From Phycisphaerales bacterium (lineage in GTDB: Bacteria; Planctomycetota; Phycisphaerae; Phycisphaerales; UBA1924), in the NCBI GenBank assembly GCA_050174775.1, contig JBFXJP010000005.1:146135-210134 (forward strand): 64,000 nucleotides of DNA. Reading direction: 5' to 3'. The notes beneath the pieces are model-generated. The model made no database searches. It was not told where the DNA came from and was given only the letters and a program-made list of their open reading frames with translations. This document shows positions 1 to 64,000 of this stretch, piece by piece. Position numbers and translations under genes: made by a program. Positions within the stretch are counted from its first letter, which is position 1. Each line of letters opens with the position of its first letter.

Positions 1-279
1 CGTTCGGGAGCGCGTGCTGACAAATCGTCCCTGAGAGCGCCTCAGCATCGATCGCGCGCGGGATTTTTACATTCTGTTCGCAGGATGAAACGCGAACGTG
101 CGCGCCCGCGCGCCGCGTGCGCACGCGCACACACGCAAAAACGGTTGAACCGCGCGCCGGGATTTCGCACAATGGGCGCGCCGCCGCAACGGGCGGCGGT
201 GGTCGACGGCGGCCGAGGTGTATGGGTCGGCGCCGGCTTGTGAGCATCAAACACGTCACAAGCAAATGGGAGGAAACAC

Positions 280-903
280 GTGAGACCAATGCTGTACGGA
301 AGCGCCGTCGCGGCGTCGCTGTTCTGCCTCGCAGGGGCCGCGTCCGCGGACAACATCCTGGGCAACCTGCCCGCCGCGAACAACAACACGCAGAGCGCCG
401 GCCTCAACGCGTCACGCATCAAAGCGATGTCGTTCCTGATGCCGGGCGGCCCGGGCTACACCCTCGACTCCGTCGAGCTGATCCTCAGCAACTACGACCC
501 GGGCGAGATGGTCACGCTCCAGATCCGCGATGACGGCGGCGGTGCGCCGGGCGGCAACATCCTCGCCACCTTCAACAACCCCGCCACCGTCGGCGGCACG
601 GACGTGCTCTACACGTTCCTGCCCAGCGCCTCGTTCACCTTCATGGCGAACACCACCTACTGGCTCTACGTCGCCGGCGACGCCAACTCCACCTTCGACT
701 GGGAGGCCGCGAGCCCCGGCCAGGCCCCCACGGGCATCGCCACCTTCGGCCTGAATCTCTTCACGACCAACGGCGGCACGTCATGGACCAACTCGTCCAT
801 CACGAACAACTTCCAGATCAACGGCACCGTCGTGCCCGCGCCAGGCGCCGCGCTCGCCCTCATGGGTGGTCTCGGCCTCGCCGGCACGCGCCGCCGTCGC
901 TGA
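280..903 (+). CDS. Secreted protein with PEP-CTERM-like C-terminal sorting signal
   Basis: GTG start 6 nt after a GGGAGGA SD. Signal peptide MRPMLYGSAVAASLFCLAGAASA. C-terminus VPAPGAALALMGGLGLAGTRRRR gives a P-x-P motif, a hydrophobic helix and an Arg cluster. Confidence 0.75.
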   Translation: MRPMLYGSAVAASLFCLAGAASADNILGNLPAANNNTQSAGLNASRIKAMSFLMPGGPGYTLDSVELILSNYDPGEMVTLQIRDDGGGAPGGNILATFNNPATVGGTDVLYTFLPSASFTFMANTTYWLYVAGDANSTFDWEAASPGQAPTGIATFGLNLFTTNGGTSWTNSSITNNFQINGTVVPAPGAALALMGGLGLAGTRRRR

Positions 904-988
904 TCACCACACCCGCAGGGTCCGGGGCCGGGGGCAGGAGGAAGATGAACCGGGCCGAGACGTCCACCAGGGCGTCTCGGCCTTTCTC

Positions 989-2392
989 ATGACGAGCGAA
1001 CACCGTTCGGGGTTTGGGGGGCGTGCCACGCCCTCGGGCACTATCATCGTGCCCTCCACCCCGCGATCCGCGCGGGGAGAGAGCCGAAAGGAACCCGCCT
1101 TGCCCTTCACGCTCAAGCCGGACGACGCCTTCACGGTCGACGCGGACAGCCCCGCCGAGTACCTGCGCGAGCACATCGACACCGGCGACCGCTGGGTCCT
1201 CAACTTCGGCCCCCAGCACCCCGCAACCCACACCACCCTGCGCCTCGTCATGGAGCTCGACGGCGAGCGCGTCGCCCGCGTCACGCCCCACATCGGCTAC
1301 CTCCACTCCGGCTTCGAAAAGCTCGCCGAGCACCTCGACTACAACCAGTACGTCACCATCGTCTCCCGCATGAACTACCTCTCCCCGGTGTCCAACGACA
1401 TCTGCTGGCACCACGCGGTCGAGAAGGTCTTCGGCATCGACATCACCCCGCGCTGCAAGGTCCTCCGCACCATCATGGCCGAGCTCGGCCGCATCCAGGA
1501 CCACCTCCTCTGCGTCGGCGCCGCCGCGCTCGACCTGGGCGCCTTCACCGGCTTCCTCTACGCCTTCAACCCGCGCGAGAAGATCTACGACCTCTGCGAC
1601 TACATCTCCGGGCAGCGCTTCCACCCCGACTGGACCCGCGTCGGCGGGCTCATGCAGGACCTGCCCGACGAGGAAACCTTCAAGCGCATGATCAAGTCGT
1701 TCCTCCGGGACGACCTCTCCGTCGCGCTCGTCGACCTCGAAAAACTCGTCCTCCGCAACCGCATCTTCATGGACCGCACGCAAGGCATCGGCTACATCAG
1801 CGAGGCCGACGCCATCGGCTGGTCCCTCTCCGGACCCGTCGCGCGCGCCTCGGGCGTCCGCCGCGATCTGCGCAAGGATGAGCCCTACCTCTGCTACGCC
1901 GACAACTGGGACGGCCAAGGCGCCCCCGCCGTCCAGTTCAAGGTCGCGCTCCACACCGACGGCGACGTCTACGCACGCTTCCAGGTGCGCATCGAAGAAA
2001 TCCGCCAGGCGATGGGCATCATCGAGCAGCTCATCGACAACATCCCGCAAGGCCCCGTCAACACCTTCGCGGACGGCAAGCTCGCCAAGCCCGCCAAGAA
2101 GGACGTCTACGGCTCCATCGAAGGCCTCATCGCGCACTTCGAACTCATCATGACCAACCGCGGCTGGCAAGCCCCCATCGCGGAGGGCTACGGCGCCAAC
2201 GAGACCGCCAACGGCGAACTGGGCTACTACGTCGTGAGCGACGGCGGCCCGCGCCCCTGGCGCGTCAAGACCCGCCCGCCCTCCTTCATCAACTTCGCGG
2301 TCATGGCCAAGATGCTCGAGGGGCACATGCTCGCCGACGCCGTGGCCGTGCTCGGCTCGCTCAACATCGTGGCCGCCGAACTCGACCGCTGA
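989..2392 (+). CDS. nuoD: NADH-quinone oxidoreductase subunit D
   Basis: Hallmark LNFGPQHPATHTTLRLVMELDGERV and conserved C-terminus LGSLNIVAAELDR. Start placed at the internal ATG 989, because the upstream part of ORF 866 overlaps the previous gene. The N-terminal ~70 aa extension is of uncertain reality. Confidence 0.9.
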   Translation: MTSEHRSGFGGRATPSGTIIVPSTPRSARGESRKEPALPFTLKPDDAFTVDADSPAEYLREHIDTGDRWVLNFGPQHPATHTTLRLVMELDGERVARVTPHIGYLHSGFEKLAEHLDYNQYVTIVSRMNYLSPVSNDICWHHAVEKVFGIDITPRCKVLRTIMAELGRIQDHLLCVGAAALDLGAFTGFLYAFNPREKIYDLCDYISGQRFHPDWTRVGGLMQDLPDEETFKRMIKSFLRDDLSVALVDLEKLVLRNRIFMDRTQGIGYISEADAIGWSLSGPVARASGVRRDLRKDEPYLCYADNWDGQGAPAVQFKVALHTDGDVYARFQVRIEEIRQAMGIIEQLIDNIPQGPVNTFADGKLAKPAKKDVYGSIEGLIAHFELIMTNRGWQAPIAEGYGANETANGELGYYVVSDGGPRPWRVKTRPPSFINFAVMAKMLEGHMLADAVAVLGSLNIVAAELDR

Positions 2393-2408
2393 CCCCCGAG
2401 GGAGCGCG

Positions 2409-2933
2409 ATGATCGAATCCCTGCGGACCGCGATCGAGCCGCTGGAGCGCACCCCGCGCGTGCTGCGCGAGATGCTGGGCGGCATCGACGACACGTGGGC
2501 GCGCTCCAACTACGGCCCCGACACCTTCAGCCCCTTCGACGTCGTCGGCCACCTCCTGCACGCCGACCGGGTCAACTGGCTCGCGCGCGCCAGACACATC
2601 CTCGCGCGCGACACAAGGCCCTTCGAGCCCTTCGACCGCTACGCGATGTACGAGACGGACAAGAACAAGTCGATGGAGACGCTCCTCGAGGAGTTCGCGC
2701 GCACGCGCCGCGAGAGCCTCGACACGCTCGCCGCGCTCAACATCACCCCCGAGCACTTCACCCTCCCCGCCACCCACCCCGACCTCGGCCCCGTCAACCT
2801 CGGACAGCTCCTCTCCACCTGGGTCGTCCACGACCTCCACCACACCGCGCAGATCACCAAGGCCATGGCCTTCCAATTGAAGAACGACGTCGGCCCCTGG
2901 CGGCAATACCTCGCCATCCTGCAGAAGACCTAA
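2409..2933 (+). CDS. DinB-family (DinB_2-like) metal-dependent protein
   Basis: ATG preceded by GAGGGAG. Spaced His motifs VVGHLLHADRVNW and VVHDLHHTAQI, typical of a DinB four-helix bundle. Size 174 aa. Confidence 0.8.
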   Translation: MIESLRTAIEPLERTPRVLREMLGGIDDTWARSNYGPDTFSPFDVVGHLLHADRVNWLARARHILARDTRPFEPFDRYAMYETDKNKSMETLLEEFARTRRESLDTLAALNITPEHFTLPATHPDLGPVNLGQLLSTWVVHDLHHTAQITKAMAFQLKNDVGPWRQYLAILQKT

Positions 2934-2973
2934 ACCCTCGGCGGCAATCGCGATTCAGCGGTACGCTTCAGAC

Positions 2974-3702
2974 ATGGGCGTCGAGTCGGGTTTCAACTTC
3001 GGGGCGTGCTTCGCGGCGTTCTGCGTGAGCAGCACTGCAACGTTTGCCGCGCCTCCCGTCCCCTTCCCCAACCCCGTCATCATGGAGGCCATGTTCGCCG
3101 TCCCCGCGGACGAGGCGTTCGACCCCAACAAGGACGGCGTGCGCGACGCCACCGCCGACGAGTTCGTCGAGATCATGAACCCGCACGCCAAGCCCATCGA
3201 CCTGGCCGGGTTCGTCATCGCCGACAAGACCGGGCTCGAGAAGCCCGGGGACAAGCGCGGCGTGCGCTTCGTCTTCCCCGCCGTCTCGCTCGCGCCCGGC
3301 GCCGTCGCCGTCGTCTTCAACGGCGCCGCGACCGGCAAAGCCATCCCCGGCGAAGTCGGCACGAGCGCCAAGCCCGCGGGCCCCAACCCTCAGTTCAGCG
3401 GCGCGCTCGTCTTCAGCATGGAGAACTCCGCGCCCTCCCGCGCGTTCGCAAACTCAGCAGACCTCATCGCGCTCCTCGACCCCAAAGGCGCCGTGATCGA
3501 CGTCGTCACCTGGGGCCGCAACGCGCCCCAGCCGCCCAAAGGCGCGCTCCGCATCGCCACCGTCCGCGCGGTCTCCACCGGCTCGGTGCAGCGGACCGCG
3601 CCCGATGGCGACCTGCGCCCGCACGCCGAGATCGACGGCAACCCCTGCTCCCCCGGAGCGATCCCGCAGCAGGGCGGCCAACCCGGGGGCCCGCCCCGCT
3701 AG
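2974..3702 (+). CDS. Secreted lamin-tail-domain (LTD) protein
   Basis: Hydrophobic N-terminus. LTD-like core ADEFVEIMNPHAKPIDLAGFVIADKTG ... VVFNG ... DLIALLDPKGAVIDVVTWG. Confidence 0.65.
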   Translation: MGVESGFNFGACFAAFCVSSTATFAAPPVPFPNPVIMEAMFAVPADEAFDPNKDGVRDATADEFVEIMNPHAKPIDLAGFVIADKTGLEKPGDKRGVRFVFPAVSLAPGAVAVVFNGAATGKAIPGEVGTSAKPAGPNPQFSGALVFSMENSAPSRAFANSADLIALLDPKGAVIDVVTWGRNAPQPPKGALRIATVRAVSTGSVQRTAPDGDLRPHAEIDGNPCSPGAIPQQGGQPGGPPR

Positions 3703-3751
3703 GGCGCCGTACACTGCCGTTTTCCCGACTTCCTTACGCGAGAAACGAGCA

Positions 3752-4294
3752 ATGTCCTGGATCACGAAGCCCTCCGCGACCACGACGATCCCAAGGCGGG
3801 ACGAGCCCTACCTCACCAGCGCCATGCGCGAGGAGCTCACCAGCAAGATCCTGCCGCGCTACGCCACCAAGCAGGGCGGCACACTCTCCGCGCTGCACAT
3901 GATCCAGGAGGCGTACCACTGGATCCCCCCCCAGGCCCTCGAAGAGGTCGCGCAGTTTCTCTCCCTCACGCCGGCCGAAGTCCTCGACACCGCATCCTTC
4001 TATGAGGAGTACTGGCTCAAGCCCCGCGGCACGCACGTCATCGCCGTCTGCCGATCCATCGCCTGCGAGTTCTGCAACCACAAAGCCATCACCGACGCGT
4101 GCAAAGCCAAGCTCGGCATCGAGCTCGGCGAGACCACCGACGACGGCAAGTTCACGCTCGTCGAGCTCGAGTGTCTCGGCTCGTGCGGCTCGGCCCCCGT
4201 CGCGCTCATCGACCACACCCTCCACGAGAACCTCACGCCCGACCAGATGCCCCGTCTCATCGACGACGCCGAGCGCTCCGGCGGGCATCACTGA
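3752..4294 (+). CDS. nuoE: NADH-quinone oxidoreductase subunit E (24 kDa, 2Fe-2S)
   Basis: CRSIACEFC ... ECLGSCGSAPV cysteine pattern and SALHMIQEAYHWIP motif. Internal ATG 3752 chosen because the upstream part of ORF 3605 is Arg/Pro shadow-like. Confidence 0.9.
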   Translation: MSWITKPSATTTIPRRDEPYLTSAMREELTSKILPRYATKQGGTLSALHMIQEAYHWIPPQALEEVAQFLSLTPAEVLDTASFYEEYWLKPRGTHVIAVCRSIACEFCNHKAITDACKAKLGIELGETTDDGKFTLVELECLGSCGSAPVALIDHTLHENLTPDQMPRLIDDAERSGGHH

Positions 4295-4303
4295 GAAAAA
4301 AAT

Positions 4304-4522
4304 ATGGGCGGCGGCGCGCACAAATCGCTCTGGCGGTCCCTCGGGGAATTCGTCGCCCATATCACGCACGCGGTGCGCACCGACCCCGCAACAACACGCT
4401 CTCGGCCAAAAGTTGAGGAAACGCAAAAACGCACGCCGCAGGGCACGGTGACGCTTCGACGCACCACGATCGAGGAGATCGAGATCACCCCGAATCAGCG
4501 CACGGGGGACGGCAATGCATAG
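4304..4522 (+). CDS. Small hypothetical protein (72 aa)
   Basis: ATG start. Composition is not shadow-like (K/E/T/I present). Its stop overlaps the next gene's ATG by 8 nt. No recognisable domain. Confidence 0.35.
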   Translation: MGGGAHKSLWRSLGEFVAHITHAVRTDPATTRSRPKVEETQKRTPQGTVTLRRTTIEEIEITPNQRTGDGNA

Positions 4523-5252
4523 CGACGTGCGCGCGCCCTCGTGGCTGCCCCGACCCTTCCGCCCCGCCCCAAGCGTGCTCCGAGAGGCCCGCGCCTTCAC
4601 GCGCCAACGCTTCGGCGCGCGCCTGGAAGAGGCGTTGGAGCTGCCCGGCTGGCTCCATCCCGATCAGGCCGCGATGCTCTGCTGGTGCGCGTCCAAGGCG
4701 CCGCAGGGCCCGCTCATCGAGCTCGGCTCCTTCAAAGGCAAGAGCGCGGTCTTCATCGCCGCCGGCATGCGCGAGGGCTCGACCCTGCACGCCGTCGACC
4801 CGCACACGCTTCCCCTCTTCGGCTCGCGCGATGATCTCGCCGGCGCCGGGCGCAGCGAGCAGGAGGCCGACGCGGGCCATTCCTGGCCTGTGTTTCTCGA
4901 CACAATCGAGAAGTGGGGCCTGAAGGGCAAGGTGGTTCCCGAGCGCGAGATGAGCCACGACTTCCGGGCGCACTGGAGCGAGCCCGCGTCGTTCATCTGG
5001 ATCGACGCGGACCACACCTACGGCGCCGTGAAGAAGGACATCGAGGACTGGGCCGACATGGTGAAGCCCGGCGGATACCTCGGCTTTCACGACACGCACG
5101 AGCGGCGCGGCCCCGACCCGCACCAGAAGCATCTGCCCGGGGGCGAGCGCAACGTCTACGACGCGATCGTCGACTCGGGGCTCCCGGAAAAGCGGGGGTT
5201 CGAGACGACGCTCCGTCTGCGGAACGCCTGGTTTATGCGGCGAAACGGGTGA
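4515..5252 (+). CDS. Class I SAM-dependent methyltransferase (Methyltransf_24-like)
   Basis: LIELGSFKGKSAVFIAAG (motif I-like) and IWIDADHTYGAVKKDIEDW. Start uncertain. Confidence 0.7.
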   Translation: MHSDVRAPSWLPRPFRPAPSVLREARAFTRQRFGARLEEALELPGWLHPDQAAMLCWCASKAPQGPLIELGSFKGKSAVFIAAGMREGSTLHAVDPHTLPLFGSRDDLAGAGRSEQEADAGHSWPVFLDTIEKWGLKGKVVPEREMSHDFRAHWSEPASFIWIDADHTYGAVKKDIEDWADMVKPGGYLGFHDTHERRGPDPHQKHLPGGERNVYDAIVDSGLPEKRGFETTLRLRNAWFMRRNG

Positions 5253-5323
5253 GCGGGCGGACGCGCACGGGCGCCGTAGAATCGGGGCCCGTTGCAGGAT
5301 CGAACGACTGAGGGAGCCTTCGC

Positions 5324-6718
<1,395 letters not shown>

Positions 6719-6721
6719 CGC

Positions 6722-7315
6722 GTGGCGCGCTGTGCCTGGTCCGAGTCATCCGAGCAGATGCGCATCTACCACGATGAGGAATGGGGGAGGCCGGTGCGCG
6801 ATGATCGCGTGCTGTTCGAGTTCCTGATCCTCGAGGGCGCGCAGGCGGGGCTGTCGTGGTCGACGATCCTGAAGAAGCGCGAGGCGTACCGCGAGGCGTT
6901 CGCCGAGTTCGATCCCGAGAAGGTGGCGCGCTTCACGGACGCTCGGCTCGAGCGCTTGCTACAGAACGAGGGGATCGTCAGGAATCGGCTCAAAGTCTTC
7001 GGCGCCCGGACGAACGCTCGCGCATTTCTGAGGGTGCAGGAGGAGTGTGGATCGTTCGCGGAGCTTGTGTGGGGGTTTGCGCCCACGGAAGTGAGGCGTG
7101 CGCCGCGGACTCTTCAGGACATCCCGTCGAAGACTGCGGAGTCGGACGCGATGTCGAAGGCGCTCAAGAAGTGCGGGTTCACGTTTGTGGGGTCGACGAT
7201 CTGCTACGCGTTCATGCAGGCCGTGGGGATCGTGAATGATCACGTGGAGGGGTGTGAGGCGGGGTCTGGGATCAGGGCGGGGAGTGGGGGGAGTATGAAG
7301 AAGCCGCGGCGCTGA
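6722..7315 (+). CDS. tag: DNA-3-methyladenine glycosylase I
   Basis: N-terminal RCAW...YHDEEWGRPVRDDRVLFEFLILEGAQAGLSWSTIL is typical of Tag. GTG start 4 nt after the nuoF stop. Confidence 0.9.
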   Translation: MARCAWSESSEQMRIYHDEEWGRPVRDDRVLFEFLILEGAQAGLSWSTILKKREAYREAFAEFDPEKVARFTDARLERLLQNEGIVRNRLKVFGARTNARAFLRVQEECGSFAELVWGFAPTEVRRAPRTLQDIPSKTAESDAMSKALKKCGFTFVGSTICYAFMQAVGIVNDHVEGCEAGSGIRAGSGGSMKKPRR

Positions 7316-7423
7316 TGAAAAAAGCGTCGTGGGCGCTTGCTTCGGCCTGGTTATGGGGGAGGAGTGTTATAGGTTGTTGGTGATGCGGGCCGCGCGGACG
7401 TGCGGCCTCCTGGGAGGAAACAC

Positions 7424-8113
7424 ATGTTCAGAGCATTTCGTGCTGTTGTGCCGGCGATGATCGGCGTTTGGCTGGGTGGCGCATCGAGCGCTTCGCTGGT
7501 GGTGTTCTCGAACGCTGGCGGCGAGTTTGCCTGGTCGGGCTCGCAGGCGATCCCGTTCGATCCGTTCTTTATTCGGGGCCAGGGGCTGGACGTGACACTC
7601 CCGCCGTCGCAGAGCGGCGGCGCGACTTCGCTCTCGACGCTGTACGTGTGGGGGAACCCCGTCACGTCGACGGAGCTGGTGGCGACTACGTTCGAGCGCG
7701 AGGGCGCGAACGTGCGCGTGGCGCAGGGTTCGACGGTGAACGTGATGGCCGGGGGCGGGCAGGCGGACTTCACGCTGGCGCGCGTCTTCGACGTCGGCGA
7801 GTCGGTCGGGGCGAGCGAGACGTGGGTCAGCTCAACGACCGCGGGGTTCTATTCGTTCACCACGGGGGACGTTCCTCTGCTCGGAACCTCGGCGTACGTG
7901 GGCGTGGAGCTGTCGATCGCGGGGCTGACGCACTACGGATGGATTCATCTGCTGTGGGACCCGACGGTCATCAGCGGCCGCAGCCAGTATCGCGCGACGA
8001 CGTGGGCGTACGAAACGGACGCGGGGATGCCGGCGCGCGTGATCCCGGCGCCGGGGGCGGCCGGGCTTCTCGCGTGTAGTTGCATCATGGCCCTGCGTCA
8101 GCGTCGGCGCTGA
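7424..8113 (+). CDS. Secreted protein with PEP-CTERM-like anchor
   Basis: ATG preceded by TGGGAGGAAACAC, identical to the leader of the gene at 280. Signal peptide present. C-terminus IPAPGAAGLLACSCIMALRQRRR. Confidence 0.7.
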   Translation: MFRAFRAVVPAMIGVWLGGASSASLVVFSNAGGEFAWSGSQAIPFDPFFIRGQGLDVTLPPSQSGGATSLSTLYVWGNPVTSTELVATTFEREGANVRVAQGSTVNVMAGGGQADFTLARVFDVGESVGASETWVSSTTAGFYSFTTGDVPLLGTSAYVGVELSIAGLTHYGWIHLLWDPTVISGRSQYRATTWAYETDAGMPARVIPAPGAAGLLACSCIMALRQRRR

Positions 8114-8144
8114 CCGCTCGGACGGCAGAGATCGAGGAGGGGTG

Positions 8145-8182
8145 CACGACACGGCTGGGAAGGGCCGTGTCGTGTTTGTTTG
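8145..8182 (+). terminator. Rho-independent terminator
   Basis: 11-bp stem CACGACACGGC/GCCGTGTCGTG (8145-8155 and 8164-8174) followed by TTTGTTTG. Confidence 0.6.
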
Positions 8183-8366
8183 CACGTTGTCCGTATGGCG
8201 CCGAGGATGTTTGCAGGATGGTTGGGGCGATTGTGAAGATTATGAAGAATTGTCTTTGCGCAAGGATCGGTCGGGGTTAGGTTGCGGGGAGTGAAGAAGG
8301 GGGCGGGGATGGTGGCCGCGACCCAGACGCCGCGGGTGAGTGAGACCAATTCGAAGGAGCGGTGTC

Positions 8367-9005
8367 ATGGCTCGGCAGAGTGTTGTCGCGTTGGCGTCGG
8401 TGTTGTGTGTTTCGTGCGCGTGGGCGGGGCCGATCACGATCACGTCGCGGACGGGGATGGTGAGCGGTTCGGTGATGGACCTGAGCGGGCCCGGGTCGTT
8501 TTTGGGAACGGCGCCGGCTGGCATCGGCGATTTCGTGCTGCACGGCGACGACCTGACGCCGTCCACGCTGAGCAGCGTGGCGGCGGACCTTTCGACGATG
8601 TTCACGATGGACAAGATCGCGGCGTTGGGCGGGGGCGAATCGTTCTCGCTCGTGCCGGTCGGCGGGTACGACGCGGCGGCGAAGGCGGAACTGCACGTGT
8701 TCTTCGACCTGACGACGGACGCGACGATCTCGTGGGACTTCTTCACGGTGTTCCTCGCGCCGACGGCGACGATCGACATCGAACTGAAGGAGGTCGGCGG
8801 CTCGGCCATCGCCACGGGGATACACACGCTGAGCGCGGGCTCGTACGAGCTTCATGCGACGGCGATGTTCGACGCGACGGGGCTGCCGCCCGGCGTGGTG
8901 TTCTCGGCGCATTACGGGCTGGAGTTCCTGGTGATCCCGCTGCCGCAGCCGGCGCTCCTTGCGTGCGCCGGACTGGGGCTGGTTGGGCTGCGGCGGAAGC
9001 GCTGA
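8367..9005 (+). CDS. Secreted protein with PEP-CTERM-like anchor
   Basis: ATG 8367 after a GAAGGAG SD. Signal peptide MARQSVVALASVLCVSCAWA. C-terminus IPLPQPALLACAGLGLVGLRRKR. Confidence 0.7.
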   Translation: MARQSVVALASVLCVSCAWAGPITITSRTGMVSGSVMDLSGPGSFLGTAPAGIGDFVLHGDDLTPSTLSSVAADLSTMFTMDKIAALGGGESFSLVPVGGYDAAAKAELHVFFDLTTDATISWDFFTVFLAPTATIDIELKEVGGSAIATGIHTLSAGSYELHATAMFDATGLPPGVVFSAHYGLEFLVIPLPQPALLACAGLGLVGLRRKR

Positions 9006-9027
9006 GACGAGGGCTCGTCCGGAAGGC

Positions 9028-9570
9028 TTATTCCGTCACGCCGAGGTCGCGCTTGGTGAAGAGCGCCTCGAAGCGGACGCCCGCTTTTTCCATGTTCTCG
9101 CGCGCGCCCTCGAGCCGATCGATGGTGGCGATGACGCCCAGGACGTTGGCGCCCTCCTCGCGCAGTGACTGCACGGCCTCGAGGGCCTGGCCCCCGGTGG
9201 TGGCCACGTCCTCGAGGAAGATGAGCGTGTCGCCCTTGTTCAGCTCGCCTTCGATCTGCTTGGCGGTGCCGTAGTCCTTCTTCTTGTTGCGGACGAAGAT
9301 GCAGGGAAGGCCGGTCTGCATGGCGGCGGCGGTGACGAGGGGGATGCCGCCGAGCTCGGCGCCGGCGAGCCGCTGGACAGGGCCGAGATCATCGGTCCAG
9401 GCGTCGATGCGTTGGGCGAAGAGTTTGGCCAGCTCTCGGAGAACCTCGGGTCGTGTGGAGAAGCGGTACTTGTCGAGGTAGTAGGAGGACGTTCGTCCGG
9501 AGCGGAGGGTAAAGGTTCCGCGGAGGAGGGAGGCGTCCGCGATGCGTTGGGCCAGTTCTTCTCGGGTCAT
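9028..9570 (-). CDS. pyrE: Orotate phosphoribosyltransferase
   Basis: FTLRSGRTSSYYLDKYRF and PRPP-binding LIFLEDVATTGGQ. Start at internal ATG (MTREEL), giving 180 aa. Confidence 0.9.
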   Translation of the reverse strand: MTREELAQRIADASLLRGTFTLRSGRTSSYYLDKYRFSTRPEVLRELAKLFAQRIDAWTDDLGPVQRLAGAELGGIPLVTAAAMQTGLPCIFVRNKKKDYGTAKQIEGELNKGDTLIFLEDVATTGGQALEAVQSLREEGANVLGVIATIDRLEGARENMEKAGVRFEALFTKRDLGVTE

Positions 9571-9656
9571 GGGCGGAGCGTAGCGTTCGTGCAAGGGAAG
9601 GGCGGAAGCGGCGTTGGGCTGGGCGGAAGGACCGTGGGGGCAAGGAGCGTGCGAAG

Positions 9657-10550
9657 ATGCGTTGGCTGATCCTGACGGCGTGTGCGGGGTTGTGTGCGGG
9701 AGGGTTGGGCGTGGCGCAGGAGTCTCCGGCGCTTCCAGCGCAGGGCGCGCAGCCGCCGGGCCGCACGCCGGAGGAAGTGTTTCCGCAGAGCGATCACGAC
9801 TTGTTGCGCGGGCCCGGGGTGGAGTTGCTGGAGGGGCTGACGCTCGTGCGTCGGGATGCGGAGGGGCGGCTGCTGCGTCCGGATGCGACGGTGGAGGAGG
9901 CCGCGGTGGATCTGTTGCGGGGGATGTTGGATGAGGAGGCACGTCGGAGGGTGGACGAGGTGCTGGCGGCGCGGTCGGGGGAGTGGGACGCGTTTTTCCG
10001 GGAGCACGTGAAGGAGATCATTCAGTTGCAGAGCGATCTCGCGGCTGGGCCGCAGGGGCGCGCGAGCGCGCTGGAGACGCTGCGGGAGCTCTCGAAGGAG
10101 GCGCCGTCGCTGGAGGATCACCGGGTGTTCCGGGACGAGCTGGCGGGTGCGCTGCCTGCGGAGGCACGCGCGAAGTTCGAGGAGATCACAAGGGAATACC
10201 GGGAGGCGCTGCTGGAAGAGGTTCGGGGGGAGGCGGAGAAGCGCGGCGTACCGCTGCGCAGGGCGGTGCAGGAGGAGATGGTGAGGGCCTTCGGGGGGGA
10301 GGTGCGCCGGGCGTATGAGCGGGAGACGACCCTGGGCAAGGAGCGCCTGGAAGAGACGATCGCGGCGCTCAACCTGACTCCGGAGCAGGAGCCCAGGGTC
10401 CGCAATGCGATCCAGACGTTCGGGCAGAAGCAGCGCCTGGGCACGGCGTCCGCAGCCGACCGGCGCGAACTGTTCCGCACATTGGCCGGGGTGCTGAATG
10501 AGGAGCAGTTGCGGACGCTGCTGAACCTCGTGCGCGGGCGGAAGGGCTGA
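9657..10550 (+). CDS. Secreted helical protein, function unknown
   Basis: Signal peptide MRWLILTACAGLCAGGLGVAQ. Arg/Glu/Leu-rich helical body with one LTPEQ motif. No confident family. Confidence 0.55.
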   Translation: MRWLILTACAGLCAGGLGVAQESPALPAQGAQPPGRTPEEVFPQSDHDLLRGPGVELLEGLTLVRRDAEGRLLRPDATVEEAAVDLLRGMLDEEARRRVDEVLAARSGEWDAFFREHVKEIIQLQSDLAAGPQGRASALETLRELSKEAPSLEDHRVFRDELAGALPAEARAKFEEITREYREALLEEVRGEAEKRGVPLRRAVQEEMVRAFGGEVRRAYERETTLGKERLEETIAALNLTPEQEPRVRNAIQTFGQKQRLGTASAADRRELFRTLAGVLNEEQLRTLLNLVRGRKG

Positions 10551-10672
10551 GTTCGGCGCGTGATCGGGTTGCGCGGCGAGGCGCGGATGCGCTACACTGC
10601 GCGCGAGCGACGTGAGCCGGGTTGCGCTACGATGCGCGCCTGGGTACGTTGATCGTCGAGGAGCGGTGACCG

Positions 10673-11620
10673 ATGGCACAGAGCGCGCCGGGCACATCAA
10701 AGAAGCGGTCGCAGCGCGCGCCGAGCGTGCGCGAGGCGGGGGCGATGCGGCCGGCGTACGAGGCGGAGAAGCCCCAGACGCGTCTGTACGTTGGTGACTG
10801 TCGGGAGGTGCTGAGCGCGCTGCCGGAGTGCCGCGAGCGCAAGGTGGACCTCATCTTCGCCGACCCGCCGTTCAATTGGAGCCGTGGGTACGACCGGTGG
10901 GACGACGACATGCCGCGGAGCGATTACCTCGACTTCACGTACAGGTGGCTGGACCTGTGTGTGGATGCATTGACGGATCGCGGGTCGATGTGGGTGAACA
11001 TCCCGGATGACACGGCGGCCGAGATCGTGGTGCACCTGAAGCGGCGCGAGATGACGATGATCAACTGGTGCGTCTGGCACTTCCGGTTCGGGCAGAACCG
11101 GATGGGCTCGTTCATCATGTCGAAGGTGCACGCGCTGTACTTTGCGAAGGACGCGTCGGAGCGGACGTGGAACCCGGACGAGATCCTCGAGCCGTCGGAC
11201 CGCGCGACGATCTACTTCGATCCGAGGACGCACGCCAAAAAGGAGGGGACGAACGGGAAGCGCGTGCCGATGGACGTGTGGTACGGGAAGTACTGGGGGC
11301 GCATCCAGGGGAACAACAAGGAGCGGCGCGCCAATCACGACAACCAGCTGCCCGAGGCGTACCTGGAGCGCGTGATCCGGGCGTGCTCGAACGAGGGCGA
11401 TCTGGTGCTCGACCCGTTCAACGGGTCGGGGACGACGCTCACGCTCGCGCGTGCGCTCCAGCGCCGATCGATCGGCATCGAGTACAGCCCCGAGCTGGCC
11501 AAGAGCGCGTGGGACCGGATCACGAAGGTCGGGCCGCTGCGTCTGGGGGAGGCGCTCAATCAGGCGACACCGATCTTTCCCCCGAGACGAAAGCGGGCAC
11601 GGGCCGAGACGGAGGCCTGA
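10673..11620 (+). CDS. DNA methyltransferase, beta-class (N6-adenine/N4-cytosine type), no partner nuclease
   Basis: Catalytic DLIFADPPFNW (motif IV) is N-terminal to the SAM motif LVLDPFNGSGTTL (motif I), the beta-class order. ATG after a GAGGAG SD. Confidence 0.85.
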   Translation: MAQSAPGTSKKRSQRAPSVREAGAMRPAYEAEKPQTRLYVGDCREVLSALPECRERKVDLIFADPPFNWSRGYDRWDDDMPRSDYLDFTYRWLDLCVDALTDRGSMWVNIPDDTAAEIVVHLKRREMTMINWCVWHFRFGQNRMGSFIMSKVHALYFAKDASERTWNPDEILEPSDRATIYFDPRTHAKKEGTNGKRVPMDVWYGKYWGRIQGNNKERRANHDNQLPEAYLERVIRACSNEGDLVLDPFNGSGTTLTLARALQRRSIGIEYSPELAKSAWDRITKVGPLRLGEALNQATPIFPPRRKRARAETEA

Positions 11621-11768
11621 GCAAGGCCTCTACGCGGGGTTTTGGGGCTGGACGGGAGGAGTCGGCGAACGGGCCGGGAACCGTGGCGGGGGTGTCGGAG
11701 TAGAAGTGGGGGTGGGGGGTTCGGGCGCGGCCGCGCCTCGATGCTCCCTTTGTGAGGAGGAGAATCCC

Positions 11769-12284
11769 ATGAGATTGAACGGATGGCTGGCTGGTGTGAT
11801 CGGCGGCGCGGCGTTGCTGTGCGCGCCCGCGATGGCGGACGGGCTCCGCGTGTCGGTGCGGATCGGGAACTCGGCGTGCGCGCCGCGCCCCGCGTATTCC
11901 CACGGCGGGTACGGGGGGCATCACGCGCGCCCGAGCTACGGGCATCATCGACCGTCGTACGGACACCACGGTTCGCACGGGCGGCCGCACTACGGCGGGC
12001 ACTCGTCGTACGGCGCAGGAACGAGCGTGGGCTTCTATGCCGGCTCGAGCGGGCGACACGGCGTGACGACCTACTGGTCCTCGTCCTACAGCCCCTCGTA
12101 CACATCGTCGTACAGCGTGAGATATTCGGCGCCGGCGCCGTCCGTGCGGACGCACTACCCGTCCCGCGCGACCTACTCGACCTACCGGCCGGCGCATGTG
12201 GAATACCGGCAGGCGCGTTCCGTTCGGTACGAGCGCGATTGTGCGCCGAGGCGCGTGTATTACTCGCGCCCTGCGTGCAGATGA
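11769..12284 (+). CDS. Secreted His/Tyr/Gly/Ser/Arg-rich low-complexity protein
   Basis: ATG after GAGGAGGAG. Signal peptide ...LLCAPAMADG. Degenerate repeats HGGYGGHHARPSYGHHRPSYGHHGSHGRPHYGGHSSYG, then a YS/SY-rich tail. Confidence 0.55.
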   Translation: MRLNGWLAGVIGGAALLCAPAMADGLRVSVRIGNSACAPRPAYSHGGYGGHHARPSYGHHRPSYGHHGSHGRPHYGGHSSYGAGTSVGFYAGSSGRHGVTTYWSSSYSPSYTSSYSVRYSAPAPSVRTHYPSRATYSTYRPAHVEYRQARSVRYERDCAPRRVYYSRPACR

Positions 12285-12436
12285 ACTTTCGCGGGATGAA
12301 ACCGGGGATACATCTGAGCGTCTGAAACGGCGGGCGGTTCGCGACGTGCGGGCCGCCCGCGTCGCACAACGCGGCTCGGCGCGTCGGCATCGAAGCAGGC
12401 GCGCCGGCCGCACTCTGAAACGACAGGGAGCCTGTC

Positions 12437-13051
12437 ATGTCGCGTCTTCGCGTCGGTCTCACGCTCGCCTCCCTCACCGCGCTTGCCGCGCCCGCGTTTG
12501 CGGGCGCGCCGTTCCGCTGCGGGACGCCGGCGCCGTCGCGCGTGGTGGTGGTTCGCACGCACGACGACTACCGCAGGCCCCGCTCCACGTACGACCGATT
12601 GATGGACGAGGCGTGGGACCAGTTCGAGCGCGAGTGCTACGCGGATGCGCAGCGGCTGTTCGCGAAAGCGTCGCGCCTGCGTCCGCAGGAGGGAGAGGCG
12701 AACACGGGATACGCGCTGGCCTCAGCCATGTGCGGGGATGAGCGCGCCGCGGCATGGGCCATGCGCGACGCGTTCGACTCCGACCCGCGCGGCGTGCGGG
12801 CGCCCCGGTCCCGCGACATCGACGAGACGCTCTGCGATCTGCAGCGGCAGTATCGTTCGCGCGAGGAGCGGTTCCCGGCCGGTCGAAGGGCCGCACGCGA
12901 CGAGGCGTTCATGCTGGCCGCGGTGTCGTACCTGCTCGACGAGGACAGGGAGGCTCGGCGGGCGATCGAGTGTGCGATCGACATGGGAGACCGTTCGAAC
13001 GCGGTGTACAACCTGCGTGATCTCCTGCGTCCGCGCTCGGACTGCGACTGA
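12437..13051 (+). CDS. Secreted TPR-like protein
   Basis: Signal peptide LTLASLTALAAPAFAGA. Helical repeats with A/Y/L spacing (YADAQRLFAKASRLRPQEGEANTGYALA). Confidence 0.5.
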   Translation: MSRLRVGLTLASLTALAAPAFAGAPFRCGTPAPSRVVVVRTHDDYRRPRSTYDRLMDEAWDQFERECYADAQRLFAKASRLRPQEGEANTGYALASAMCGDERAAAWAMRDAFDSDPRGVRAPRSRDIDETLCDLQRQYRSREERFPAGRRAARDEAFMLAAVSYLLDEDREARRAIECAIDMGDRSNAVYNLRDLLRPRSDCD

Positions 13052-13079
13052 TCACCCTCACAACCACTGACGACCACAC

Positions 13080-13115
13080 CCGCCCGCTGCTCTCCGGAGC
13101 GCGGGCGGTTTCGTT
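13080..13115 (+). terminator. Rho-independent terminator
   Basis: Stem CCGCCCGC/GCGGGCGG (13080-13087 and 13101-13108) followed by TTTCGTT. Confidence 0.5.
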
Positions 13116-13129
13116 GGGGCGCGCGGCGA

Positions 13130-14566
13130 TCAGTGCGCGTCGGACCAGGAGGCGCCGAAGAACTCGATGACGCGCTGCGCGAGGCCGATGGCCGTGCGCT
13201 CGTCGAGGGGTTGCTTCGTGCTGTTGAGAGTCATGGCCACCACGCCCCACCCGCCCCCCTTCTCGGCGTGGCGCTCCAGCAGCCACGTGACGTTCAGCAC
13301 ACCCGGCTCGGAGCCGCCCTTGAAGCCCACGCTCGCCCAGTCCGTCCGCAGGGAGGGGATGCCTGGGTTGATCGAGAGGGCGCGCCACACCTCGCCCAGC
13401 CCCTCCTCCTTCGACGCCTTGTGCAGCGCGACGATCGTCTCCGCGAGGTCGCGCGGGCTGGCGAACCATTCCACCGCGTCGACCCGCTGCGGGATGCGCC
13501 AGTGCTCCGCGAGCGTGAGCTGCGGCTCGGCGGAAGCGATCTCCCCACCCTCAGACAGCATGGCGCGGCGCGTCTCGACATCGGCGTCCGCGTACCTGTT
13601 CAGCAGCGCGCCGTCCTCGGAGAGCTTGGCCGCGAACAGCTCGCGCGTGGTGAGGAAGGGCAGCGTGCGCGCCGGGTCCTTCACCCGCGCGAGGTACACG
13701 CCCTCGACCTTCTCGCGCCCCAGCGTGCGGAGCAGGTGGTCCGTGGCCGTGTTGTCGCTGATGGAAATCATCTGACGCGCGTACTCGGCCAGGGGCTTCT
13801 CCGTCCCGCGCGGGAGGTTCTGCATCACGCCCGAGGGCAGGGACTTCCACTCGTCGCGGATCTCGATGGGCGTCGACCACTCGAGCCGGCCCTCGCGCAC
13901 CTCGTTCGCCACGGCCTCGAGCACGAAGAACTTGAACGCGGACCCGATCGCCAGGGGCTGCCCGTCGTTGAGCGTGTGCACCGGCTCGAGCGCAAAGTCC
14001 TTCGTCACCCGATACACGCCGAGCGCCGCCATCTCTCCCATGGCAGCCACCGACTTGTCGACCTCCTCCCACGAGCGCAGCGGCTTGATCGCCTCCTCCG
14101 GCGCCGGCTGGAACAGCATCGAGTCGATGCGGTGCGGGTCCGCGCCCTCCACGCCCACGATCACCCGCCACGTCGTCTGGTTCGCGCCCGACCGGATCAC
14201 CCCCACGAGCGCGTGCGGGGACTGCTCATCGACCCGCATCAGCTCGACGTTCCCGAGCGCCGAGCGCAGCTGGCTGAACACGAGACGCAGCCGATCCGGC
14301 GGCGCCTGAGCGCTGAACGCCTCGGTGAACCGCCCCTCCGCCTTCACGTCGTCCTTCGAGGCAAGCTCGTCGAGAATCCATCGGAGCTGTTCGCCCGCCG
14401 GGGTCTCCGGGATCGCCACGTTCCCGGGCGCTTCCACGGGCCGCACCGCCGCGGGCGCACCGTGATCATGCCCCGCGTGATCGTGGTCATGGTCGTGATC
14501 CTGCGTGCGGGCGAGCGGCGCGAGCGAGAGGAGCGTGAGCAGCAGCGCGGTGAGTGTCTTTGGCAT
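13130..14566 (-). CDS. Secreted class-A beta-lactamase-like serine hydrolase with N-terminal His/Asp repeat
   Basis: Signal peptide, then QDHDHDHDHAGHDHG. Motifs S-x-x-K (GSAFKF), SDN (ISISDNTATD) and K-G-G (VGFKGGSEPG) occur in the canonical order. Confidence 0.7.
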   Translation of the reverse strand: MPKTLTALLLTLLSLAPLARTQDHDHDHDHAGHDHGAPAAVRPVEAPGNVAIPETPAGEQLRWILDELASKDDVKAEGRFTEAFSAQAPPDRLRLVFSQLRSALGNVELMRVDEQSPHALVGVIRSGANQTTWRVIVGVEGADPHRIDSMLFQPAPEEAIKPLRSWEEVDKSVAAMGEMAALGVYRVTKDFALEPVHTLNDGQPLAIGSAFKFFVLEAVANEVREGRLEWSTPIEIRDEWKSLPSGVMQNLPRGTEKPLAEYARQMISISDNTATDHLLRTLGREKVEGVYLARVKDPARTLPFLTTRELFAAKLSEDGALLNRYADADVETRRAMLSEGGEIASAEPQLTLAEHWRIPQRVDAVEWFASPRDLAETIVALHKASKEEGLGEVWRALSINPGIPSLRTDWASVGFKGGSEPGVLNVTWLLERHAEKGGGWGVVAMTLNSTKQPLDERTAIGLAQRVIEFFGASWSDAH

Positions 14567-14625
14567 GGTGTTCTCCGATCGTAGGGTACGGCTCGGGCGC
14601 GGGCGGCGCCTCGCGTTGCTTCCCC

Positions 14626-14671
14626 AATGACAAAGCCGCCGCAGTCTCTGCCGAGGGAGCTCTGCGGCGGC
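14626..14671 (-). terminator. Rho-independent terminator (minus strand)
   Basis: 10-bp stem GCCGCCGCAG/CTGCGGCGGC (14635-14644 and 14662-14671). On the minus strand it is followed by TTTGTCATT. Confidence 0.5.
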
Positions 14672-14775
14672 GGCGGAGTTGTCGTTGGACCCTCGGGTTC
14701 ACGCTCGGGCCCTCGCGCATCAGGATCAGGGCGCCGGCGCGCTCAGCCCGAGGGGTCCGTGTGCCCTGCGGGTCG

Positions 14776-15759
14776 TTAGTGGATCCGCACCGGAGCGCTC
14801 GAGGCCACCGAGGCCGCGTCGCGCACCGGACGATCCTTCTCCCCTGCCTCCGGCGCGATCCGGATCTCGTTCGCAGGCTTTGTGCTCGGGGAGATCGACT
14901 CCGTGGCCCGCTCGAACTCGCTGCGGGCCGTCTCCTCGGCCTGGATCTGCTGCTGGGCCTGCTGCTCGTAGTTCAGCCGGTCCGTCGCCTTCTCCAGCGA
15001 CTTGAACTGCGACTCCTGCTTGGCCTGGATCTGCGTGAGACGCTGCTTGACCTGATCCACCGACACGACGTCGAAGCGGTTGTATTCGTCGATCTGCCGC
15101 TGACGCTTCTCGAGCATCTCCAGCAGACGATCGTTACGCGCGATCGCGTCCACCTGGTGGTCGATCTGCCACAGCTGCGAGTTGAAATCCGCCTGCTCGC
15201 TCTCCAGCTTCGTCAGCATCTCGTTCACGCGAGATTCCTGCTGCTTCAGGTAGACCGTCGTCCGCTCCGCGTCGCTGACGCGGGCCTGGTACGCGGCCTT
15301 GGTCTGGGAGATCTGCGTCGCGCGGGCGTACGCCTCGTCGATCTTGTAGTCCCGATCGTTGAACGCGACGGTGATGACGCGCCCGGGCCCGTGCGCGGCG
15401 CGCGCCTCGTCGGCGCGGGCGAGCAGGTCCTTGAGGCCGTCGAGGTCGCGCTGCGCGAGCGCCACGACGCGCTCGCCGATCTGCTTCTCGCGCTCGACCT
15501 GGCGGATCTGCTCCTGCAGCTCCGCGAGGTCCCCGCGAACGTCCGCGATCCGCTCGGGATACTGCTCCGCGAGCTCTCGAAGCTGTGCGCGCAGCACCGT
15601 GGGGTCGTCGATGTTGCTGTCGATGACCGACACGATCTTGCCCTGCACGGCGTGAGCCAGGGCCGAGACGCGGTGCGGACCCGCGATCAGGACCGCCGCG
15701 CCCGTCCCCAACCCCGCGATGACGCCGAACCGAACCAGAGGCTTCACGATTCCTGACAT
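14776..15759 (-). CDS. Membrane-anchored coiled-coil protein, function unknown
   Basis: N-terminal TM FGVIAGLGTGAAVLIAG, followed by about 250 aa of Q/E/R/L-rich heptad-like sequence. Confidence 0.6.
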   Translation of the reverse strand: MSGIVKPLVRFGVIAGLGTGAAVLIAGPHRVSALAHAVQGKIVSVIDSNIDDPTVLRAQLRELAEQYPERIADVRGDLAELQEQIRQVEREKQIGERVVALAQRDLDGLKDLLARADEARAAHGPGRVITVAFNDRDYKIDEAYARATQISQTKAAYQARVSDAERTTVYLKQQESRVNEMLTKLESEQADFNSQLWQIDHQVDAIARNDRLLEMLEKRQRQIDEYNRFDVVSVDQVKQRLTQIQAKQESQFKSLEKATDRLNYEQQAQQQIQAEETARSEFERATESISPSTKPANEIRIAPEAGEKDRPVRDAASVASSAPVRIH

Positions 15760-16066
15760 GGCTTACGCCCCTTTCCGCGTGTGCTCCCGGCGAAATGGCT
15801 GAGGGAGGCTGGGTGCGAATCTCTTCCTCCGTTGGTGGGAAGGCCCGCCGCCCGCTTTCACGCTTCCGGGCTTCTTTTGCGCCGTGGTTCCCGGACGCAG
15901 ACCTCCGCCCCGCCCCGTCTTATGCTTGTTCGGGAGCCGGTGGGGAGAAAGAGCGTGCTGAAACCCCCTGGTGCGGGGTCGGAACAACGGACGCCGAGCG
16001 ATCTCGCGCCCGGTTTGCCTTGACGGCCCGCCGAACCCGGCCCGGGCCACTTGCGGAGGATGCCCG

Positions 16067-16819
16067 ATGCTCAATCAGCTCACGACCGCGTTCATCGCAC
16101 GCCTGCGTGCGCGCGACGAGACCGCTTGGTTCGAGCTGTGGGAGATCTTCGGCCCCGTCCTCCGCGCCCAGCTCTCCAAGTGGGGCAAGGGCGCCATCGG
16201 CTCGCAGACCGTGCGCGATCTCTCTCAGGAAACACTCGCGGCGCTCTCCGACTCCATCGACCGCTACGACCCCTCCCGCGGCGCACGCTTCTCCACATGG
16301 CTCCTCTCCATCGCCAAGCACACCCTCGGCGACGAGATCGACCGACGCATGGCCCAGAAGCGCGGACGCGGGAAGCGCGGCGCCTCGCTCGACGAGACCT
16401 GGATGCAGTCCGCCGGCGGCATGAGCCCCGACGGGCAGTACGAGGCCGCGGTCTTCCGCGCCAAGGTCGAGGCCGCGATCCGCATGGTCGAGCGCCGCTG
16501 TGAATTCATGGAGTTCCAGATCTACCGGATGCGCGTGTTCGACGGGCTCGAAGGAAAGGAAGTGGCCGCGCAGCTCGGCACCTCCGAGCCCACCGTCTCC
16601 CGCAGGCTGACCAAGGTCCGCGACATGCTCCGGGAAAAGGTGCGGGAGGTGGTGGCCACCTACTCCTTCACGAGCGACGAGCAGGGCGAGCTGGAGCGGG
16701 CCGGGCTGGGCACGGCCTCGAAATCGGAGGACGCGCTTTTCGATGAAGCCGTGGCGGAGATCTATCACCGCCAGCAGGAACTGCGTCGACAGGATCAGGC
16801 GGCGATGATGAACGACTAA
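16067..16819 (+). CDS. ECF-type RNA polymerase sigma factor with C-terminal extension
   Basis: Region 2 is RFSTWLLSIAKHTLGDEIDRR. Region 4 HTH is EVAAQLGTSEPTVSRRLTKVRDMLRE. About 60 aa extend beyond region 4. Start at ATG 16067. Confidence 0.85.
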   Translation: MLNQLTTAFIARLRARDETAWFELWEIFGPVLRAQLSKWGKGAIGSQTVRDLSQETLAALSDSIDRYDPSRGARFSTWLLSIAKHTLGDEIDRRMAQKRGRGKRGASLDETWMQSAGGMSPDGQYEAAVFRAKVEAAIRMVERRCEFMEFQIYRMRVFDGLEGKEVAAQLGTSEPTVSRRLTKVRDMLREKVREVVATYSFTSDEQGELERAGLGTASKSEDALFDEAVAEIYHRQQELRRQDQAAMMND

Positions 16820-16879
16820 GCCGCGAGAGCGTGGGGACTCACGCGCGACACGCCGCGAGCAGCGCGGCGGGAGGCAACG

Positions 16880-19489
16880 ATGGGAGCATTCTTCGGCATC
16901 CTGATGTCCGTCCTCGCGATCTCGGTCGCCGTGCTGCTGGTCATCTTCGTCATGGTGCCCGCCTTCAAGGGCGTCTCCTGGTTCATCAGGCACATCTTCC
17001 AGTTCATCTTCGGGATGATCTACGAGGTCCTCCGCGCCATCGGCGGGCTGGTCACCTCCATCGTCCTCCTCCCCCTCATCCTTCTCAACGTCGTCATCGG
17101 GCGCTGGTCCGCGGCCTCGCACTACGGGCGCACCTTCCAGGACGAACTCAAGACCATCGGCCGCTGCTGCTACCGATTCGCCGTCGGCCGCCCCGCACGC
17201 CTCCTCCTGCTCACCCCGCTCGTCGAGGGCATCGAGAAGCGCGTCCCCGAAGCGGTCGCGCACGCCCCGGGCGCCGACAAGCCCTCCAAGCGCACCCTCG
17301 GGCAGTTCGAGGGCTACAAGATCGTCGGCTCGCTCCGCTCCGGCGGCTCGGGCGGGCGCCTCTACATCGCCGAGCCCGACGAGACCAAGCGCGCCGTCTT
17401 CGCGCGCCGGGGCATCGGCAACGTCGATCAGGTCGTCATCAAGGCCTTCTCCCTCGCCGACGGCTCCTCTCTCCCGCAGATCGTCCGAGAGAGCAAGTCC
17501 CTCGACGCCGCGCGCCGGCTCGGGCTCATCCTCGAGCACGAGCTCACCGACAAGCGGTTCTATTACGTCATGCGCTACGTGCCGGGAGACACCCTCTCCA
17601 TCGTCACCTCGCGCCTCCACGACCGCGCCGGGATGGAAGGCCTCCGCGCCGACACGCTGCAGGAAGCCCTCTCCTACGCCTCCGACCTCGTCCGCACCCT
17701 GAACACCTACCACGAGGGCGGGCTCTGGCACAAGGACGTCAAGCCCGACAACATCATCGTCTCCCACGGCGCTGCGCACCTCGTCGACTTCGGGCTCGTC
17801 ACCCCGCTCCGCAGCGCGATGACCCTCACGACGCACGGCACGGAGTACTTCCGGGATCCCGAGATGGTCCGCATGGCCCTCAAGGGCGTGAAGGTGGCCG
17901 AGGTCAACGGCGCCAAGTTCGACATCTATGCCGCGGGCGCCGTGATCTATTCGATCATCGAGAACGGCTTCCCCGCGCACGGGGGTCTCTCGCAGATCAC
18001 GAAGAAGTGCCCCGAGGGGCTGCGCTGGATCATCCGTCGCGCGATGGCCGACTACGAGGCGCGCTACGCCTCCTCGCGCGACATGCTGGCCGACCTCCAG
18101 CACATCATGGCCTCGTCCGACCCCTTCGCGATCCGTCCCGCCGACCTGCCCTCGATGCGGGGCGGGCCGTCCCACGACATGGAGGACGCGGTTCGCGCCG
18201 CCCACGAGGAAGCCCAGGCCGTCGGCGCCGCGGCCGCCGCGCGCGTCGCGCAGGGCCCCGTCGCGCAGCCCGCGGGCTTCGACCCCGCGCCCGCCGGCGC
18301 GCGCCACACCCCGCGCCCGGACCCCTCCCCCGCGGGCGGGCAGGGCCGGCCGCGCATCCGCGTCACCGACTGGTGGAAGGGCGGCTTCGTCGTCAACGAC
18401 GGCCCTGAAGGTGCGCAGCCCGGCAACGTTCCGCCCCAGCGCGGCGCCCCCGTGCCTCCGCACGACCGCCGCCCGGCGCACGAGCAGGTCGAGCGCGCAC
18501 GCGCACGCGCCCAGGCGCGCCGCTCGCGAGCCTACGAGCGCATGAACCGCGCGCCGCGCCGCCCCAAGCCCGACGTTCGGGTCATCGGTGTCGCGATCGG
18601 GACCGGACCGCGCAGGCCGCGCACCGCGCGCTACGACTCCCGCCCCAACGGCGGCGTCATTCTCGCAGCGCTCTTCCTCATCGCCGCGGTGGCCGGCATC
18701 TTCCTGCTCACGATGAACGCCGGCTCGCGCTCGCGCAGCGGCAACCGCATCGTCATCAACGGCGCCGACCGCACCGTGGTGACCAAGTTCGATTTCGACG
18801 ACATCAAGCAGGTGATGCGCGAGGCGGGCGAGCGCTTCCGCGAGGGCGGGCAGCACTCCGAGGCGCTGCGCGACTCCATGCTCGCGCTGCAGGGCGCCGT
18901 GTCCGACTGGACGACCGGCGCCCCCTTCACCCCTCCCGCGGACGCTCGACCCCAGTCGATCAACGAGAAGATCAACAAGGCGTTCAAGGGCAGGACGTAC
19001 TCCGGTCCTGTCCCGCCCACGCCGCCTCCCGCGCCGGGCGAGCCGGCCCAGGCCAGCGTTGCCTCCGCACCCGCCCTCCCTTCCGCCCCAGACGCGCCCT
19101 CGATGGCCACGGCGCCCGGAGGAACGTGGCTTGTCATCAACGACCTCACCGGCTCGCCACAGGAGGTCAAGGATGAAGTGAGCGCGGGGCTCGACCGTCT
19201 CCGCGCCGCAGGCGCCGAGATCCTCGGCGCCGACAACAGCGAGGTCGTCGACATCATCGCCTCCGCGCGCAAGGCCATCGGCGCCACGGCCCGCGTCACC
19301 GACGACGCGGTCGAGCGGATCAAGACATGGCTCGCGGACGAAGGTGAAGCGTTCACCGGCCTCATCTGGTTCGCCCGTGATGACGGCCCGGACACCGCCT
19401 TCGCGCTCGCAGTCGTGGGGCAGGAAGGCCTCAACGCCGCGCCCGTCGGCACACTTCTGAGGGCCGGCGCCGCCCGCCGCGCGCAGTGA
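16880..19489 (+). CDS. Membrane Ser/Thr protein kinase
   Basis: N-terminal TM helices. Gly loop SGGSGGRLY, VVIKAF Lys, HKDVKPDNIIV, VDFGL and YFRDPE. A Pro/Arg-rich linker leads to TM ILAALFLIAAVAGIFLL and then a C-terminal domain of about 250 aa. Confidence 0.85.
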   Translation: MGAFFGILMSVLAISVAVLLVIFVMVPAFKGVSWFIRHIFQFIFGMIYEVLRAIGGLVTSIVLLPLILLNVVIGRWSAASHYGRTFQDELKTIGRCCYRFAVGRPARLLLLTPLVEGIEKRVPEAVAHAPGADKPSKRTLGQFEGYKIVGSLRSGGSGGRLYIAEPDETKRAVFARRGIGNVDQVVIKAFSLADGSSLPQIVRESKSLDAARRLGLILEHELTDKRFYYVMRYVPGDTLSIVTSRLHDRAGMEGLRADTLQEALSYASDLVRTLNTYHEGGLWHKDVKPDNIIVSHGAAHLVDFGLVTPLRSAMTLTTHGTEYFRDPEMVRMALKGVKVAEVNGAKFDIYAAGAVIYSIIENGFPAHGGLSQITKKCPEGLRWIIRRAMADYEARYASSRDMLADLQHIMASSDPFAIRPADLPSMRGGPSHDMEDAVRAAHEEAQAVGAAAAARVAQGPVAQPAGFDPAPAGARHTPRPDPSPAGGQGRPRIRVTDWWKGGFVVNDGPEGAQPGNVPPQRGAPVPPHDRRPAHEQVERARARAQARRSRAYERMNRAPRRPKPDVRVIGVAIGTGPRRPRTARYDSRPNGGVILAALFLIAAVAGIFLLTMNAGSRSRSGNRIVINGADRTVVTKFDFDDIKQVMREAGERFREGGQHSEALRDSMLALQGAVSDWTTGAPFTPPADARPQSINEKINKAFKGRTYSGPVPPTPPPAPGEPAQASVASAPALPSAPDAPSMATAPGGTWLVINDLTGSPQEVKDEVSAGLDRLRAAGAEILGADNSEVVDIIASARKAIGATARVTDDAVERIKTWLADEGEAFTGLIWFARDDGPDTAFALAVVGQEGLNAAPVGTLLRAGAARRAQ

Positions 19490-19539
19490 GTTGTTCACTC
19501 CGAACGTCGCGCCGCAATAACGATGCCTACGCTCGCAGC

Positions 19540-20604
19540 ATGACACACCACGCCGCACGACCGCGGCTTCTTTCGGATAGCGACATCGAGACGTACGCCG
19601 ACGCCGCGCTCCATGCCGTGCGCCTCGCGTCGCTCGTCTGCCGCGACGCGCAGCAGGACGCCTTTTCCGCGGGGCGCGCGGGCGCCATCACCAAGGGGGA
19701 CGATTCGCCCGTCACCTTTGCCGACTTTGCATCGCAAGCCGTCGTCGCGCACACACTCCGCGAGCGTCTCGCCCACGTCACGCTCGTGGGCGAAGAAGGC
19801 TCCGATTACCTGCGCGATCCCGAGCACGCCACGGCCCTTGAGCGCGCCACGCGCGCCACCTCACACGTCTGGAGCAGCGTCGATGAAGCCGCGCTCCTCG
19901 AAGCCGTCGACCTCGGCGCCGCGGACCCGCCCATCGACGGCTCCGGATTCTGGACTCTTGACCCCATCGACGGCACCAAAGGCTTCGTGCGCGGGGAGCA
20001 GTACTCCGTCTGTCTCGCGTACATCCTCGATGGCGAGCCGATCATCGCGGCCCTGGGCTGCCCCAACCTGCCCGCCTCGTTCGATGCCCCCTTCGATGCG
20101 CGCGATCCCGCGGGTCAGGTGTTTCTCGCCGTGAAGGGCGGCGGTGTGCGCGTGGCCGACGCCACGCAACCGGGTCACAATCCGCGCCCGCTCCACGTCG
20201 CGATGCGCGACCTCTCCGCACCCGCCCGCTCCTGCCGATCCGTCGATGCCTCCCACTCCGATCACGACGCGGCCACGCAGGTGCTCCGTGCCGCGGGCGC
20301 AGGGGGCGAGCCGCTCCGTCTCGATTCACAGTGCAAGTACGCCGTGGTCGCGCGAGGGCAGGCCGAGGTCTACCTTCGACTCCCCCGACGCGCCGGCGCC
20401 TACGTCGAGCGCATCTGGGACCACGCGCCGGGCGCCCTCATCGCGCAGGAAACCGGGTGCGTCGTCACCGACGTGCTGGGCAGACCGCTCGACTTCTCCA
20501 AAGGGCGTGGCCTCGACGCCAACCGCGGCGTCCTCTGCTGCCGCACAGAGTTCCACCAGCCCATCCTCAGGGCGATCCGCGAGTTCTTCTCCGCCCGATC
20601 ATAA
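19540..20604 (+). CDS. 3'(2'),5'-bisphosphate nucleotidase (inositol monophosphatase superfamily, HAL2/CysQ-like)
   Basis: WTLDPIDGTKGF and LVGEEG metal motifs, plus WDHAPGALI near the C-terminus. Confidence 0.8.
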   Translation: MTHHAARPRLLSDSDIETYADAALHAVRLASLVCRDAQQDAFSAGRAGAITKGDDSPVTFADFASQAVVAHTLRERLAHVTLVGEEGSDYLRDPEHATALERATRATSHVWSSVDEAALLEAVDLGAADPPIDGSGFWTLDPIDGTKGFVRGEQYSVCLAYILDGEPIIAALGCPNLPASFDAPFDARDPAGQVFLAVKGGGVRVADATQPGHNPRPLHVAMRDLSAPARSCRSVDASHSDHDAATQVLRAAGAGGEPLRLDSQCKYAVVARGQAEVYLRLPRRAGAYVERIWDHAPGALIAQETGCVVTDVLGRPLDFSKGRGLDANRGVLCCRTEFHQPILRAIREFFSARS

Positions 20605-20825
20605 GCCGAACAATGGCGGAGCGAACCATCACGCGAGCACTGCGTCTGGATGGAGAGCAGGAACGAGAGTGACCGAACAGAGTCGGTATGCCCCTCACCT
20701 GCCCCGCACGCGCGGACTGGACGAGCCGCGCCGCGCGTCGGATGGTGTCGGGACAGCCGGCTCGCACACGGGGCGACCCGCTCGATCATGCACACACGCG
20801 GCTCGGCCGCAGGAGGAATCTACGG

Positions 20826-22268
20826 ATGCAGTTTCGCAAGGCTACCTGGTTGACCCTCGCCAGCGCCACCATCGCGCTCGGGGCTCTCGCGCCGTTCACG
20901 CACGCGACGCCCGACGACGAGGCCGCCATCGCGCAGGCCGAGTCGCTGTCGAAAGCATTCCGGCGCGCGGCCGCCAAGGTCCGCCCCGCCGTTGTGCAGG
21001 TCCGCTCCAAGCAGACCATCGTCCAACGCGTCTTCGACCCCTTCGAGCAGATGTTCGGCTCCCCCTTCGGCAACCGGGGCCCGCAGACCCGCGAGTTCCA
21101 GCGGCAGGGCCTCGGCTCGGGCGTCATCATCGACCGCGAGGGACACATCCTCACGAACAACCACGTCATCCAGGACGCGGACGAGCTGGTCATCGTGTTC
21201 CACGACGAGACGCAGGCCGAGGCCAAGCTCGTCGGCGCCGACCCCGCCACCGACCTGGCCGTGATCAAGGTGGACCCGTCCTCCCTCTCCGCGGCCGTGA
21301 GCGCCGCAACGCTGGGCGACTCCGACAAGATGGAGGTCGGCGACTGGGTCATCGCCATCGGCTCGCCCCTCGAGCTGCAGGAGACGGTCACCGCGGGCAT
21401 CATCAGCGCGACCGGCCGGCGCCAGGGAATCATCCGCTCGAGCGAAGGGCTCGGGTACGAGTCGTTCATCCAGACCGACGCGGCCATCAACCCCGGCAAC
21501 TCCGGCGGCCCGCTCATCAACCTGCGTGGTGAGGTGATCGGCATCAACACAGCCATCAAGAGCACCTCCGGCGGCAGCATCGGCCTGGGCTTCTCGATTC
21601 CCACCTCGATGGCGAAGACCGTGGCCGAGCAGATCATCGAGACCGGCTCGGTGAAGCGCGGATACCTCGGCGTCGGTCTCGACACCGTCACCACCGAGAA
21701 CGCCGCGCTGCTGGGCCTCGACAAGGACACGCGCGGCGCCGTGGTCACCACCGTCGAGAAGGACTCACCCGCGGACAAGGCGGGGCTGCAGGAGAAGGAC
21801 GTGATCGTGGCGATCAACGGGAGCGACGTGCGCGAGCTGGCGGACGTGCAGCTGAAGATCGCGGGCGTGCGGCCGGACAGCGAGGCGAGCATCAAAATCC
21901 TGCGGGACGGGAAAGAGCGCGAGGTGACGGTGCGCGTGAGCGAGCGGCCTTCGTTGGCTACCGCGGGCGGGGGGATCGGGCTGTCGGTGGAGGATGTGGA
22001 TCGTGCGACGGCCCGTCGTCTGGGGCTTCGTCAGCCGATGGGCGCGCGGGTGACGGCGGTGGCGGCGGGGAGCGAGGCGGAGAAGGCGGGGTTCGCGGAA
22101 GGCGACATCATCTTGTCACTCAACAACTTGCGCGTGCCCGACGCGACGACGCTGCAGGACTATCTTGACAGAGCGCCGGCGGGGATGCGTCTGCAGTTCC
22201 AGGTGGTGGACGCGCAGGGGGCCACGGGAGTGAAAAGTTTGCGGGCTCCCAGCGCTTCAGGCCGATAA
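20826..22268 (+). CDS. Do/HtrA-family periplasmic serine protease with two PDZ domains
   Basis: AGGAGG SD 9 nt before the ATG. Signal peptide present. Motifs GSGVIIDREGHILTNNHV and TDAAINPGNSGGPLINLRGEVIGINTAI. Two PDZ-like segments. Confidence 0.9.
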   Translation: MQFRKATWLTLASATIALGALAPFTHATPDDEAAIAQAESLSKAFRRAAAKVRPAVVQVRSKQTIVQRVFDPFEQMFGSPFGNRGPQTREFQRQGLGSGVIIDREGHILTNNHVIQDADELVIVFHDETQAEAKLVGADPATDLAVIKVDPSSLSAAVSAATLGDSDKMEVGDWVIAIGSPLELQETVTAGIISATGRRQGIIRSSEGLGYESFIQTDAAINPGNSGGPLINLRGEVIGINTAIKSTSGGSIGLGFSIPTSMAKTVAEQIIETGSVKRGYLGVGLDTVTTENAALLGLDKDTRGAVVTTVEKDSPADKAGLQEKDVIVAINGSDVRELADVQLKIAGVRPDSEASIKILRDGKEREVTVRVSERPSLATAGGGIGLSVEDVDRATARRLGLRQPMGARVTAVAAGSEAEKAGFAEGDIILSLNNLRVPDATTLQDYLDRAPAGMRLQFQVVDAQGATGVKSLRAPSASGR

Positions 22269-22306
22269 CCGGTACGATTGGGTCGATCTCTCTCTCTCCT
22301 CCAGCG

Positions 22307-22342
22307 GGGCGCCGTCTTACGATGGCGCCCTGCTTTTTTCTT
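22307..22342 (+). terminator. Rho-independent terminator
   Basis: Stem GGGCGCC/GGCGCCC (22307-22313 and 22324-22330) followed by TGCTTTTTTCTT. Confidence 0.65.
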
Positions 22343-22409
22343 GCACGGCGAGAATGGCAAGAAATGGCCGAGAGAGCGCAGTGCGGGGTGATGTGCGCTG
22401 TTTCGTTGC

Positions 22410-24293
22410 TTAACGGGGAGCGCGGAGAAAGAGCCCTTGACCGACGAAACCTTCGGGGGTTGCGCGCAGGTTTCCGACCATGTCGCCCAGGTGTCGGAGG
22501 ATGGCATCCGCGGGGACGGGGGTGCGCGCGGACTCGGGCATGTGCTCGCGCATCATGTCGAGGTATTCCTTCTCCTCCTCGGGGTCGAGCTCGAGTGAGC
22601 GGATCTGCTCCTGCATGATCTTGTCGAAGTTCTCGGCGGACCATGCGGAGTAGAGGAGCGTGGGTCGGAGTCGCGTCCAGGAGTGTCCGATGGCGGGGCC
22701 GCTGATGGCGCGTGTGGCGTCGATGAACGTGGGGTCGTCGGCGAGCTTGGGCCGGTCGGGGTTGGAGGATTCGCGGAGCGCGTCTTCGACGGAGGCGGGG
22801 GGGCCTGCGAAGAACCAGGCGCCGCCGAGCGCGAAGGCGAAGCCTCCGCCGAAGGGCCCCTGCATTTCCCAGATCTGATGGCCGAGGTATTCGCGGGGCG
22901 CGAAGCCGAAGAGGCCTTGCGCGACGGTGGCGATGGAGGAGGTGAGCGTCTGTGGGTCTTTCACTGCGATGGCGATGAGTGAGGACTGGCTGTCGGCGGA
23001 GTAGGGCTGTGAGATGCGGGAGGCGACGTGGAGTTCGGGGGCGAGTGAGGAGGTGATCGTGCCGACGGTGTTGAGGAAGTCCTCGATGAAGGGGCCGGCT
23101 TCGGCGCGCTGTTCTTCGGGGAGGTTGTTCATGACGGCGCGGATGGTGGGGACGACCTGCGCGAAGTTGATGCGTCCGGAGGTGAGGCTTGCGGCGTCGG
23201 CGGGGATGAAGGGTGGGGGGGAGAAGGGTCCGGGCTCGGCGTTGAGGAGGGAGATGAGGCCGGTCTTGTTGGGGACGCGGGCGGCGAAGGTGTATTGGGC
23301 CGCGGCGTCGGGGGTGTCGAATCGGATGGCGCCCGCGACGGAGCGGAGTTGATCGAGGCCGAAGACGGAGAACATCATGGGGTCGTCGGTGATCTGCGCT
23401 GCGGGGTTGGCGGCGAGGCGTGCGGCGGCGAGGCCGTCCTGCATGGCCTTGAAGATGGGCTGCATGTTGAGGACGGCGTAGGCGTGCTGGTCGGCGCGTT
23501 GGCCGAGCATGTCGAGGGCGGCGATGTAGTCGGGATTGTCGTCGGCGGCGTCGCCGAGGTCCTTGCCCTCGATGCGGTCGATGGCGTCGTGGAGGGCGTC
23601 GAGGTGTGAGGAGGCGAGGAAGACGTCGTTGACACGTGTGATGAGGATGACGGAGGGGATGTCTTCGTCGGCTTCGGGCTCGTCGTCCCAGAAGACGTCC
23701 TGGTCGTCGCCGTCTTCGGCGGGCTGGGGCTCGGGCGCGGGCTCTTCTTCATCGCCCTTGAAGGTGATGCGGGTGATCTCGTGCTCGCCGTAGTCGAGGA
23801 GATCGGAGACGGCGCGGTCTCCGTCGACGGCCTGCTTGATGAGTTTCTCGATGGCTTCCTCGACGGAAGCGATGGCGTCTTCCTCGGCGCCTTCGTAGTC
23901 GGCGAGCAGGAGGAGCTGGGGGGCGGGCTCTTCGTCCTGGAGGCGCGGGTCGTTGGGGGGGAAGGCGTCGGAGCGTGCCAGGAAGAAGGCGAGGCCTACT
24001 GCGGCTTTGGGGGGCTGGATCTCATCGAGGGAGATGCCCGACTCTTCCCAGGGCTGGAGGAGGTCGTCGGCGGAGGCGCCCAGGATCGTGTGGAAGTAGG
24101 AGCGGACCTGCTTGTCGTTCCAGAGGGAGTGGAGTGAGGAGCGTTTGAACGCGGCGACGGCTTCGGAGGTGTTGTCGCAGGCGATGACTGCGAGAGAGTC
24201 GGGGGGCGCGAGGGAGGCGATGGTCGGGCCGGCGTGCGTGAGGGGGGAGAGGAGCGTGAGCGCGAGGAGGGCGGCGGGCGTGCAGGAACGCAT
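22410..24293 (-). CDS. Large secreted protein, function unknown
   Basis: Signal peptide MRSCTPAALLALTLLSPLTHAG. Normal amino-acid composition with an acidic insert. No recognisable catalytic motif. Confidence 0.6.
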   Translation of the reverse strand: MRSCTPAALLALTLLSPLTHAGPTIASLAPPDSLAVIACDNTSEAVAAFKRSSLHSLWNDKQVRSYFHTILGASADDLLQPWEESGISLDEIQPPKAAVGLAFFLARSDAFPPNDPRLQDEEPAPQLLLLADYEGAEEDAIASVEEAIEKLIKQAVDGDRAVSDLLDYGEHEITRITFKGDEEEPAPEPQPAEDGDDQDVFWDDEPEADEDIPSVILITRVNDVFLASSHLDALHDAIDRIEGKDLGDAADDNPDYIAALDMLGQRADQHAYAVLNMQPIFKAMQDGLAAARLAANPAAQITDDPMMFSVFGLDQLRSVAGAIRFDTPDAAAQYTFAARVPNKTGLISLLNAEPGPFSPPPFIPADAASLTSGRINFAQVVPTIRAVMNNLPEEQRAEAGPFIEDFLNTVGTITSSLAPELHVASRISQPYSADSQSSLIAIAVKDPQTLTSSIATVAQGLFGFAPREYLGHQIWEMQGPFGGGFAFALGGAWFFAGPPASVEDALRESSNPDRPKLADDPTFIDATRAISGPAIGHSWTRLRPTLLYSAWSAENFDKIMQEQIRSLELDPEEEKEYLDMMREHMPESARTPVPADAILRHLGDMVGNLRATPEGFVGQGLFLRAPR

Positions 24294-24345
24294 GGCGTGC
24301 TCCGGGGTGTGTCGGTGGGGCGTGCGGGAACTCGACGCGTATCGG

Positions 24346-25377
24346 TTATTGGGGGGACGAGTCGTTGAGGACCGGGGGAGGTGTGAATTCTTCGCGCGGC
24401 GGGGGCTGGTTGTAGGAGTATCCGGAGTTGGGGTTGTCCTTGTCGTAGGCGAAGGCTTCGCGGTTGTTGAGGAAATCGCGGAGGTAGCGGGCTGGGATGG
24501 CGAAGCCGAGGCCTTCGCCGAAGGGGATCTTCATGTTGCAGACGCCGATGACTTCGCCGCGGTCGTTGAAGAGGGGACCGCCGGAGTTTCCGGGGTTGAT
24601 CTGCGCGGTGGTCTGGATGTAGGTGACGCCTTCGAAGTTTCGGAGGGTGGTGGCGATGACGCCGCGTGAGAGTGTGCGTTCGAGGCCGAGGGGCGCGCCG
24701 ATGGCGAAGACGTTCTCGCCGACGGCGAGGGCGTCGTCTGCGGAGACGTAGACGGTGTGGAAGGGCTTCTTGTTGGGGTGTTCGAGTTTGAGGAGGGCGA
24801 GGTCGAGGTGGTTGTTCACGGCGAGGATTCGGGCGTCGTCGATGACGAGTCGCTGGAAGTCGGCCTGTCCCTTCTGGAAGACGGTGCACTTGACGCGTGT
24901 TTCGCCCTGGATGACGTGGGCGTTGGTGACGGCGTAGCCGTCGGGGTGGATGAGGAAGCCCGAGCCGAGGCCTGAGGGTGTGGAGATGAGGATGACGGCT
25001 TCGCCGAAGCGTTCGGCCTGATCGCGCGCGGAGCGTTCGGGGAGGTTGCGCGCGGAGGAGAAGAGCTTGTCGGCTGCCGCGGCGGACTGGGGCGCTTCGT
25101 CGGGGTTGGCGCGTTCGATGGATTCGATGAGTGAGCGCGGGACCTTGAGGACGTCGAAGGCCATGTCGAGCCAGACGGTGTCGGAGGTTTCCTTGAGGAT
25201 GGGTGCTTTGACGACGCGGCCGTCGGTGAAGCGGATGGTGTCGGCGGAGACGGGCGCGGAGGAGGGTGCGGGCGCGGTGGTTTGTGTGTCGATTGGTGGG
25301 GGCGTGTCGGTCTGCGCGAGCGCTGCGGAGAGGAGGAGGGAAGCGGTGAGGAACGGCGCGAGGATGATGGACGGCAT
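24346..25377 (-). CDS. Trypsin-like (S1C) serine protease, secreted
   Basis: Start at MPSIILAPFLTASLLLSAALA. Motifs GSGFLIHPDGYAVTNAHV and TTAQINPGNSGGPLFNDRGEVIGV. No PDZ domain. Confidence 0.8.
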   Translation of the reverse strand: MPSIILAPFLTASLLLSAALAQTDTPPPIDTQTTAPAPSSAPVSADTIRFTDGRVVKAPILKETSDTVWLDMAFDVLKVPRSLIESIERANPDEAPQSAAAADKLFSSARNLPERSARDQAERFGEAVILISTPSGLGSGFLIHPDGYAVTNAHVIQGETRVKCTVFQKGQADFQRLVIDDARILAVNNHLDLALLKLEHPNKKPFHTVYVSADDALAVGENVFAIGAPLGLERTLSRGVIATTLRNFEGVTYIQTTAQINPGNSGGPLFNDRGEVIGVCNMKIPFGEGLGFAIPARYLRDFLNNREAFAYDKDNPNSGYSYNQPPPREEFTPPPVLNDSSPQ

Positions 25378-25492
25378 GGTGTTTCCCGGGAAGGGATGGC
25401 GGCGCGGTGACGCCGGGTAGAGTATCCGGGCTCGGCTCGGAAGGGCGGGGCGATCAGGGATTTGCATCGCGCGCGAGCGCAAGGAGTCGGGC

Positions 25493-27820
25493 ATGCGTGG
25501 CACGGTGACGGCGTTGGTGTGTGGGATGTGTGCGGGCGTGTGCTCGGGTCAGAGCGGGGTGAGCCTTGGGAGGTATTTCGGGTTCGATCCGATGCGGATC
25601 GTGGTGGTGGACCCTGGGTGCGGGCCCGTGGTGGTGGCGGACGTGAACGGGGACGGGCTGAACGACCTGGTGGTGGTGAACAACCGGAAGAGCCGCATCG
25701 AGGCGCACGTGCAGCGCGCGAAGCCGCTCAGTGAGGAGGAGGCCGCGGCGCGGGGGAAGGTGAACGAGCTGCCGCAGAGCCGGTGGTATGAGCGGCGCGA
25801 GATCGGGGTGTCGGCGCGCGTGGGGGGGATCCGCGTGTCGGACATGGACGGGGACGGTGTGGTGGACATCGTGTACGCGGGGCAGCCTGGGGAGCTGGTG
25901 GTGCTGAAGCAGAGCAAGGAGGGGGAGTTCTCGGTGTTGTCTCGTCGGCGGGTGAACGGGCTCTCGTCGGGGCGGGACGCGGTGCTGGTGGCGGATGTGG
26001 CGGGTGATTCGCGCGCGGAGGTGTTGGCGATTGCGGGGGGGCGTGTGCAGGTGTTCCCGGTGCTGGGTGGGGGGAGGTTGGGGGAGCCGACGCGGCTTGG
26101 AGGGGGGAGCGCGTCGCAGCAGGCCGTGGCGATGTTCGTGGAGGACTACGACGGGAACGGGTTGACGGACGTGATGGCGGTGGCGCCGGACGACGCGGCG
26201 CCGTTGCGGATGTGGTTGCAGGGGAGTGTGGGTGGGGGGGAGAAGAGGGGGGCGTTGGGGCCGGAGTTGCGGTTTGAGATGCCGGCGTTGCGCGAGGCGG
26301 ATTCGATCCGTGTGGGTGGGCGCGAGGCTGCCATGGTGGGGGTGATCGAGCGCGCGAGCCGCAGGATGGTGTTGCTGGATCTGGTGGAGGAGAGCATCGA
26401 GAAGGCGGGGACGTCGGGTGGCGAGCGGGAGGCGCAGGCCGAGGTGACTGCGTTTGAGGATGAGGAGACGAAGGATCGCGCGGTGGTGGTGGCGGACGTG
26501 GACGGGGATGGGCGGGCGGACGTGCTTGCGGGGGATGTGAAGGGGAACGCGTTGGTGCTGCATCGGCAGCGCGCGGGGATCGGGCTTGGTCGGGGCGAGC
26601 GGTTCAGTTCGCTGAAGGCGCCGAAGGCTCTGGCGGTGGGTGCGTGGGACTCGAGCGCGAACAAGGTGTTCGTGCTGAGTGAGGAAGAGAAGGCGGTGGG
26701 GATCGCCACGTACGAGGATGGTCGGCTGGGTTTCCCGCAGCCGGTGACGTTGTCGACGTCGGGGGCGTCGCCGGTGGCGATCGGCCACATGACGCTCACG
26801 GATGGGCCGGCGTTAGCGGTGGTGGTGCAGAACCGGCGCGATCACACGCTGGAGGTGCATCGTCCGGGTGGTGGTGAGGTGAAGACGGTGGCGCTGGAGG
26901 GGGTGAATCGCCCGCCCAGGTCGATGCTGAGCGCGGACATCGACCATGACGGCTGGACGGACCTGATGCTGTTCACGCCGGGCGAGCCGATGGTGATGGT
27001 GCGGGGCGTGGATTCGCCGGAGGGGGCGAAGGTGCTGATTGATAAGACGATGCCGCAGTTCGGGCTGGTGCAGAGCGCGGGTCCGGACAACACGGCGTTG
27101 TTCGACGCGGACGGGGATGGGGAAGCGGAGTTGTTGATCGCGGACAAGAACTTCGTGCGTGCCGCGGCGTTCGATGCGACGAACGGGTGGCGTGTGATCA
27201 CGCAGGTGACGGAGGCGGACCCGTCGACGCAGTTCGTGGGGCTCGCGGTGCTTGCGGACGGGGGGACGGCGCGGATCGTGGCGTCGGACAAGGGGAGCAA
27301 GCGGCTCGTGATGATGGAGCGGGACAAGGACGGGGCGTGGGAGATCGTGGACCGGGTGCGTCTGACGGGGTTCGATCCGAAGGCGATCTATGCGGGGGCG
27401 TTTGCGGGCGACGGGCGCGCGGGGCTGCTGTGTCTGTCGGATGAGGCGTTCGGTGTGGTGCGTCTGTCGGGGACGCGTCGGGCGCTTAAGGAGTTCGAGA
27501 GCTGGCGGTCGGACGATGAGAATCGTCTGGAGCACGAGATGATCGTGGGTGACGTGAACGGGGACGGGTTCACGGACATCGCGGTGCTGGACGCGCGCGA
27601 GCAGATGTGCCAGGTGTTCACGCTGAGCGCGACGCGGAAGCTGCACATGGCGACGGAGTTCGAGGTGTTCGAGTCGAGGCTGTTCCAGGGGGGCGAGCCC
27701 CGGGAGTATGAGCCGAGCATGGGCGCGATCGAGGACGTGACGGGCGACGGCGCGGCGGACCTTGTGCTGCTGGCGCACGACCGGGTGCTGATCTATCCGC
27801 AGATGACGACGAAGAAGTGA
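25493..27820 (+). CDS. FG-GAP/VCBS-repeat (integrin-alpha-like beta-propeller) secreted protein
   Basis: Repeated Ca-binding-like DxDGDG motifs: DVNGDGLNDLVVV, DMDGDGVVDIV, DYDGNGLTDVM, DVDGDGRADVL, DADGDGEAELL, DVNGDGFTDIA. Confidence 0.75.
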   Translation: MRGTVTALVCGMCAGVCSGQSGVSLGRYFGFDPMRIVVVDPGCGPVVVADVNGDGLNDLVVVNNRKSRIEAHVQRAKPLSEEEAAARGKVNELPQSRWYERREIGVSARVGGIRVSDMDGDGVVDIVYAGQPGELVVLKQSKEGEFSVLSRRRVNGLSSGRDAVLVADVAGDSRAEVLAIAGGRVQVFPVLGGGRLGEPTRLGGGSASQQAVAMFVEDYDGNGLTDVMAVAPDDAAPLRMWLQGSVGGGEKRGALGPELRFEMPALREADSIRVGGREAAMVGVIERASRRMVLLDLVEESIEKAGTSGGEREAQAEVTAFEDEETKDRAVVVADVDGDGRADVLAGDVKGNALVLHRQRAGIGLGRGERFSSLKAPKALAVGAWDSSANKVFVLSEEEKAVGIATYEDGRLGFPQPVTLSTSGASPVAIGHMTLTDGPALAVVVQNRRDHTLEVHRPGGGEVKTVALEGVNRPPRSMLSADIDHDGWTDLMLFTPGEPMVMVRGVDSPEGAKVLIDKTMPQFGLVQSAGPDNTALFDADGDGEAELLIADKNFVRAAAFDATNGWRVITQVTEADPSTQFVGLAVLADGGTARIVASDKGSKRLVMMERDKDGAWEIVDRVRLTGFDPKAIYAGAFAGDGRAGLLCLSDEAFGVVRLSGTRRALKEFESWRSDDENRLEHEMIVGDVNGDGFTDIAVLDAREQMCQVFTLSATRKLHMATEFEVFESRLFQGGEPREYEPSMGAIEDVTGDGAADLVLLAHDRVLIYPQMTTKK

Positions 27821-27841
27821 GAGGGGGCTGGTCGAGGGATA

Positions 27842-29200
27842 TCAGCGGGCGCGGATGGGGCGGCGTTCGACGGTGGTGACGCCTGGCCTGGGCTCGGTGG
27901 GTGGGGATGACTCGGGCGTGGGCGCGACGGCGCGGACGTGGTCGAGCCGTTGCCGGAGGTTGTCGAGCACGTTCATGTAGTTGATGTAGGAGTCGTAGGG
28001 GGAGTCGTAGGGGTTGAAGTACTTGTGGACGTCGCCGTCGGCGAAGTACTTGGTGCACATGTAATAGAAGTGGTCGGAGGTGGTGAGCTTGCGCCAGTCG
28101 GCCAGGAGGTAGCGGGCTTCTTCGCGGGTGTGCTCGTCGGGGGAGCGCATCGCGGCGGCCGCGGCTGCTTTGAGGGGGGCTTCGAGTGAGAAGCACTCTT
28201 TGAGGGCGGACTGCTGCATGGCGTTGCCGAGCCATGCGGAGAGGTCGCGCTCGGTGTCGGCCCATGAGGTGAGGTTGGGGGCGTCGTATTCGCCGACGGG
28301 GTCGAAGTGCTCGAGGACTTCGGAGGGCGTGGCGAAGTGGTTCTGGCCGGGGTTGACGTCGAAGATCTTTTCGGGGAGGGCGTTCAAGAAGGGGAAGATG
28401 CCGGTCTCGGCCCACTGGTGCTCGCCGAAGGTTTCGTAGTCCATGAAGAGGTTGCAGAGGTAACCGTCGCCGTTGATGTTGTTCACCCAGTGGGCGAACT
28501 TCTCGGCGGTGAGGGGCCATTCGGACCAGCCTCGGTTGGAGAAGCGGAAGGCGACGTCGTCGGAGAGGCGGTAGTGCTTGAGGAGGAGGGAGAAGGGCTT
28601 GTTGTGGCGCGCGGTGACGGGGGGGAAGGGCGGGCGGTAGAGGTAGGTGGGTTTGCGGTAGGCGAGGAGCCAGTCGACGCCTTCGCAGATGGCGCCCTTG
28701 AAGCGGGGCTTTCCGTCGGGGTCTTGCCAGTCGGCGAGGTAGCGGGCGAGGTCGTTGGAGTAGATGAGCTCGGTGTTTCGGAAGACGGTGGGGGTCTGGC
28801 CGAAGAGATCGCGGATGCGCTGAGTGTGGAGGTTGACCTGCTCGCGGAACTCATCGCGCGAGTAGAGAAAGGAGAGGGAGTGGTGGTAGGTCTCGGCGAG
28901 GAACTCGCAGCAGCCGGTGTCGGCGAGGGCCTTGAAGGTGTCGAGGACGTCGGGGGCCCATGCTTCGAGCTGGTCGAGGCAGACGCCGGTGATGGCGTAG
29001 GAGACGCGGAAGCGGCCTTCGTGTCGCTTGACGAGGTCGAGGATGAGTTGCGTGGCGGGGCGGTAGCACTTGTGGGCTACTTTGCGGAGGATCTCGGCGT
29101 TGTTGGCGTCGTGGAAGTAGAAGGGGTCTTCATCGAAGACGGTGTACTTGCGGAGTCGGTAGGGCTGGTGGACCTGGAAATAGAAGACGACCGTGGCCAT
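27842..29200 (-). CDS. Glycoside hydrolase family 57 (alpha-amylase/glucanotransferase-like)
   Basis: N-terminus FYFQVHQPYRLRKY, with FMDYETFGEHQW containing the GH57 catalytic Glu context. Confidence 0.85.
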   Translation of the reverse strand: MATVVFYFQVHQPYRLRKYTVFDEDPFYFHDANNAEILRKVAHKCYRPATQLILDLVKRHEGRFRVSYAITGVCLDQLEAWAPDVLDTFKALADTGCCEFLAETYHHSLSFLYSRDEFREQVNLHTQRIRDLFGQTPTVFRNTELIYSNDLARYLADWQDPDGKPRFKGAICEGVDWLLAYRKPTYLYRPPFPPVTARHNKPFSLLLKHYRLSDDVAFRFSNRGWSEWPLTAEKFAHWVNNINGDGYLCNLFMDYETFGEHQWAETGIFPFLNALPEKIFDVNPGQNHFATPSEVLEHFDPVGEYDAPNLTSWADTERDLSAWLGNAMQQSALKECFSLEAPLKAAAAAAMRSPDEHTREEARYLLADWRKLTTSDHFYYMCTKYFADGDVHKYFNPYDSPYDSYINYMNVLDNLRQRLDHVRAVAPTPESSPPTEPRPGVTTVERRPIRAR

Positions 29201-29293
29201 ATGGGGATTGTTCCGTGTTTTGGTGGCTGGACAAGGGGGGAGGCGCGGGAAGGGGGGAGAAGTGGTGATTATCGGCGGATGCGCGGGTGAGAG

Positions 29294-30694
29294 TTAGATG
29301 ATGAAGAAGAGGCAGAGCGCGCACCAGAGGAGAGCGAAGAGCATGGCGATGGCGGTGTAGCCGACGATGTCGCGTGCGCGTGCGCGGGTGATGGCGAGGA
29401 GGGGGAGTGCCCAGAAGGGCTGGATCATGTTGGTGAGTTGATCGCCGTAGGCGACGCAGAGGACGAGACGGCCGGGGTCGGCGCCGGCGTCGAGCGCGGC
29501 CTGGATGGCGATGGGGCCTTGGACGGCCCATTGGCCTCCGCCGGAGGGGACGAAGAGGTTGACGATTGCGGCGGAGAGGAGGATGAGGACGCGGAGGGCT
29601 GGGGGGTTGGAGTTGGAGAGGGAGACGAACTCGTTGGAGAGGAGGGTGATGAGGCCGGAGAATTTAAGCATGGCGATGATGCCGGCGTAGAGGGGGAATT
29701 GGACGAGGATGGCGGCGCAGCCGCGCGCGGCGTCGTCGACGGCTGCGGCGTATCGGGAGGTGGAGGTGTGAAGGGCGAGGCCGAGGGTGAGGAGGGTGAG
29801 GTTGACGGTGTTGAGGTCGAGGGCGTTCCAGCCTTTGGCGCGGAACTGGGAGAGGAGGAAGAAGGACATGGGGATGACGAGGAGGAGGGGGATGAGTGGG
29901 GAGTGTTCGAGGAAGTGGGGGAGTCGGCCGGGCTTGTCGGTGGGGTCGAGGGGGAGTGGGGGTGGAGGAGGGGGAGGTTCGGGGAGGGGTGAGTTGGGTG
30001 GGGTGTTGCGCGGGCAGAGGAGGGAGAGGAGGAGGGGTGTGAAGAGGAGGAGGCCGCCGGAGATGAGGAGGTTGGTGGGGGTGAGGAGTGTTTGGGAGAT
30101 GGGGATGGGTCCGCCGACGCGGGCGTAGAGGGTGGGGCCGAGGAGTTTGGAGAGGGCGTCGGGGTCTGCAGCTGCGAGTGGAGCGGAGCCGGAGAAGCCG
30201 CCGTGCCAGCACATGAGGCCGAGGTATCCGGCGGCTGGGAGGAGGCCTTGGGGGACGTGGCAGTGTGGGTGTCCGGAGGCGGCGCGGCGCGCGAGTGCGG
30301 CTTGCATGTTGCGTGCGAGGACGGCGCCGACGATGAGGCCGAGGCCCCAGTTGAGGAGCGCGAAGGCGATGGCGGTGGTGGCGGTGAGCCAGACGGCTTG
30401 TCGCGCGGTGCTCGGGATGTTGACGAGGGATTGGAGGAGGAAGGAGACGGGCTTGGTGGAGGCGAGGGCGTGGCCCAGGACGAGGATGAGGCACATCTGC
30501 ATGGCGAATGCGAGGAGGTCCCAGAGGCCGGACTGCCATGCGTTGACGAGGGCTGAGGCGTTGGGGGCGGTGACGCCCATGTGTGCCCAGGCGAGGAAGA
30601 AGGTGAGTGCGGAGAGGAGGATGGCGAGGACGAAGGGGTCGGGGGCGGTGGCGCGGAAGACGGAGGCGATGCGGGCACCGAGTCGGGGGAGCAT
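29294..30694 (-). CDS. Short-chain fatty acid transporter (AtoE family)
   Basis: Collinear similarity, from memory, to E. coli AtoE: PDPF..A.LL..LTF, LLAFAMQMCLILVLGHALAS, ILVQFPLYAGI, VPSGGGQWAVQGP and QPFWALP. Confidence 0.8.
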   Translation of the reverse strand: MLPRLGARIASVFRATAPDPFVLAILLSALTFFLAWAHMGVTAPNASALVNAWQSGLWDLLAFAMQMCLILVLGHALASTKPVSFLLQSLVNIPSTARQAVWLTATTAIAFALLNWGLGLIVGAVLARNMQAALARRAASGHPHCHVPQGLLPAAGYLGLMCWHGGFSGSAPLAAADPDALSKLLGPTLYARVGGPIPISQTLLTPTNLLISGGLLLFTPLLLSLLCPRNTPPNSPLPEPPPPPPPLPLDPTDKPGRLPHFLEHSPLIPLLLVIPMSFFLLSQFRAKGWNALDLNTVNLTLLTLGLALHTSTSRYAAAVDDAARGCAAILVQFPLYAGIIAMLKFSGLITLLSNEFVSLSNSNPPALRVLILLSAAIVNLFVPSGGGQWAVQGPIAIQAALDAGADPGRLVLCVAYGDQLTNMIQPFWALPLLAITRARARDIVGYTAIAMLFALLWCALCLFFII

Positions 30695-30738
30695 GGGAAC
30701 AAGGTACGGGATGGTGGCGTGGAGGTAGATTTGCGCGG

Positions 30739-31443
30739 ATGAGCGGGCTCGGGCTGTGGGTGATGGGTTTGGCGGGTGCGTTTTTGTCGGGGTCGATCCC
30801 GTTCGGGCTGTTGATCGGGTTAGCGCGCGGCGTGGATGTGCGCGAGCACGGGTCGAGGAACATCGGCGCGACGAACGTGACGCGCGTGGTGGGTCGGCGG
30901 GCGGGGTATCTGTGCTTTGCGCTCGACGTGCTGAAGGGCGCGCTGCCTGTGGTGGTGTATGGCTGGCTGGCTGGGTTTGCGGGGAGGGGTGTGACGAGCG
31001 CGGGTGAGGCGGGGATGTGGATGTGTGTAGTGTGCGGCGCAGCGTTCGGGCACATGTTCACGCCTTGGGCGCGGTTCAAGGGCGGGAAGGGTGTTGCGAC
31101 TGGGCTTGGCGCCGCGTTGGGCGTGTGGCCGGCGTTGACGTTGCCGGCGTTGGGCGCGTTGTTGATCTGGATCGTGGTGGTGCGCACGACGCGGTACGTG
31201 AGCGTTGCATCGGTGACGGCGGCCGGGTTGATGCCGCTGCTGGTTCTCGGACTGGGAGCGTCGGGCGCGACGGTGGAGGCGGAGGGGGTGGGGGCGCGGC
31301 TGGGGGCGGTGTGGGTGTATGCGTTGTTCGCGGGGCTGTTGGGCGGGCTGGTGATCTGGAAGCACCGGGGGAACATTGCGCGGCTGCGGGCGGGGACAGA
31401 GCGGAGGATCGGGGAGCGGGTGGAGGTGGTGGAGGGGCGATAA
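30739..31443 (+). CDS. plsY: Glycerol-3-phosphate acyltransferase PlsY
   Basis: GSIPFGLLIG, HGSRNIGATNV and FKGGKGVATGLG motifs. Start at ATG 30739. Confidence 0.9.
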   Translation: MSGLGLWVMGLAGAFLSGSIPFGLLIGLARGVDVREHGSRNIGATNVTRVVGRRAGYLCFALDVLKGALPVVVYGWLAGFAGRGVTSAGEAGMWMCVVCGAAFGHMFTPWARFKGGKGVATGLGAALGVWPALTLPALGALLIWIVVVRTTRYVSVASVTAAGLMPLLVLGLGASGATVEAEGVGARLGAVWVYALFAGLLGGLVIWKHRGNIARLRAGTERRIGERVEVVEGR

Positions 31444-31578
31444 CGGTGGGGGAGGGGGAAGCGAGGCAAAGCGCAAGGGTTGCGCGGGGGATCGGAAAAG
31501 TCGCTGATCGCTGTGGGTGATGTGTGCGTGGCGGAGCGCCGATGTCGCGTTGGTCACGTATGCGGAGGAGTTGCGCGT

Positions 31579-31836
31579 ATGCAGCGATTGAAGTTTCGAG
31601 GCGTGGAACAGGACGAGGGGTACCCGGAGGGCGTTTACGCGTTTCCGGGGTCGATCCGGGACATTCTGTCGCGGCCCGATCCCCGGAAGATGAGCCCTGA
31701 CGAGCTGGCCTCATCGATGGAGGAGACCTTGCAGCGCATGGAGGCGAGCCTGGACCTGCTGCGGCAGGAGTCGGGCGCGTACCCCATGTCGGAGTACGGA
31801 CGGGGGGATGACGACGGCCCGCCGCGCGCGGCGTGA
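31579..31836 (+). CDS. Small hypothetical protein (85 aa)
   Basis: ATG start (MQRLKF...). Plausible composition. No known domain. Confidence 0.35.
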   Translation: MQRLKFRGVEQDEGYPEGVYAFPGSIRDILSRPDPRKMSPDELASSMEETLQRMEASLDLLRQESGAYPMSEYGRGDDDGPPRAA

Positions 31837-31929
31837 CGGGCGCGCTGTGCGGGCGTGTCTCGCGCGGCGTGGCTGGGTGATTGTGATTCCTGACGGCGGC
31901 GCTTGTGCAACAGGCGCCGCTGCTTTTCA

Positions 31930-33072
31930 ATGGCGGGGATGAGCGGTACGCGTTCGAGGTCGGAGGTGTGCGCGGCGGCGGCGGGGGGGTTGCGCGGGCG
32001 GGACGCGGGGGCGTTTCGCGCGGTGGTGGGGTTTGACGGGATGGTGGACACGATCGCGCGCGCGGTGGATCGGCGGGAGGGGTCCGGGACGTTCACGCCG
32101 ATGCGCGCGATGGGTGACTTTGCGAAGCGCGTGTCGGACAACGCGGGGACGTCCATCAACATTGAGTTAGCGGTGGAGCGGGTGAAGGTGGGGGGGAACG
32201 GGGCGATCCTTGCGGATGCGCTCGCGTCGATGGGGGCGCGGGTGTCGTTTGTCGGGGGGATCGGTGGCGAGGAGGGGGTGCACGAGGTGTTCCGGGAGTT
32301 CGCGGAGCGGTGCGCGTCGGTGCATGCGACGTCGGCGCCGGGGTTCACGGACGCCGTGGAGTTCGGTGACGGGAAGGTGATGCTGGGGAAGACGGCTGCG
32401 TTGTCGGAGATCACGTGGGCGCGGGTGGTGGAGGCGTTCGGGGGGTTGGACGGGTTGGTGCGCGCGCTGCGCGGGGCTGCGTTGCTGGCGCCTGAGTCGT
32501 GGACGATGGTGCCGCACATGAACGAGATCTGGGCGGGGCTGTCGCGCGAGGCGTTGTCGCGCGTGCCTGTGGGGGAGCGTCCCGGGGTGTTCATCGATCT
32601 GGCGGACCCGGCGAAGCGGACGGACGAGGAGGTGCGCGGCGCGTTGGGGTTGCTCGAGGAGATGCAGGGGGTGACGGACGTGGCGCTGGGGTTGAACCTT
32701 GCGGAGTCGAGGCGGATCGCGGCCATCGTGGGGGCGAAGAAGCCGGAGGGGATCGAGGAGGCCGCGGTGGTCGTGCGCGAGGCTGTGGGGCTTTCGTGCG
32801 TGGTGGCGCATCGGCGTGAGGGGAGCGCGGCTTCGTGGGGGGACGGGGCAGCACGGTTCGAGGGGGCGTTCACGAAGCAGCCCAAGATGAGCACGGGGGC
32901 CGGGGATCACTTCAACGCGGGCTTTGCGCTGGGGTGGCGGCTCGGGCTCGGGGTGGAGGAGGCGTTGGCGGTGGGGTCGGCCGTGAGCGGGCTGTATGTG
33001 CGCAGCGGCGAATCGCCTTCGATGGAGAAGGTGATCGCGTTTCTGGAGGGGATGCCCGAGCCGGAGCGCTGA
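31930..33072 (+). CDS. Ribokinase-superfamily (PfkB-like) sugar kinase
   Basis: C-terminal TGAGDHFNAGF (PfkB signature 2-like) and GGNGAILADAL. Start ambiguous (31930 or 31939). Confidence 0.65.
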   Translation: MAGMSGTRSRSEVCAAAAGGLRGRDAGAFRAVVGFDGMVDTIARAVDRREGSGTFTPMRAMGDFAKRVSDNAGTSINIELAVERVKVGGNGAILADALASMGARVSFVGGIGGEEGVHEVFREFAERCASVHATSAPGFTDAVEFGDGKVMLGKTAALSEITWARVVEAFGGLDGLVRALRGAALLAPESWTMVPHMNEIWAGLSREALSRVPVGERPGVFIDLADPAKRTDEEVRGALGLLEEMQGVTDVALGLNLAESRRIAAIVGAKKPEGIEEAAVVVREAVGLSCVVAHRREGSAASWGDGAARFEGAFTKQPKMSTGAGDHFNAGFALGWRLGLGVEEALAVGSAVSGLYVRSGESPSMEKVIAFLEGMPEPER

Positions 33073-33084
33073 GCGCGGGTGTGA

Positions 33085-33588
33085 TTACATCGCGGCGGGG
33101 AGGCCCATGATGCGGCGCCAGGCGCTGATCTGGCCCAGGTGCATCATGGAGTGTCCGCCCAGGAGGAAGTCGAAGCGTGAGCCGACGGTGGCGAAGGACT
33201 TCCAGTTGTCGGTGACGGGGGCGTTGAGCGCGGCGTCATCGGCTTCGGCCAGTGCGTTGATGGCCGCGTCGGTGCGTTCGAAGTAGGTGGAGGTGATGAC
33301 CTCCATGGCCGGGTAGATGGAGGCGTTGGGGTCGTCGAGGCAGGGCTTTCCGTTCTCGAAGAGCTCCTTGAACTTGGGATTGGGCTTGGTGAGGTCTTTG
33401 CGTCCGAGCATCTCGAGGAGCATGTCGGGGTAGACCGCGAGGTGGCCGTAGACCCAGGCGGGGTGGTTGGTGTTGATGCCTTTGGGGAGGCGCGCGAAGT
33501 CGGCCGGGTTGATGCCCTTGAGGAGGGTTTCGGCGTAGGTGCGCGTGAGTCTTGCGGCGGGGAGGATGGCGGCGCTGATGTTGCCCAT
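33085..33588 (-). CDS. DinB-family protein
   Basis: HPAWVYGHLA and GGHSMMHLGQISAWRR motifs. Start at ATG 33588, preceded by CACAGGAGC. Confidence 0.8.
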   Translation of the reverse strand: MGNISAAILPAARLTRTYAETLLKGINPADFARLPKGINTNHPAWVYGHLAVYPDMLLEMLGRKDLTKPNPKFKELFENGKPCLDDPNASIYPAMEVITSTYFERTDAAINALAEADDAALNAPVTDNWKSFATVGSRFDFLLGGHSMMHLGQISAWRRIMGLPAAM

Positions 33589-33657
33589 GTCGTCTCGCTC
33601 CTGTGGTGTGCTCGGGGAGCGGATGCTAGGCATGGGGTGTGGGGCCTACTGTTGTGC

Positions 33658-35490
33658 ATGACCAGAGCGCGACGCGTTGCGGGTGCGGCGTGGAGGCGGG
33701 TGCTCGTCCGGGAGAGCGTCCGCGCGCTGGGGATCACCATGAGCGTGGGTGCGGCGTGCGGGGTGTTGGGCGCGACGGCGACGCGATTGGTGTGGGCTGG
33801 GGACTCGAGAACGTCGTGGATCGTGCTCGGCGCGGGGGTCGGCGCGGGGCTCGTGGCCGGGCTGGCGCTGGGATGGGCGCGCGCGAGGCGGATCGGGGTG
33901 ACGGGCGCTGCGATCGAGGTGGATCGCGCGCTGGGTCTGCGGGATCGGATCACGTCGTCGCTGACGTTCGGCTCGTCGGAGGACGAGGCGTTCGTGGCGC
34001 TGGCGCTTGAGGATGCGGAGCGGGCCGCGAGCGGCGCGCGTGCGGGGCGTGCGGTGCGTGTGCGGATGGGTCGGTGGTGGGGTGTGTGGCCTGCGGTGAC
34101 GGTGGCGGGTGTGTTGGTGGGGCTGTGGGTTCCGGCGATGACGTTGCTTGATCCGCGCGCGAAGGCGGAGCGGATGCGTCAGGTGGCGTTGCAGGAGGAG
34201 CGGGATCGTGCGGTGGAGGATGTGCGGGCGGCGCTGGAGCAGTTGAGGGGCGAGGAGGAGTCGGGGGCTGTGACGGCGGAGGAGTTGCGGGCGCTGGAGG
34301 AGATCGAGCGGGAGCTTGAGAAGGGTGTTGCGGCCGGCGAGGAGGGGCGCGCGATGGCGGCGGCCGCGCTCGAGGAGATGGCTCGGGAGCGTGAGGAGCT
34401 GGAGCGTCGCGCGCGGGAGCAGGTGGACACGATCGCGTCGCGTGTGGCGTCGCAGGGGGCGCAGAGCGAGAACGGAGATCGCGCGCAGGAGTTGCGTGAG
34501 GCGCTGGCGCGTGGGGACATGGACGCTGCGGCCGAGGCGTTGCGGGCGCTTGAGGAGCCGGGCGCGCTGACGGACGAGGAGATGCGCGAGCTTGCGCGGG
34601 AGATGGAGGACCTGGCTGAGGCGCTGGAGAGCGCGCAGGGCGAGCAGGGGGAGAACGAGAGCGCGGGTGACGGCGCGAAGGAGTTGTCGGAGTCGCTGAA
34701 GGAAGCCGCGAACGAGGTGAACGAGCAGTCTCAGGGGGGAGGGGAGGCGAGCGAGTCGGGGAAGAAGGGGGAGAGCGAGAAGCATTCGCAGGGGAGCACT
34801 TCTCCGAACAGCGCGCGGCAGGAGGGCTCGGCTTCTTCGGGTCAGCAGGGGGAGGGTGAGGGCAAGTCTCCGACGCAGCAGCCCAAGGGTCAGGCGGGGC
34901 AGGGGTCGAAGGCGGGGGAGAAGGCGAGCGGGGACGCGGTGCGTCGCGCGCAGGAGACGATGCGCAAGCTCGGTGAGCAGCAGCAGGGCGCGACGAAGCA
35001 GGGACAGAAGGCCAAGGACATCCGTGGGGTTGCGCAGCAGTTGATGGAGGGGGACGCGGAGCAGGCAGGTCAGGAGGAGGGGCAGGATGGTCCGGGCTCG
35101 CGTCGGCAGGGGGACGCGGGCGGGGGCGCGGGTGAGGGCTCGAACGGGCTGCGGATGCGGGAGCCCGGTGAGGAGCGGCCTTCGAACGTGCAGGACGTGG
35201 ATGCGCGGCGCGGCGCGAGTGAGCGTGAGGGTGGCGCGCGGTCGTTCGAGTGGTACAACCCGAATGCGCGCGAGGGTCGGGGGACGGTGGATGCGCGGGT
35301 TGCGGCGGAGCGGTTGCGCGAGGCCGCGAAGAGCGCGGAGCGCGCGATCGAGGATCAGACGTTGCCGTCTCGCTACTCGAAGTTGTTGCGCGAGTATTAC
35401 CGGCGGATGCCTGATGCCGTGCGGGGGGATGCGCCGGCGAGCGGGGGTGGGGAGAGCGCGCCTGCGGAGCCGAAGCCGTCGGGGGGTTGA
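33658..35490 (+). CDS. Membrane protein with long acidic coiled-coil/low-complexity region
   Basis: Three N-terminal hydrophobic helices. An E/R/A coiled coil is followed by an E/G/Q/S-rich low-complexity segment. Start set at ATG 33658 to avoid the convergent DinB gene. Confidence 0.55.
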   Translation: MTRARRVAGAAWRRVLVRESVRALGITMSVGAACGVLGATATRLVWAGDSRTSWIVLGAGVGAGLVAGLALGWARARRIGVTGAAIEVDRALGLRDRITSSLTFGSSEDEAFVALALEDAERAASGARAGRAVRVRMGRWWGVWPAVTVAGVLVGLWVPAMTLLDPRAKAERMRQVALQEERDRAVEDVRAALEQLRGEEESGAVTAEELRALEEIERELEKGVAAGEEGRAMAAAALEEMAREREELERRAREQVDTIASRVASQGAQSENGDRAQELREALARGDMDAAAEALRALEEPGALTDEEMRELAREMEDLAEALESAQGEQGENESAGDGAKELSESLKEAANEVNEQSQGGGEASESGKKGESEKHSQGSTSPNSARQEGSASSGQQGEGEGKSPTQQPKGQAGQGSKAGEKASGDAVRRAQETMRKLGEQQQGATKQGQKAKDIRGVAQQLMEGDAEQAGQEEGQDGPGSRRQGDAGGGAGEGSNGLRMREPGEERPSNVQDVDARRGASEREGGARSFEWYNPNAREGRGTVDARVAAERLREAAKSAERAIEDQTLPSRYSKLLREYYRRMPDAVRGDAPASGGGESAPAEPKPSGG

Positions 35491-35542
35491 GCGGCGCGCC
35501 TGGTGGGGGCGCGCATTGGGGGGCGGAACCTAGGATGGTGTC

Positions 35543-38500
35543 GTGAGCCTTCGGTTTGCCGATCCGCTGTGGCTGGCGCTGCTTGCGCTGTCGTTGCCGA
35601 CGGTGTGGGCGACGCTGAAGTGGCTGCACGCCATGACGCGGTTTCGCTCGTGGACGGTGGGGGCGGCGCGGGTGGTGTTGTTGGCGTTGATCGCGGGCGC
35701 GCTGGCGGGCGCGAGCGCGGTGACGCGCACGGATCGGGTGGGTGTGGTGTTCGTGGTGGACGTGTCGGAGTCGGTGCGGCGGTTTGCGCCGGGGGCGCGG
35801 GACGCGAGCGGGAACGAGGTGGGGGTGGAGCGCGCGGTGCGGGAGTGGATCGGGCGCGCGATGGAGGGGAGGAGGCCTGACGATCTGGTGGGTGTGGTGG
35901 CGTTCGACGGGAGCGCGATCGCCACGGCCGCGGCGCGTGCGCGGGCGCTGACGCCGGAGGACGTGGAGATCGGGGTGACGCTTGGCGAGGGGACGGACAT
36001 CGGAGGGGCGTTGCGCTTGGCGTCGGCGTTGATTCCGTCGGGAGTGGCACACCGGATCGTGCTGGTGTCGGACGGCGCCGAGACGAGCGGGGATGCGCTC
36101 GCGGCGGTGGCGGAGTCGACGGGTTCGACGCCGATCGACGTGTTGCCGCTGAGCTACCGGGTGCAGAGTGAGGTGGTGGTGGAGTCGGTGGATGTTCCGC
36201 CGCAGGCGCAGGAGAACGCGACGGTTGCGGTGCGCGTGTCGATGTACGCGACGGGTCCGGCGCGTGGGAGGCTGACGTTGCTGCGCGAGGGGCGCGCGGT
36301 GGACATCAACGGGGGTGAGGGCGGGGTGAGCCGCGCGCTGGAGTGGGGGCCCGGGAGGAAGGTGGAGGTGATCCCGGTTCCGCTGACGGACGGGCGCGTG
36401 CATCGGTTTGAGGCGGTGTTCGAGCCGGAGGGTGTGGGGGCGGGGTTGGGGGGCGACACGTCGACGGTGAACAATCGCGCGGGGGGCGTGGTGATTTCGC
36501 CCGGGAAGGGCGCGGTGCTGTTGGTGGACGGGGTGTCGAGGGGGGAGGCCGGGGGAGCGGGTCGGACGGTGGCGCAGGCCTTGGAGCGCGCGGGGCTGAC
36601 GGTGGAGGTGGTGGGGGCGAGCGCGTTTCCGACGGACCCGCTGGCGCTGCAGCGGTATGACCTGGTGATGCTGGAGAACGTGCCCGCGGAGGACGTATCG
36701 GCGCGGACGCAGCAATCGCTGGTGGACTTTGTGCGCGATCTGGGTGGCGGGCTGGTGATGATCGGCGGGCCGGACTCGTTCGGCGCGGGAGGATGGAAGG
36801 GGTCGGCGCTCGAGGAGGTGCTGCCGGTGCGGCTGGACCTTCCGGAGGAGCTGATCATTCCGAGCGCGGCGTTGATGATCGTGATCGACTCGTCGGGGTC
36901 GATGGGGATGCCGGTGCTGGGGAGCGCGCGTTCGCAGCAGGAGATCGCGAATGAGGGGGCGGCGCTCGCGGTGCGGACGCTGGACAAGCAGGACCTGATC
37001 GGGGTGATCGCGTTCGACAGCGAGAGCCATGAGGTGGTGCGGCTGCAGAAGAACTCGGACCCGGAGGGTGTGGCGCGGAAGATTCGGGGGATCTCGCCGG
37101 GAGGCGGGACGAACCTGTACCCCGCGCTTGCGCAGGCCGGGAACAGGCTGATGTCGGTCGAGGCGCAGGTGAAGCACGTGATCGTGCTGTCGGACGGGGT
37201 GTCGATGGGTGATCCGACGGAGGGGGGAGCGATCGCGGCGGAGTTGTCGGATCACGGGATCACGGTGTCAACGATCGCGGTGGGGGACGGCGCGGACGTG
37301 CACACGCTGGCGGAGATCGCGCTGGAGGGTGGGGGGCAGCACTACCGGGTGACGGACCCGAACATGCTGCCGCGGATTTTTCTGAAAGAGACGCGCGTGG
37401 TGCGCAAGCCGCTGGTGCGCGAGTCGGACTTTGTGCCGGTGGACACGCGTTCGGGGTCGGCGTTGACGCTGGGGATGCCTGGGGAGATTCCGCCGCTGGG
37501 CGGGCTGGTGCTGACGCGGGCGCGGCTTGCGGAGCCGGGGACGCCTCCGGCGATCGTGGACCTGGTTGCGCCGTCGGGGGAGCCGGTGTTGGCGCATTGG
37601 CGCGTGGGGCTGGGGCAGGTTGCGGCGTTCACGTCGGATGCGCACAAGTGGGCGTCGAGGTGGGTGGAGTGGCCGGGGTATCAGATTCTGTGGAGTCAGA
37701 TCGCGCGCGCGGTGTCGAGGCCGCCGTTCGGTCGGGACTACGACCTGACGGTGTCGACGGAGGGGGAGATGGTGCGTGTGCGATTGGAGGCGCGCGACGA
37801 GGAGGGGGCGCCGAGGGATCTCTTGACGATCCCGGGCGTGGTGTACGGGCCTGGCGGGGCGCGTGAGCCGATCGTGCTGCGGCAGACAGGTCCGGGCGTG
37901 TACACGGGTGAGGCGCCTGCGCGGAGCGCGGGGTCGTATGTGGCTGCGCTGACGCCCAGAGAGGGCGGGAGGATGCTGGCGCCGGCGGTCGGGGCGACGA
38001 CGCGGGAGGCGGGGCCGGAGCTGCGCGTGTTGCGGTCGAACGATGCGCTGCTGCGGGAGATCGCGTCGAGGAGCGGCGGGCGGGTGTTGTCGATGAACGA
38101 TCCGATGGGGGCGTGGTTGTTTGCGCGGCAGGGGTTGCCGCCGACGGTGTCGGCGTCGCCGCTGTGGAGATCGTTGTTGGTGTGGGCGGTGATCGTGATG
38201 CTGCTGGATGTGGCGACGAGACGGGTGGCGTGGGATCGGTTGATCACGCGCGAGGCCGCGGCGGAGTTGGCGCGGATGGCGATGTCGCGCGGGAAGAAGG
38301 AGTCGGGGCCGGAGGCGGTGGGGGCGATGCGTCGCGCGAAGGAGCGTGTGGATCGGCGCGCGGGTGAGCCGGGGCGAGGTGGAGGGCGCGTGGTGGCGAG
38401 CACGGGGCAGGGGACGGCCGGCGCAGCGCGCGGGAGCGTGGAGCGGGCGCGGGGGCCGGTGGAGGAGTCGCGGGATCGTGGAGAGAGGGTGGTGGAGGAG

Positions 38501-38593
38501 GGTGAGGGCTCGACGTCGGGGCTGCTGGCGGCGAAGCGTCGCGCGGCGCGGCGGTTTGAGCAGGGTGAGGAGGGGTCGGAAAGCGGGGCATGA
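35543..38593 (+). CDS. Giant membrane protein: BatA-type N-terminal double-TM domain plus two vWA domains
   Basis: GTG start. N-terminus FADPLWLALLALSLPTVW. vWA MIDAS-like VFVVDVSESV and IVIDSSGSMG. C-terminal TM LWRSLLVWAVIVMLLDV. Confidence 0.8.
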   Translation: MSLRFADPLWLALLALSLPTVWATLKWLHAMTRFRSWTVGAARVVLLALIAGALAGASAVTRTDRVGVVFVVDVSESVRRFAPGARDASGNEVGVERAVREWIGRAMEGRRPDDLVGVVAFDGSAIATAAARARALTPEDVEIGVTLGEGTDIGGALRLASALIPSGVAHRIVLVSDGAETSGDALAAVAESTGSTPIDVLPLSYRVQSEVVVESVDVPPQAQENATVAVRVSMYATGPARGRLTLLREGRAVDINGGEGGVSRALEWGPGRKVEVIPVPLTDGRVHRFEAVFEPEGVGAGLGGDTSTVNNRAGGVVISPGKGAVLLVDGVSRGEAGGAGRTVAQALERAGLTVEVVGASAFPTDPLALQRYDLVMLENVPAEDVSARTQQSLVDFVRDLGGGLVMIGGPDSFGAGGWKGSALEEVLPVRLDLPEELIIPSAALMIVIDSSGSMGMPVLGSARSQQEIANEGAALAVRTLDKQDLIGVIAFDSESHEVVRLQKNSDPEGVARKIRGISPGGGTNLYPALAQAGNRLMSVEAQVKHVIVLSDGVSMGDPTEGGAIAAELSDHGITVSTIAVGDGADVHTLAEIALEGGGQHYRVTDPNMLPRIFLKETRVVRKPLVRESDFVPVDTRSGSALTLGMPGEIPPLGGLVLTRARLAEPGTPPAIVDLVAPSGEPVLAHWRVGLGQVAAFTSDAHKWASRWVEWPGYQILWSQIARAVSRPPFGRDYDLTVSTEGEMVRVRLEARDEEGAPRDLLTIPGVVYGPGGAREPIVLRQTGPGVYTGEAPARSAGSYVAALTPREGGRMLAPAVGATTREAGPELRVLRSNDALLREIASRSGGRVLSMNDPMGAWLFARQGLPPTVSASPLWRSLLVWAVIVMLLDVATRRVAWDRLITREAAAELARMAMSRGKKESGPEAVGAMRRAKERVDRRAGEPGRGGGRVVASTGQGTAGAARGSVERARGPVEESRDRGERVVEEGEGSTSGLLAAKRRAARRFEQGEEGSESGA

Positions 38594-38774
38594 GGTGGGG
38601 AAGTCCGGAAACCTGGGGGCGGGCGCGGGTGTATAAGGCCTAGCGACTCGGGGTCGGCACGGTGTCTGTGCGCCGTGAACCTGCCTCGACCGGACTTTTA
38701 CGAGCCGATTCGTCGACGGCGTGCTCGAGCGGGCTGCGGCGTCCGGCACGGAGCAATTGCAGAGGAGCCGACCC

Positions 38775-41700
38775 ATGGCTGAGCGGACGTTTCAGGAAGG
38801 ACGAGCGGGCAAACGAAGCACGGTGCGCACCGGGGCGGCGCTGCTGGCGTTGACGGGGCTGGCGCTGGCGAGCGTGGCGAGCGCGTGGGCGCAGGACGGG
38901 ACGGAGGGGCAGCCGGGCATCCCGCCGGAGGCGCTTGCCGCGATGAAGGCGGCGCAGGGCGGGGGCAAGGGGGGGGACGACAAGAAGGAAGATTTCCCGA
39001 AGTTCGACGAGGTGATCAAGGAGTACACGAAGGTCGTGTCGACGGCGGACGGCGCCGCGAGCATGTACACGCTGTACCGGCGCGACAAGGACAACCAGCT
39101 GCTGGCGGAGCTGCCTCGTGATTTCGAGCGGCAGAAGCTGTTCGTGGCGACCACGATCGCGGGGGGCACTCCCACGGCGGGCATCCAGTTCGGCGACACG
39201 TTCGTGTACTGGAAGCGCGTGGACAAGCGGCTCATGCTGGTGCAGCCGAACCTCGGCGTGCGCTCGACGGGGGACCTCGAATCGCAGAAGTCGCGCGACA
39301 ATCTCTTCACCGATCGCGTGCTGCTCGACGTGCCGATCGTGACGATGAGCCCGGGTGGAGGCCCGGTGATCGACCTGGACGACCTGCTCGTGGGGCAGGC
39401 GGACAAGTTCTTCGGGCCGATGACCAAGGGCGTGAACAAGGCGCTCGCGGAGCTGGACAAGGCCAAGGCGTTCCCGCAGAACATCGAGGTGGCGTTCCGG
39501 ATGCCGCTCGCGGCGGCGGGCGGCTCGCTGACCACGCTGCACTATTCGTGGAGCGTGCTGCCGGAGAACACGGGGTACAAGCCGCGCACGGCGGACCCGC
39601 GCGTCGGCTATTTCACGACGGTGTATCAGGAGCTGGGGCAGCCCGGCTCGGAGCAGCCGTACACGCGCTACATCAACCGGTGGCAGCTGGAGAAGGCGGA
39701 CCCGAGCCTGAAGCTCAGCCCGCCCAAGCAGCCCATCGTGTTCTTCATCGAGCACACCACGCCCGTGCGCTATCGGCGCTGGGTGCGCGACGGCATCCTC
39801 GATTGGAACAAGGCCTTCGAGAAGGTCGGCATCGTGAACGCGGTCGAGGTGTATCAGCAGGACGCGCGCTCGGGCGCCCACATGGACAAGGACCCCGAGG
39901 ACGTCCGCTACAACTTCTTCCGCTGGAACTCGAACTCGATCGGGTTCGCGATCGGGCCGTCGCGCGTCGATCCGCGCACGGGGCAGATCCTCGACGCGGA
40001 CATCGTGATGAACGACGGGTTCATCCGCTCCTACGGGCGGACGTTCAAGAACCTCGTGCCGCAGGTGGCGATGGAGGGGTTCAACCCGCAGACGCTCCGC
40101 TGGCTGGAGACGCGTCCGCAGTGGGACCCGCGTCTGCTGCTGGCGGACGGCGCCGAGCGGCAGCGGCTGCTGGCCGAGCGCGCCGCGCGCTTCGCTTCGG
40201 GCGAGCCGATGCCCCTGCCGGGCATGCCCGCGGAGAGCCACGAGGGGCCGACGTTGCTGGGCGCCTCGGCCTATGACGGGCTCGCCAACCGCATCTCGCA
40301 GGTCAACGGCGGGTGCGCGCACTCCACCTTCAAGGCCATGGACGTCTCGCTGATGCGTCTGGGCTTCGACGCGCTCGACACGATGCGCCTGGCCGCGAAG
40401 CCGGGGGAAGGTTCTCCGGGCGGGGGCGACGGTGATGACAACCTCATCGACGGGCTCCCTGAGGAGTACATCGGCGAGCTGATCAAGGAAGTCACGGCGC
40501 ACGAGGTCGGGCACACGCTCGGCCTGCGTCACAACTTCAAGGCGTCGTCCCTCTACGACATGAAGGAGATCAACGCGGCCGAGTTCAAGGGCAAGGCCCA
40601 GGTCGGCTCGGTGATGGACTACAACCCGGTCAACATCAACTTCAACGACGGGCCCGCGCAGGGCGACTGGGTGACGCCCGTCATCGGCCCGTACGACTAC
40701 TGGGTGATCGAGTACGGGTACACGGCGGAGAACGACCTCAAGCCGATCCTCGCCAAGTGCACCGACCCGAACCTCGCGTACCTCACCGATGAGGACACGT
40801 GGGGCCCTGACCCGTACGCGCGCCGGTTCGACTTCGGCAAGGACCCCGTCGGCTGGGCCGAGTCGCGCATGCGTCTCGTGCAGCACCTGCGCTCCAAGAT
40901 CCTCGAGCGCGCGGTGAAGGACGGGGAGTCGTGGGAGAAGGCCCGCACGGCGTACCTCGTGACGCTGGGCCAGCACGTCTCCGCCCTGTCGGTCTCGGCC
41001 AACTGGGTCGGCGGCTCGTTCGTGAATCGTGATCGCAAGGGCGACGTGGTCTCTTCCACGGGTAAGTCGCGCGACCCGATCGAGAACATCCCGGCCGAGA
41101 CGCAGCGCCGCGCGATGCGCCTGGTCATCGACAACGCGTTCAAGGATGAGGCGTTCGGTCTGACGCCCGAGCTGCTCGCCAAGATGTCCATCGACAAGTG
41201 GTGGGACGAGGGCGGCATGAGCGGGATCTACGAGGACCCGACGTACCCGGTGCACGAGCGCGTCGCGGCGGTGCAGTCGTCCGCGATGACGATGCTGGTC
41301 AACCCCACGACGCTCTCGCGCGTCTACGACAACGAGCTGCGCGTGCCGTCGGGCGAGGACGCCCTCACCGTGGCCGAGGTCATGACGGCCACCACCGACG
41401 CGATCTGGTCGGAGCTGGACGGTCGGTCGACGGGCAAGTACACGGCGCGCCAGCCGATGATCTCGAGCCTGCGTCGGAATCTGCAGCGCGATCACCTCAA
41501 CCGGCTGATCGACCTGACGATGCCGTACGCCCTGGGCGGGTCCGCGGCCGAGAACGCCGTGGCCACCCTCTCCTGCCTCAAGCTGCGCGAGATCCAGTCT
41601 CGGATCGGCAAGGCCCTGGGCAAGGACGAGGCGGGCGCGGGTCTTGACCCGTACTCCGTCGCGCACCTTGTCGACGCCAAGAAGCGCATCGAGAAGGCGC

Positions 41701-41789
41701 TCGATGCGCAGTACATCGCCAACAACAACCCCTTCGGCGCGTTCGGCGGGTTCATGCTCTTCGGGCAGCCCGCGGGCTCGGGGAACTAA
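38775..41789 (+). CDS. Secreted zinc metalloprotease (HExxH...H type, large DUF5117/DUF4953-like family)
   Basis: Signal peptide TGAALLALTGLALASVASAWA. Zinc site TAHEVGHTLGLRHNF. About 1000 aa. Confidence 0.8.
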   Translation: MAERTFQEGRAGKRSTVRTGAALLALTGLALASVASAWAQDGTEGQPGIPPEALAAMKAAQGGGKGGDDKKEDFPKFDEVIKEYTKVVSTADGAASMYTLYRRDKDNQLLAELPRDFERQKLFVATTIAGGTPTAGIQFGDTFVYWKRVDKRLMLVQPNLGVRSTGDLESQKSRDNLFTDRVLLDVPIVTMSPGGGPVIDLDDLLVGQADKFFGPMTKGVNKALAELDKAKAFPQNIEVAFRMPLAAAGGSLTTLHYSWSVLPENTGYKPRTADPRVGYFTTVYQELGQPGSEQPYTRYINRWQLEKADPSLKLSPPKQPIVFFIEHTTPVRYRRWVRDGILDWNKAFEKVGIVNAVEVYQQDARSGAHMDKDPEDVRYNFFRWNSNSIGFAIGPSRVDPRTGQILDADIVMNDGFIRSYGRTFKNLVPQVAMEGFNPQTLRWLETRPQWDPRLLLADGAERQRLLAERAARFASGEPMPLPGMPAESHEGPTLLGASAYDGLANRISQVNGGCAHSTFKAMDVSLMRLGFDALDTMRLAAKPGEGSPGGGDGDDNLIDGLPEEYIGELIKEVTAHEVGHTLGLRHNFKASSLYDMKEINAAEFKGKAQVGSVMDYNPVNINFNDGPAQGDWVTPVIGPYDYWVIEYGYTAENDLKPILAKCTDPNLAYLTDEDTWGPDPYARRFDFGKDPVGWAESRMRLVQHLRSKILERAVKDGESWEKARTAYLVTLGQHVSALSVSANWVGGSFVNRDRKGDVVSSTGKSRDPIENIPAETQRRAMRLVIDNAFKDEAFGLTPELLAKMSIDKWWDEGGMSGIYEDPTYPVHERVAAVQSSAMTMLVNPTTLSRVYDNELRVPSGEDALTVAEVMTATTDAIWSELDGRSTGKYTARQPMISSLRRNLQRDHLNRLIDLTMPYALGGSAAENAVATLSCLKLREIQSRIGKALGKDEAGAGLDPYSVAHLVDAKKRIEKALDAQYIANNNPFGAFGGFMLFGQPAGSGN

Positions 41790-41824
41790 CGAGCCGACGC
41801 GTCACGTCGTTCGTACACCAGAGC

Positions 41825-41864
41825 GGGCCGCGGTCCACGTCGATCGCGGCCCGTTTCTCGTTTT
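41825..41864 (+). terminator. Rho-independent terminator
   Basis: Stem GGGCCGCG/CGCGGCCC (41825-41832 and 41845-41852) followed by GTTTCTCGTTTT. Confidence 0.6.
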
Positions 41865-41894
41865 GCTCTCGCGCGCGCCGCTGCGCGCAGGCGC

Positions 41895-42416
41895 TCACAT
41901 GATCGAGCCCAGCCGCAGCGCACGGCGCAGGTCGGCGATCTGGCCCGTGTGCATGCCGTTGTGGAAGACCATGCGGAAGACCAGCATCCCGAGCGTTTGC
42001 TGGCCCGCGCCCCAGGGCACGCCGCGATCGAGGTCCGCGTCCTTGGACGCGCGGATCGCGCGCGCCAGTCTGTCGCACCCTCCCTCGAACACCTCCACGC
42101 AGCGCGCGAGCGCGGGATATTCGTTCACATCTCCGCTCGGCGTCGAGCCGAAGCAGACGCCCTCCGTGGCGAAGCGGTTCGCGTCGCCCTTGGTCGCGCC
42201 CTCGATGAAGACCTCGGGCGGGAGCGGGCCGCCGTCGAAGAAGCCTGCGACGCGGTGCATGGTGTGGGCGAGGTGCCCGAGCGACCAGGCGACGTGGTTG
42301 GGGAGCGTCGGCGCCTGGGCCGCGCGGTTCTGGTCGGTGAAGCCCTTGAGGTACCGGTTCACGAGTTCCTTCGTGCTCTCGACGCCCCGGGCGAGGTATT
42401 CCTGCGCGCTGGCCAT
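41895..42416 (-). CDS. DinB-family protein
   Basis: HVAWSLGHLAHTMH and MVFHNGMHTGQIADLRR motifs. Start at ATG 42416, preceded by CACACAGGAGC. Confidence 0.8.
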   Translation of the reverse strand: MASAQEYLARGVESTKELVNRYLKGFTDQNRAAQAPTLPNHVAWSLGHLAHTMHRVAGFFDGGPLPPEVFIEGATKGDANRFATEGVCFGSTPSGDVNEYPALARCVEVFEGGCDRLARAIRASKDADLDRGVPWGAGQQTLGMLVFRMVFHNGMHTGQIADLRRALRLGSIM

Positions 42417-42485
42417 GCGGGATGCTCCTGTGTGGTGTGGAGCGATCCTAGTGCGCAAGGGGCGCTCGGGCCGTGGCCAGTCGGG

Positions 42486-43532
42486 CTACGCGTCCGCGGA
42501 GCGGTGGGACGCTTCCACCAGCCCGCGGAGCGTGGCGAGCGCCGCGCCCCGCTCGATCGCCTCGCGCGCCAGGCTCAGCCCGGCCTCGGGGGACGGCGCG
42601 GCGCCGCCCACCCACAGCGCCATCGCGCTGTTCACCTCCACGATGTCGCGCGCGGGGCCGCGCTCCCCCTCGAGCACGCGCCGCAGGATGTCCGCGGCCT
42701 CTTCGAGCGTCGATGCCGCGAGCGACTCCGTTGTCGCGCGCGCGATCCCCAGCGCGGCAGGGTCAAACTCCTCCACCCACACGCGCGAGCCCTCGCAGTG
42801 GGCGATGCGGGTCGGGCCGGAGGTGGAGATCTCGTCCATGCGCCCGGCGCCGTGCACCACGGCCGCGCGCTCCGACCCGAGCCTCGAGAGCGCTCTTGCC
42901 ATGGGCTCGACGAACTCCGGCGCGAACACCCCGAGCAGTTGCCTCGGCGCGAGCGCGGGGTTGGTGAGCGGCCCGAGCAGATTGAAGATCGTGGGGAAGG
43001 CGAGCGCCTTGCGCACCGGCGCCACATGCTTTGTCGCTGGGTGGTGATGAATCGCGAAGCAGAAGCACACGCCCACGTCGCGCAGGCAGCGAGCCTGGGT
43101 CTCGGGCGATGCGTCTACGTTCACGCCGAGCATGGCGAGCGCTTCCGCGGAGCCCCGACCGGTGCGCGACCGGTTGCCGTGCTTGGCGACACGGATGCGT
43201 TGCCCGCTGCCCGGCAGCGCGGAGGCCGAGGCCGTGACGAACGCGCTGGCCGTGGAGATGTTGAAGGTCTTCGCGGCGCCGCCGGTGCCGCAGGTGTCGA
43301 TGACGGTCTCGCCGGCGCGCGGGGTGTAGGGCACGCGCGCCACGCGCTCGCGCATGGCTCTCGCGGCGCCGACGAGCATGTCCTCGCTGACGCCGCGCGC
43401 CTGCATGAGCGTGAGCAGCGCCGCGATGCGCGCCGGCTCCTCCTCTCCCTCCAGCATCCGGTCGAACACCGCGCGCGTGGCGTCCTCGCTCAGCGTCCCC
43501 CCGCTCAACAGCGTCTCGAGCGCCTGCTGCAT
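42486..43532 (-). CDS. trpD: Anthranilate phosphoribosyltransferase
   Basis: DTCGTGGAAKTFNISTA and VAKHGNRSRTGRGSAEAL motifs. Confidence 0.9.
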   Translation of the reverse strand: MQQALETLLSGGTLSEDATRAVFDRMLEGEEEPARIAALLTLMQARGVSEDMLVGAARAMRERVARVPYTPRAGETVIDTCGTGGAAKTFNISTASAFVTASASALPGSGQRIRVAKHGNRSRTGRGSAEALAMLGVNVDASPETQARCLRDVGVCFCFAIHHHPATKHVAPVRKALAFPTIFNLLGPLTNPALAPRQLLGVFAPEFVEPMARALSRLGSERAAVVHGAGRMDEISTSGPTRIAHCEGSRVWVEEFDPAALGIARATTESLAASTLEEAADILRRVLEGERGPARDIVEVNSAMALWVGGAAPSPEAGLSLAREAIERGAALATLRGLVEASHRSADA

Positions 43533-43801
43533 CCCACGGAGCCTATCGGCCCCCCGCGCGGCACATTCGACTCCCCACCCCGCGAAAACCCGTCACACCC
43601 GCTCCGAACGCGGGAATAACCCCTCCTGGGGCGCTCTCGTGACGCCCTTCCCCTCACCCGCAAGCCCACAAACACCGACGTACCATCCCCGAACCCGTGC
43701 GGGGCCTGCGCGTCCTATCCGGCGTGCCCTGGTGTACAGACAGAGTTTCCGGCCCCGGCCACCGGCCGACCCGGGCCCATCCATCCCAAGGAACCGAATC
43801 C

Positions 43802-45508
43802 ATGCCGCGTCTCGCGACCCGTCGTCCCTCCCGCAGCGTCCTCGCCCTTCTCGTCTCGGCTGGATTGGCATCCCTGGCCCACGCCGACCTCCCCGCGATT
43901 CTTGACCGTGCGCCGCAGGGCGCGACCGCGATCCTCGCGGCTCCCAGCTTCAACAAGCTCGACTCCGGCGCCGCGGGCCTGCTCGGCGTGCTGGGCCAGG
44001 CGCCCAACGGCCTCAAGGCCGCGATGGAGATGCTCGGTCTTGCGCAGACGGTCGACATGACCCGCCCGGTGGCGGTGCTGGTGATGCCGTTGGGCGATCC
44101 GAACGCCGCGGCCGATGCGCCGCCGATCATCGCGCTGCTCCCGGTGAACGATTTCCAGGCGATGGCGAAGGCGCTCGATGCGACGGACCCGGGCGCCGCG
44201 ATGCCGGAGATCTCCCTCCAGGGCGAGACGTTCTATGCCAAGCCGGTCGAGGGCGGGTACGCCGCGCTCAGCCCGCTGAAGGATCTGCTCGAGAAGTTCG
44301 ACGGCGCCGGCGGGAATCTCGCGGCCCACGCCGCGGCGCTCGGTCAGGCCGGTGAGCGCGTGGCGTCCAAGGGCGACGTGTTCATCATGTTCGATCCTGC
44401 TGCGGTGCAGGAGATGTCGAAGGCCGGGCTGAATCCGCTGGCGGGCGCGCTGCAGAAGCCGCTGATGGCCGCGGGTCTGGGCGGCGCGATGGGCCAGCAG
44501 GGCGGGATGCCCGGCGCGAAGCTGATGCAGGACGCCGTGGGCGGCGTGATCGCGCTGCACAACGCGCCGGCGGGGCTGCACGTCGAGCTGGCGATGAACT
44601 ACAAGCCGGGCTCGGAGCGGGCGAGCATGCTCGAGGCGGGCGGGTCGTCCGCGTCGCTGCTCAACAAACTGCCCAGCGAGCCGTTCCTCATCGCGTACGC
44701 GGCCGATCTCTCGACGCCGGGCATGAAGAAGCTCATCGAGCACGTGGGCGGGAAGGATCCCGCGGCCGCGGCGTCCCAGCCGCTGCTCGCGCTCGGCGCC
44801 GCGGTCGAAGGCCAGGCCGTGGCCATCTATCCGAACCCCGCAGGGCTCTTCGGCGGTCTGCTTGCGCGTTCGGTTTCGTACTACGCGGCCAAGAACCCCG
44901 CGGACTTCACGCACGCCTTCAAGACCTTCGTCACCGGCCTGAACGGGCAGCAGGCGGACAACAACCAGGTCGTCTCGTCGTACACCGACGGCGCCGTGGC
45001 CGAGGCGAACCTCAAGGCCGACGCGTACTCCCTCAAGGTGCTCTCCTCGGGTGGTGGCGGCTCGCCGCTCGCGTTGTTCTACGGCCCGGCCAGCGGCCCC
45101 AACGGCCACGTCGCCGCCGCAGAGAAGGGCGTCTACGTGACCACCGTGGCGGACGCGAAGCTGATGTCCAAGGCGCTGGCCACCACGTCCGACGCCTCCC
45201 TCGGCTCGAACAAGCAGCTCGCGCAGGTCGCGTCGAATCTCCCGGCCAACCGCGCGGGCGAGTTGTACATCGGCGTCGGGCCGATCCTCACGCAGGCGCT
45301 CCCGCTCATGGCGATGGCCGGCATGAACGCGAACTTCACGCCCGCGGACGACCTCTCGCCCGTGGGCATGGCGTTCATCCCTGAGGGCGGGGGCTTCTCG
45401 GTGGACGTGTTCGTGCCGAACGACGTGCTGCAGGCGGTGCAGGCGCTCGGCGCCGCGATGCAGCAGGGCGCGCCCCAGGGCGGCCAGCCGAAGAAGCCCG
45501 CGTTCTGA
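43802..45508 (+). CDS. Large secreted protein, function unknown
   Basis: Start at ATG 43802. Signal peptide SVLALLVSAGLASLAHA. Ala/Gly/Leu-rich body. No motif recognised. Confidence 0.6.
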   Translation: MPRLATRRPSRSVLALLVSAGLASLAHADLPAILDRAPQGATAILAAPSFNKLDSGAAGLLGVLGQAPNGLKAAMEMLGLAQTVDMTRPVAVLVMPLGDPNAAADAPPIIALLPVNDFQAMAKALDATDPGAAMPEISLQGETFYAKPVEGGYAALSPLKDLLEKFDGAGGNLAAHAAALGQAGERVASKGDVFIMFDPAAVQEMSKAGLNPLAGALQKPLMAAGLGGAMGQQGGMPGAKLMQDAVGGVIALHNAPAGLHVELAMNYKPGSERASMLEAGGSSASLLNKLPSEPFLIAYAADLSTPGMKKLIEHVGGKDPAAAASQPLLALGAAVEGQAVAIYPNPAGLFGGLLARSVSYYAAKNPADFTHAFKTFVTGLNGQQADNNQVVSSYTDGAVAEANLKADAYSLKVLSSGGGGSPLALFYGPASGPNGHVAAAEKGVYVTTVADAKLMSKALATTSDASLGSNKQLAQVASNLPANRAGELYIGVGPILTQALPLMAMAGMNANFTPADDLSPVGMAFIPEGGGFSVDVFVPNDVLQAVQALGAAMQQGAPQGGQPKKPAF

Positions 45509-45526
45509 GCTTGTCGTGATCCGCGA

Positions 45527-45949
45527 TTAGCCGGCGATGGCGTGCGCGATCTCTCCGGTCGTGCGCGCGGCGCACGTCGGCGCGCCGATCTCGCCCCCGC
45601 GCGCGCCGAGGCGCGCGAGCAGGGACGTGTGCGCGTACACCACGCGCCACGAGCCGTGATCGTCGCGCTCGAGCGTGGCGCGCAGCTCTTCCCCGCCGTC
45701 GAGGTGCGCGCGCCCGTCGACCGGGTCGATGACGAACGAGGCGTCGCGTGCGGGGCGGCTCACGAGCGGCTCGACTGTCCCCGGCGCCTCGTGCTCGCAG
45801 CGCGCGCCGATCTCGCCCGGGCCGCGGACCTCGATGATCCAGCGCAGCGTCCACCAGGACGCGCCGCCGGCCCCACCGACCGTCCATTCCAAGCACAGCG
45901 TGCCGGTCCACGGCGAGCTGCTCGGCACCGTCCGGGCGCGTCCGCTCAT
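45527..45949 (-). CDS. Hypothetical protein (140 aa), translationally coupled to the upstream regulator
   Basis: Its ATG overlaps the stop of the 45946-46530 gene (ATGA). Composition is plausible and Trp-rich at the N-terminus. Confidence 0.5.
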   Translation of the reverse strand: MSGRARTVPSSSPWTGTLCLEWTVGGAGGASWWTLRWIIEVRGPGEIGARCEHEAPGTVEPLVSRPARDASFVIDPVDGRAHLDGGEELRATLERDDHGSWRVVYAHTSLLARLGARGGEIGAPTCAARTTGEIAHAIAG

Positions 45950-46530
45950 CGCTTCCGCCTCCCGCGCGCCGCCGAGGGCTCCTCGTCGGCTCGCTCCATC
46001 ACGTCCGCGAGCGTCTCCGCGGCCTCGCGCAGGTCCGATCCCTCCTGCGACACCACCCGCTCGGCGAGCGCATCGAGCAGCCCGACAAACTCCACCATCG
46101 CATCGAGCCGCGCCGTGTGCTCACTCGCGCCGCCGTCCTCCGCGCGGGTCATGTCGCGGATCTCGTAGAGCGACGCGAGCAGGGGGTCCAGCTCGCGCTT
46201 CTTCCGCTCCCGGAGGATCGTCCGCAGCATCGACCACACGTCCGAGTCCGCGCGGAAGTACTCCTTCCGATCGCCCGGCTTGTGCACCCGTTGCACCAGA
46301 CCCCAGTCCACCAGCGAGCGCAGCGTCATCGACGCGTTCCCGCGGCTGATCTGCAAACGCTGCATCACCTCATCCGAGTTCAGCGGCTCGCCCACGATGT
46401 AAAGGAGCGCGTGCGCCTCGGCCATGGTGCGCCCGATCCCCCACGCGCCGGCCATCTGTCCCCACGAACGCACGAACGCGTCCTGCGCTCTGGCCTTGAC
46501 CCCAACGTCATGCGTGCCCCGACGTTCCAC
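45946..46530 (-). CDS. GbsR/MarR-type winged-helix transcriptional regulator
   Basis: GIGRTMAEAHALLYIVGEPLNSDEVMQRLQISRGNASMTLRSLVDWGLVQRVHKPGDRKEYF matches the GbsR pattern G.GR..G.LY...P...DE....L..S.G..S...R.L. Confidence 0.75.
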   Translation of the reverse strand: MERRGTHDVGVKARAQDAFVRSWGQMAGAWGIGRTMAEAHALLYIVGEPLNSDEVMQRLQISRGNASMTLRSLVDWGLVQRVHKPGDRKEYFRADSDVWSMLRTILRERKKRELDPLLASLYEIRDMTRAEDGGASEHTARLDAMVEFVGLLDALAERVVSQEGSDLREAAETLADVMERADEEPSAARGRRKR

Positions 46531-46597
46531 GACCCTGCCTCCAGACCATCCGACGAGCGCGGTTCACGATGCTCGTACGGTCCTGGATCATAGAGTG

Positions 46598-46613
46598 TTC
46601 AAAACATTTTGAA
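46598..46613. promoter_or_regulatory. Perfect 7-bp inverted repeat, candidate operator
   Basis: TTCAAAA-CA-TTTTGAA lies 68-83 nt upstream of the GbsR-like start, in the most AT-rich stretch of the window. Confidence 0.35.
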
Positions 46614-46643
46614 ACAGTCCCCGGAGTCTCACTGCCGCAAAAA

Positions 46644-46728
46644 GACACAGATTTGAGTGCGAATGCGCGCACATGACACAAAGCGGGGTGTTCGGATGGC
46701 CTCTGCCCCGCCAGACGACACAGATTTG
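46644..46728. repeat. Two direct copies of GACACAGATTTG
   Basis: Identical 12-mers at 46644-46655 and 46717-46728 (73-nt period) inside the 336-nt intergenic region. Confidence 0.5.
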
Positions 46729-46777
46729 CAAAAAGAAAAGAAGGCGGCGAGCCGCCGAAGGCAGTCTCGCCGCCCTT
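46729..46777 (-). terminator. Rho-independent terminator (minus strand)
   Basis: 9-bp stem GGCGGCGAG/CTCGCCGCC (46743-46751 and 46766-46774). On the minus strand it is followed by TTCTTTTCTTTTTG. It lies about 90 nt downstream of the UbiA-family stop. Confidence 0.6.
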
Positions 46778-46866
46778 CCGGGGGCTGAGTAAGTGCTTGA
46801 AATATACCCCTCCCTGGCATCCGCTGCCACCAAACGAGCAAACTTTTTTTCCTGCGAAACAGTACC

Positions 46867-47835
46867 TCACCCGCGCAACATGACGTCAAAGCACCCCGCG
46901 CTGCCGACTGCCAACGCCACCACGCCGTTGATCAGCCCGAAAGAGACCGGCAATCCGGCGATTCCGCGCCTCGACAGATGCACGTGCTCCCACACCAGCA
47001 ACGCTCCGACACCCAATCCTGCCACCCCGAAAATCGTTCCCAAGCGCGGGTCAGAAACCCAAACAAGGACCAGGGCGCCGAACGCGAGCGCGTGTAATCC
47101 ACGACTCATCCACCGAGCGGATCTCCCGCCCCACCGCGCTGGAACGCTCCGGAGCCCGACGCCTCGGTCAAACGCCTCATCTTGGAGCGAATAGAGCACG
47201 TCAAATCCGGCGACCCAACACAGCACCATGGACGCGAGACACCACAACGGGGTGCCGTGCCACAAATACGTGGGATCGACCGCGATCGCCGCGGCCACCG
47301 GGCTCGCCGCCAGAGCGCCCCCGAGAAACAGGTGCGACGCCCACGTGAACCGTTTCGTGAATGAGTAGAACGCGATCCACACCAGCGTCGGCAAGGCCAG
47401 CATCAACGGCCATGGATTGTCGAACGCCATCCAGAACAGCCCGCAGCACACCACGAACGCGAGACCCGCGATCACGGCGATCCGCACCGCATCGCTGCGC
47501 CCCAGCCGCCCCGACGCGAGCGCGCGACCCGCGGTCCGTGGATTCGCCGCATCGAACGCACGGTCCGCGATCCGGTTCACCAGCATCGCCCACGTCCGCG
47601 CGAACACCATGCACACCACCACCAGCCCGAGCTGACCCGCGAACCTCCCCCATCCTCCGCCGGCAGTCGCTCCTTCCCCCCGGAACATCGGCGCCGCCAG
47701 AAACGCGCCGAGCACCGCGAACGGCAACGCGAAGACCGAGTGCGCCAGCTTGATGTCGCGCAGCGCCAGCCCCACGCGCTGCGGCCAGGCCCCGCGCGCC
47801 ACACCCTCCATCTCCGCTGTAGCCGTCCCGCTCAT
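46867..47835 (-). CDS. UbiA-family aromatic prenyltransferase
   Basis: Multi-TM protein with NRIADRAFDAANPRTAGRALASG (UbiA Asp-rich motif region). ATG overlaps the ubiX stop (ATGA at 47832-47835). Confidence 0.85.
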   Translation of the reverse strand: MSGTATAEMEGVARGAWPQRVGLALRDIKLAHSVFALPFAVLGAFLAAPMFRGEGATAGGGWGRFAGQLGLVVVCMVFARTWAMLVNRIADRAFDAANPRTAGRALASGRLGRSDAVRIAVIAGLAFVVCCGLFWMAFDNPWPLMLALPTLVWIAFYSFTKRFTWASHLFLGGALAASPVAAAIAVDPTYLWHGTPLWCLASMVLCWVAGFDVLYSLQDEAFDRGVGLRSVPARWGGRSARWMSRGLHALAFGALVLVWVSDPRLGTIFGVAGLGVGALLVWEHVHLSRRGIAGLPVSFGLINGVVALAVGSAGCFDVMLRG

Positions 47836-48479
47836 TCCCCCGGATGGTACGGACCTTCCGACGATTCCTCGTCCGCGCCGCGCACGCCGTCCTCCCACCG
47901 GATCGGCAGTTCATGCTCCACGCCGAGCAGATCCAGCACCTTCCCGGCCACGAAGTCCACCAGGTCCTCCACGCGCCTGGGCAGCAGATAGAACCCCGGG
48001 CTCGCCGGGCACACGATCCCCCCCGCAAGCGTCACCTGGCGCATCGACTCGATGTCCATCAGCGTCAGCGGCGCCTCCCGATGCACCAGCACCAGCCGGC
48101 GGCGTTCCTTCAACGTGCATGCCGCGGCCCGCGTCAGCAGATTGTCCCCCAGCCCGTGCGCGATCGCGTTGAGCGTGTGGCTCGAGCACGGCACGACCGC
48201 CATCCCGTCGTGCTTGAAACTCCCCGACGCGATCACCGCGCCGATGTCCCGGTGGTTGTGCCGCACGACGAGCCCCGCGCGCGGGTCGTCCGCCCCGCCC
48301 AGGCCCGCCAGCGTCCACACGTCCACCCCCTCCATGCCGAGCTCGTCGTGCAGCAGCCGCGCCCCCGGGGGAGTCACCACGACATGGGCCTCGTGTCCGA
48401 GCCCCACAAGCGTGGAGATCACCCGTCGCGCATACGCCGCGCCGCTCGCCCCGCTGATCCCGATGACATACCGACCCAC
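47832..48479 (-). CDS. ubiX: Flavin prenyltransferase UbiX
   Basis: IGISGASGAAYARRV ... HVVVTPPGARLL ... MAVVPCSSHTL ... LVLVHREAPL. Confidence 0.9.
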   Translation of the reverse strand: MGRYVIGISGASGAAYARRVISTLVGLGHEAHVVVTPPGARLLHDELGMEGVDVWTLAGLGGADDPRAGLVVRHNHRDIGAVIASGSFKHDGMAVVPCSSHTLNAIAHGLGDNLLTRAAACTLKERRRLVLVHREAPLTLMDIESMRQVTLAGGIVCPASPGFYLLPRRVEDLVDFVAGKVLDLLGVEHELPIRWEDGVRGADEESSEGPYHPGE

Positions 48480-48587
48480 GTTCGTCGCCTCCCTTCGCCC
48501 GCGACAGCCATGCTAGCCCACGCTCGTGCCCACCGGCCCGTTCTGTCGATGAGTAGACTGCATCGCCAACAGCGACAGGAGTCTTCG

Positions 48588-49124
48588 ATGCCCACCGCTC
48601 GCCGGATGTCCGCCCTCATCCCCACCCTCGCCGCCTCGCTCGCGATCGCCGCGACGCTGCCAGCCTGCGTCGGCGTCTCCACCAACCCCTCCATCTACGA
48701 CGATCCCAACGCGCGACCCGTCGCCTCCGCCGCCATCGTCGAGATCACCTCCGCGGCCGTGCGCCACGTCGTCTCCCGCTACCCCGTCCAAGGCCCCTAC
48801 GCCGTCAACCTCCCCTCCTCCATCCCCGATCACCAGGCCGAACTCATCATCAAACGACTCAACGACGACGCGAACCTCCTCACCGAGGCCACGCAATCAC
48901 TCCCCGTCTTCCATGTCGAGAGCGTCCGCGTCCTCGGCGATGAAGCCATCGTCCAGGTCCACCGCCCCGTCACCCTCGCCAGCGCCGAAGGAAAGCCCGT
49001 CACCCAGGCCATCGAGGTCAAGTGCCGCGGCGGTGTTCAGCCGTGGCGCGTCGTCGCAACGCGCGGCCTCATGCTCGGCGCCATCCCCGCCCCGCCCTAC
49101 TACCTCCGCGCATCCTCGAACTGA
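48588..49124 (+). CDS. Lipoprotein, function unknown
   Basis: ATG 48588. Lipobox AATLPAC. The upstream part of ORF 47844 is antisense to ubiX. Confidence 0.6.
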   Translation: MPTARRMSALIPTLAASLAIAATLPACVGVSTNPSIYDDPNARPVASAAIVEITSAAVRHVVSRYPVQGPYAVNLPSSIPDHQAELIIKRLNDDANLLTEATQSLPVFHVESVRVLGDEAIVQVHRPVTLASAEGKPVTQAIEVKCRGGVQPWRVVATRGLMLGAIPAPPYYLRASSN

Positions 49125-49136
49125 TCAACGCCCGCG

Positions 49137-49634
49137 TCAGTCCTGCGAACCGTCCCGCGGTCCGCCGCCGAGCACCGGCGAGAAGTCGCCCTCGGCCGCA
49201 GCTCCGCCAACGCGTTCCTCGGCCACCGCGATCTCGTGCAGACGAACGCCCAGCGACACCATCGTTGCCGCCTCGATCAACACCGAGCAGCCCGCGAGAT
49301 ACACGCCGTCGAGCACCTCCGACACGTGCGTCGCCGCCACGAGCACGGAGCACAGCTCCACACCGTCCGCCACGCACACCAGCCGGCACGCGCGATGCAA
49401 CTCCACCGGGCCGGGGCACAGCAAACCAAAGCCGCCTCGGCTCACGTCGCGGATGTGCACGAATTGTCTGGGCCTGCCCGCTCCGAACTCAGTGTGCGGA
49501 TCGAAGATCAGCGAGCCCTGCCCACGCACGCGAAACCGCTCGTGAGCGCGTCGGTTCTTGCCCGACCCTTGGTCCGCCATCTCGTCCAGCGCCCTGAGCG
49601 CTTCAAGCAGGCGCGTGGCCCCATCTTGACTCAT
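49137..49634 (-). CDS. PilZ-domain (c-di-GMP-binding) protein
   Basis: RRAHERFR (RxxxR) and DVSRGGFGL (D/NxSxxG) motifs with correct spacing. Start at ATG 49634. Confidence 0.7.
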   Translation of the reverse strand: MSQDGATRLLEALRALDEMADQGSGKNRRAHERFRVRGQGSLIFDPHTEFGAGRPRQFVHIRDVSRGGFGLLCPGPVELHRACRLVCVADGVELCSVLVAATHVSEVLDGVYLAGCSVLIEAATMVSLGVRLHEIAVAEERVGGAAAEGDFSPVLGGGPRDGSQD

Positions 49635-49791
49635 GGTGTACGTCTCCCATCCGCGATCCTGGCGAATGTCAACCACTCTTGAATCGGCACACACCGCACG
49701 CCCTATCTACTTTGCTCGGCGTTCTCCCCCCGTTTCTCCACGAATTCCTCAGAACTGAACGCCTCGCCCGCCGCCGATAAAACGCCCGGTC

Positions 49792-50274
49792 TTACCGCCC
49801 CTCGCGCCACGTCGCTGATAATTCCCGACCGTCCAGCGTCGTGAAGCGAATCAACAAACTCGTCCGCCCCGTCCCCAACGCCTCCTCGCGCCCCCCCGTC
49901 AGCGTCGCCACGTACATCCGTGTCACACGATCAAACTGCGCCGCGCTCGCGTCGCCCGTGCGCAAGTCCTTATGCCACAACGCTTGAGGCTGCTGCGCCT
50001 CCGTCGCGCCCCCACCCCGCGCCGCAAACTCCACCTCCCCCAACTCCCGCACGCTCTCCCCATACCGATCCAGCAACTCGAAATGCGCATCGATCCGGAG
50101 TGAACCATCCGGTTCTTTCACTATCCGCGTCAGCGGGTGAATCACCAGACGTTCCGCGCGGAACGGACTCGCACTCACTTCTGCGCCGTGGGAACCACCG
50201 GCGCGAGAGTGCGCGCACCCCGCACACCACCCCACGCACCCCAGAACCAGCGCTCCTGCATACCACGCGCGCAT
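49792..50274 (-). CDS. Lipoprotein (160 aa), phage-cassette distal gene
   Basis: Start MRAWYAGALVLGCVGWCAGC (lipobox), 3 nt after the stop of the upstream ORF. The longer 370-aa ORF prefix is shadow-like. Confidence 0.55.
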   Translation of the reverse strand: MRAWYAGALVLGCVGWCAGCAHSRAGGSHGAEVSASPFRAERLVIHPLTRIVKEPDGSLRIDAHFELLDRYGESVRELGEVEFAARGGGATEAQQPQALWHKDLRTGDASAAQFDRVTRMYVATLTGGREEALGTGRTSLLIRFTTLDGRELSATWREGR

Positions 50275-50276
50275 AC

Positions 50277-50588
50277 TCACGCCCCGAGTGTACCTCGCGC
50301 GCCCTCCCGCTCGCTCCCCCTCGATGCCTCCACCCGACCCGCCATCAACCCCCCGATCAGCCCCGACAACGACCGCTGCCCCGCCTCCACCGCCGCCACG
50401 GCCCGCGTGTTCTCCGTCACCACCGACATCAACGCCTCCAACTGCACCTTCTGCTCCATCACCCGCGCGTGCGCCTCGCCAAGCTGCGTCTCCCGCTGCA
50501 CCGCCCCGCGACGCTCCATCAGCCACATCCACGCGATCAGCCCCGCCGCCCCGAACTGCGCCAGCTCCGTCCACATCGCGCTCTCCAT
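50277..50588 (-). CDS. Small TM plus coiled-coil protein (i-spanin- or Mu gp25-like architecture)
   Basis: N-terminal TM LAQFGAAGLIAWMWLM, then a helical Q/E/R/A segment. 103 aa. Confidence 0.5.
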   Translation of the reverse strand: MESAMWTELAQFGAAGLIAWMWLMERRGAVQRETQLGEAHARVMEQKVQLEALMSVVTENTRAVAAVEAGQRSLSGLIGGLMAGRVEASRGSEREGARGTLGA

Positions 50589-50606
50589 CCCGATGCCTCC
50601 TCCCGC

Positions 50607-50978
50607 TTATGTCAGGCGCGCATAATCCGCCCGGTACGCCAGGCTGATCGCCCTCCCCCGGTCCACGCGCTCCTCCGGACGGAACGTCAGCAGCGTCATG
50701 CTCGACCACGTCCGCCCGTTGTTGTCCACCAGCGCGCCCGTCAGCTGCGATTCGCAGCGCGCCCGGATCGTCTCCACCTGCGTCCACAGGTCCGCCTCGT
50801 TCGCCCCGATCAGGCGCCCGGCCTGCTCGATCTGCACCTGCAGGTTCGCCGAGAACACCACGATCAGGTCCTGCAGCACGTCCACGCGCAGCGGCGGAAC
50901 CCACAGCTTCCCCACCTTCTTCAGCGCAAACCGGTGCGGCCCCGAATTGAACAACGACTGTCCCGCGATCGTGCTCAT
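50607..50978 (-). CDS. Phage-cassette hypothetical protein (123 aa)
   Basis: Normal composition. ATGA overlap with the upstream ORF at 50975-50978. Confidence 0.5.
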   Translation of the reverse strand: MSTIAGQSLFNSGPHRFALKKVGKLWVPPLRVDVLQDLIVVFSANLQVQIEQAGRLIGANEADLWTQVETIRARCESQLTGALVDNNGRTWSSMTLLTFRPEERVDRGRAISLAYRADYARLT

Positions 50979-51376
50979 CCCGCCACCTCCACCACAGGGT
51001 CCGCCGCGCCGTCCGACGAGATCGCCACCATCACGATCCGCTGCGTCGCGCCCCCCTTCGCGCTCAGCTCGTGCTCCACACTCTCCACCACCACGCTCGC
51101 CACGAACTCACGCGACCCAGCGTCCGTCCCCCCCGATCGCTTCCACCGCAGCTCGCCCGCCTCCCCCGTCTTCGCGGGCGCCGCTTCATCCGTCGTCAGC
51201 TGCCGTTTCAACCGGATCATCACGCGCTGCTCCGGCGCATCCGCGAACACCACGTGCGGCCCCTTGTCGCTCCGCTCCAGCGCCAATCCCCCCGACAGCC
51301 GATCCACCGTCAGCGCCTCCACGTTGTCCAGCGCCTTCCCCAGCAGCGTCACGCTCCCAGGCCGCACCACCAGCAT
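50975..51376 (-). CDS. Phage-cassette hypothetical protein (133 aa)
   Basis: Normal composition. 12-nt gap to the upstream ORF. Confidence 0.5.
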   Translation of the reverse strand: MLVVRPGSVTLLGKALDNVEALTVDRLSGGLALERSDKGPHVVFADAPEQRVMIRLKRQLTTDEAAPAKTGEAGELRWKRSGGTDAGSREFVASVVVESVEHELSAKGGATQRIVMVAISSDGAADPVVEVAG

Positions 51377-51388
51377 CCCGCACCTCCC

Positions 51389-52036
51389 TCACGCCCGCGT
51401 GAGACGCGTCACGCTCATCCGCCTCGTCGCATCCGCCACCCCGTCCCCGTTCAGATCGATCAACGCCGCCACGCGCTGCCGCTCCTCACGGAACCGCTCC
51501 CGATACGCCTCCGCCTTCGCCCACGTCGCCGACGTCTCGCCCACCATCGCGCTGGCGCTCGACAGGATCGCGTGCATCGCGCCCAGCGCCTCCACCCGCG
51601 CGAGCGACCCCGGATTCACGATCGAGGTCTCCCCCACCTCCCCAAGCTGCCCCACGCTCCCCGGCTCGATCCCCAGCATCCGCAGCACCTGCCCGTGCGC
51701 CACGCTCAACTGCGCCCGGAACGTCATCACCACCAGCGTCGCGCCCGACATCGTCCCCGGCGGGATCGCAACCCCGCCCGCCTCCTCCCGCACGCGCGAC
51801 ACCGTCAGCTGCGTCGCGCTCAACCGCGCCACCACCTCCATCACCGCGCCGTTCACCAGCGCCACGTGCCCCGCCGTCACCCCCGCCGTCACGAAGTCGC
51901 TCCCCGCGCTCGTCAGCGTCGTCCCCGACACGCTCACCCCGCTCGCCTCCACCACGCGCTGCGCCGACCACCCCACCTCCCGAAACAACCCCGGCTCCAG
52001 CACCAGCAGATCCCTGTCCGTTGCGAACCCCATCAC
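51389..52036 (-). CDS. Phage-cassette hypothetical protein (215 aa), possible head-completion/adaptor protein
   Basis: Sits directly downstream of the capsid gene. Begins ..FATDRDLLVLEPGLF, reminiscent of head-tail connector N-termini (weak). Confidence 0.5.
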   Translation of the reverse strand: MMGFATDRDLLVLEPGLFREVGWSAQRVVEASGVSVSGTTLTSAGSDFVTAGVTAGHVALVNGAVMEVVARLSATQLTVSRVREEAGGVAIPPGTMSGATLVVMTFRAQLSVAHGQVLRMLGIEPGSVGQLGEVGETSIVNPGSLARVEALGAMHAILSSASAMVGETSATWAKAEAYRERFREERQRVAALIDLNGDGVADATRRMSVTRLTRA

Positions 52037-52155
52037 ACCCCCCTTCCTCGATCACCCTTCCGTCAATCCCGCCGGCAGCGCCGCGGCGCCGCCGACGAGC
52101 CACGCGCGCAAAAGCCCACACCCCCGCGCGCGTCCCCCCTCCCCTTCCCGCAATC

Positions 52156-53328
52156 TCAACTCGTCGCCAACCCGCTCAGCACGCCGTGCGCGTTCTCGTT
52201 GCGGAACTCCAGCGTGTACTCACCGATCACCTGCCCCGCCTCGCTGTCCCCCGTCACCGCGTGCGGCTTGTACTGGAAGCTCCGTCCCGCCAGCGGCAGC
52301 ACGTCCACGCGCGACGAATCCAACAAGAGCGCCATGTCCGGCGGCATCCACCGGCTCAGGATCACCCGCGCCACACCGAAATCGCTCTCGTACACGCTCA
52401 CCAGCTCGCGGAACTTCGTGTCGCCGGGTGTGTACCCCACGTTCCCCGTCACGAACGAGTTGATCTTCCGTTTCTGGAAACCACCCACCACGATCGTGTC
52501 GATCTGCCCCGCCGAACTCTCCCACACGCGCCGCAGCGCCGCGTTCAGCACGTCCTCCGTCAGCCCGTTGTTCCCGCCCCCCGACCCCTGCGGCATGCCC
52601 CCCGCGCCCGGCTGCATCTTGTTCGTCACGATCGACGACAGCACCCCCCGCATCGTGCGCCGCACCGTCGACGAGCCCTGCTGCGTCGTGCTCGGCGCCA
52701 CCCCGTTCAGCACGCAGTTCTCCAGATCGCGCAGCAGCTCCCGCACGCGCTCCTGCTTCTGATAGTCCAGCTCGTCCTGCACCCCGATCGACTTCACCGC
52801 AAGCTGCGACCCCGACACCTCCACCGACGCGGTCAGGATCTGCGTGAAATTCGTCCGCCGGACGCGGCTCGTGAACCGCGCCGCAGGCCGCGCATCTCCC
52901 TCCAGCGCCGCGTTCCCGATGATCAGCAGCTTCATGTCGTCCGCCAGCGCCGTCGCCGTCGTGCCCCCGTACCCGCGCTGCACCGTCAACGCGTTCCCGA
53001 TCACGCCCGTCACCAGCATCACCTCGCCCGACGTCCCGGGCCGCACCTGATCGCCGACCTGAAACCGCGAGCCGTTGTCCACCACGAAGCTCGTCGCCGC
53101 CGTCGCGTTCGGCGTGAAGCTCGACTGATTCACCTGGTCCGTGTTGGGCAACAGCGCATCCTCCACCCACTCGTGCACCGTGCTCCGCGCCACCCGCGCC
53201 GGATCACCCAGGTGATCCAGCAGCGGCGTCTCGAACGGCGACACGATCCCGATGATGTCGCTCACGTCCTCCGCAATCTCCGGCAGATCCGCCCCCGCAC
53301 CGTACGTCGCCTTCCCCGTAAACGGCAT
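52156..53328 (-). CDS. Phage major capsid protein (SU10/DUF5309-like, from memory)
   Basis: 390 aa. N-terminal DIIGIVSPFETPLLDHLGD...STVHEWVEDAL resembles the signature of that capsid family. Position after the portal and scaffold genes supports the call. Confidence 0.75.
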   Translation of the reverse strand: MPFTGKATYGAGADLPEIAEDVSDIIGIVSPFETPLLDHLGDPARVARSTVHEWVEDALLPNTDQVNQSSFTPNATAATSFVVDNGSRFQVGDQVRPGTSGEVMLVTGVIGNALTVQRGYGGTTATALADDMKLLIIGNAALEGDARPAARFTSRVRRTNFTQILTASVEVSGSQLAVKSIGVQDELDYQKQERVRELLRDLENCVLNGVAPSTTQQGSSTVRRTMRGVLSSIVTNKMQPGAGGMPQGSGGGNNGLTEDVLNAALRRVWESSAGQIDTIVVGGFQKRKINSFVTGNVGYTPGDTKFRELVSVYESDFGVARVILSRWMPPDMALLLDSSRVDVLPLAGRSFQYKPHAVTGDSEAGQVIGEYTLEFRNENAHGVLSGLATS

Positions 53329-53405
53329 TCCCGCATCCTCCCTTGTGTTGCTCTCGTCTCACCCACTCCGCGCGCACGCCACCCGCGACACGCGCTCCAC
53401 CCGAC

Positions 53406-53963
53406 TCACCGACCGCGCTTCAGACGCAGGTACCGCAGCAACGCGCCGCGATCACCCGTCACCGCGGCCTCCTCAGCCGCATCCTCCAATGCGCTGCTCC
53501 AACGCTCCCCCACTCGACCGCTCATCACCGACGCCCCCGCGCCGCTCACATGCCCATGCCCGAACAACCAACCCTTCGTCCGCTTCAAGTCCTCGATCGC
53601 CACCGCCACATCCGGCGCATCCATCTCCTCCACCGCGGCCTCCGTCAGCAGCCGCGCCGCCGCGATGTCCACCGCCCCGGCCTCGGCCAGACAACACTCG
53701 ATCTGCCGCTTCCGCTCGCTCGCGTCCAACGCCTCCCGCGCCGCCTCCAGATCCTCCAACGCGCCCGCCAACTTCCCCTTCAACTCTTCCACAAGCGCCT
53801 CCGCCTCGAGCGCCCGCTTCCGCCAGCGCTGCTCCTCCGTCACCACCTCCACATCACCAGCCCCCCCCTCACCACCCGGCCCCGGCCCTCCACCGCCACC
53901 CTCCAGCGGCGGACCCCCGCCCCCACCCTCACCATCTCCCAAACCACCCGCACCAGGCATCAC
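53406..53963 (-). CDS. Phage scaffolding-like protein
   Basis: 185 aa. Gly-rich N-terminus, then an acidic coiled coil (EEQRWRKRALEAEALVEELKGKLAGALEDLEAAREAL). Lies between the portal and capsid genes. Confidence 0.6.
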   Translation of the reverse strand: MMPGAGGLGDGEGGGGGPPLEGGGGGPGPGGEGGAGDVEVVTEEQRWRKRALEAEALVEELKGKLAGALEDLEAAREALDASERKRQIECCLAEAGAVDIAAARLLTEAAVEEMDAPDVAVAIEDLKRTKGWLFGHGHVSGAGASVMSGRVGERWSSALEDAAEEAAVTGDRGALLRYLRLKRGR

Positions 53964-53986
53964 TCGCTCCTTTCATTTCACAGCGC

Positions 53987-55403
53987 TCAGACCACGCCCT
54001 CATCCCCCACCGCATACCCCAGCTCCGCCAGCGCCACGCTCGCCGGCACGCCCAGCTCGCGCTTCAGCCGCGCTTCCTCCAGCCGCTCGCGCTCGCTCCG
54101 GGGCAGCGCGTCCGGCCACACCACCCGCACCCTCCGCTCCGCCTCGCTCGTCCGGAACACCCCCATCCGGTCCAGCGCCGTCAGCGCCATCCGGCTCATC
54201 TCCGCGATCCCGCGCCCGTACGTCACGCGCTTCCGCGCCGTCTTCGTCACCAGCCCCTGCAGCGTCACCCGCAACGCGTTCTCGCTCGACAGATTCCCCA
54301 CCTTCGACAGCACCCCCGTCACGATCGGCGTCACGCTCGACGCCTTGTCCATCGCCTCACGCACCTCCCGGATGTGCGCCTCCTCCGACGGCGACGCCAT
54401 GTCCCCCCCGATCGCGTCCACGCTCGCCTGCTCGTTGTCCGTCCACCACACCATCCCCGCCCCGATCGGCGCCGCGTCCACCGGCTCCAGCCCCTTCGCG
54501 AGATACATCTGGAAACTCTGCATCGTCACCCGATGCGCCCGGTCCGACAGCCTCGTGTTCAGCTCGTCCTGCAGCGGGATCAGCGGCTCCACCTCCCCGA
54601 ACCCCGAATACTCGAGCGGCTGCGCGATGTTCTGCACGTGCGCGATCGGAACCTCCCCGAGCCCGTGCTCCTCCTCCTCGCGCAGCCTCCCGTCCACGTA
54701 CAACTGCCGCGCCCGCGCCGAGAACACCTCCACCACCTCTTCCCGACCGCGCTGCGCGCTCGACCTCCACTTCATCCCGAACCGCGCCAGCGCGGCACGC
54801 CCGCGATCCGCCTCCCGCACCACCTCCGTCGTCTCGCGCTCAAACCGCACCACGTACGCGTCCAGCGCCCGGTAGTCCCGCGCGCTCACCAGCGGGATCC
54901 CGCGCGTCGGCTCCACCACCTCGATCCTAACCCCCGCGCCCCGCCGTCCGCAGCAGCAGGTCCACGTGCCCGTACACCGCGCCCAACAGCGCCATGTCCT
55001 GCAGCAGCGCGATCCCGCCGGACCCCTCCCACACCCCGTCCAGCACACGCGCGATCTCCTCGCGCCGACCCGCGTCCTCCACCTGCGCCGCCACCGTCAC
55101 CGGCCGCCCGAACATGAAGTCCACCATCGCATGCACCCGCCACGCGATGTCATTCTCGACCACGCGCTCCTTCTGATCATCCCGATCATCCTGCCCGCGC
55201 TTCCGACGCTTGAACCGGCTGGGCAGCCCCTCCTCCTGCGCCAAACGCCCGCGCCCCGAACCATTCTCCACCCGCGCATTGCGGTAATACGCCCACAACC
55301 GACGCATCCCCGGCACGCGCCGCCTCTCGTGCTCCTCGATCAGCACGCCCAGCAGCGCCGCGTCCAGACCCACCTCCGCAAACGGCCCCAGCGAATAAGC
55401 CAC
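53987..55403 (-). pseudogene. Phage portal protein interrupted by a +1 frameshift
   Basis: N-terminal 158-aa ORF (54927-55403) and C-terminal ORF (53987-55048) are in different frames. They join at a G5 run (C5 at 54931-35 on the plus strand; minus-strand GGGGGTTAG spans 54927-54935). Joined length is about 470 aa. Confidence 0.6.
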
Positions 55404-55579
55404 GCGCGAGCCCTCCTCTCACCCTCCCCGTCCCAGGCCCGCCCGCGTGCGCACCCACACCGCTCCTCCGCCCCACGCGCACGCCAAAACGCCCGCCGCG
55501 TCAGCGAAAAAAATCCTCAATCGCTCTGGAGCCCCCGCCCCCCGAAAGCCGCCCCGCGCGCACAACCCCGCGACGTCAC

Positions 55580-55861
55580 TCAGCCCGCCGCGGCGTCCGC
55601 CTCCTCCAACAGCTCCACTCGGCTGTACCGGTCCAGGTTCACCACCACCCGCTCCCCGTCATCCTTCTTCAGCTCCAGCCGGTCCAGCCACAGCTTGTCG
55701 TCCTTGCTGTGCGCAAACCACGACCCCGTCTTCTGCTGGCCGAAGCGCACCACGACCCCCTCGACGTCGATCGTCATCACGTCCTTGATCCGCGGGATCT
55801 GCTGCGTCACGCGCACCCGCTGACCAACCCGGTATTCATGAGGCTCAAGCGCTCGTCCCAT
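55580..55861 (-). CDS. Small hypothetical protein (93 aa)
   Basis: Beta-rich, well-balanced composition. Lies 36 nt downstream of the flgM-like gene and 176 nt upstream of the portal gene. Confidence 0.5.
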   Translation of the reverse strand: MGRALEPHEYRVGQRVRVTQQIPRIKDVMTIDVEGVVVRFGQQKTGSWFAHSKDDKLWLDRLELKKDDGERVVVNLDRYSRVELLEEADAAAG

Positions 55862-55897
55862 ACGCCCCGAGTCTACAGCCGCGCCCCCGGCCCCGCG

Positions 55898-56212
55898 TCA
55901 CGCCCGCAGATCGATCTCGCGCGTCAACGCGCTCACCGTGGCGTCCACCACCTCATGGCTCTCATAGAACCCCGAGGCGATCCGCTCCCGGGCCCGCGCA
56001 ATCACATCCTCACGCACGTCCGGCAGCTCCTTCAACTTCGCCAGAAACAACGCTCGATCCGACAACTCCACCCGGTCCTCATCACCCGCCCGACCCGCGC
56101 TCACCGAGGGCTGACTCGCGCCGATGCTCCGGTCCGCGCGCCCACCACTCCGAACCGATTCCACCCGGGAAAAACCAACCTCGTGCACGCCATTGATCGT
56201 AAAGTCTGACAT
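55898..56212 (-). CDS. flgM: Anti-sigma-28 factor FlgM-like protein
   Basis: 104 aa. C-terminal VELSDRALFLAKLKELPDVREDVIARARERIASGFYESHEVVD fits the FlgM pattern V.LS..A....LP.VR.dkV..lk.aI.sG.Y. Confidence 0.7.
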   Translation of the reverse strand: MSDFTINGVHEVGFSRVESVRSGGRADRSIGASQPSVSAGRAGDEDRVELSDRALFLAKLKELPDVREDVIARARERIASGFYESHEVVDATVSALTREIDLRA

Positions 56213-56526
56213 GAGCGTCCCGTCTGTTCCCTGCCGGCCCGCCCGAGACTCCGCTCGAACCGCGCCGTCTCGCGCCGCGCCACACCGGCCGCGACACGAA
56301 ATCCCCCGAATCCCGCCGCCGTGATCGGGCCGCTCCCGCGAACCCGCCTCAGGACACTCGCCCAAGGCCCACCTCACGACGACACCCACACTATCGTCCC
56401 CCAGACCGAGAACCCTGCAATCCTTCCCACCACGATTCCACATCACCTAAACCTAAGTCAAGCAACCACTTACATCGGATAACCGCCACCGGACTTCCAC
56501 CCGATTTTCTGCCAAGAGTCACTCCC

Positions 56527-57327
56527 ATGACCCCCAGATCTTGCCCAAATACACACCGAACAAATCTCCTCCTCTTTGCCGCCCTCTTTCTCCTCCTCCT
56601 CCCCCTCGCGCCCACCCACGCCCAGTCCCACAAGAAGGACTCCTCCTCAAACTCCTCCACCTCCACCCCGGAAGGCTGGACCATCGTCCTCGCTACCTAC
56701 GCCGGCCCCGATCACGCCGGGCTCGCGGCGGGCGCGGCCGAGCAGATCCGCACGCTCACTCCTCTGAAGGACGTCCAAACCCAGAACCGAGGCAAGGGCT
56801 CCGTGGTCGTGCTGGGCTCATACCCCTCCCCGGCGGACCCTCAGGCTCAAAAAGACCTCCTGGCCGTCCGCAACACACTCCTTGAAGAGCGCCCCCTCTT
56901 CCTGGCCGCGTTCCTCGCGCCACCGCGCACGCCTTCGGAAGCGGATCCGGGCTCCGCGGCTCCCTTCCCCCTCTCCACCGCCCGAGCCGAGTTCTCCCCC
57001 TACGCCCGCTACACACTTCAGATCGCCATCTACGAATCGCCCAACCTCGACGAGGCCAGAAAGGCCGCGGAAAAAGCCGCGCTCCAACTCCGACGCGACG
57101 GCGAGCCCGCCTTCTACTACCACGGCCCCACCGCCTCCCTGGTCACCCTCGGCGCCTTCACCGACGCCGACGCCGGCATCTCCAAGCCCATCGAGTCACC
57201 GCTCCTTGCCCAGCTTCGCAAACGACACCCCCACAATCTCTACAACGGCAACCAGCAGCTCCTCCAGAAGACCCCGGGCGCCAAGGACAAGACCCCTCAG
57301 CCCTCGTTCCTTGTCGAGATCCCCTGA
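56527..57327 (+). CDS. Secreted protein with two SPOR-like domains
   Basis: Signal peptide LLLFAALFLLLLPLAPTHA. GWTIVLATYAGPDHAG...SVVVLGSY and YTLQIAIYESPNLDEARKAAEK...LVTLGAF resemble SPOR repeats. Confidence 0.55.
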   Translation: MTPRSCPNTHRTNLLLFAALFLLLLPLAPTHAQSHKKDSSSNSSTSTPEGWTIVLATYAGPDHAGLAAGAAEQIRTLTPLKDVQTQNRGKGSVVVLGSYPSPADPQAQKDLLAVRNTLLEERPLFLAAFLAPPRTPSEADPGSAAPFPLSTARAEFSPYARYTLQIAIYESPNLDEARKAAEKAALQLRRDGEPAFYYHGPTASLVTLGAFTDADAGISKPIESPLLAQLRKRHPHNLYNGNQQLLQKTPGAKDKTPQPSFLVEIP

Positions 57328-57789
57328 CTCGGCGCCACCGTCAGGTTTTCCCCCATCGTCCGGAAACGCACTTTCCGGCCCGACACGCGCGATTTCTCTT
57401 GCAGAACCTTCGCGCTCAGGTATGCTCAAAAAGTCTTGCCACGCGCCTTTGCACAGGGACGTGGCAGTAGCGAGTAGAGAGAGCGCTGCGCACAGCGCGA
57501 CCGGGCTACGTCTTGCGTGCATCCCTCCGGTGATGCACGAAGCGTCCCGCGCATCGCGCGTCCTGCGCACCCCCCCTACACGCGGCGCTGCCACGCTCAA
57601 CGGCATTCGTTCCGACGCGCCGCACAACGCGCCGGAACTCCAACGTGGCAGAGCCGCCCGGCCCGTTAACTCGGTTCGGGAGGCTTCAACGTCAGGCGAC
57701 CTGGGGCGTTGAGGCCCACCACACGGGCCAGGTGAGAGGGACGCGTTGTGAACCCCAGCGCACCGCACACTGCCGCCTGACGAAATTCA

Positions 57790-57829
57790 CGCCGCCATGG
57801 GACACCCCCCGTGGCGGCGTTTTTCTTTC
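57790..57829 (+). terminator. Strong rho-independent terminator
   Basis: 11-bp stem CGCCGCCATGG/CCGTGGCGGCG (57790-57800 and 57809-57819, one G-U pair). 8-nt loop, then TTTTTCTTT. Confidence 0.7.
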
Positions 57830-57943
57830 GCGCACGGCGCGAGGCTCGAGAGAGCCGCGAAATGCAGCGGCGTGGACGGCCGCACGTGCGCCGGCCGTAT
57901 GATGCACCGCGTCTTCGGGTTGTATTCTCGAGGGGTATCCGCA

Positions 57944-58720
57944 ATGACCGCTGCGCGAATCTTCGCGATCTGCATCGCCCTCCTCGGCGTCATCCTCGCC
58001 GGGCGTGCGCTGCTCCCCACGAGCCGTGCGACACACCACCCGCAAACGCCCGCGCCGACACCTTCCGGCGACCCCGAGGCTGCGGACGAATCACGACATC
58101 CCCCTTCGCTTCCCGAGTGGGATGCGCTCTCGTTCTCCTCGGCTCGCGCGGACGACGCCATCGCCTCGCTCTCCGCCGCGCTCGACGAGGATGCGCGTTG
58201 GGTGCAAGTCGATCTCCCGAACGACGCGCGCAGCGATCTCCGCGAGCGATTTCTCCGGCGAGTCTCGTACGTGCTTCGCGCGAGCGAGGACGATCGTCTC
58301 GCCGCCGCGTTGGCCGAGCGCGCGACGCGCACCGATGCTCCGGATGGTCTCTCCCCCGAGTCGATCGAACGCTGCGGCCGATGGCCGCAGGTCTGGGCCG
58401 ATGCGCCCATCGACGCTTCCAACATCCGCGTACGCATCCTCGACGTCTCGTCCGGCGCCGCGATGCGTGCGGCCTCCACGCCCGCGGTGACCAGCTCTCC
58501 GCTCAGCGCGGCGTACGGCGAGCCCGCGCAACCGAAGCGCCTCTACGAAATCATCGTTCCCATCAGGCCGCGCACCGCTCCCGATGAATCACGTCGCATC
58601 CCCGCGTTCCTCGGCGTTGCGTACGAGCGCACGGCGCAGAACACGTGGCGTCCGCATCGCATCTCCGTCTACACGCATGAGCACCCCGGCGGACGCCCGC
58701 TGATCGCACCCCCGATGTGA
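57944..58720 (+). CDS. Membrane-anchored protein, function unknown
   Basis: Start MTAARIFAICIALLGVILAG (TM), downstream of the terminator. Lies 6 nt before the pseudopilin gene. Confidence 0.5.
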   Translation: MTAARIFAICIALLGVILAGRALLPTSRATHHPQTPAPTPSGDPEAADESRHPPSLPEWDALSFSSARADDAIASLSAALDEDARWVQVDLPNDARSDLRERFLRRVSYVLRASEDDRLAAALAERATRTDAPDGLSPESIERCGRWPQVWADAPIDASNIRVRILDVSSGAAMRAASTPAVTSSPLSAAYGEPAQPKRLYEIIVPIRPRTAPDESRRIPAFLGVAYERTAQNTWRPHRISVYTHEHPGGRPLIAPPM

Positions 58721-58726
58721 CGCATC

Positions 58727-59485
58727 ATGAAACGCGCACGCCACAACGTGTCTCGCGCTTTCACCATCAGCGAGCTTCTCGTCTCGATCGGCGTCATCGG
58801 CGTGCTCATCGCCATCACGCTCCCCGCGCTGCGTTCGAGCCGTGCCGTCACGGGCGCCACGGCCTCGCTTGCCAACCTGCGCTCGCTCGGGCAATCCCTC
58901 CAACTCTCCACGCAACGTAACAACGAGCGTTTCCCGTTCCCCCCTCGACGTGGAGAGAGTTGGGGCCCGCTGTATTGGGAGCCTCCGCACCCGAACGCGG
59001 CCCAGCACTTCTACGGAGACGTCTGGTACTACGGTCGCTTCTTCTGGCCCGCGCTGCTGCACGACGTGGCGCCCTGGCCCGAGCACTACGCATCATGGCT
59101 CTCGCCCAACTACCAGGCTCCCGACGGAGACAACCCGCTCTGGGAGCGTGTGCCGATCGTGTCGTACTTCTATTCGACGGCGTTCTACGCGGCGCCGAGA
59201 GTGTGGGACGTGTCGCTCCGTGCGAACGTCACCGCGCACGACATTGCGCAGCAGCCCGTTTCGGTCGTCTCCTTCCCGAGCGCGAAGGTGATCGCGTATG
59301 ACCGTGATCGCTCGTACATCACGAGGATGACGCCCGACGCGCAGCGCCCCGTGCTCTTTGTCGACGGCAGCGCATCGCTGCGGCTGGATCGTGACGCCGC
59401 GGAGCCCGTGCAGAACCCGTTGAGCGCTGATTCTCCCGCGCGCTATCACGACACCCCGCTCGGCGCCGCGGGGCGCGACTTCTGA
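58727..59485 (+). CDS. Prepilin-type N-terminal cleavage/methylation protein (DUF1559, H-X9-DG family)
   Basis: N-terminus RAFTISELLVSIGVIGVLIAITLPAL. C-terminal VLFVDGSASL (DG motif). Confidence 0.8.
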   Translation: MKRARHNVSRAFTISELLVSIGVIGVLIAITLPALRSSRAVTGATASLANLRSLGQSLQLSTQRNNERFPFPPRRGESWGPLYWEPPHPNAAQHFYGDVWYYGRFFWPALLHDVAPWPEHYASWLSPNYQAPDGDNPLWERVPIVSYFYSTAFYAAPRVWDVSLRANVTAHDIAQQPVSVVSFPSAKVIAYDRDRSYITRMTPDAQRPVLFVDGSASLRLDRDAAEPVQNPLSADSPARYHDTPLGAAGRDF

Positions 59486-59826
59486 ACACACCGATCTCGT
59501 TCCCACTCCTTCCCGAATCCCCAGGCCGCCGACGGTGGTCGTGCCGGCGACCCGGAGTCATGCCCCCGGGTCCAACGGAACACCTGACCGGCGCGGCACA
59601 GACGCCGCGCATGCGAGCGGGGCTCGCCGGCTTCGGCGCTTCCTGCGGCCGAAGACTGGGCGAACGTGCCCACACATCTTCTTTCGTCGAAAGCGGGTCG
59701 CGGCGATTTCATTTCACACCCACGCCCGCAACTCATCTTCTCCCCAAGGCCAAAGCGGCATCGGCGCGGAGGACTCACGCGGGTTTTCACCTTTTTTTCC
59801 GGTTCTCTCGGGAGACCCGAACGCCC

Positions 59827-60666
59827 TCAGAACATCGGGCGCTTCGGTCGCTGCTCGGGGCCCACGGAGCGGATGACCCGGACCGCGACGTAGAGCCCGG
59901 CCACTTCTTCGCGGTGCACGACGCGCGGGCCGTAGCGGGAGTTGAGGGGCTGGAGTCTGATCCGCACGGCCTCGTCGCCTTCGCGCTCGAAATACACGCG
60001 TTTGAAGGTGGTTTCGGCGTCGCGTTCGAGCCGGACGAAGCAGTCGTCGCCGTCGACGGCGCTGAGTTCGGGGCTGAAGACGACGATGTCGCCCTCTGCG
60101 TACTGGGGGGACATGGAGTCGCCGACGACTCGGGCGCCGAAGGCGTCGGGGTCGGAGACGTCGGGGACGCGCACGTGATCGTCCGCAACTCGTGCGGGAT
60201 AGCCAAGATCGGTGAATTCGCGCGGGTAGCCGGCGGCCACGGAGTTGATGACGGGGACGTGGATGGGGAGGCCGACGAGCTCGACGTTGGTGCGCGGCGC
60301 GGCGCCTGAGAGGCGGTCGACCAGGGACTGGAGTTCGCCGGACTGCCAGACGTCGTCAAGTGATTGGGAGCGAACGAGTTCGGCGAGCCGGCGGCCGGCG
60401 TTGCTCGCCTCGGCCATCTCGCGCATCTCGGCCCGGACGGGCTCGGGCATCGACTCGAAACTAGCCATTTTCACGAGGATTCCGGGCTCCAGACGGAGGG
60501 CTTCCTCGAGGCGTGCGAGCAGCGAGGGGGAGGGGGCGCCGGTGGTTTTGCCGTTCTCGATCTGGGAGAGGTAGGACTTGTGACACCGAACCGTGTCGGC
60601 GAGCGCCTGCAGGGTCATTTCCCGCGCTGTTCTGTGGTTCCTCAAGAATTGGCCGAGACGCTTCAT
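59827..60666 (-). CDS. CI/LexA-like autocleavable repressor (HTH_XRE plus S24 peptidase)
   Basis: HTH is LQALADTVRCHKSYLSQIENGK. Cleavage-site motif is NSVAAGYP (Ala-Gly). Ser is in VVGDSMSP and Lys in TFKRVY. ATG preceded by CACAGGAGC. Confidence 0.85.
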   Translation of the reverse strand: MKRLGQFLRNHRTAREMTLQALADTVRCHKSYLSQIENGKTTGAPSPSLLARLEEALRLEPGILVKMASFESMPEPVRAEMREMAEASNAGRRLAELVRSQSLDDVWQSGELQSLVDRLSGAAPRTNVELVGLPIHVPVINSVAAGYPREFTDLGYPARVADDHVRVPDVSDPDAFGARVVGDSMSPQYAEGDIVVFSPELSAVDGDDCFVRLERDAETTFKRVYFEREGDEAVRIRLQPLNSRYGPRVVHREEVAGLYVAVRVIRSVGPEQRPKRPMF

Positions 60667-60785
60667 CGCCCGCTCCTGTGCGCCGTTTCCTGGTGATACC
60701 AAACAAACACCTTGCAAACAAGACTGTATCCGATAAAACTCCGAACATCGAGTTGAGCGATCAATAGACGAGCGGCTTATCCAGA
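60667..60785. promoter_or_regulatory. Divergent promoter/operator region of the repressor switch
   Basis: Lower-GC spacer. Contains TTGCAA-16 nt-TAAAAC (60712-60739, plus strand), CAAACAA direct repeats at 60700-60706 and 60715-60721, and a GATAC/GTATC inverted pair at 60695-60699 and 60726-60730. Confidence 0.4.
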
Positions 60786-61274
60786 ATGAGACGGGAGGGC
60801 GCCATGGTCGGAGGACAGGCGATCGGGATGCGGGCGGGTCGGAGCGCGGTGCGGGAGCTGGATCGGATCGATCCGGATCGGGTGGCGGACCTTCGTCGGA
60901 GGCATGGTCGGGAGGAGACGGAGCGGGTGTTGGCGTTGGCGGAGCACGTGGGTGCGGAGGAGCGGGCGCTGCTGCGCGCGGTGTTCGAGGGAGGGGTGTC
61001 GGTGGGGGAGTTGGCGCGGGTGAGGGGGTGTCCGGTGCGGACGTTGCGGCGCGAGGTGCGCGGTCTGGTGAGGAGGGTGACGGACCCGCGGTTCGTGTTC
61101 GTGCTGTCGAGGCGTGAGGGGTGGGGGGCTGGTCGGAGGAAGGTGGCGAGCGCGTGCGTGTTGCAGGGGTTGAGTCTGCGGGAGGCCGCGCGGGAGGCGG
61201 GGCTGACGCTGCACACGGTGCGTCGGCACATGGGGGCGATCGAGGCGTTGTTTGATGCGGAGAGCGCGGCGTGA
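60786..61274 (+). CDS. Regulator with two sigma-70 region-4/LuxR-like HTH units
   Basis: VSVGELARVRGCPVRTLRREVRGLVRRV and LSLREAAREAGLTLHTVRRHMGAIEAL. Start codon uncertain. Confidence 0.55.
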   Translation: MRREGAMVGGQAIGMRAGRSAVRELDRIDPDRVADLRRRHGREETERVLALAEHVGAEERALLRAVFEGGVSVGELARVRGCPVRTLRREVRGLVRRVTDPRFVFVLSRREGWGAGRRKVASACVLQGLSLREAAREAGLTLHTVRRHMGAIEALFDAESAA

Positions 61275-62593
61275 GTGAGCGGGTGTTGCGAGCGTGCGCG
61301 ATGTTCGGGCTGCCGCCTGAGGAGGCGCGCGAGGCGGCGAGGGAAGCGGTGCGCGCGGGGAGGGAGATCTCGGCGCGAGGGGGGACGATCACGCTGCTGA
61401 CGGGGGCGAGCGGCTCGGGGAAGACGAGCGCGCTGCGGAGCGCGGTGGAGCAGTGGCGCGCGGAGGGGCGGATGGTGATCGAGGCGCGGCCGGCGTCGAG
61501 GCGCGCGTGGCGGCGCGCGTGCGTCGAACTGGTGGGGGAAGGGGAGGGAGAGGAGGGGGTGGCGCGCGCGATGCGGAGGCTGTCGCAGGTGGGGCTGGGC
61601 GAGGCGCGGTGCTTCGTGCGGAGCGCGCGGGAGTTGTCGGAGGGGCAGCGGGAACGGCTATGGCTTGGGATGGCGCTGGAGCGCGCGGCGCGGACGGCGG
61701 GGAGCGTGATCGTGGTGGATGAGTTTCTCGCGCGGTTGGATCGGGTGACCGCGCGGGTGACGGCGCGGTGCTTCGCGCGGGCGGTGCGTCAGGAGGGGGT
61801 GAGCGCGGTGGTGGCCACGGCGCACGATGACCTGGAGGAGGCGCTGGGGGCGGACGAGGTGGTGCGGTTCGGGTTGGATGGAGGGGTGCGTGTGACGCGG
61901 GGGGCGGGGGAGAGCGCGGCGCTGGAGGTGGAGTACGGGGAGGCGGAGTGGGAGGAGTGCGCCGGGTTGTTGCGGTTTCACTATCGCGGCGCGCGGCCGG
62001 CGATGGTGGCGCGGGTGATGGCGGCGCGCGTGGAGGGAGAGGTGGTGGGGGCGTTGATCGTGGCGATGCCGACGTTGAACGGGGTGTGGAGGCGGCTGGC
62101 GTGGGGTGATCGGTATTCGAGCGGGGATCGGCGGGAGTGCGCGCGGCGGCTGAACGCGGAGGTGCGGCGGATCTCGCGGGTGGTGGTTGATCCGCGGTGG
62201 CGGGGCGTGGGGATCGCGAAGGGGCTGGTGCGCGCGTATCTGGATGCGCCGCTGACGGCGCGGACGGAGGCGGTGGCGGCGATGGGGGCGGTGTGCCCGT
62301 TCTTCGAGCGCGCGGGGATGCGTGCGCATCGGGCGCCGGCGGGGCATCGGGATGCGCGGCTGCTGGACGTGTTTGCGCATCTCGGGGTGCGTGAGTGGGA
62401 GACGTGTGACGGCGCGCGTGTGCTGCGGGCGGCGCGGGAGCGCGGGCTGGAGGCGTGGCTGGAGTGGGAGTTGGAGCGGTGGGTGGGCGACGGGAGGGGG
62501 AGGGAGACGTGTCGAGGCTTGGGCGTGGAGGGGCTGGCGCGGGAGGCGTGTCGGCGGGTGTCGGCGGAGCAGGTGGCGTACACGGATGGATGA
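61271..62593 (+). CDS. ABC-type ATPase fused to GNAT acetyltransferase
   Basis: Walker A GASGSGKTS, signature-like LSEGQRERL, Walker B VIVVDEF and ATAHD, then GNAT motif A RVVVDPRWRGVGIAKGLV. The GTG start overlaps the upstream stop (GTGA). Confidence 0.7.
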   Translation: MSERVLRACAMFGLPPEEAREAAREAVRAGREISARGGTITLLTGASGSGKTSALRSAVEQWRAEGRMVIEARPASRRAWRRACVELVGEGEGEEGVARAMRRLSQVGLGEARCFVRSARELSEGQRERLWLGMALERAARTAGSVIVVDEFLARLDRVTARVTARCFARAVRQEGVSAVVATAHDDLEEALGADEVVRFGLDGGVRVTRGAGESAALEVEYGEAEWEECAGLLRFHYRGARPAMVARVMAARVEGEVVGALIVAMPTLNGVWRRLAWGDRYSSGDRRECARRLNAEVRRISRVVVDPRWRGVGIAKGLVRAYLDAPLTARTEAVAAMGAVCPFFERAGMRAHRAPAGHRDARLLDVFAHLGVREWETCDGARVLRAARERGLEAWLEWELERWVGDGRGRETCRGLGVEGLAREACRRVSAEQVAYTDG

Positions 62594-62794
62594 ATGGAAA
62601 GGAGGCGCGAGGTGCGGCGGGGAACACAGGGCGGGGAATTGTTGTCGTCGTTGACGGTGTTTGTGACGGCGGCGGAGCGGCGGGAGGCGTTGGAGGTGAT
62701 GCGTCGTTTCGATCGGGAGCGTGGGAGGGCGTTCATGGGGATGGCGCGTGCGGCGGCGACGGTGCGTGCGGCGCGGAAGGGGGGGAGGGCGTGA
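62594..62794 (+). CDS. Small basic protein (66 aa)
   Basis: ATG directly abuts the upstream stop. Its own stop overlaps the next ATG (TGATG). No domain recognised. Confidence 0.4.
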   Translation: MERRREVRRGTQGGELLSSLTVFVTAAERREALEVMRRFDRERGRAFMGMARAAATVRAARKGGRA

Positions 62795-63243
62795 TGGGCG
62801 CGAAGCGTGGCGTGGTGGTGGATGCGGACGTGCGGAGCGGTCGGGTGTTGCGGGACGTGTATTCGCTGGTGCGCGAGGCGCCGCAGATCGCGGAGCGTCA
62901 CGGGATGACGTTGCGGGAGCTGGCGTCGTGGGCGAGTTCGGAGGAGGAGCGGAGGACGGTGGAGGGGTTGTGTCGATTTGAGGATGCGCGTGCGGAGTTG
63001 TTGTTGCGGCGTGCGCGGGTGAGCGCGGCGCGGCGGTTGTTGCGGCTTTCGCTGGAGGCGTCTTCGGAGGAGACGAGGCGGAAGGCGTGCGTGGACCTGT
63101 TGCGGATCGGGTCGTCGTCGGGGTTGCGGCGTGTGCGTGAGGAGGAGGAGGAGGGGGAGAGCGGGATGGAGGTGTTGCAGGACGGGCCGGAGGCCGAGGT
63201 GATTCGGGAGACGTTGGAGCGTCGGGGCGCGCAGAGCGCGTGA
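62794..63243 (+). CDS. Candidate small terminase subunit (149 aa)
   Basis: Call rests on position immediately upstream of the TerL-like gene and on a helical N-terminus with an HTH-like segment (IAERHGMTLRELASW). An acidic tail is present. Assignment is positional only. Confidence 0.4.
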   Translation: MGAKRGVVVDADVRSGRVLRDVYSLVREAPQIAERHGMTLRELASWASSEEERRTVEGLCRFEDARAELLLRRARVSAARRLLRLSLEASSEETRRKACVDLLRIGSSSGLRRVREEEEEGESGMEVLQDGPEAEVIRETLERRGAQSA

Positions 63244-63258
63244 GGGAGGGGGTGGGTG

Positions 63259-64000
63259 ATGGCGGGAGGGAGGGTGGTGTCGAGGCGCGCGTTGTTGGGC
63301 GTGCGGCCGAGGACGGAGAACCAGTTGTGGGAGTGGCTGCGTCTGGTGCTGGACGTGGAGGCGTCGCGGCGCGCGTTGGTGGAGGGGAGTGATGCGCCGT
63401 TTTCGTACGTGGCGCACGCGTTCTTCGAGGAGCGTGGCGAGCGGGACGTGGTGGTGTGGGCGAATCGGGGCGGGGGGAAGACGTTCTATGGCGCGGTGGC
63501 GACGGTGTTGGACCTGGTGTTCAAGCCGGGGATCGAGGTGCGCGTGCTTGCGGGGAGCGTGGAGCAGGGGCAGCGGATGCACGGGCACGTGCGGAGGTTG
63601 TTTGAGCGGGAGCGGCTGCGCGGGTTGGTGGACGGGAAGCCGACGGGGAGGAGTTTGCGGCTGACGAACGGGAGTGTGGTGGAGGTGAGCGCGGCTTCGG
63701 AGTCGTCGGTGCGGGGGGCGAGGCCGGTGAAGATGCGGTGTGACGAGGTGGAGTTGTTTGATCCGGAGATCTGGGCGGCGGCGCAGCTGGCGCCGAGGAG
63801 CAGGAGGTGTGGTGGTGTGTGGGCGAAGGCGGGTGTTGAGGCGTTGAGCACGATGCATCGGCCGTGGGGGTTGATGCACGAGTTGACGGGGGACCTGGAG
63901 CGGAAGCAGTTTCGGTGGGGGGTGGTGGATGTGTTGTCGAGGTGCGCGTCAGCGCGGGAGTGTTCGTCGTGCGCGTTGTGGGAGGAGTGTGGGGGGAGAG
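63259..64000 (+). CDS. Large terminase subunit, N-terminal ATPase part (partial, runs off the window)
   Basis: I translated this frame by hand; it has no stop through 64000. Walker A VVWANRGGGKTF, Walker B KMRCDEVELF and a following STMH coupling-like motif. Not in the ORF track because it lacks a stop. Confidence 0.75.
   Translation, partial: MAGGRVVSRRALLGVRPRTENQLWEWLRLVLDVEASRRALVEGSDAPFSYVAHAFFEERGERDVVVWANRGGGKTFYGAVATVLDLVFKPGIEVRVLAGSVEQGQRMHGHVRRLFERERLRGLVDGKPTGRSLRLTNGSVVEVSAASESSVRGARPVKMRCDEVELFDPEIWAAAQLAPRSRRCGGVWAKAGVEALSTMHRPWGLMHELTGDLERKQFRWGVVDVLSRCASARECSSCALWEECGGR

What the first reader, a model, noticed from the sequence alone, without database searches (positions are those of the whole stretch)
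49792..55403. Tail-less phage head cassette between a PilZ gene and a flgM-like gene
Seen: a minus-strand chain with short gaps. It comprises a portal (split), an acidic coiled-coil scaffold-like ORF, a 390-aa capsid-like ORF, three small ORFs (215, 133 and 123 aa, one with an ATGA overlap), a TM/coiled-coil ORF and a lipoprotein. The capsid N-terminus (SPFETPLLDHLGD..HEWVEDAL) matches the SU10/DUF5309 capsid family as I recall it. The cassette contains no terminase, prohead protease, tail, baseplate, fibre, integrase or lysin. By eye its GC content looks like the rest of the window. Inference: it is either a decaying prophage remnant, a head module belonging to the packaging operon about 8 kb away, or a retained capsid-forming locus (GTA- or PICI-like, or a compartment).
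Basis: partly seen in the sequence, partly recalled or inferred. Interest (0 to 1): 0.65.

Follow-up and report, generated by a model that had tools for sequence, protein, structure and literature searches.

The report
Conserved tail-less phage head locus
This is one strain's copy, with a freshly broken portal gene, of a phage-derived capsid-and-DNA-packaging gene set without tail genes that Phycisphaerae bacteria have kept under selection across hundreds of species, so it is probably a domesticated particle-making system, not a dying prophage.

Summary
On the minus strand at 49792-55403 lie a portal (split by a frameshift), a scaffold-like ORF, an SU10-family capsid gene (Pfam 1.7e-84), three small ORFs, a TM/coiled-coil ORF and a lipoprotein.

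It is not a decaying remnant. The same genes in the same order occur in at least 80 species-level Phycisphaerae genomes (at least 421 related loci). Portal, scaffold and capsid are intact in 57/57 fully covered loci. dN/dS is 0.05-0.4 for most genes. Cassette GC tracks host GC (r=0.93). Host-gene neighbours are shared, and no integrase or tail gene is adjacent.

A second conserved module lies at 59.8-64.7 kb: an S24 repressor, then HTH, ABC-ATPase/GNAT, TerS-like and TerL genes. It sits on the same contigs as the capsid gene in five other genomes, 10-56 kb away. One distant lineage has both modules contiguous, also without a tail.

This strain carries a +1 G frameshift in the portal. A 99.4%-identical sister strain and 74 other loci have no such frame break.

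Best reading: a domesticated, GTA-like or fixed cf-PICI-like system that makes DNA-filled heads. Tail genes elsewhere in the genome are not excluded, and no experimental data exist.

The parts
49792..50274 (-). Lipoprotein (160 aa from MRAWYAG...; lipobox ...WCAG|C). It is the last gene of the head cassette and starts 2 nt after the stop of the TM gene.
   Evidence: Signal peptide and lipobox were read from the sequence. Homologues of 159-200 aa sit in the same position in 32-39 of 57 fully covered species loci. dN/dS is 0.10-0.46 in inter-species pairs. A lipoprotein also follows the TM gene in the distant locus L149. There are no Pfam or PHROG hits.
50277..50588 (-). 103-aa protein with an N-terminal TM helix followed by a coiled coil. 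It may be an i-spanin-like or envelope-anchoring partner of the lipoprotein.
   Evidence: There is a weak PHROG hit to Rz-like spanin, E=0.039. It is conserved at 42-60% identity in 47-51 of 57 loci and in L149 (hhalign 99.2%). dN/dS is 0.12-0.40.
50607..50978 (-). p123, a conserved 123-aa virion-module protein of unknown fold. It is presumed to be a neck or head-completion protein.
   Evidence: Present in 55 of 57 loci. dN/dS is 0.08-0.43. A homologue follows the p215 homologue on IMG/VR contig L100 (hhalign 94.6%, E=6.7e-8). No Pfam, PHROG or PDB-sequence hit was found. The single-sequence AF2 model was unusable.
50975..51376 (-). p133, a conserved 133-aa protein predicted to be all-beta, of unknown function. 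Its stop overlaps the p123 start (ATGA).
   Evidence: Present in 50 of 57 loci. dN/dS is 0.23-0.67. No hit in Pfam, PHROGs or PDB sequences. It is absent from L100 and L149.
51389..52036 (-). p215, a conserved virion-associated protein. It has a helical bundle, an inserted six-stranded beta-barrel and a C-terminal Ca-loop (DxDGDG). It is tentatively a podovirus-type head-to-tail adaptor.
   Evidence: AF2 with a 46-sequence alignment gave pLDDT 93.6 and pTM 0.88. Foldseek against BFVD matches the barrel to anchor domains of phage tail-fibre, tail and virion proteins (probability about 1.0, E 1e-3 to 1e-2), and gives one 'head to tail adaptor' hit at E=0.016. There is no significant PDB match. 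An EF-hand-like loop was seen. Present in 56 of 57 loci and in L100 and L149.
52156..53328 (-). Major capsid protein, SU10/DUF5309 family (HK97 fold), 390 aa.
   Evidence: Pfam SU10_MCP 1.7e-84. phrog_1328 major head protein 8e-79. PDB capsid hits 9ny2, 9in6 and 7z45. 4550 homologues were found; the top 120 are 67-90% identical and all but one are 388-392 aa. Six synonymous and no non-synonymous differences against the sister strain.
53406..53963 (-). Scaffolding-like acidic coiled-coil protein (185 aa).
   Evidence: Weak Pfam Phage_scaffold hit, 1.8e-3, below cut-off. It lies between portal and capsid, as in phage Lietuvens and SU10. Present in 57 of 57 loci.
53987..55403 (-). Portal gene, interrupted in this strain by a +1 G in a G-run (54931-54935) that gives a TAG at 54927-54929. 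The intact form is 471 aa.
   Evidence: Pfam SPP1_portal. Alignment with the intact sister-strain genes in L004 and L007 shows GGGG changed to GGGGG, plus an adjacent C-to-A change that is synonymous in the true frame. The N and C parts are in one frame in 74 of 74 other loci, and 73 of 74 ORFs are at least 450 aa.
55580..55861 (-). p93, a highly conserved small protein (52-75% identity in tblastn matches) that usually lies upstream of the portal. Whether it belongs to the system is uncertain.
   Evidence: Found within 10 kb of the capsid gene in 47 of 85 loci, usually 0.4-2.5 kb upstream of the portal. It lies next to p161/DUF6677 instead in L009 and L066. No family or PDB hit.
59827..60666 (-). 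CI/LexA-like repressor (HTH_XRE plus S24 peptidase), divergent from the packaging operon.
   Evidence: Pfam Peptidase_S24 2.7e-17 and HTH_31 8.7e-12. The VAAG cleavage motif, the GDSM serine and the FKRV lysine were read from the sequence. It is conserved next to the packaging module in L095, L096 and L097 and in 20 metagenome loci.
60786..61274 (+). HTH protein with a sigma-70 region-4-like motif (156-162 aa). It is the first gene of the packaging operon and a candidate activator.
   Evidence: Pfam Sigma70_r4_2 8e-7. phrog_11138 4e-6. Conserved in 24 TerL loci.
61271..62593 (+). ABC/SMC-type P-loop ATPase with a GNAT-like C-terminal half (440 aa).
   Evidence: Pfam AAA_22, ABC_tran and GNAT families, weak. 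phrog_11143 4e-19. PDB ABC nucleotide-binding domains. Only generic PADLOC ATPase hits. It accompanies TerL in 47 of 80 metagenome loci and is split into two genes in L095.
62794..63243 (+). 149-aa protein directly upstream of TerL. It is assigned as a small-terminase candidate by position only.
   Evidence: Gene call in L001. Homologues lie in the same position in L096 and L097 and in 10 metagenome loci. An HTH-bearing 141-aa equivalent is present in L149. No family hit.
63259..64000 (+). Large terminase subunit, N-terminal part. The full gene is 485 aa and runs 716 bases past the window end.
   Evidence: PHROG terminase large subunit 5e-6 on the window part. The full length from L001 gives Terminase_6C at 24.0 bits against a cut-off of 22.6. 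Walker A GGGKT, Walker B CDE and the nuclease aspartates are invariant in 28 homologues. 2829 homologues were found.

Best explanation
**What it is.** The cassette is the head module of a two-module, phage-derived particle system. The system is fixed in the chromosomes of Phycisphaerae and is maintained by selection. It is a domesticated element of the GTA kind, or equivalently a fixed, immobile counterpart of a capsid-forming satellite.

**Proposed working (inferred, not shown).**
1. DNA damage or another RecA-activating signal makes the LexA-like S24 repressor (59827-60666) cleave itself.
2. This derepresses the divergent operon encoding the HTH/sigma-r4-like protein, the ABC-ATPase/GNAT protein, the TerS-like protein and TerL.
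3. The HTH protein, or loss of the repressor, turns on the head operon.
4. Portal, scaffold and SU10-type capsid protein build procapsids, and the terminase fills them with DNA.
5. p215 (adaptor-like), and p133 and p123 where present, close or finish the portal vertex.
6. The TM/coiled-coil protein and the lipoprotein act at the cell envelope, in release or in anchoring.

The product would be a DNA-filled head without a tail of its own. Such a head could acquire a tail made elsewhere, either from a co-resident phage (as cf-PICI heads do) or from an unlinked host locus. Alternatively it could act without one.

**This strain.** The portal carries a recent +1 frameshift. This copy is therefore probably switched off or newly inactivated, although every other gene is intact.

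**Shown versus inferred.** Shown: gene identities for portal, capsid, TerL and repressor; order-wide conservation; purifying selection; conserved terminase catalytic motifs; absence of adjacent tail genes; co-occurrence of the two modules. Inferred: induction route, particle formation, DNA content, and the roles of p215, p133, p123, the TM protein and the lipoprotein.
For: **Gene identity.**

**Distribution.** Of 4550 capsid homologues, the top 120 are 67-90% identical, all but one are 388-392 aa, and they lie on chromosomal contigs of up to 1.36 Mb. At least 421 related loci occur in species-representative genomes. The best 80 are almost all labelled Phycisphaerae or Planctomycetota (two only 'uncultured bacterium'), including complete chromosomes.

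**Synteny.** The order portal-scaffold-capsid-p215-p133-p123-TM-lipoprotein recurs. Counts in 57 fully covered loci are 57, 57, 57, 56, 50, 55, 47-51 and 32-39. The only other recurrent neighbours are host genes, and no further phage-like family was found.

**Shared chromosomal site.** The outer flanks UbiX-p178 and flgM-p266 are the same in L015 (UbiX-p178 also in L014 and L025), with a local inversion in this genome.

**Composition.** Cassette GC tracks flank GC over 54 species, across a range of 0.54-0.75, with r=0.93.

**Selection.** 39.5 synonymous against 11.5 non-synonymous differences from the sister strain give dN/dS of about 0.10. Pooled over the cassette genes, dN/dS is 0.12-0.35 between species, and most single-gene values are 0.05-0.4 (up to 0.67 for p133).

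**Portal.** No frame break between the N and C parts in 74 of 74 other loci.

**Packaging module.** It is conserved. It lies on the same contigs as the capsid gene, matched by five contig lengths. It is nearly contiguous with the head module in L122 and fully contiguous in L149, which is also tail-less.

**TerL.** Walker A, Walker B and nuclease residues are invariant.

**Literature.** Tail-less hexagonal particles have been seen in a cultured Phycisphaerae strain (PMC10945688). This is compatible with the model but has not been linked to this locus.
Against: - There is no experimental evidence that particles are made or that DNA is packaged.
- No tail, holin or endolysin was found, so delivery and release are unexplained.
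- Five of the nine cassette genes have no assigned function. p133 and p123 could not be modelled.
- Tail genes elsewhere in the genome could not be searched. Only 71 kb of this genome was examined, plus 10 kb on each side of the capsid or TerL genes in other genomes.
- The copy in the window has a broken portal.
- Vertical inheritance is inferred from synteny, composition and breadth. It was not tested by comparing the gene tree with a species tree.
- IMG/VR lists three related contigs as viral, so exchange with real viruses occurs.
Confidence: 0.6

Rival explanations
1. It is a complete GTA whose tail and lysis genes lie at one or more unlinked loci, as some RcGTA components do. The head cassette would then look tail-less only when viewed locally.
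For: The head and packaging modules are themselves unlinked, 10-56 kb apart with host genes between them. Dispersal of further modules is therefore plausible. p215 has an adaptor-like fold, and its barrel domain is shared with tail-fibre anchor domains. That suggests an interface for something distal to the portal.
Against: No tail-like gene was found in 71 kb of this genome. None was found within 10 kb of the capsid gene in 80 species or of TerL in more than 80 loci. The distant lineage L149 has all its components contiguous and still has no tail.
Confidence: 0.2
2. It is a mobile phage satellite of the capsid-forming PICI kind that integrates at a preferred site. On this view it is widespread because it spreads horizontally, not because it is inherited.
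For: The gene content resembles a cf-PICI packaging module plus a regulation module, with no tail module (10.1101/2025.02.11.637232). Three related contigs are listed in IMG/VR. Synonymous divergence between the two strains is concentrated in the cassette, which could reflect recombinational exchange.
Against: - No integrase, recombinase or replication module lies in or beside either module.
- The modules are separated by host genes at distances that vary between genomes.
- Sequence divergence is spread across species, and GC follows the host (r=0.93).
- The locus is inverted in place between the same host flanks.
- There is one copy per genome among the 80 best loci.
Confidence: 0.07
3. It is a decaying prophage remnant with no function, retained by chance.
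For: This strain's portal is frameshifted. The block is inverted in this genome, which leaves only 36 bp between flgM and p93. There are no tail or lysis genes.
Against: - Seven genes are present with the expected length in 47-57 of 57 fully covered species loci, and the divergent lipoprotein is detected in 32-39.
- dN/dS is about 0.1-0.35 for the cassette as a whole.
- The portal has no frame break in 74 of 74 other loci and is intact in a sister strain that is 99.4% identical.
- TerL catalytic residues are invariant.
Confidence: 0.04
4. It is a domesticated head-and-terminase system whose selected role is not gene transfer. One possibility is anti-phage interference: competing for or soaking up an invader's tails, or cutting and packaging DNA during infection. 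Another is a DNA-holding compartment.
For: - The system is controlled by an S24 repressor of the kind that responds to SOS or phage signals.
- A conserved ABC-type ATPase/GNAT protein of unknown role is unusual for packaging operons.
- cf-PICIs reduce helper phage yield.
- The envelope TM/lipoprotein pair is always attached to the cassette.
Against: No match to known defence systems beyond generic ATPase similarity. A portal together with a catalytically conserved terminase points to genuine DNA packaging. Nothing distinguishes this reading from gene transfer at sequence level.
Confidence: 0.1

Closest known systems
Gene transfer agents (RcGTA-type domesticated head-tail particles of Alphaproteobacteria)
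   Same: - Phage-derived structural and terminase genes are fixed in the chromosome.
- The genes are conserved across a large clade and under purifying selection.
- There are no integration or replication genes.
- Components are dispersed over more than one locus.
- A dedicated transcription factor with a sigma-region-4-like domain is present. GafA is the analogue in RcGTA (PMC9638019, listed); that it resembles GafA is my own recollection.
   Different: - No tail, head-spike or lysis genes are found with either module.
- A scaffold protein is used instead of a prohead protease.
- The capsid belongs to the SU10/DUF5309 family.
- Control appears to be by a CI/LexA-like autocleaving repressor.
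- An ABC-ATPase/GNAT gene sits in the packaging operon.
- The host phylum is Planctomycetota.
- Packaging of random host DNA has not been tested.
[quoted passage not shown]
   Same: It encodes its own capsid, portal, TerS-like and TerL genes plus neck-type small proteins and a regulator, and has no tail module (definition in 10.1101/2025.02.11.637232). This is the closest model for how a tail-less head could still deliver DNA.
   Different: - No integrase, replication module, prohead protease or HNH gene.
- It is not a contiguous 10-18 kb island.
- Modules are split by host genes.
- Divergence and GC follow the host, which indicates inheritance and not mobility.
- An envelope TM/lipoprotein pair is attached.
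Phage SU10 (Kuravirus) and other phages with SU10-family capsids
   Same: The capsid family is the same (Pfam PF17236; PDB 7z45 is hit by the capsid profile). The order TerL, portal, scaffold, capsid is also the same.
   Different: - The closest isolated-phage capsid is only 31% identical.
- SU10 gp10 and gp11 show no similarity to p133 or p215.
- These phages carry full tail, lysis and replication modules.
IMG/VR contig IMGVR_UViG_3300031673_016560 (L100)
   Same: It has portal, scaffold, capsid (58% identity), a p215 homologue and a p123 homologue in the same order.
   Different: These genes are followed by nine more same-strand ORFs, including Ig-like and ConA-lectin-like proteins that could be tail or fibre parts. 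It lacks p133 and the TM/lipoprotein pair. Its GC is 51%. Whether it is a true virus is unverified.

Membership tests
SU10/DUF5309 major capsid protein (Pfam PF17236, HK97 fold) | Scores above the Pfam gathering threshold over the full domain | tested here: met
   284.3 bits against a cut-off of 24.1, covering residues 13-387.
SU10/DUF5309 major capsid protein (Pfam PF17236, HK97 fold) | Sequence relationship to a capsid protein with a solved structure | tested here: met
   The profile hits 9ny2 (2.4e-34), 9in6 (4.3e-15) and the SU10 capsid 7z45 (3.7e-12).
SPP1-type portal (Pfam PF05133) | Scores above the gathering threshold as one full-length protein | tested here: inconclusive
   The C part scores 65.3 bits, above the 25.5 cut-off. 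The N part scores 20.2 bits, below it. The gene is frameshifted here but is an intact 471 aa in L004 and 452-560 aa in 73 other loci.
Large terminase subunit | ATPase Walker A/B motifs and an RNaseH-like nuclease domain | tested here: met
   Terminase_6C scores 24.0 bits against a cut-off of 22.6 on the full-length protein. GGGKT, CDE and the nuclease aspartates are invariant in 28 homologues.
Gene transfer agent | Phage-derived particle genes fixed in the host chromosome and conserved across a clade | tested here: met
   At least 421 loci, with the best 80 almost all labelled Phycisphaerae or Planctomycetota. They share host flanks, and cassette GC tracks host GC with r=0.93. No comparison of gene tree with species tree was made.
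Gene transfer agent | Purifying selection on the structural genes | tested here: met
   dN/dS is about 0.10 within the species and 0.12-0.35 pooled over the cassette genes between species.
Gene transfer agent | No genes for its own replication, integration or excision | tested here: met
   None in the window or the L001 flank. No recurrent family of that kind lies near the capsid gene in 82 loci.
Gene transfer agent | A complete delivery particle (head plus tail) | tested here: not met
   No tail genes are linked to either module in any genome examined. Unlinked loci were not searchable.
Gene transfer agent | Packages random host DNA in pieces too small to carry its own genes, and transfers it to recipients | not testable with these tools
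   This needs particle purification, sequencing of protected DNA and transfer assays.
Capsid-forming PICI | A contiguous 10-18 kb island with an integrase or recombinase and a replication module | tested here: not met
   No integrase or replication genes are present. The modules are 10-56 kb apart with host genes between them.
Capsid-forming PICI | [quoted passage not shown] | tested here: inconclusive
   Capsid, portal and TerL are present. Adaptor-like p215 and a TerS-like gene are tentative. No protease or HNH was found.
Capsid-forming PICI | No complete tail module | tested here: met
Encapsulin nanocompartment | An HK97-fold shell without portal or terminase, with a cargo enzyme | tested here: not met
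   Portal and terminase are present and conserved. No cargo-type gene is in the cassette.
Two-component spanin (Rz/Rz1) | An inner-membrane protein with an N-terminal TM helix and periplasmic coiled coil, next to a small outer-membrane lipoprotein, within a holin-endolysin cassette | tested here: inconclusive
   The TM-plus-coiled-coil architecture and the adjacent lipobox protein are visible in the sequence. The PHROG Rz-like hit is only E=0.039. The lipoprotein is 160 aa, larger than typical o-spanins. No holin or endolysin was identified.

The most novel reading that the evidence does not exclude
Phycisphaerae maintain an order-wide, chromosomally fixed organelle-like system that fills tail-less HK97-type heads with DNA. 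Those heads would work without a tail of their own. They might capture tails from whatever phages are around, which would be a host-owned version of tail piracy. Or they might be released and taken up by a tail-independent route that involves the conserved TM/lipoprotein envelope pair. This would be a new class of domesticated virus-derived particle, distinct from both GTAs and phage satellites. It may also be the source of the tail-less hexagonal particles reported from a cultured Phycisphaerae strain.
Probability: 0.3. Interest if true: 0.9.

Novelty: new variant of a known kind. Interest (0 to 1): 0.77.

Why it matters
- Known domesticated particle systems are few. GTAs and tailocins are the main examples, and the GTAs I know of carry tails (my own knowledge). 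Tail-less DNA-filled heads are so far known only from mobile satellites (cf-PICIs).
- A head-plus-terminase system without tail genes, kept under selection across hundreds of species of a Planctomycetota class, would extend domestication of viruses to a new phylum and a new architecture.
- It raises a concrete question that can be tested: what use is a DNA-filled head without a tail?
- It also matters in practice. Virus-prediction tools will call these loci prophages or viral contigs (three related contigs are in IMG/VR), which inflates lysogeny and virus-host estimates for Phycisphaerae.
- Cultured members (Phycisphaera, Poriferisphaera, Tepidisphaera) make experiments feasible, though whether those strains carry the locus was not checked here.
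- My searches of the paper library found no description of this locus.

Tried and rejected
- **Concatenated homology query.** I joined p133, the C-terminal part of p215 and p123 into one query to get homologues of all three from the last search. Only the p215 family came back.
- **Structure prediction for p123 and p133.** Single-sequence AF2 of p123 gave pLDDT 44.7, so it was not used for fold search. p133 was never modelled.
- **Family and structure searches.** PHROG scans of every member of the p215, p133 and p123 alignments gave no consistent family. Profile searches against PDB sequences gave nothing except an EF-hand-like loop in p215.
- **hhalign comparisons.** The three alignments were compared with the post-capsid proteins of SU10, phage Lietuvens and L100. 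Only the L100 homologues matched.
- **tblastn against isolated phages.** No match for p215 or for the 614-aa L100 protein.
- **PADLOC.** Only generic ATPase hits.
- **Inversion junctions.** No inverted repeats were found there.
- **Promoters and terminators.** The consensus scan found nothing above chance.
- **dN/dS method.** NG86 dN/dS on all species pairs was dropped as a general measure. Synonymous sites saturate at low apparent pS in genomes with about 90% GC3, so only selected closer pairs and the within-species pair are reported.
- **GC-skew domains.** I first suspected that they marked foreign DNA. I rejected this because the skew is strand-specific, ignores gene orientation and also covers ordinary host genes.
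- **flgM.** I considered it as part of the operon and rejected that. It lies on the opposite strand, on the other side of the cassette, in other genomes.

Full report
**1. What is at the coordinates**

The window has about 69% GC. It is 100% identical to contig JBFWNI010000001.1 (2.38 Mb) of assembly GCA_050251115.1.

Profile searches confirm the two key assignments.
- The 390-aa ORF is an SU10/DUF5309-family major capsid protein. Pfam gives 1.7e-84 and PHROG major head protein gives 8e-79. A profile of the family hits solved capsid structures, including SU10 itself.
- The two overlapping ORFs at 53987-55403 are the two halves of an SPP1-type portal.

The 185-aa acidic ORF between portal and capsid has only a weak scaffold hit. 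It does sit where scaffolds sit in related phages.

The 215-, 133- and 123-aa ORFs, the TM/coiled-coil ORF and the lipoprotein have no family assignment. The lipoprotein's real start is at 50274, which gives 160 aa.

The cassette GC (0.700) matches its flanks (0.687). The flanking genes are a weak PilZ match and a FlgM-like gene.

**2. The packaging module**

A second phage-derived block lies 4.4 kb to the right of the portal gene (55403 to 59827). A CI/LexA-like repressor (HTH plus S24 peptidase, 59827-60666, minus strand) faces a plus-strand operon. The repressor has a VAAG cleavage motif and a Ser/Lys pair visible in the sequence. The operon encodes:
- an HTH protein with a sigma-70 region-4-like motif;
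- a 440-aa ABC-type ATPase with a GNAT-like C-terminal half;
- a 60-66-aa ORF;
- a 149-aa protein in the small-terminase position;
- a 485-aa large terminase that runs off the window end.

The matching contig shows that TerL is followed by small membrane proteins, including a DUF6677 protein, and then ordinary host genes. No tail genes follow. The rest of the window is host genes. The 22-42 kb stretch was checked with Pfam, and 1-22 kb was read by eye.

**3. The cassette is a conserved feature of Phycisphaerae**

*Breadth.* The capsid protein has 4550 homologues at E<=1e-10. The best 120 are 67-90% identical, and all but one are 388-392 aa. Those that carry a source name are labelled Phycisphaerae or Planctomycetota, and they lie on contigs of up to 1.36 Mb. 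A scan of one genome per species found at least 421 related loci. The best 80 are almost all labelled Phycisphaerae or Planctomycetota (two are labelled only 'uncultured bacterium'; capsid identity 62-75%) and include complete chromosomes.

*Gene order.* In these loci the order portal, scaffold, capsid, p215, p133, p123, TM protein, lipoprotein recurs. Among 57 loci with enough flanking sequence, the counts are:

| Gene | Loci with the gene (of 57) |
|---|---|
| Portal | 57 |
| Scaffold | 57 |
| Capsid | 57 |
| p215 | 56 |
| p123 | 55 |
| p133 | 50 |
| TM protein | 47-51 |
| Lipoprotein (divergent) | 32-39 |

TerL is never within 10 kb in these 57 loci.

*Neighbours.* Clustering all ORFs from 82 loci found no other recurrent phage-like family. 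The next most common neighbours are host enzymes such as a phosphoglucomutase and amidohydrolases, each present in 27 loci. No recurrent integrase or tail family appears among them.

*Site.* L015 shares this genome's outer flanks (UbiX-p178 on one side, flgM-p266 on the other), and L014 and L025 share the UbiX-p178 side. In this genome the block from p93 to PilZ is inverted between those flanks.

*Composition.* Across 54 species, cassette GC follows flank GC over a range of 0.54-0.75, with r=0.93.

*Selection.* Pooled over the cassette genes, dN/dS is 0.12-0.35 in inter-species pairs. Most single-gene values are 0.05-0.4, and p133 reaches 0.67 in the more saturated pairs. These are upper bounds, because synonymous sites are partly saturated. 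Against a sister strain that is 99.4% identical, the cassette has 39.5 synonymous and 11.5 non-synonymous differences. That gives a dN/dS of about 0.10.

**4. The packaging module is co-conserved with the head module**

TerL has 2829 homologues. The close ones are 49-60% identical and lie on long chromosomal contigs. Five of those contigs have the same lengths as contigs that carry the capsid gene.

Look-ups show the same repressor, HTH, ATPase, (TerS-like) and TerL arrangement in three other genomes, 17-56 kb from the capsid gene. A metagenome scan adds about 20 more loci with this arrangement.

Two loci are especially informative.
- In L122 the two modules are almost contiguous on one strand.
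- In L149, a more distant lineage (capsid 51% and TerL 43% identical), the order is fully contiguous: HTH, ATPase, TerS-like, TerL, portal, scaffold, capsid, p215, TM protein, lipoprotein. Host genes lie on both sides. There is no p133, no p123 and again no tail.

Walker A, Walker B and the nuclease aspartates of TerL are invariant across 28 homologues. The terminase has therefore been kept catalytically competent.

**5. The unassigned proteins**

*p215.* It was modelled with high confidence (pLDDT 93.6). The model shows a helical bundle with an inserted six-stranded beta-barrel and a C-terminal calcium-type loop. Nothing in the PDB matches significantly. Among predicted viral structures, the barrel matches the virion-anchoring domains of many tail-fibre and tail proteins. 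The whole protein weakly matches one podovirus head-to-tail adaptor. I read p215 as an adaptor-like protein of the portal vertex, and this is tentative.

*p133 and p123.* They could not be modelled and match nothing in Pfam, PHROGs or PDB sequences.

*L100.* This IMG/VR contig carries portal, scaffold, capsid (58% identity), a p215 homologue and a p123 homologue. Nine further ORFs follow on the same strand, some with Ig-like and lectin-like domains. It may represent the tailed viral relatives of the cassette, but this is not verified.

*Isolated phages.* The closest capsid from an isolated phage is only 31% identical.

**6. This particular copy**

The portal is broken by an extra G in a G-run (54931-54935). 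An adjacent C-to-A change is synonymous in the true frame and creates a TAG in the shifted frame.

The sister strain (L004) and L007 lack the insertion, and L004 has an intact 471-aa portal. In 74 other loci the two halves are in one frame. The lesion is therefore real, recent and confined to this lineage. It appears in several assemblies that may come from one study.

Everything else in the cassette is intact. Programmed +1 slippage on GGGGG is conceivable, but nothing supports it.

**7. How it most likely works**

The shown facts fit a domesticated particle system in which the S24 repressor controls a packaging operon and, directly or through the HTH protein, the head operon. Procapsids would be filled by the terminase and the portal vertex finished by p215, with p133 and p123 where present. 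The invariable TM/lipoprotein pair would act at the envelope.

The product would be a DNA-filled head without its own tail. cf-PICIs show that such heads can be released and later joined to free phage tails (10.1101/2025.02.11.637232).

All steps after gene identity are inference.

The rivals are scored in the report sections: a tail cluster elsewhere in the genome, a mobile satellite, a dead remnant, and a non-transfer role.

**8. Comparison with known systems**

The locus behaves like a GTA in its evolutionary signature. It fails the linked-tail criterion, and its DNA content is untested.

It resembles a cf-PICI in gene content. It fails the integrase, replication, contiguity and mobility criteria.

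It is not an encapsulin, because portal and terminase are present.

I found no description of this locus in the paper library.

One paper reports tail-less hexagonal particles of about 30 nm released without lysis from a cultured Phycisphaerae strain. The authors attribute them to an extrachromosomal phage (PMC10945688). Whether those particles come from this locus is an open and testable question.

Noticed in passing
whole window; switches near 5, 12, 21.5, 39-45 and 59.5 kb: There are domains of very strong GC skew, up to +0.47 and -0.38 overall and up to 0.75 at third codon positions. The skew belongs to the DNA strand and not to gene orientation, and it covers ordinary host genes as well as the phage-derived modules. 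Several sign changes within 64 kb are not what a single replication origin and terminus would give.
   Followed up: partly
window 49137-55403 compared with 45946-48479, against locus L004: Between two strains that are 99.4% identical, synonymous differences pile up in PilZ plus the cassette (dS about 0.028). UbiX, UbiA and MarR next door have about one synonymous difference in roughly 600 sites. This suggests allelic import by recombination at this locus.
   Followed up: partly
window 49137-55861, compared with L014, L015 and L025: The block from p93 through the cassette to PilZ is inverted in this genome relative to other species, between the same outer flanks (UbiX-p178 and flgM-p266). Only 12 bp and 36 bp are left at the two junctions. 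No inverted repeats were found there.
   Followed up: partly
TerL (window 63259-64000 and L001 11989-13446): The TerL family has four invariant cysteines (C229, C235, C238, C244) between the ATPase and nuclease domains. This looks like a zinc-binding insertion.
   Followed up: no
window 61271-62593; L095 8585-9957: The ABC-type ATPase and the GNAT-like domain are fused in this genome. In OZ245804.1 they are two separate genes of 270 and 186 aa, and the 149-aa TerS-like gene is missing there. PHROGs holds phage families for both the ATPase (phrog_11143) and the HTH protein (phrog_11138).
   Followed up: partly
L001 13443-15109; L009 14621-16949; L095 11587-13310: A small set of genes travels with either the packaging module or the head module in different genomes: an 85-aa TM protein, a DUF6677 TM protein, an acidic ORF of about 80 aa, a 136-186-aa protein ('p161'; 161 aa in L001) and sometimes p93. 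They may be further parts of the system, possibly membrane or lysis functions.
   Followed up: partly
loci L150-L184 (metagenome contigs, GC 0.45-0.54): Lower-GC organisms carry an ATPase plus TerL pair (TerL 35-40% identical) without adjacent portal or capsid genes. The split architecture may therefore extend beyond the high-GC Phycisphaerae.
   Followed up: no
L098 7023-8183; L099 5970-7118 (IMG/VR contigs): Two contigs classed as viral carry a capsid gene 56-62% identical to the cassette's. They have no detectable homologue of its portal or p215, which hints at capsid-gene exchange between these elements and real viruses.
   Followed up: no
window 10670-11620: A plus-strand ORF carries a DPPF motif typical of N4/N6 DNA methyltransferases. 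It sits among NADH dehydrogenase and PEP-CTERM-type genes. It was read by eye only.
   Followed up: no
literature, PMC10945688: The cultured Phycisphaerae strain ZRK32 releases tail-less hexagonal particles of about 30 nm without lysis. The 21.9 kb 'phage' genome assigned to them is absent from the host chromosome and carries Pseudomonas-like metabolic genes. The particles might instead come from the conserved head locus.
   Followed up: no

Follow-up and report, generated by a model that had tools for sequence, protein, structure and literature searches.

A candidate domesticated, GTA-like packaging and head gene system beside a CI/LexA-like repressor in Phycisphaerae

In the R- and F-type pyocins of Pseudomonas, the S24 autocleaving repressor PrtR keeps the gene for the activator PrtN off, and upon relief of this repression by DNA damage, PrtN binds conserved boxes located before phage-derived structural genes. 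Capsid-forming PICIs (cf-PICIs), which are mobile and carry integrase, AlpA and primase-replication genes, encode packaging, head and connector proteins without tails. The gene transfer agent RcGTA has an HK97-type capsid protein, and its regulators are CtrA, quorum sensing and GafA. The Caulobacter repressor RogA, which joins an HTH to an S24-like domain, acts directly on the promoter of gafYZ via inverted repeats and so represses these activators of GTA genes, which otherwise turn on structural genes at separate loci (PMC9632790). In Bacteroidetes, a non-canonical LexA with an XRE/CI-type HTH and an S24 domain controls recA, umuD and dinB (PMC8565304).

The locus analysed here lies within a window of 64,000 nucleotides, the whole stretch studied, from a Phycisphaerales bacterium, and is interpreted with moderate confidence as a domesticated, vertically inherited and probably SOS-inducible GTA-like 'viriform', composed of two loosely linked modules under a repressor-to-activator cascade. 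Pyocins are tails without heads, whereas the Phycisphaerae system consists of heads without tails, and the binding of boxes by its putative activator is predicted from sequence. Its capsid protein belongs to PF17236 SU10_MCP/phrog_1328 and not to the capsid type of RcGTA, from which the system appears to differ in the terminase family as well, as an apparently independent domestication; unlike RcGTA, it also has a dedicated CI-like repressor beside the terminase. Like CcGTA (PMC9632790), it would be a chromosomal, non-replicating, phage-derived particle system, and as with RogA/GafYZ there is a LexA/cI-like repressor and a putative link to DNA damage and repair. It departs from CcGTA in that the gene for the putative activator shares a transcript with the terminase gene, the capsid is of the SU10/DUF5309 type, TerL is without a close phage relative, the host phylum is Planctomycetota and no tail genes were found at either module. 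RcGTA-type agents of Alphaproteobacteria (reviewed in PMC11841831 and PMC9662315) share with it vertical inheritance over a large clade, purifying selection, lack of integrase and replication genes, location at more than one locus and host-type regulation, but for the full tail, head spikes and lysis genes of RcGTA no counterpart was found at either Phycisphaerae module. Module A (59.8–64.7 kb) would constitute the regulatory and packaging half:

59827–60666, minus strand: Rep, a CI/LexA-like repressor with an XRE HTH, a linker of about 70 aa and a peptidase S24 domain
60667–60785, between the divergent genes: regulatory spacer, its element order conserved in a 66-species alignment
60786–61274, plus strand: ORF1, a tandem-HTH protein (sigma-70 region-4/ECF-like, twice)
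61271–62593, plus strand: ABC-type ATPase fused to a GNAT acyltransferase-like domain, assigned from Pfam, PHROG and structure
62594–62794, plus strand: p66, a small lineage-specific ORF
62794–63243, plus strand: p149, a small ORF directly upstream of TerL
63259–64000, plus strand: TerL, the large terminase, with its N-terminal 247 aa in the window

The sequence-only reading of this stretch had recognized an XRE HTH, a VAAG motif and an S24 Ser/Lys dyad at 59827–60666 on the minus strand, a 119-nt spacer of lower GC content, five chained plus-strand ORFs and a TerL-like ATPase leaving the window, all of which were confirmed. The 279-aa translation of Rep matches HTH_31/HTH_3 (residues 3–62) and Peptidase_S24 (residues 138–255; E 2.7e-17, 63 bits against a Pfam cut-off of 23.3), hence joining an N-terminal HTH to a C-terminal autocleaving-repressor domain, and it also matches phrog_4 'transcriptional repressor' (E 6e-29). 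The Ala-Gly cleavage site (VAAG) and the dyad of Ser (GDSM) and Lys (FKR) are conserved at 95% or more in an alignment of 60 species, unlike in RogA, which is without the catalytic residues. Because of this conservation, self-cleavage of Rep stimulated by RecA is predicted. Rep is a single gene with about 55% identity across the clade and dN/dS of 0.14–0.20, and holds a fixed chromosomal position in the loci examined, except in L026, where it is missing; in L078, Rep is without its catalytic half. An assignment to canonical LexA (TIGR00498) was rejected, as the score of 28.5 bits falls far under the equivalog cut-off of 110.95 and the alignment covers only the C-terminal S24 part, the N-terminus being XRE-type.

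The operon facing Rep begins with the HTH gene, continues with the ABC-ATPase/GNAT fusion and two small ORFs, and ends in the gene for a large terminase of 485 aa; its junctions, rechecked against the sequence, are a GTGA overlap (61271), direct abutment (62593/62594), a TGATG overlap (62794) and a 15-nt gap before the ATG at 63259. ORF1, for which gene callers place the start at 60804, is present in 72 of 80 loci and has weak matches to Sigma70_r4_2, HTH_20 and sigma70-ECF, as well as to sigma r4, FliA and ECF proteins in a PDB profile search; its single-sequence model is all-helical at low confidence. It occupies the cro/activator position, and with Rep divergent from this putative regulator gene the gene order of a repressor-to-activator cascade is present. 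The ORF1 product may be an activator or Cro equivalent, a DNA-recognition subunit of the terminase, or activator and subunit both. The proposal that Rep is wired directly to a terminase operon is incomplete in two respects: the first gene encodes this possible activator or Cro equivalent, and head genes are located close by on the opposite strand.

The ATPase-GNAT protein matches ABC_tran, AAA and Acetyltransf in Pfam and phrog_11143 (E 4e-19), with conserved Walker A, ABC signature, Walker B and GNAT motifs. Its AlphaFold model (pLDDT 92.7) retrieved ABC nucleotide-binding domains, TmcA and the GNAT protein of Leptospira phage LE4 (E 2.5e-15) with Foldseek, its structural neighbours being Mom-like and TmcA-like. 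ABC ATPases are also encoded in the ParB-like/packaging block of true phages: that of Gordonia phage BiggityBass two genes ahead of the terminase, and that of phage SSU5 close to the genome end, following ParB-like genes. Neither p66 nor p149 has a family match in Pfam or PHROG; p66 was detected in a few close relatives only (dN/dS 0.05–0.16 over 46 codons), and a p149 homologue is detectable in 12 of 80 loci, while in many species ATPase-GNAT ends 50–250 nt before TerL with no ORF between. Possibly p149 is the small terminase, though it is not universal in the clade. Full-length TerL extends to window coordinate 64716, as read from identical contigs. It matches Terminase_6C (24 bits, above the Pfam threshold of 22.6) and, weakly, TerL PHROGs; the Walker A motif GGGKT, the Walker B motif CDEVE and three Asp residues of the nuclease do not vary among 30 homologues, and 78 of 79 species have an intact ORF (dN/dS 0.19–0.23).

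The earlier reading had missed a phage head module located 4.4 kb to the left of this cassette on the minus strand (49.8–55.9 kb). This module B is proposed to supply p93, portal, scaffold, an SU10-type capsid and five head-completion or neck proteins:

55580–55861, minus strand: p93, a small highly conserved protein whose gene usually precedes the portal gene
55447–55564, intergenic: promoter region of the portal gene, containing the boxes GTGCGCAC at 55447–55454 and, at a distance of 111 bp, GCGCACA at 55558–55564 (TGTGCGC on the gene strand)
53987–55403, minus strand: portal protein, SPP1_portal family
53406–53960, minus strand: scaffold-like protein, assigned by position, with a Gly-rich N-terminus and coiled-coil
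52156–53328, minus strand: major capsid protein, SU10_MCP/DUF5309 family (phrog_1328, E 8e-79; PF17236)
49792–52033, minus strand: five small conserved genes after the capsid gene, namely
51389–52033, minus strand: s214
50975–51376, minus strand: s133
50607–50978, minus strand: s123
50277–50588, minus strand: s103, with an N-terminal membrane helix
49792–50121, minus strand: s109

This nine-gene block without tail genes is conserved in 50 loci. p93 (dN/dS 0.06), for which no family match was found, adjoins the portal gene in most head loci, the family being recorded at that position in 23 of 50. In the window strain, a +1 frameshift near codon 157 interrupts the portal gene (dN/dS 0.25–0.28), an allele common to four assemblies; two further assemblies of this species have an intact version encoding 471 aa. 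The scaffold-like gene, also without a family match, lies between the portal and capsid genes in all head loci. For the capsid protein (dN/dS 0.15), more than 4500 homologues were found, the best 120 of which are 67–77% identical, except two at 89–90%, and 388–392 aa long, except one truncated entry; when 80 metagenome loci are taken together with these best 120, identity is about 62–77% at near-constant length. The order of the five small genes is conserved in about 35–47 of 50 head loci, and they gave no significant matches in Pfam, PHROG and PDB-profile searches. By position they would encode head-completion or neck proteins, and in the closest relative among cultured phages five small ORFs separate the capsid gene from the tail-sheath gene. 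In several genomes the head module adjoins the TerL module or lies within about 30 kb of it (contiguous in L018 and L192, on one contig in L026 and L091), and the host genes separating the two modules differ between species, spanning 17–28 kb in one genome.

A set of putative regulatory elements lies in the spacer between Rep and ORF1, whose 119 nt have a GC content of 50.4% as compared to 68.7% for the window:

60677–60683: TGTGCGC half-box, beside the Rep gene
60696–60707: ATACCAAACAAA box
60712–60717: -35-like TTGCAA
60734–60739: -10-like TAAAAC
60753–60764: degenerate operator TTGAGCGATCAA

Across the clade, these spacers contain a conserved promoter and palindromic operators situated at or after the -10. 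A strict sigma-70 scan gave no site within the window's spacer, and the canonical operator of the clade is absent from the window, where a weak TTGA-N4-TCAA palindrome alone remains. In one relative, an IS1595 element is inserted inside the operator. Changes in the recognition helix of Rep coincide with operator changes in three lineages, and because of this covariation and the operator position, Rep is the predicted operator-bound protein. The GTTC..GAAC palindromes could instead be boxes for host LexA; the LexA motif of Verrucomicrobia is TGTTC-N4-GAACA. The portal promoter is marked by a different palindrome, TGTGCGCACA, a half-site of which is also found next to the Rep gene, TGTGCGC being present once in 54 of 65 spacers. 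Of 45 head loci, 35 have paired full palindromes upstream of the portal gene, a 26- to 71-fold excess over background, and paired boxes are also seen in the window. The ORF1 product is the putative protein binding these boxes.

On this basis, Rep dimers would occupy palindromic operators overlapping and following the -10 of the rightward promoter and keep module A silent. Upon DNA damage, RecA filaments would provoke self-cleavage of Rep at the Ala-Gly site, allowing transcription of the module A operon, whose tandem-HTH product would bind the paired palindromes upstream of portal and the half-site in the Rep leader, turning the head genes on and feeding back on Rep. TerL, together with the ABC-ATPase/GNAT accessory protein, would then fill the heads with DNA. 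Since replication, integration, lysis and tail genes are lacking in the conserved set, such particles could not propagate the element; they may package host DNA in a GTA-like manner or depend on functions encoded elsewhere.

A less probable reading, which nevertheless carries some weight, makes Rep the non-canonical LexA of the clade, a CI-like global SOS regulator with the terminase operon as a conserved divergent neighbour and one member of its larger regulon. This would be compatible with a domesticated element, Rep then becoming a host master regulator instead of a dedicated immunity repressor. The operator half-sites TGTTC/GAACA resemble known LexA boxes, and the fixed chromosomal position of Rep, its level of identity and its retained cleavage residues suit such a role. 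For Bacteroidetes, regulation of the SOS response by CI-like S24 proteins is proven; there the gene is likewise conserved on the chromosome and the palindromic dyad-spacer operators drift between lineages (PMC8565304). In Francisella, a phage repressor is reported to have a comparable role (PMC13148647). However, besides the low score of Rep with the LexA equivalog model, the 1.36 Mb examined around TerL, a sample that contained no recA, uvrA or imuA promoters, has 31 strict GTTYNC-N6-GNRAAC palindromes, of which 28 fall in the Rep|HTH spacer. Unlike in Bacteroidetes, the operator context demonstrated in this sample is the terminase operon only.

The GTA-like reading draws on the inheritance of both modules, which are present in many Phycisphaerae genomes at about 50–70% protein identity. 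At least 537 stretches were confirmed by tblastn in species-representative genomes and 80 loci were examined, nearly all genomes sampled being MAGs. More than 2800 homologues of TerL were found; E is below 1e-140 for each of the best 120, and those named among them are from Phycisphaerae/Planctomycetota MAGs, many on long chromosomal contigs of up to 3.9 Mb. About 66 of 70 complete loci have the order Rep(-)|HTH(+), ATPase-GNAT(+), TerL(+). The same host neighbours recur as well, most loci being followed by d85m/DUF6677/d174/ferredoxin and about 20 being preceded by UbiA/MarR. Element genes have dN/dS of 0.15–0.3 and flanking host genes 0.08–0.40, while pairwise identity of TerL tracks that of UbiA (Pearson 0.88) and MarR (0.85) at equal mean identity, a correlation as good as in host-against-host pairs. 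These values indicate vertical inheritance with the host under purifying selection. No close relative of TerL was found in IMG/VR, where the best matches are 19–35% identical and mostly partial, nor was a close relative found in GenBank phages (TerL at most 30% and partial, capsid protein 31%).

Beyond 64 kb, the extended contig contains the rest of TerL, a few small ORFs and genes for ferredoxin, M16 peptidase, Lnt, a HEAT-repeat protein and MreB, that is, host genes after TerL and no complete conventional prophage; on the left side, UbiX/UbiA/MarR bound the element. The locus and the extended contig contained no detectable integrase, replication, lysis or tail genes, and neither a tRNA nor att repeats; there were no integrase, excision or primase-replication genes within 10 kb on either side, and no tail, lysis or receptor-binding genes beside either module in any lineage examined. 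A conventional temperate prophage, with integrase, att, replication, lysis and tail modules, was therefore rejected, in agreement with the earlier suggestion of a stripped-down packaging element rather than a standard prophage. The window and about 130 related loci combine structural and packaging genes with absence of integration, replication and lysogeny-maintenance modules, as in a GTA or viriform, but the tail and lysis genes of a complete particle are not conserved beside either module. Of the three kinds of element that had been suggested, GTA-like fits best because of vertical inheritance, purifying selection and split loci, and satellite-like is unlikely because integrase and replication genes are absent and host genes interspersed. 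The third, tailocin-like, was wrong, as capsid and portal genes are present and a tail is not.

The lack of tail and receptor-binding genes beside both modules also suits domestication for a role other than gene transfer, which we regard as unlikely: altruistic death or DNA disposal by damage-triggered fragmentation and encapsidation of the chromosome, a decoy against phages, hijacking or mis-packaging the DNA of an invader, or secretion of DNA for biofilm. Control by an SOS-type repressor suits a damage response, the nuclease and ATPase of the terminase are intact, and the operon has as a fixed member an unusual ABC-ATPase/GNAT enzyme whose structural neighbours are Mom-like and TmcA-like. 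However, significant matches to known defence families were not obtained, tail genes may sit at a third locus, and the sequence does not separate such roles from gene transfer. It is very improbable that the element is a cf-PICI-like satellite forming its own heads, packaging itself and stealing the tails of a helper phage: head, neck and terminase genes without tails next to a phage-type repressor follow cf-PICI logic, but integrase, AlpA, excision and primase-replication genes, att repeats, tRNA and indications of mobility were not found at the locus, the modules are split by species-specific host genes, the element co-diverges with host genes at host-like dN/dS, and its genes are absent from viral contig collections. 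A remnant of a cryptic prophage in decay, now functionless and accidental in its gene order, is hardly credible, as the broken portal gene and degenerate operator of the window lineage, the IS1595 insertion and the missing tail and lysis modules are outweighed by intact ORFs with invariant catalytic residues in about 80 species at about 50% identity, the low dN/dS, the capsid conservation among the best 120 homologues and the 80 metagenome loci, and the conserved promoter motifs, a state in which a remnant could not last class-wide.

The portal frameshift and the degenerate operator of the window strain count against the GTA-like reading, and that strain alone may carry a recent loss-of-function allele. 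For the class as a whole, the GTA-like reading can be extended, tentatively, to an undescribed, class-wide and independently domesticated phage system, in which a still-cleavable CI-like repressor, together with a box-binding activator from the same transcript as the terminase and the unique ABC-ATPase/GNAT protein, would govern damage-triggered production of DNA-filled heads that are tail-less or completed from a third locus. If true, this would represent a new family of GTAs, in a phylum new to them, and its regulatory code could be read from sequence.

The cassette at the right end of the window, carried by an uncultured Phycisphaerales bacterium of the phylum Planctomycetota, forms the regulatory and packaging part of a domesticated head-and-terminase system conserved in the Phycisphaerae. 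Its CI/LexA-like repressor, Rep, is encoded where the sequence-only reading had placed it (59827-60666, minus strand) and is a protein of 279 aa in which the VAAG, GDSM and FKR motifs are all found. Rep matches phrog_4 ('transcriptional repressor', E 6e-29), is not a canonical LexA by comparison with the LexA model, and keeps its Ala-Gly, Ser and Lys residues in at least 95% of species in a 60-species alignment. Its two domains are:

Rep residues 3-62: XRE-type HTH (Pfam HTH_31/HTH_3)
Rep residues 138-255: Peptidase_S24 domain (63 bits against a cut-off of 23.3)

The lower-GC spacer described next to Rep measures 119 nt (60667-60785) with 50.4% GC against 68.7% for the window, and the five plus-strand ORFs beyond it agree exactly, junctions included, with the earlier description. 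The first, ORF1, is a tandem sigma-region-4-like HTH protein by family and profile searches (pLDDT 57 in a single-sequence AlphaFold model), and the second, ORF2, joins an ABC-type ATPase to a GNAT-like domain, the Walker A and B, signature and GNAT motifs being conserved. Structural neighbours of the ORF2 AlphaFold model (pLDDT 92.7) are ABC nucleotide-binding domains, the ATPase-plus-GNAT enzyme TmcA and Mom-like GNATs, with a match to the GNAT protein of Leptospira phage LE4 at E 2.5e-15. Genes 1-4 of Gordonia phage BiggityBass encode a ParB-like nuclease, an ABC-like ATPase, a methyltransferase and a terminase, and SSU5-like phages have an arrangement similar to this ParB-like/ABC ATPase block; hence an ABC ATPase near the terminase in a ParB-like/packaging block has precedent in real phages. 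The next two products, p66 and p149, have no family matches in Pfam, PHROGs or further family models and are not universal, as ORF2 ends 50-250 nt before TerL in many species. Thus, the core operon comprises the HTH, ABC/GNAT and TerL genes, and p149, lacking a family match and absent in many species, cannot be assumed to be a small terminase. PADLOC defence-system models returned generic HTH and ATPase similarities only, and Rfam gave no match over 48-64 kb. The assignment of the last ORF to a large terminase is borne out, since TerL (485 aa at full length, from contigs with identical proteins) lies above the Pfam Terminase_6C threshold, matches TerL PHROGs weakly, and has Walker A, Walker B and nuclease Asp residues invariant in 30 homologues. 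Equally invariant in these 30 are C229, C235, C238 and C244 (residues 229-244, window ~63943-63990) between the ATPase and nuclease domains, a cluster suggesting a metal-binding insert, for which we know of no description in large terminases.

To the left of this cassette lies a phage head module on the minus strand, which had been overlooked:

55580-55861, minus strand: p93, first gene of the head block
53987-55403, minus strand: portal, SPP1_portal family
53406-53960, minus strand: scaffold-like gene
52156-53328, minus strand: major capsid protein, SU10/DUF5309-type (phrog_1328, E 8e-79)
down to 49792, minus strand: five small genes (s214, s133, s123, s103, s109)

Searches of Pfam, PHROGs and PDB profiles with p93 and the small proteins, using window copies and relatives, gave nothing significant. 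In the nearest cultured phage, Sporosarcina phage Lietuvens, five small ORFs lie between the capsid and tail-sheath genes, and this shared position suggests head-completion or neck proteins for the five small genes here, with the head block ending where a tail module would start. One of them, s214 (51389-52033, minus strand), ends in a conserved DLDGDGxAD, a weak EF-hand-like motif of the DxDxDG type with weak matches to the EF-hand Ca-binding loops of polcalcins, through which a head-associated protein might bind Ca. The portal gene in the window carries a +1 G insertion in a G-run (indel near 54930-54940) and a linked C-to-A change 7 nt away, resulting in a TAG stop at about codon 157. Four assemblies have this broken allele (the window, L002, L003 and L005), and two of the same species, L001 and L004, have an intact 471-aa gene. 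The difference seems to be a genuine polymorphism between strains and not a chance error of assembly; due to this frameshift, the strain of the window in particular may be defective.

An identical p149 protein is present on twelve public contigs, two of which reach 10 kb beyond the window. Downstream of TerL, a few small ORFs, one of them for a DUF6677 membrane protein, give way to a ferredoxin and an M16 peptidase, followed by apolipoprotein N-acyltransferase, a HEAT-repeat protein and MreB. With host genes past TerL, there is no prophage downstream, and the proposal of a stripped-down packaging element survives the extension past 64 kb. Left of the head module are UbiX, UbiA and MarR, with ordinary host DNA at 22-46 kb, and between the two modules are a FlgM-like gene and three plus-strand genes confined to this lineage. 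Around the two modules no integrase, replication, lysis or tail genes were found, nor any tRNA or att-like repeats, the direct and inverted repeats detected being low-identity GC-rich matches. Across the loci examined, no tail, lysis or receptor-binding genes were found linked to either module, which leaves the two modules short of a complete GTA.

The FlgM-like anti-sigma gene (55898-56446, minus strand) and a divergent gene for a 266-aa secreted protein (56527-57327, plus strand) adjoin the head module in the window, and the same pair lies on its opposite side in distant relatives (L173:13638-15055; L182 ~13792-15300). Because ORF1 is sigma-region-4-like, a sigma/anti-sigma relation with the FlgM-like protein is conceivable. 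The 252-aa product of 58727-59485 (plus strand) has a type IV pilin-like N-terminal methylation motif scoring under the Pfam threshold, and together with its two neighbours is found between the modules in the window's subclade only; prepilin-like proteins with such a motif are numerous in PVC bacteria. A block for a protein of 174 aa and two small membrane proteins, one of 85 aa and one DUF6677, accompanies TerL in most species (L002:11920-13586, just past the window) and the head module in L172 (14621-16525); this block, without family matches, may be part of the element, possibly with a role in release or lysis. GC skew is +0.3 to +0.5 over 17 kb (22000-39000) despite called genes on both strands, which may reflect replication-strand bias or a past rearrangement, and at 46-57 kb and 60-64 kb it tracks the strand that encodes the phage-derived genes.

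For TerL, more than 2800 homologues were found, with E < 1e-140 and 49-90% identity throughout the best 120; the named entries among these 120 are Phycisphaerae/Planctomycetota MAGs, many on long chromosomal contigs, and nearly all genomes compared are MAGs. A scan with one genome per species gave at least 537 confirmed stretches. Among the best 80 loci, Rep on the minus strand, followed by the HTH, ATPase-GNAT and TerL genes on the plus strand, is observed in about 66 of the 70 with a long enough contig, and an uninterrupted TerL ORF in 78 of 79. Recurrent host neighbours are d85m, DUF6677, d174 and ferredoxin on one side (most loci) and UbiA/MarR on the other (about 20 loci). TerL, UbiA and MarR have the same mean pairwise identity, about 0.57, and the TerL values correlate with those of UbiA at a Pearson coefficient of 0.88 and with those of MarR at 0.85, as good a correlation as between pairs of host genes. 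Compared with two related species, TerL has a dN/dS of 0.19-0.23 and Rep one of 0.14-0.20; the capsid protein gives 0.15, the portal 0.25-0.28 and flanking housekeeping genes 0.08-0.40. The capsid protein is more conserved than TerL, with more than 4500 homologues, the best 120 of which have mostly 67-77% identity (two close relatives 89-90%) and, bar one truncated entry, 388-392 aa. The order p93, portal, scaffold, capsid protein, s214, s133, s123, s103, s109 is conserved across 50 head loci with 9 kb or more of sequence, 47 drawn from the 80 metagenomic loci and the others being L091, L172 and L173; no larger or tail-like family is linked to the block in these loci. In other genomes, the head module lies elsewhere among host genes, 17-28 kb from TerL on the same contig in one assembly, and it directly adjoins the TerL module in L018 and L192. 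In 2.9 million viral contigs the closest TerL relatives have 19-35% identity, mostly over partial matches, and in GenBank phages the capsid protein reaches at most 31% with almost no match for TerL.

Taken together, the breadth, synteny, selection, head-module and phage-relative results argue against a conventional prophage, a mobile satellite or a decaying remnant and point to a domesticated, vertically inherited element, a reading held with high confidence. A mobile satellite, an option raised earlier, is very unlikely, and in its site-specific form was rejected with host genes interspersed and no integrase; a decaying remnant, with which the selection results disagree, is extremely unlikely. 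The host flanks, the signs of vertical inheritance and the lack of integrase, replication, lysis and tail genes dismiss a conventional prophage, the lack of tail genes disposes of the tailocin-like option, and the presence of a portal and a catalytically intact terminase excludes an encapsulin or microcompartment. What is upheld of the sequence-only reading is a GTA-like packaging element rather than a standard prophage, as supported by conserved, tail-less, vertically inherited head and terminase modules. The best description is a new GTA-like variant with a probable repressor-to-activator cascade under an SOS trigger, with moderate confidence in the details of the cascade and low to moderate confidence that genes would actually be transferred.

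Alignment of the spacer between Rep and the HTH gene from 66 species revealed elements in a fixed order:

Element 1: TGTGCGC box, ~10-15 nt upstream of the Rep start
Element 2: ATACCATACAA box
Element 3: CCTTGCAAA, containing a -35-like TTGCAA
Element 4: A/T-rich -10-like hexamer ~17 nt further on, often within a GTTC..GAAY palindrome
Element 5: strong palindrome, consensus TGTTCAC-N6-GTGAACA

In the window the spacer contains:

60677-60683: TGTGCGC box
60696-60707: ACC box
60712-60717: TTGCAA (-35-like)
60734-60739: TAAAAC (-10-like)
60753-60764: TTGA-N4-TCAA, a weak palindrome at the operator position

Of 65 spacers, 54 contain a single TGTGCGC (4.7 per kb against a background of 0.22 per kb), and 28 of the 31 strict palindromes GTTYNC-N6-GNRAAC in 1.36 Mb of loci lie in this spacer. 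The recognition helix of Rep (consensus C-A-K-S-Y-L-S-x-I-E-N) covaries with the operator half-site in three lineages: the window's subclade combines CHKSYLS with GAGTT(T/G)A, another lineage IECGK with a site of the GTGTATAC type, and the third KPQLSLME with GTTTAC. This pattern gives qualitative support to Rep binding at the spacer operator. A canonical operator is not found in the window, where the spacer has no scoring site and the highest match overall reaches 10.3, real sites scoring 18-35. A strict sigma-70 scan gave no site in the spacer, and TTGCAA-N16-TAAAAC is, in our reading, a candidate promoter proposed solely from its conservation across species. In L177 (4430-7525; TerL 83% identical), an IS1595-family transposase with several small ORFs sits exactly mid-palindrome of the operator, between Rep and the HTH gene, flanked by TGTACG on both sides.

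A related motif marks the head module. The 10-bp perfect palindrome TGTGCGCACA or close variants are found upstream of the portal in 35 of 45 head loci, usually as two copies spaced ~110 bp, one near -195 and the other near -85 relative to the portal start, and the Rep-side TGTGCGC box is a half-site of this palindrome. Upstream of the portal, TGTGCGC reaches 4.7 per kb against a background of 0.18 per kb and GTGCGCAC 2.43 per kb against 0.034 per kb, 49 of the ~79 GTGCGCAC sites of all head loci being within 1 kb directly upstream of the portal. The pair in the window is:

55447-55454 and 55558-55564: portal boxes between p93 and portal, starts 111 bp apart

No second Rep-type operator was found at the head promoter in L091, L172 or L173. 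On the simplest reading, one factor would bind both the Rep-side half-site and the portal boxes. ORF1 is the putative factor on the TGTGCGCACA boxes, chosen as the first product of the derepressed operon and for its tandem sigma-region-4-like HTH; the motifs and positions are observed, the binder is inferred. In the proposed cascade, Rep would block the ORF1-TerL operon, and ORF1 from the derepressed operon would then activate the head operon and feed back on Rep. Direct SOS control via a predicted-cleavable Rep is plausible, as the cleavage residues are retained so widely. The binders may instead be swapped, so that Rep would recognise the TGTGCGCACA boxes and a host LexA the GTTC..GAAC sites. 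It is also possible that Rep is the SOS regulator of the clade rather than a private immunity repressor, by analogy with Bacteroidetes, where CI-like S24 proteins serve as 'non-canonical LexA' (PMC8565304).

The cascade from Rep through ORF1 to the head operon is closest in regulatory logic to the Caulobacter GTA, where the LexA/cI-like RogA, whose S24-like domain lacks catalytic residues, occupies inverted repeats at the promoter of gafYZ, whose products in turn switch on both the GTA cluster and distal loci (PMC9632790). In contrast to RogA, the Phycisphaerae Rep retains Ala-Gly, Ser and Lys (at least 95% of species). In L078 (Tepidisphaera, 7026-7571, minus strand), a RogA-like state is observed, with a Rep orthologue of 181 aa that has kept the HTH and lost the GDSM/Lys half of S24, and in L026 (6300-8000) the HTH-TerL operon is present without an adjoining Rep gene. 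The same repressor/activator logic is known from PrtR/PrtN control of pyocins, for tails without heads. Judged by homology, the element falls outside RcGTA and all known phage groups, and a literature search found no published description of it. To our knowledge, GTA-type systems domesticated independently number no more than a handful, with none in Planctomycetota.

The element is strongly conserved in many species and comes with explicit, testable regulatory predictions, namely an SOS-cleavable repressor, two operator types and paired boxes at the head promoter. Phycisphaerae are common in marine, wastewater and soil samples, and MAG surveys of them will mis-call the element as an 'incomplete prophage'. 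With tail genes missing and an ABC-ATPase/GNAT enzyme fixed in the operon, the capsids may serve some purpose other than classical transduction. If the cascade is true, it would be a second, unrelated case, after Caulobacter, of a LexA-like repressor leading to an activator and on to particle genes, which would suggest convergent rules for phage taming.

Follow-up and report, generated by a model that had tools for sequence, protein, structure and literature searches.

Proteins that join an ABC-type ATPase and a GNAT acyltransferase in a single chain (ABC::GNAT) form a family that, to our knowledge, has never been characterised experimentally. In phages, GNATs coupled to ABC ATPases have been predicted to carry out acylation of a DNA base (Iyer et al. 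2013, cited by Iyer et al. 2021, PMC7824862). The initial annotation of the gene described here had stated that no ATPase::GNAT fusion was characterised, which holds for experiment but not for computation, where DNA-base acylation had already been proposed (PMC7824862).

Other described systems share one or more elements with this architecture. TmcA/NAT10, the tRNA(Met) cytidine N4-acetyltransferase, couples NTP hydrolysis to the acetylation of a base amine from acetyl-CoA, and in it a P-loop NTPase precedes the GNAT domain in one chain that continues into a helical nucleic-acid-binding region. Mom of phage Mu, the product of a late gene, has a GNAT fold and acts on dsDNA as an adenine modifier (PMC13219725). 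For the phage thymine dioxygenases (5mYOX + ParB), a small ParB_N protein is an experimentally required, obligatory activator of the DNA-modifying enzyme, and terminase genes co-occur on 19.2% of 5mYOX + ParB contigs (PMC13229309). Lastly, gene transfer agents (GTAs) such as RcGTA and those of Caulobacter and Bartonella are built from phage-derived head and packaging genes that are chromosomal, split over several loci, held under purifying selection and controlled by host-type regulation. We know of no GTA that contains an ABC::GNAT gene.

We analysed a 64,000-nt window of a Phycisphaerales contig, whose relevant features are collected in Table 1. The gene of interest is a single 440-aa ORF with a GTG start, which is supported by the conservation of residues 2-13 among homologues. 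The proposal that this ORF is translationally coupled on both sides was borne out, since its GTG shares bases with the TGA that ends the HTH ORF before it (GTGA, 61271-61274) and its own stop (TGA, 62591-62593) directly abuts the next ATG at 62594. No TM segment was found in the 440-aa protein (highest Kyte-Doolittle 19-residue mean, 1.39) and the cassette contains no permease gene, in agreement with the earlier view that the ATPase has no transporter partner.

Table 1. Features of the packaging cassette, the ABC::GNAT protein and the head module. Positions are those of the window; residues are those of the 440-aa protein.
Feature	Position	Strand	Evidence or detail
Head module: portal, scaffold-like, major capsid, four small ORFs	50277..55403	-	Pfam, PHROG
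SU10/DUF5309 major capsid gene	52156-53328	-	Pfam SU10_MCP 1.6e-84; PHROG major head protein 7.5e-79
Scaffold-like gene	53406-53972	-	Weak Pfam Phage_scaffold match
SPP1-type portal, frameshifted here	54927-55403 plus 53987-55048	-	Pfam SPP1_portal 9e-18
HTH_3 + Peptidase_S24 repressor (LexA/CI-type, autocleavable), 279 aa	59827..60666	-	Peptidase_S24 2.5e-17; HTH_3 5e-8
Divergent regulatory region, relatively AT-rich	60667..60785	.	Conserved blocks CTGTGCGC (60676-60683) and ACCTTGCAAA (60709-60718)
2xHTH partner, 162 aa, two sigma-70-region-4-like HTH motifs	60786..61274	+	Sigma70_r4_2 7e-7; HTH_20 4e-6
ABC-type ATPase::GNAT acyltransferase, 440 aa	61271..62593	+	Pfam, PHROG, AF2, Foldseek, 63-homologue alignment, hhalign
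Walker A GASGSGKTS, residues 45-53	61403..61429	+	G45, S47, G48, G50, K51 invariant (63 sequences)
ABC signature LSEGQ, residues 122-126	61634..61648	+	S123, G125 invariant
Walker B and catalytic Glu (VIVVDEF, 146-152), D-loop L156-D157	61706..61741	+	D150, D157 invariant
H-loop region ATAHD, residues 182-186	61814..61828	+	Consensus ATAHxDL
GNAT core, residues ~215-358	61913..62344	+	C-half model, Foldseek, invariant columns, gap in viral profile
GNAT motif A / CoA pyrophosphate loop RWRGVGIAKG, residues 309-318	62195..62224	+	R311-x-x-G314-x-A316
Helical segment (~359-430), then terminal strand (435-439)	62345..62590	+	DSSP of both AF2 models
Conserved 66-aa ORF	62594..62794	+	Start abuts ABC::GNAT stop; stop overlaps next ATG by one base (TGATG)
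149-aa HTH-containing ORF, candidate TerS	62794..63243	+	TerS assignment by position only
TerL, N-terminal ATPase part, runs off window	63244..64000	+	Walker A GGGKT, Walker B CDEVE; PHROG terminase large subunit 5e-6

When profile and structure searches were applied to each half of the protein, both scored as the folds that the initial annotation had named. The full-length AF2 model reached a pLDDT of 93.7 and a pTM of 0.89, with the ABC nucleotide-binding fold at residues ~35-214 and the GNAT fold at ~215-440; at the level of predicted structure, the fold support for an ABC and a GNAT domain in one chain is decisive. Conservation was scored on alignment A1 of 63 homologues. In the N-half, E151 and L156 were at least 90% conserved in addition to the invariant residues of Table 1, the H-loop His of the window protein (ATAHD) gave way to Arg in a number of homologues, the alignment showed no clear Gln for a Q-loop, and the distance from Walker A to the signature was short (~75 aa). 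Pfam models ABC_tran (27.9 bits, cut-off 25), AAA_22 (28.4, cut-off 27) and AAA_30 (27.7, cut-off 27) matched the 440-aa protein, and Foldseek against the PDB aligned the N-half with the ABC NBDs MJ1267, LptB, HrtA, MalK and PhnK (TMt 0.5-0.6), at E ~1e-6 for MJ1267, LptB, HrtA and PhnK, so that the module resembles transporter NBDs and not SMC/Rad50. Judged by Walker A, signature, Walker B, D-loop and modelled fold, the N-half is assigned as an NBD of the ABC ATPase superfamily.

For the C-half, the Pfam GNAT models fell slightly under cut-off (Acetyltransf_10, 22.6 vs 23.6; Acetyltransf_1, 20.0 vs 20.7). A model of this half alone had a pLDDT of 94.7 and gave 65 Foldseek matches in the PDB at E<=1e-3, the best 50 of which were all acetyltransferases; the nearest solved structures were polyamine, arylalkylamine and protein N-terminal acetyltransferases. 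Invariant residues of the core were H237-Y238, the beta4 arginines R299 and R303, and E333. Since R311 is invariant among the 63 homologues and at least 90% of them keep G314 and A316, the canonical GNAT CoA motif R-x-x-G-x-A is retained. A clade-specific insertion of ~26 aa lies between beta3 and beta4 (residues ~268-296), where the viral profile has a gap. By modelled fold and motif A, we place the C-half in the GNAT superfamily, with acyl transfer as its predicted activity.

The ORF is not an orphan. When the Phycisphaerales profile was compared with a profile of IMG/VR phage proteins by hhalign, the match spanned both halves over 301 columns (probability 99.95%, E 3.7e-38). BLASTP with the 440-aa protein found Gordonia BiggityBass gp2 (5e-20) and phiE255 gp29 (7e-14), each again across both halves, PHROG 11143 matched at 4e-19, and the best BFVD match was the full-length Leptospira LE4 'GNAT' protein (TMt 0.66). 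The phage family includes Tenacibaculum pT24 (reached from a phage family member at 4e-25), phiE255 gp29, Gordonia phage gene 2, Leptospira LE3/LE4 and PHROGs 11143, 293 and 886, and SSU5 carries a split form. A profile search of 1.84 billion representatives returned 1870 clusters at E<=1e-30, and the best 150 of these held no informative domain fusions and had one architecture throughout. Members of the family, routinely mis-annotated as 'ABC transporter', are widespread: they occur in jumbo phages, SSU5-type phage-plasmids and phages of Actinobacteria, Firmicutes, Bacteroidota, Spirochaetes and Proteobacteria. On these sequence comparisons, the window protein is assigned to a diverged, Phycisphaerales-specific clade of this phage gene family, whose members are presumably co-expressed with packaging genes.

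Phage members keep characteristic company. The usual order is a ParB_N gene, then ABC::GNAT, then TerS/TerL. The ParB_N gene, whose product matches the ParB-DNA-methyltransferase PHROG 498, was upstream in 58 of 80 IMG/VR phage loci, and TerL was downstream in at least 32 of the 80 as well as in SSU5, Gordonia phages and prophage 315.4. Formyltransferases of PurN/Fmt type were neighbours in 11 IMG/VR loci, in phiE255 (gp30) and in Gordonia phage (gene 3), ASCH proteins in seven IMG/VR loci and in prophage 315.4, and DNA methylases recurred. As in the pT24-type phages, the window gene encodes the two domains in identical order, lies directly upstream of TerS/TerL and shares the motifs Walker A, LSxGQ, DEF..D, HY and R-x-x-G-x-G/A. 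However, the pT24-type partner is ParB_N whereas the window has the 2xHTH protein, and the two partners are non-homologous (hhalign probability 0.4%); formyltransferase, ASCH and methylase neighbours recur in the phages and are absent from the window cassette. The Phycisphaerales proteins are also longer (440-500 aa vs about 370 aa), with the ~26-aa GNAT insertion and a longer helical segment, and they are encoded in a repressor-controlled, apparently vertically inherited chromosomal cassette rather than in a phage genome.

Relatives of the gene were found in 281 species-representative genomes, and among the 80 loci that we examined almost all were from Phycisphaerales; this locus scan used the 10-sequence alignment A2, as A1 with its 63 sequences was too diverse. 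The cassette has a fixed order, with an S24 repressor divergent from 2xHTH, ABC::GNAT, the 66-aa ORF and TerL, and with housekeeping genes on the flanks. Adjacency to terminase, as first noted in the window, was confirmed in all 69 homologous loci with enough downstream sequence, and the divergent S24/HTH repressor recurred in 63 of 69. The repressor of the window (start codon at 60666, taken from sequence) matches PHROG 4 'transcriptional repressor' at 2e-26 and carries the Ala-Gly site (VAAG), the GDSM serine and the FKR lysine. The 2xHTH gene was upstream in 69 of 72 loci. The 66-aa ORF is homologous to a 67-aa ORF of locus L003 (40% identity, E 3e-6), and one or other version lies directly downstream of ABC::GNAT in ~38 loci; the 149-aa ORF, homologous to a 152-aa ORF of locus L001 (41% identity, E 5e-9), occurs in a subset of ~14. 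Neither the 66-aa nor the 149-aa ORF matched a Pfam, PHROG or PADLOC family. The full-length TerL orthologue of L001 matches Terminase_6C and several PHROG TerL families.

In the divergent region, the 8-mers of CTGTGCGC and ACCTTGCAAA were present in 30 and 29, respectively, of 62 homologous intergenic regions, and no sigma-70 consensus promoter was found at 60667..60785. A TGTTCA-N8-TGAACA palindrome occurs in ~15 homologous loci and is absent from the window.

With a dN/dS of 0.30-0.39, ABC::GNAT is a functional gene under purifying selection, and the values for the cassette element as a whole were 0.1-0.4. Its divergence co-varies with that of TerL (rho 0.67) and of the flanking DUF6677 gene (rho 0.71), the co-divergence range for the element being 0.67-0.81, and the surrounding host genes (UbiA, MarR, Fer4, DUF6677) are syntenic. 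The cassette appears to be vertically inherited in Phycisphaerales chromosomes. The initial annotation would have been refuted had the homologues been plain chromosomal genes unconnected with mobile elements; here the outcome was divided, since the close homologues are indeed chromosomal and apparently vertical, but phage-derived TerL is always alongside and the remote homologues are phage genes. What is new here is this chromosomal terminase-cassette context, rather than the protein family.

Our preferred reading, to which we give a probability of about 45%, is that the protein combines a soluble, homodimerising ABC-type ATPase with an acyl-CoA-dependent GNAT N-acyltransferase and modifies DNA before packaging. 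DNA damage would lead to self-cleavage of the divergent S24 repressor and so de-repress the operon, and the co-translated 2xHTH protein would take the place of the phage ParB_N partner and recruit the enzyme to DNA. On ATP binding, two ABC domains may close on or around the nucleic acid, with Walker A facing the signature motif, and so place an exocyclic amine of a base in the active site of the GNAT; the GNAT domain would then move the acyl group from acyl-CoA, with ATP hydrolysis resetting the enzyme, in a putative parallel to the coupling of NTP hydrolysis to cytidine N4-acetylation in TmcA. A mark of the N4-acylcytosine type is the leading candidate, and the adjacent TerL would package the modified DNA into SU10-type capsids of the separate head module. 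The initial annotation had considered an ATP-gated acylase acting on packaging or virion components, which comes close in that it links such an acylase to packaging; here the proposed target is DNA.

We favour DNA chemistry because the phage neighbours include ParB_N, formyltransferase, ASCH and DNA methylase genes; ParB homologues are the required activators of the phage thymine dioxygenases (PMC13229309), and N4-acylcytosines are hydrolysed by ASCH/YqfB enzymes (PMC6972931). These neighbourhoods make the 2013 prediction concrete and testable as ATP-dependent N-acylation of a DNA base, possibly to N4-acylcytosine, and if true this would be a new DNA modification chemistry, usable in anti-restriction biology and biotechnology. 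TmcA, a high-ranking structural match, and Mom are the precedents for this reading. Mom-like proteins are among the BFVD matches to the window model, Mom and the window protein each carry a helical insertion towards the end of the fold, and a manual alignment, which serves as a lead only, pairs an H-Y on helix 1 and an essential/invariant beta4 Arg. Unlike the window family, which retains the CoA loop, Mom uses Gly-tRNA, has RNSES in place of R-x-x-G-x-A and lacks an ATPase. No significant sequence homology to Mu Mom was detected (hhalign probability 0.2%). The thymine dioxygenases are Fe/2OG enzymes unlike ABC::GNAT, and the window version has no ParB. Several points speak against DNA as the presumed substrate: by analogy, the nearest solved GNATs would suggest polyamines, arylalkylamines or protein N-termini; in sequence, the GNAT half appears to resemble Mom no more than it does GNATs in general; ParB_N, formyltransferase, ASCH and methylase genes are all missing from the Phycisphaerales cassette; a chromosomal element delivering DNA to kin has no obvious anti-restriction need; and DNA binding by the ABC module, which is NBD-like and not SMC/Rad50-like in the model, is putative.

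Other substrates were weighed as well. An ATP-gated protein acetyltransferase that licenses or times packaging, with TerS, TerL, the portal, the scaffold or a DNA-associated protein of the host as its target, is unlikely in our estimate, although enzymes that acetylate protein N-termini or ribosomal proteins (Naa60, Ard1, RimI, NatC) account for many of the nearest solved GNATs, the protein keeps the canonical acetyl-CoA motif, and a minimal packaging cassette on the chromosome, without other DNA-modification genes, has kept the gene. Rac of phiKMV-like phages offers a precedent for host proteins, with nucleoid protein or RNA polymerase as possible targets. Phage GNATs that modify host proteins are known (PMC7824862). 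However, no candidate protein substrate co-varies with the ABC::GNAT gene, and the ParB_N, DNA methylase, ASCH and formyltransferase company of the phage relatives is the kind of setting typical for modification of nucleic acids, not of proteins. A further alternative is an RNA acyltransferase: in the manner of TmcA/NAT10, ATP would serve to position a cytidine of tRNA or rRNA, or else an aminoacyl-tRNA, at the GNAT site, and translation would be reprogrammed late in induction. The ATPase, GNAT and helical-segment layout parallels TmcA, which ranked 2nd in Foldseek against the PDB when the C-half was the query and 8th with the whole model, ASCH proteins have been reported as tRNA ac4C erasers (bioRxiv 10.64898/2026.02.27.708502), the formyltransferase neighbours are of PurN/Fmt type, and Mom uses charged tRNA (PMC13219725). 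We nevertheless consider RNA a poor candidate. The TmcA ATPase is a RecD-like helicase module with DUF1726, joined to GNAT_acetyltr_2 and a tRNA-binding domain, whereas that of the window protein is an ABC NBD; TmcA Pfam domains were absent among the best 25 of 27 matches at E<=1; and DNA is favoured by the ParB_N and DNA-methylase partners and by the placement of the gene ahead of terminase. The structural match to TmcA covers 306 columns of the C-half at a low global TM-score (0.16-0.40), and the proposed likeness most likely reflects convergent architecture.

Two further readings are improbable. Soluble ABC ATPases are common in defence systems and GNAT toxins exist, and the initial annotation had raised a single-chain sensor-effector for defence, exclusion or abortive infection, or an anti-defence enzyme. 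This idea is not supported. PADLOC returned weak, generic ATPase matches (MADS mad3, 9e-9 over 100 aa; mad8, 1e-5), and none of them was an ATPase of Gabija, Septu, PARIS or Lamassu: the protein is soluble and ABC-type as GajA, PtuA, AriA and LmuB are, but shares neither a profile match nor a nuclease partner with them. TacT, AtaT and ItaT are small stand-alone GNATs with an upstream RHH/DUF1778 antitoxin rather than a 440-aa fusion; the window protein had no TacT-like profile match, and no DUF1778 or antitoxin was detected among ABC::GNAT neighbours by Pfam or PADLOC. An 'acr candidate' label is borne by a neighbouring ORF in Porphyromonas phages, and any anti-restriction role would be subsumed under DNA modification. 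The position before TerS/TerL, fixed in 69 of 69 chromosomal loci and in diverse phages, is unlike that of genes in variable defence islands. Least credible of all is acetylation of a polyamine or small amine to tune the counter-ion charge while DNA condenses inside the capsid; the top PDB matches of the GNAT half were N-acetyltransferases of agmatine, polyamine and spermine (7ciu, 5k9n, 5yag), but at TM-scores of 0.37-0.45, no better than other GNATs, and this reading has no contextual support and leaves both the ATPase and the DNA-binding partner unexplained.

The strict retention of ABC::GNAT beside TerL in a repressor-controlled, apparently vertically inherited chromosomal cassette suggests that the enzyme matters for packaging itself, beyond restriction evasion. 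The Phycisphaerales element shares with GTAs its chromosomal location, apparent vertical inheritance, purifying selection and genes split over loci, and may represent a GTA-like system new to Planctomycetota; it differs in lineage and capsid type (SU10/DUF5309), and its production of particles is hypothetical. Searchable literature on GTAs or DUF5309 in Phycisphaerae and Planctomycetes yielded nothing relevant. More broadly, and with considerable doubt, there might be an undescribed, order-wide domesticated GTA-like phage system in Phycisphaerales, consisting of an S24-controlled SOS-type cassette (2xHTH activator, ABC::GNAT, 66-aa ORF, with or without TerS, and TerL) and a separate, extremely conserved SU10-type module for portal, scaffold and capsid, in which system ABC::GNAT would be obligatory and acylate DNA or a packaging factor before encapsidation. 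If true, this would be the first case in which a domesticated particle system has retained, among its core components, an enzyme of the phage DNA-modification type.

A full prophage in the window was rejected, as the genes at 41.9-48.5 kb are housekeeping (DinB, TrpD, MarR, UbiA, UbiX), host genes lie beyond TerL in relatives, and no integrase or tail genes were seen; Pfam and PHROG annotation of the window genes recognised no tail or lysis genes. Two candidate operators were also discarded: TGTTCA-N8-TGAACA, as common to cassette and head-module promoters, is missing upstream of the portal in locus L168, and TGTGCGC-N4-9-GGTGA was found in 5 of 80 loci, within shuffle expectation. We infer that the head module is functionally linked to the TerL cassette, from which it lies ~120 kb away on one contig in one genome. 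The module is very conserved, and its gene order in L168 is identical to that of the window.

The five motifs that the initial annotation had picked out in ABC::GNAT, an ABC-type ATPase fused to a GNAT acyltransferase, were all found in place. Against Pfam, the protein matched ABC_tran at 27.9 bits (cut-off 25) and slightly exceeded the cut-offs of AAA_22 and AAA_30, and several GNAT models narrowly missed theirs. An AlphaFold2 model of the full-length protein, built with 63 homologues, reached a pLDDT of 93.7 and a pTM of 0.89, and its N-terminal half superposed with the ABC nucleotide-binding domains MJ1267, LptB, HrtA, MalK, and PhnK. When residues 215 to 440 were modeled alone (pLDDT 94.7), 65 PDB entries matched at E ≤ 1e-3; the 50 best listed were acetyltransferases throughout, with TmcA at rank 2. 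The structural evidence settles both folds, and the architecture is real. Across the family, Walker A, signature residues S123 and G125, Walker B residues D150 and E151, D-loop residue D157, and the canonical GNAT CoA loop R311-x-x-G314-x-A316 are kept. The H-loop His is not universal among homologues, and no clear Q-loop was identified.

Translational coupling to both neighbors, as first proposed, also held: the GTG start shares bases with the TGA that ends the preceding ORF (GTGA, 61271-61274), and an ATG follows immediately after its own TGA. The start is backed by conservation at residues 2 to 13 among homologues. We likewise found no hydrophobic segment in the protein and no permease gene near it.

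Genes and regions of the cassette, the head module, and the interval between them
Feature	Position	Strand	Description
Head module	50277-55403	-	SPP1-type portal, scaffold-like gene, SU10/DUF5309 major capsid, four small ORFs
Portal gene	53987-55403	-	overlapping ORFs: residues 1-166 in frame -1, 202-515 in frame -2
FlgM-like gene	55898-56446	-	anti-sigma-28; separates head module and cassette
Three genes	56527-59485	+	also separate head module and cassette; last encodes prepilin-type N_methyl protein
HTH_3 + Peptidase_S24 repressor	59827-60666	divergent	279 aa; upstream; Ala-Gly site, GDSM serine, FKR lysine
Promoter region	60667-60785		divergent
Two-HTH protein	60786-61274	+	162 aa; two sigma-70-region-4-like HTH motifs; first operon gene
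ABC::GNAT	61271-62593	+	440 aa; GTG start; second operon gene
Small ORF	62594-62794	+	66 aa; directly after ABC::GNAT
HTH-containing ORF	62794-63243	+	149 aa; precedes TerL
Large terminase (TerL), N-terminus	after 149-aa ORF	+	gene continues past window end

A tblastn search of GenBank phages and matches to PHROGs 11143 and 293 plus 886 showed that this architecture is a phage gene family. Both halves align to gene 2 of Gordonia phage BiggityBass ("ATP binding cassette-like protein") and to gp29 of Burkholderia phage phiE255; in SSU5, they are split into separate genes, SSU5_127 and SSU5_129. The top BFVD structural match is a full-length "GNAT" protein of Leptospira phage LE4. IMG/VR holds at least 164 relatives, and a profile-profile comparison of the Phycisphaerales and IMG/VR clades gave a probability of 99.95% (E 3.7e-38) over 301 columns spanning both domains. 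For phage ABC-ATPase-coupled GNATs, with Tenacibaculum phage pT24 as an example, Iyer et al. 2021 (PMC7824862), citing Iyer et al. 2013, give acylation of a DNA base as the predicted activity. Because a phage member of our family matches pT24 across both halves (4e-25), we equate the two families. The fusion is thus not categorically new. The earlier statement that no such fusion had been characterized stands insofar as we found no experimental work on the family in the searchable literature, but the family itself had already been predicted computationally (PMC7824862). Labels elsewhere are inconsistent, including "ABC transporter," "iron siderophore transporter," and "hemin importer," and in Porphyromonas gingivalis phages (∼33.3-34.5 kb) an ORF overlapping or adjoining the homologue is labeled "acr candidate."

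What the phage members are encoded with was assessed by sorting the neighboring genes in 80 IMG/VR loci into clusters, from which representatives were annotated. A ParB_N protein of ∼186 aa lies directly upstream in 58 of the 80, TerL of several types lies downstream in at least 32, and TerS is another recurring neighbor. PurN/Fmt-type formyltransferases accompany 11 loci, as well as phiE255 (gp30) and Gordonia phage BiggityBass (gene 3), and ASCH-domain proteins accompany seven. The BiggityBass gene (L004 1823-2473) is labeled "tRNA-methyltransferase" and scores as a PurN/Fmt-type formyltransferase (phrog_9240, 7e-38). In Streptococcus pyogenes prophage 315.4, ParB_N is followed by the ABC half, a small ORF, ASCH, a TerS-like ORF, TerL, and the portal gene, and in the linear SSU5 record the module sits at the end, with a DNA-binding protein and TerL at the start. 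DNA methylases adjoin the module in Oenococcus and streptococcal prophages.

What is new is a large clade in Phycisphaerales whose partner protein differs and which has its own insertions, namely ∼26 residues between GNAT β3 and β4 and an extended helical segment ahead of the final strand. Searching ∼5.8 billion protein clusters yielded at least 240 homologues, 420 to 510 aa long; nearly all those with a named source carry Phycisphaerales or Phycisphaerae labels, and several were named by JGI along the lines of "ABC-type ... ATPase / GNAT superfamily N-acetyltransferase." When one genome was scanned for each GTDB species, relatives turned up in 281 genomes, complete chromosomes included. Also new is that ABC::GNAT is strictly retained next to TerL, in a chromosomal cassette under repressor control. 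Among 80 retrieved loci, TerL lies downstream in all 69 with sufficient sequence, the HTH gene upstream in 69 of 72, and the divergent S24 repressor in 63 of 69. Housekeeping flanks recur in distant genomes (DUF6677 in 46 loci, UbiA in 27, Fer4 in 26, MarR in 22), and ABC::GNAT divergence tracks the divergence of both TerL (rho 0.67) and the DUF6677 gene in the flank (rho 0.71). Relative to the two closest relatives, dN/dS is 0.30 to 0.39 for ABC::GNAT, 0.12 to 0.19 for the repressor, and 0.11 to 0.15 for the capsid gene.

The third new element is a highly conserved SU10-type head module accompanying the cassette at a separate locus, here ∼5 kb away on the opposite strand. Its major capsid gene matches Pfam SU10/DUF5309 at 1.6e-84, and the capsid protein is 68 to 77% identical and near-constant in length (388-392 aa) among the listed Phycisphaerales entries. 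In only 4 to 5 of the 80 loci are portal and capsid genes found within 10 kb; on contig CAYMNQ010000003.1, the intact head module (∼393-400 kb) and TerL cassette (∼275 kb) are ∼120 kb apart, each flanked by host genes. In the window, host genes between and beyond the two include FlgM-like, prepilin-type N_methyl, UbiX, UbiA, MarR, TrpD, and DinB genes; no integrase or tail genes were found there, nor recognizable tail genes in the head module. Taken together, the fixed TerL synteny, housekeeping flanks, co-divergence, dN/dS values, and separate head module indicate that this is not a prophage but a split system of phage origin, inherited vertically and under selection. The head module suggests a particle system that is domesticated and possibly GTA-like; that such a system is order-wide and has ABC::GNAT as a core component is a tentative and somewhat doubtful reading. 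We found no description of such a cassette and head module in Phycisphaerales in the searchable literature.

Our preferred reading, at a probability of roughly 0.45, is that ABC::GNAT is an ATP-gated, acyl-CoA-dependent N-acyltransferase acting on DNA about to be packaged. ATP would dimerize the ABC domains, a DNA-binding partner (ParB_N in phages, the co-translated two-HTH protein in Phycisphaerales) would target or activate the enzyme, the GNAT domain would acylate an exocyclic base amine, and ATP hydrolysis would reset the enzyme. Expression would be tied to TerL and, in Phycisphaerales, also to the autocleavable S24 repressor, which may confer SOS control. TmcA couples NTP hydrolysis to cytidine N4-acetylation; its ATPase class differs from the ABC type. 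The TmcA analogy and the ASCH neighbors make N4-acylcytosine the leading candidate product: ASCH/YqfB proteins hydrolyze N4-acylcytosines (PMC6972931) and have, in addition, been reported to erase tRNA ac4C (bioRxiv 10.64898/2026.02.27.708502). Among further precedents in support of this reading, some phage thymine dioxygenases need ParB homologues as activators, and terminases occur on 19.2% of contigs mined with phage 5mYOX profiles (PMC13229309). Mom is a GNAT that moves glycine from Gly-tRNA to adenine N6 of dsDNA (PMC13219725); it has RNSES in place of the CoA loop that our family keeps and no detectable sequence homology to it.

Against DNA acylation, the phage accessory genes are missing from the Phycisphaerales cassette, and it is not obvious why an element inherited with the chromosome would need anti-restriction. 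Moreover, the nearest solved GNATs use polyamines or proteins. Acetylation of packaging or host proteins is a rather unlikely alternative, and polyamine acetylation seems the least probable reading of all. TmcA-like acylation of RNA or tRNA is a further alternative, which we regard as improbable. The initial annotation had also raised a single-chain defense sensor-effector; this idea, or an anti-defense equivalent, now appears very improbable given that PADLOC returned only weak MADS ATPase matches, that ABC::GNAT has no effector partner, and that its packaging-operon position is invariant.

Several smaller features were noted. The portal is split in the window and intact in L007, L008, and L168 (retrieved loci); the split reflects either a sequencing or assembly frameshift or a pseudogenized portal in this genome. 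Head modules also occur at L168 7564-14294 and in L007, L008, L024, L027, and L046, with four to five small ORFs trailing the capsid gene; gene order is identical in the distant L168 genome, and the capsid protein is far more conserved than the neighboring cassette genes. Downstream of TerL, locus L003 carries genes (370, 308, and 249 aa) similar in size to the three plus-strand genes of the window, the 249-aa one with a weak N_methyl match; if they correspond, the neighborhood was locally rearranged. Convergent to TerL in 46 of 80 loci are the DUF6677 gene and a small ORF of 83 to 91 aa (L001 14788-15554 and L003 13081-13871, both minus strand), which diverge in step with TerL (rho 0.81) and may belong either to the host flank or to the element itself as an unrecognized part, for example with a membrane or lysis function. 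The 66-aa ORF, conserved in ∼38 of 80 loci with the motif LTxYVT..R, matched no known family and is possibly ribbon-helix-helix-like. Only ∼14 loci carry an HTH ORF of ∼150 aa before TerL, and this patchy presence corresponds to two classes of ABC::GNAT-to-TerL gap (∼200-300 and ∼460-970 nt). Upstream of the L168 portal gene, TTGTGCGCGCGCCGGTGAC occurs twice (7290-7313 and 7404-7427), 113 nt apart (7294, 7407), resembling TGTGCGC...GGTGA in the cassette promoter of the same genome (L025 9191); as a general cassette element the latter was rejected, being present in 5 of 80 loci, within shuffle expectation. An operator-like palindrome, TGTTCA-N8-TGAACA, is absent from the window and present in ∼15 loci (intergenic regions of L007-L086). 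Lastly, the divergent promoter region contains the conserved blocks CTGTGCGC (30 of 62 loci) and ACCTTGCAAA (29 of 62).
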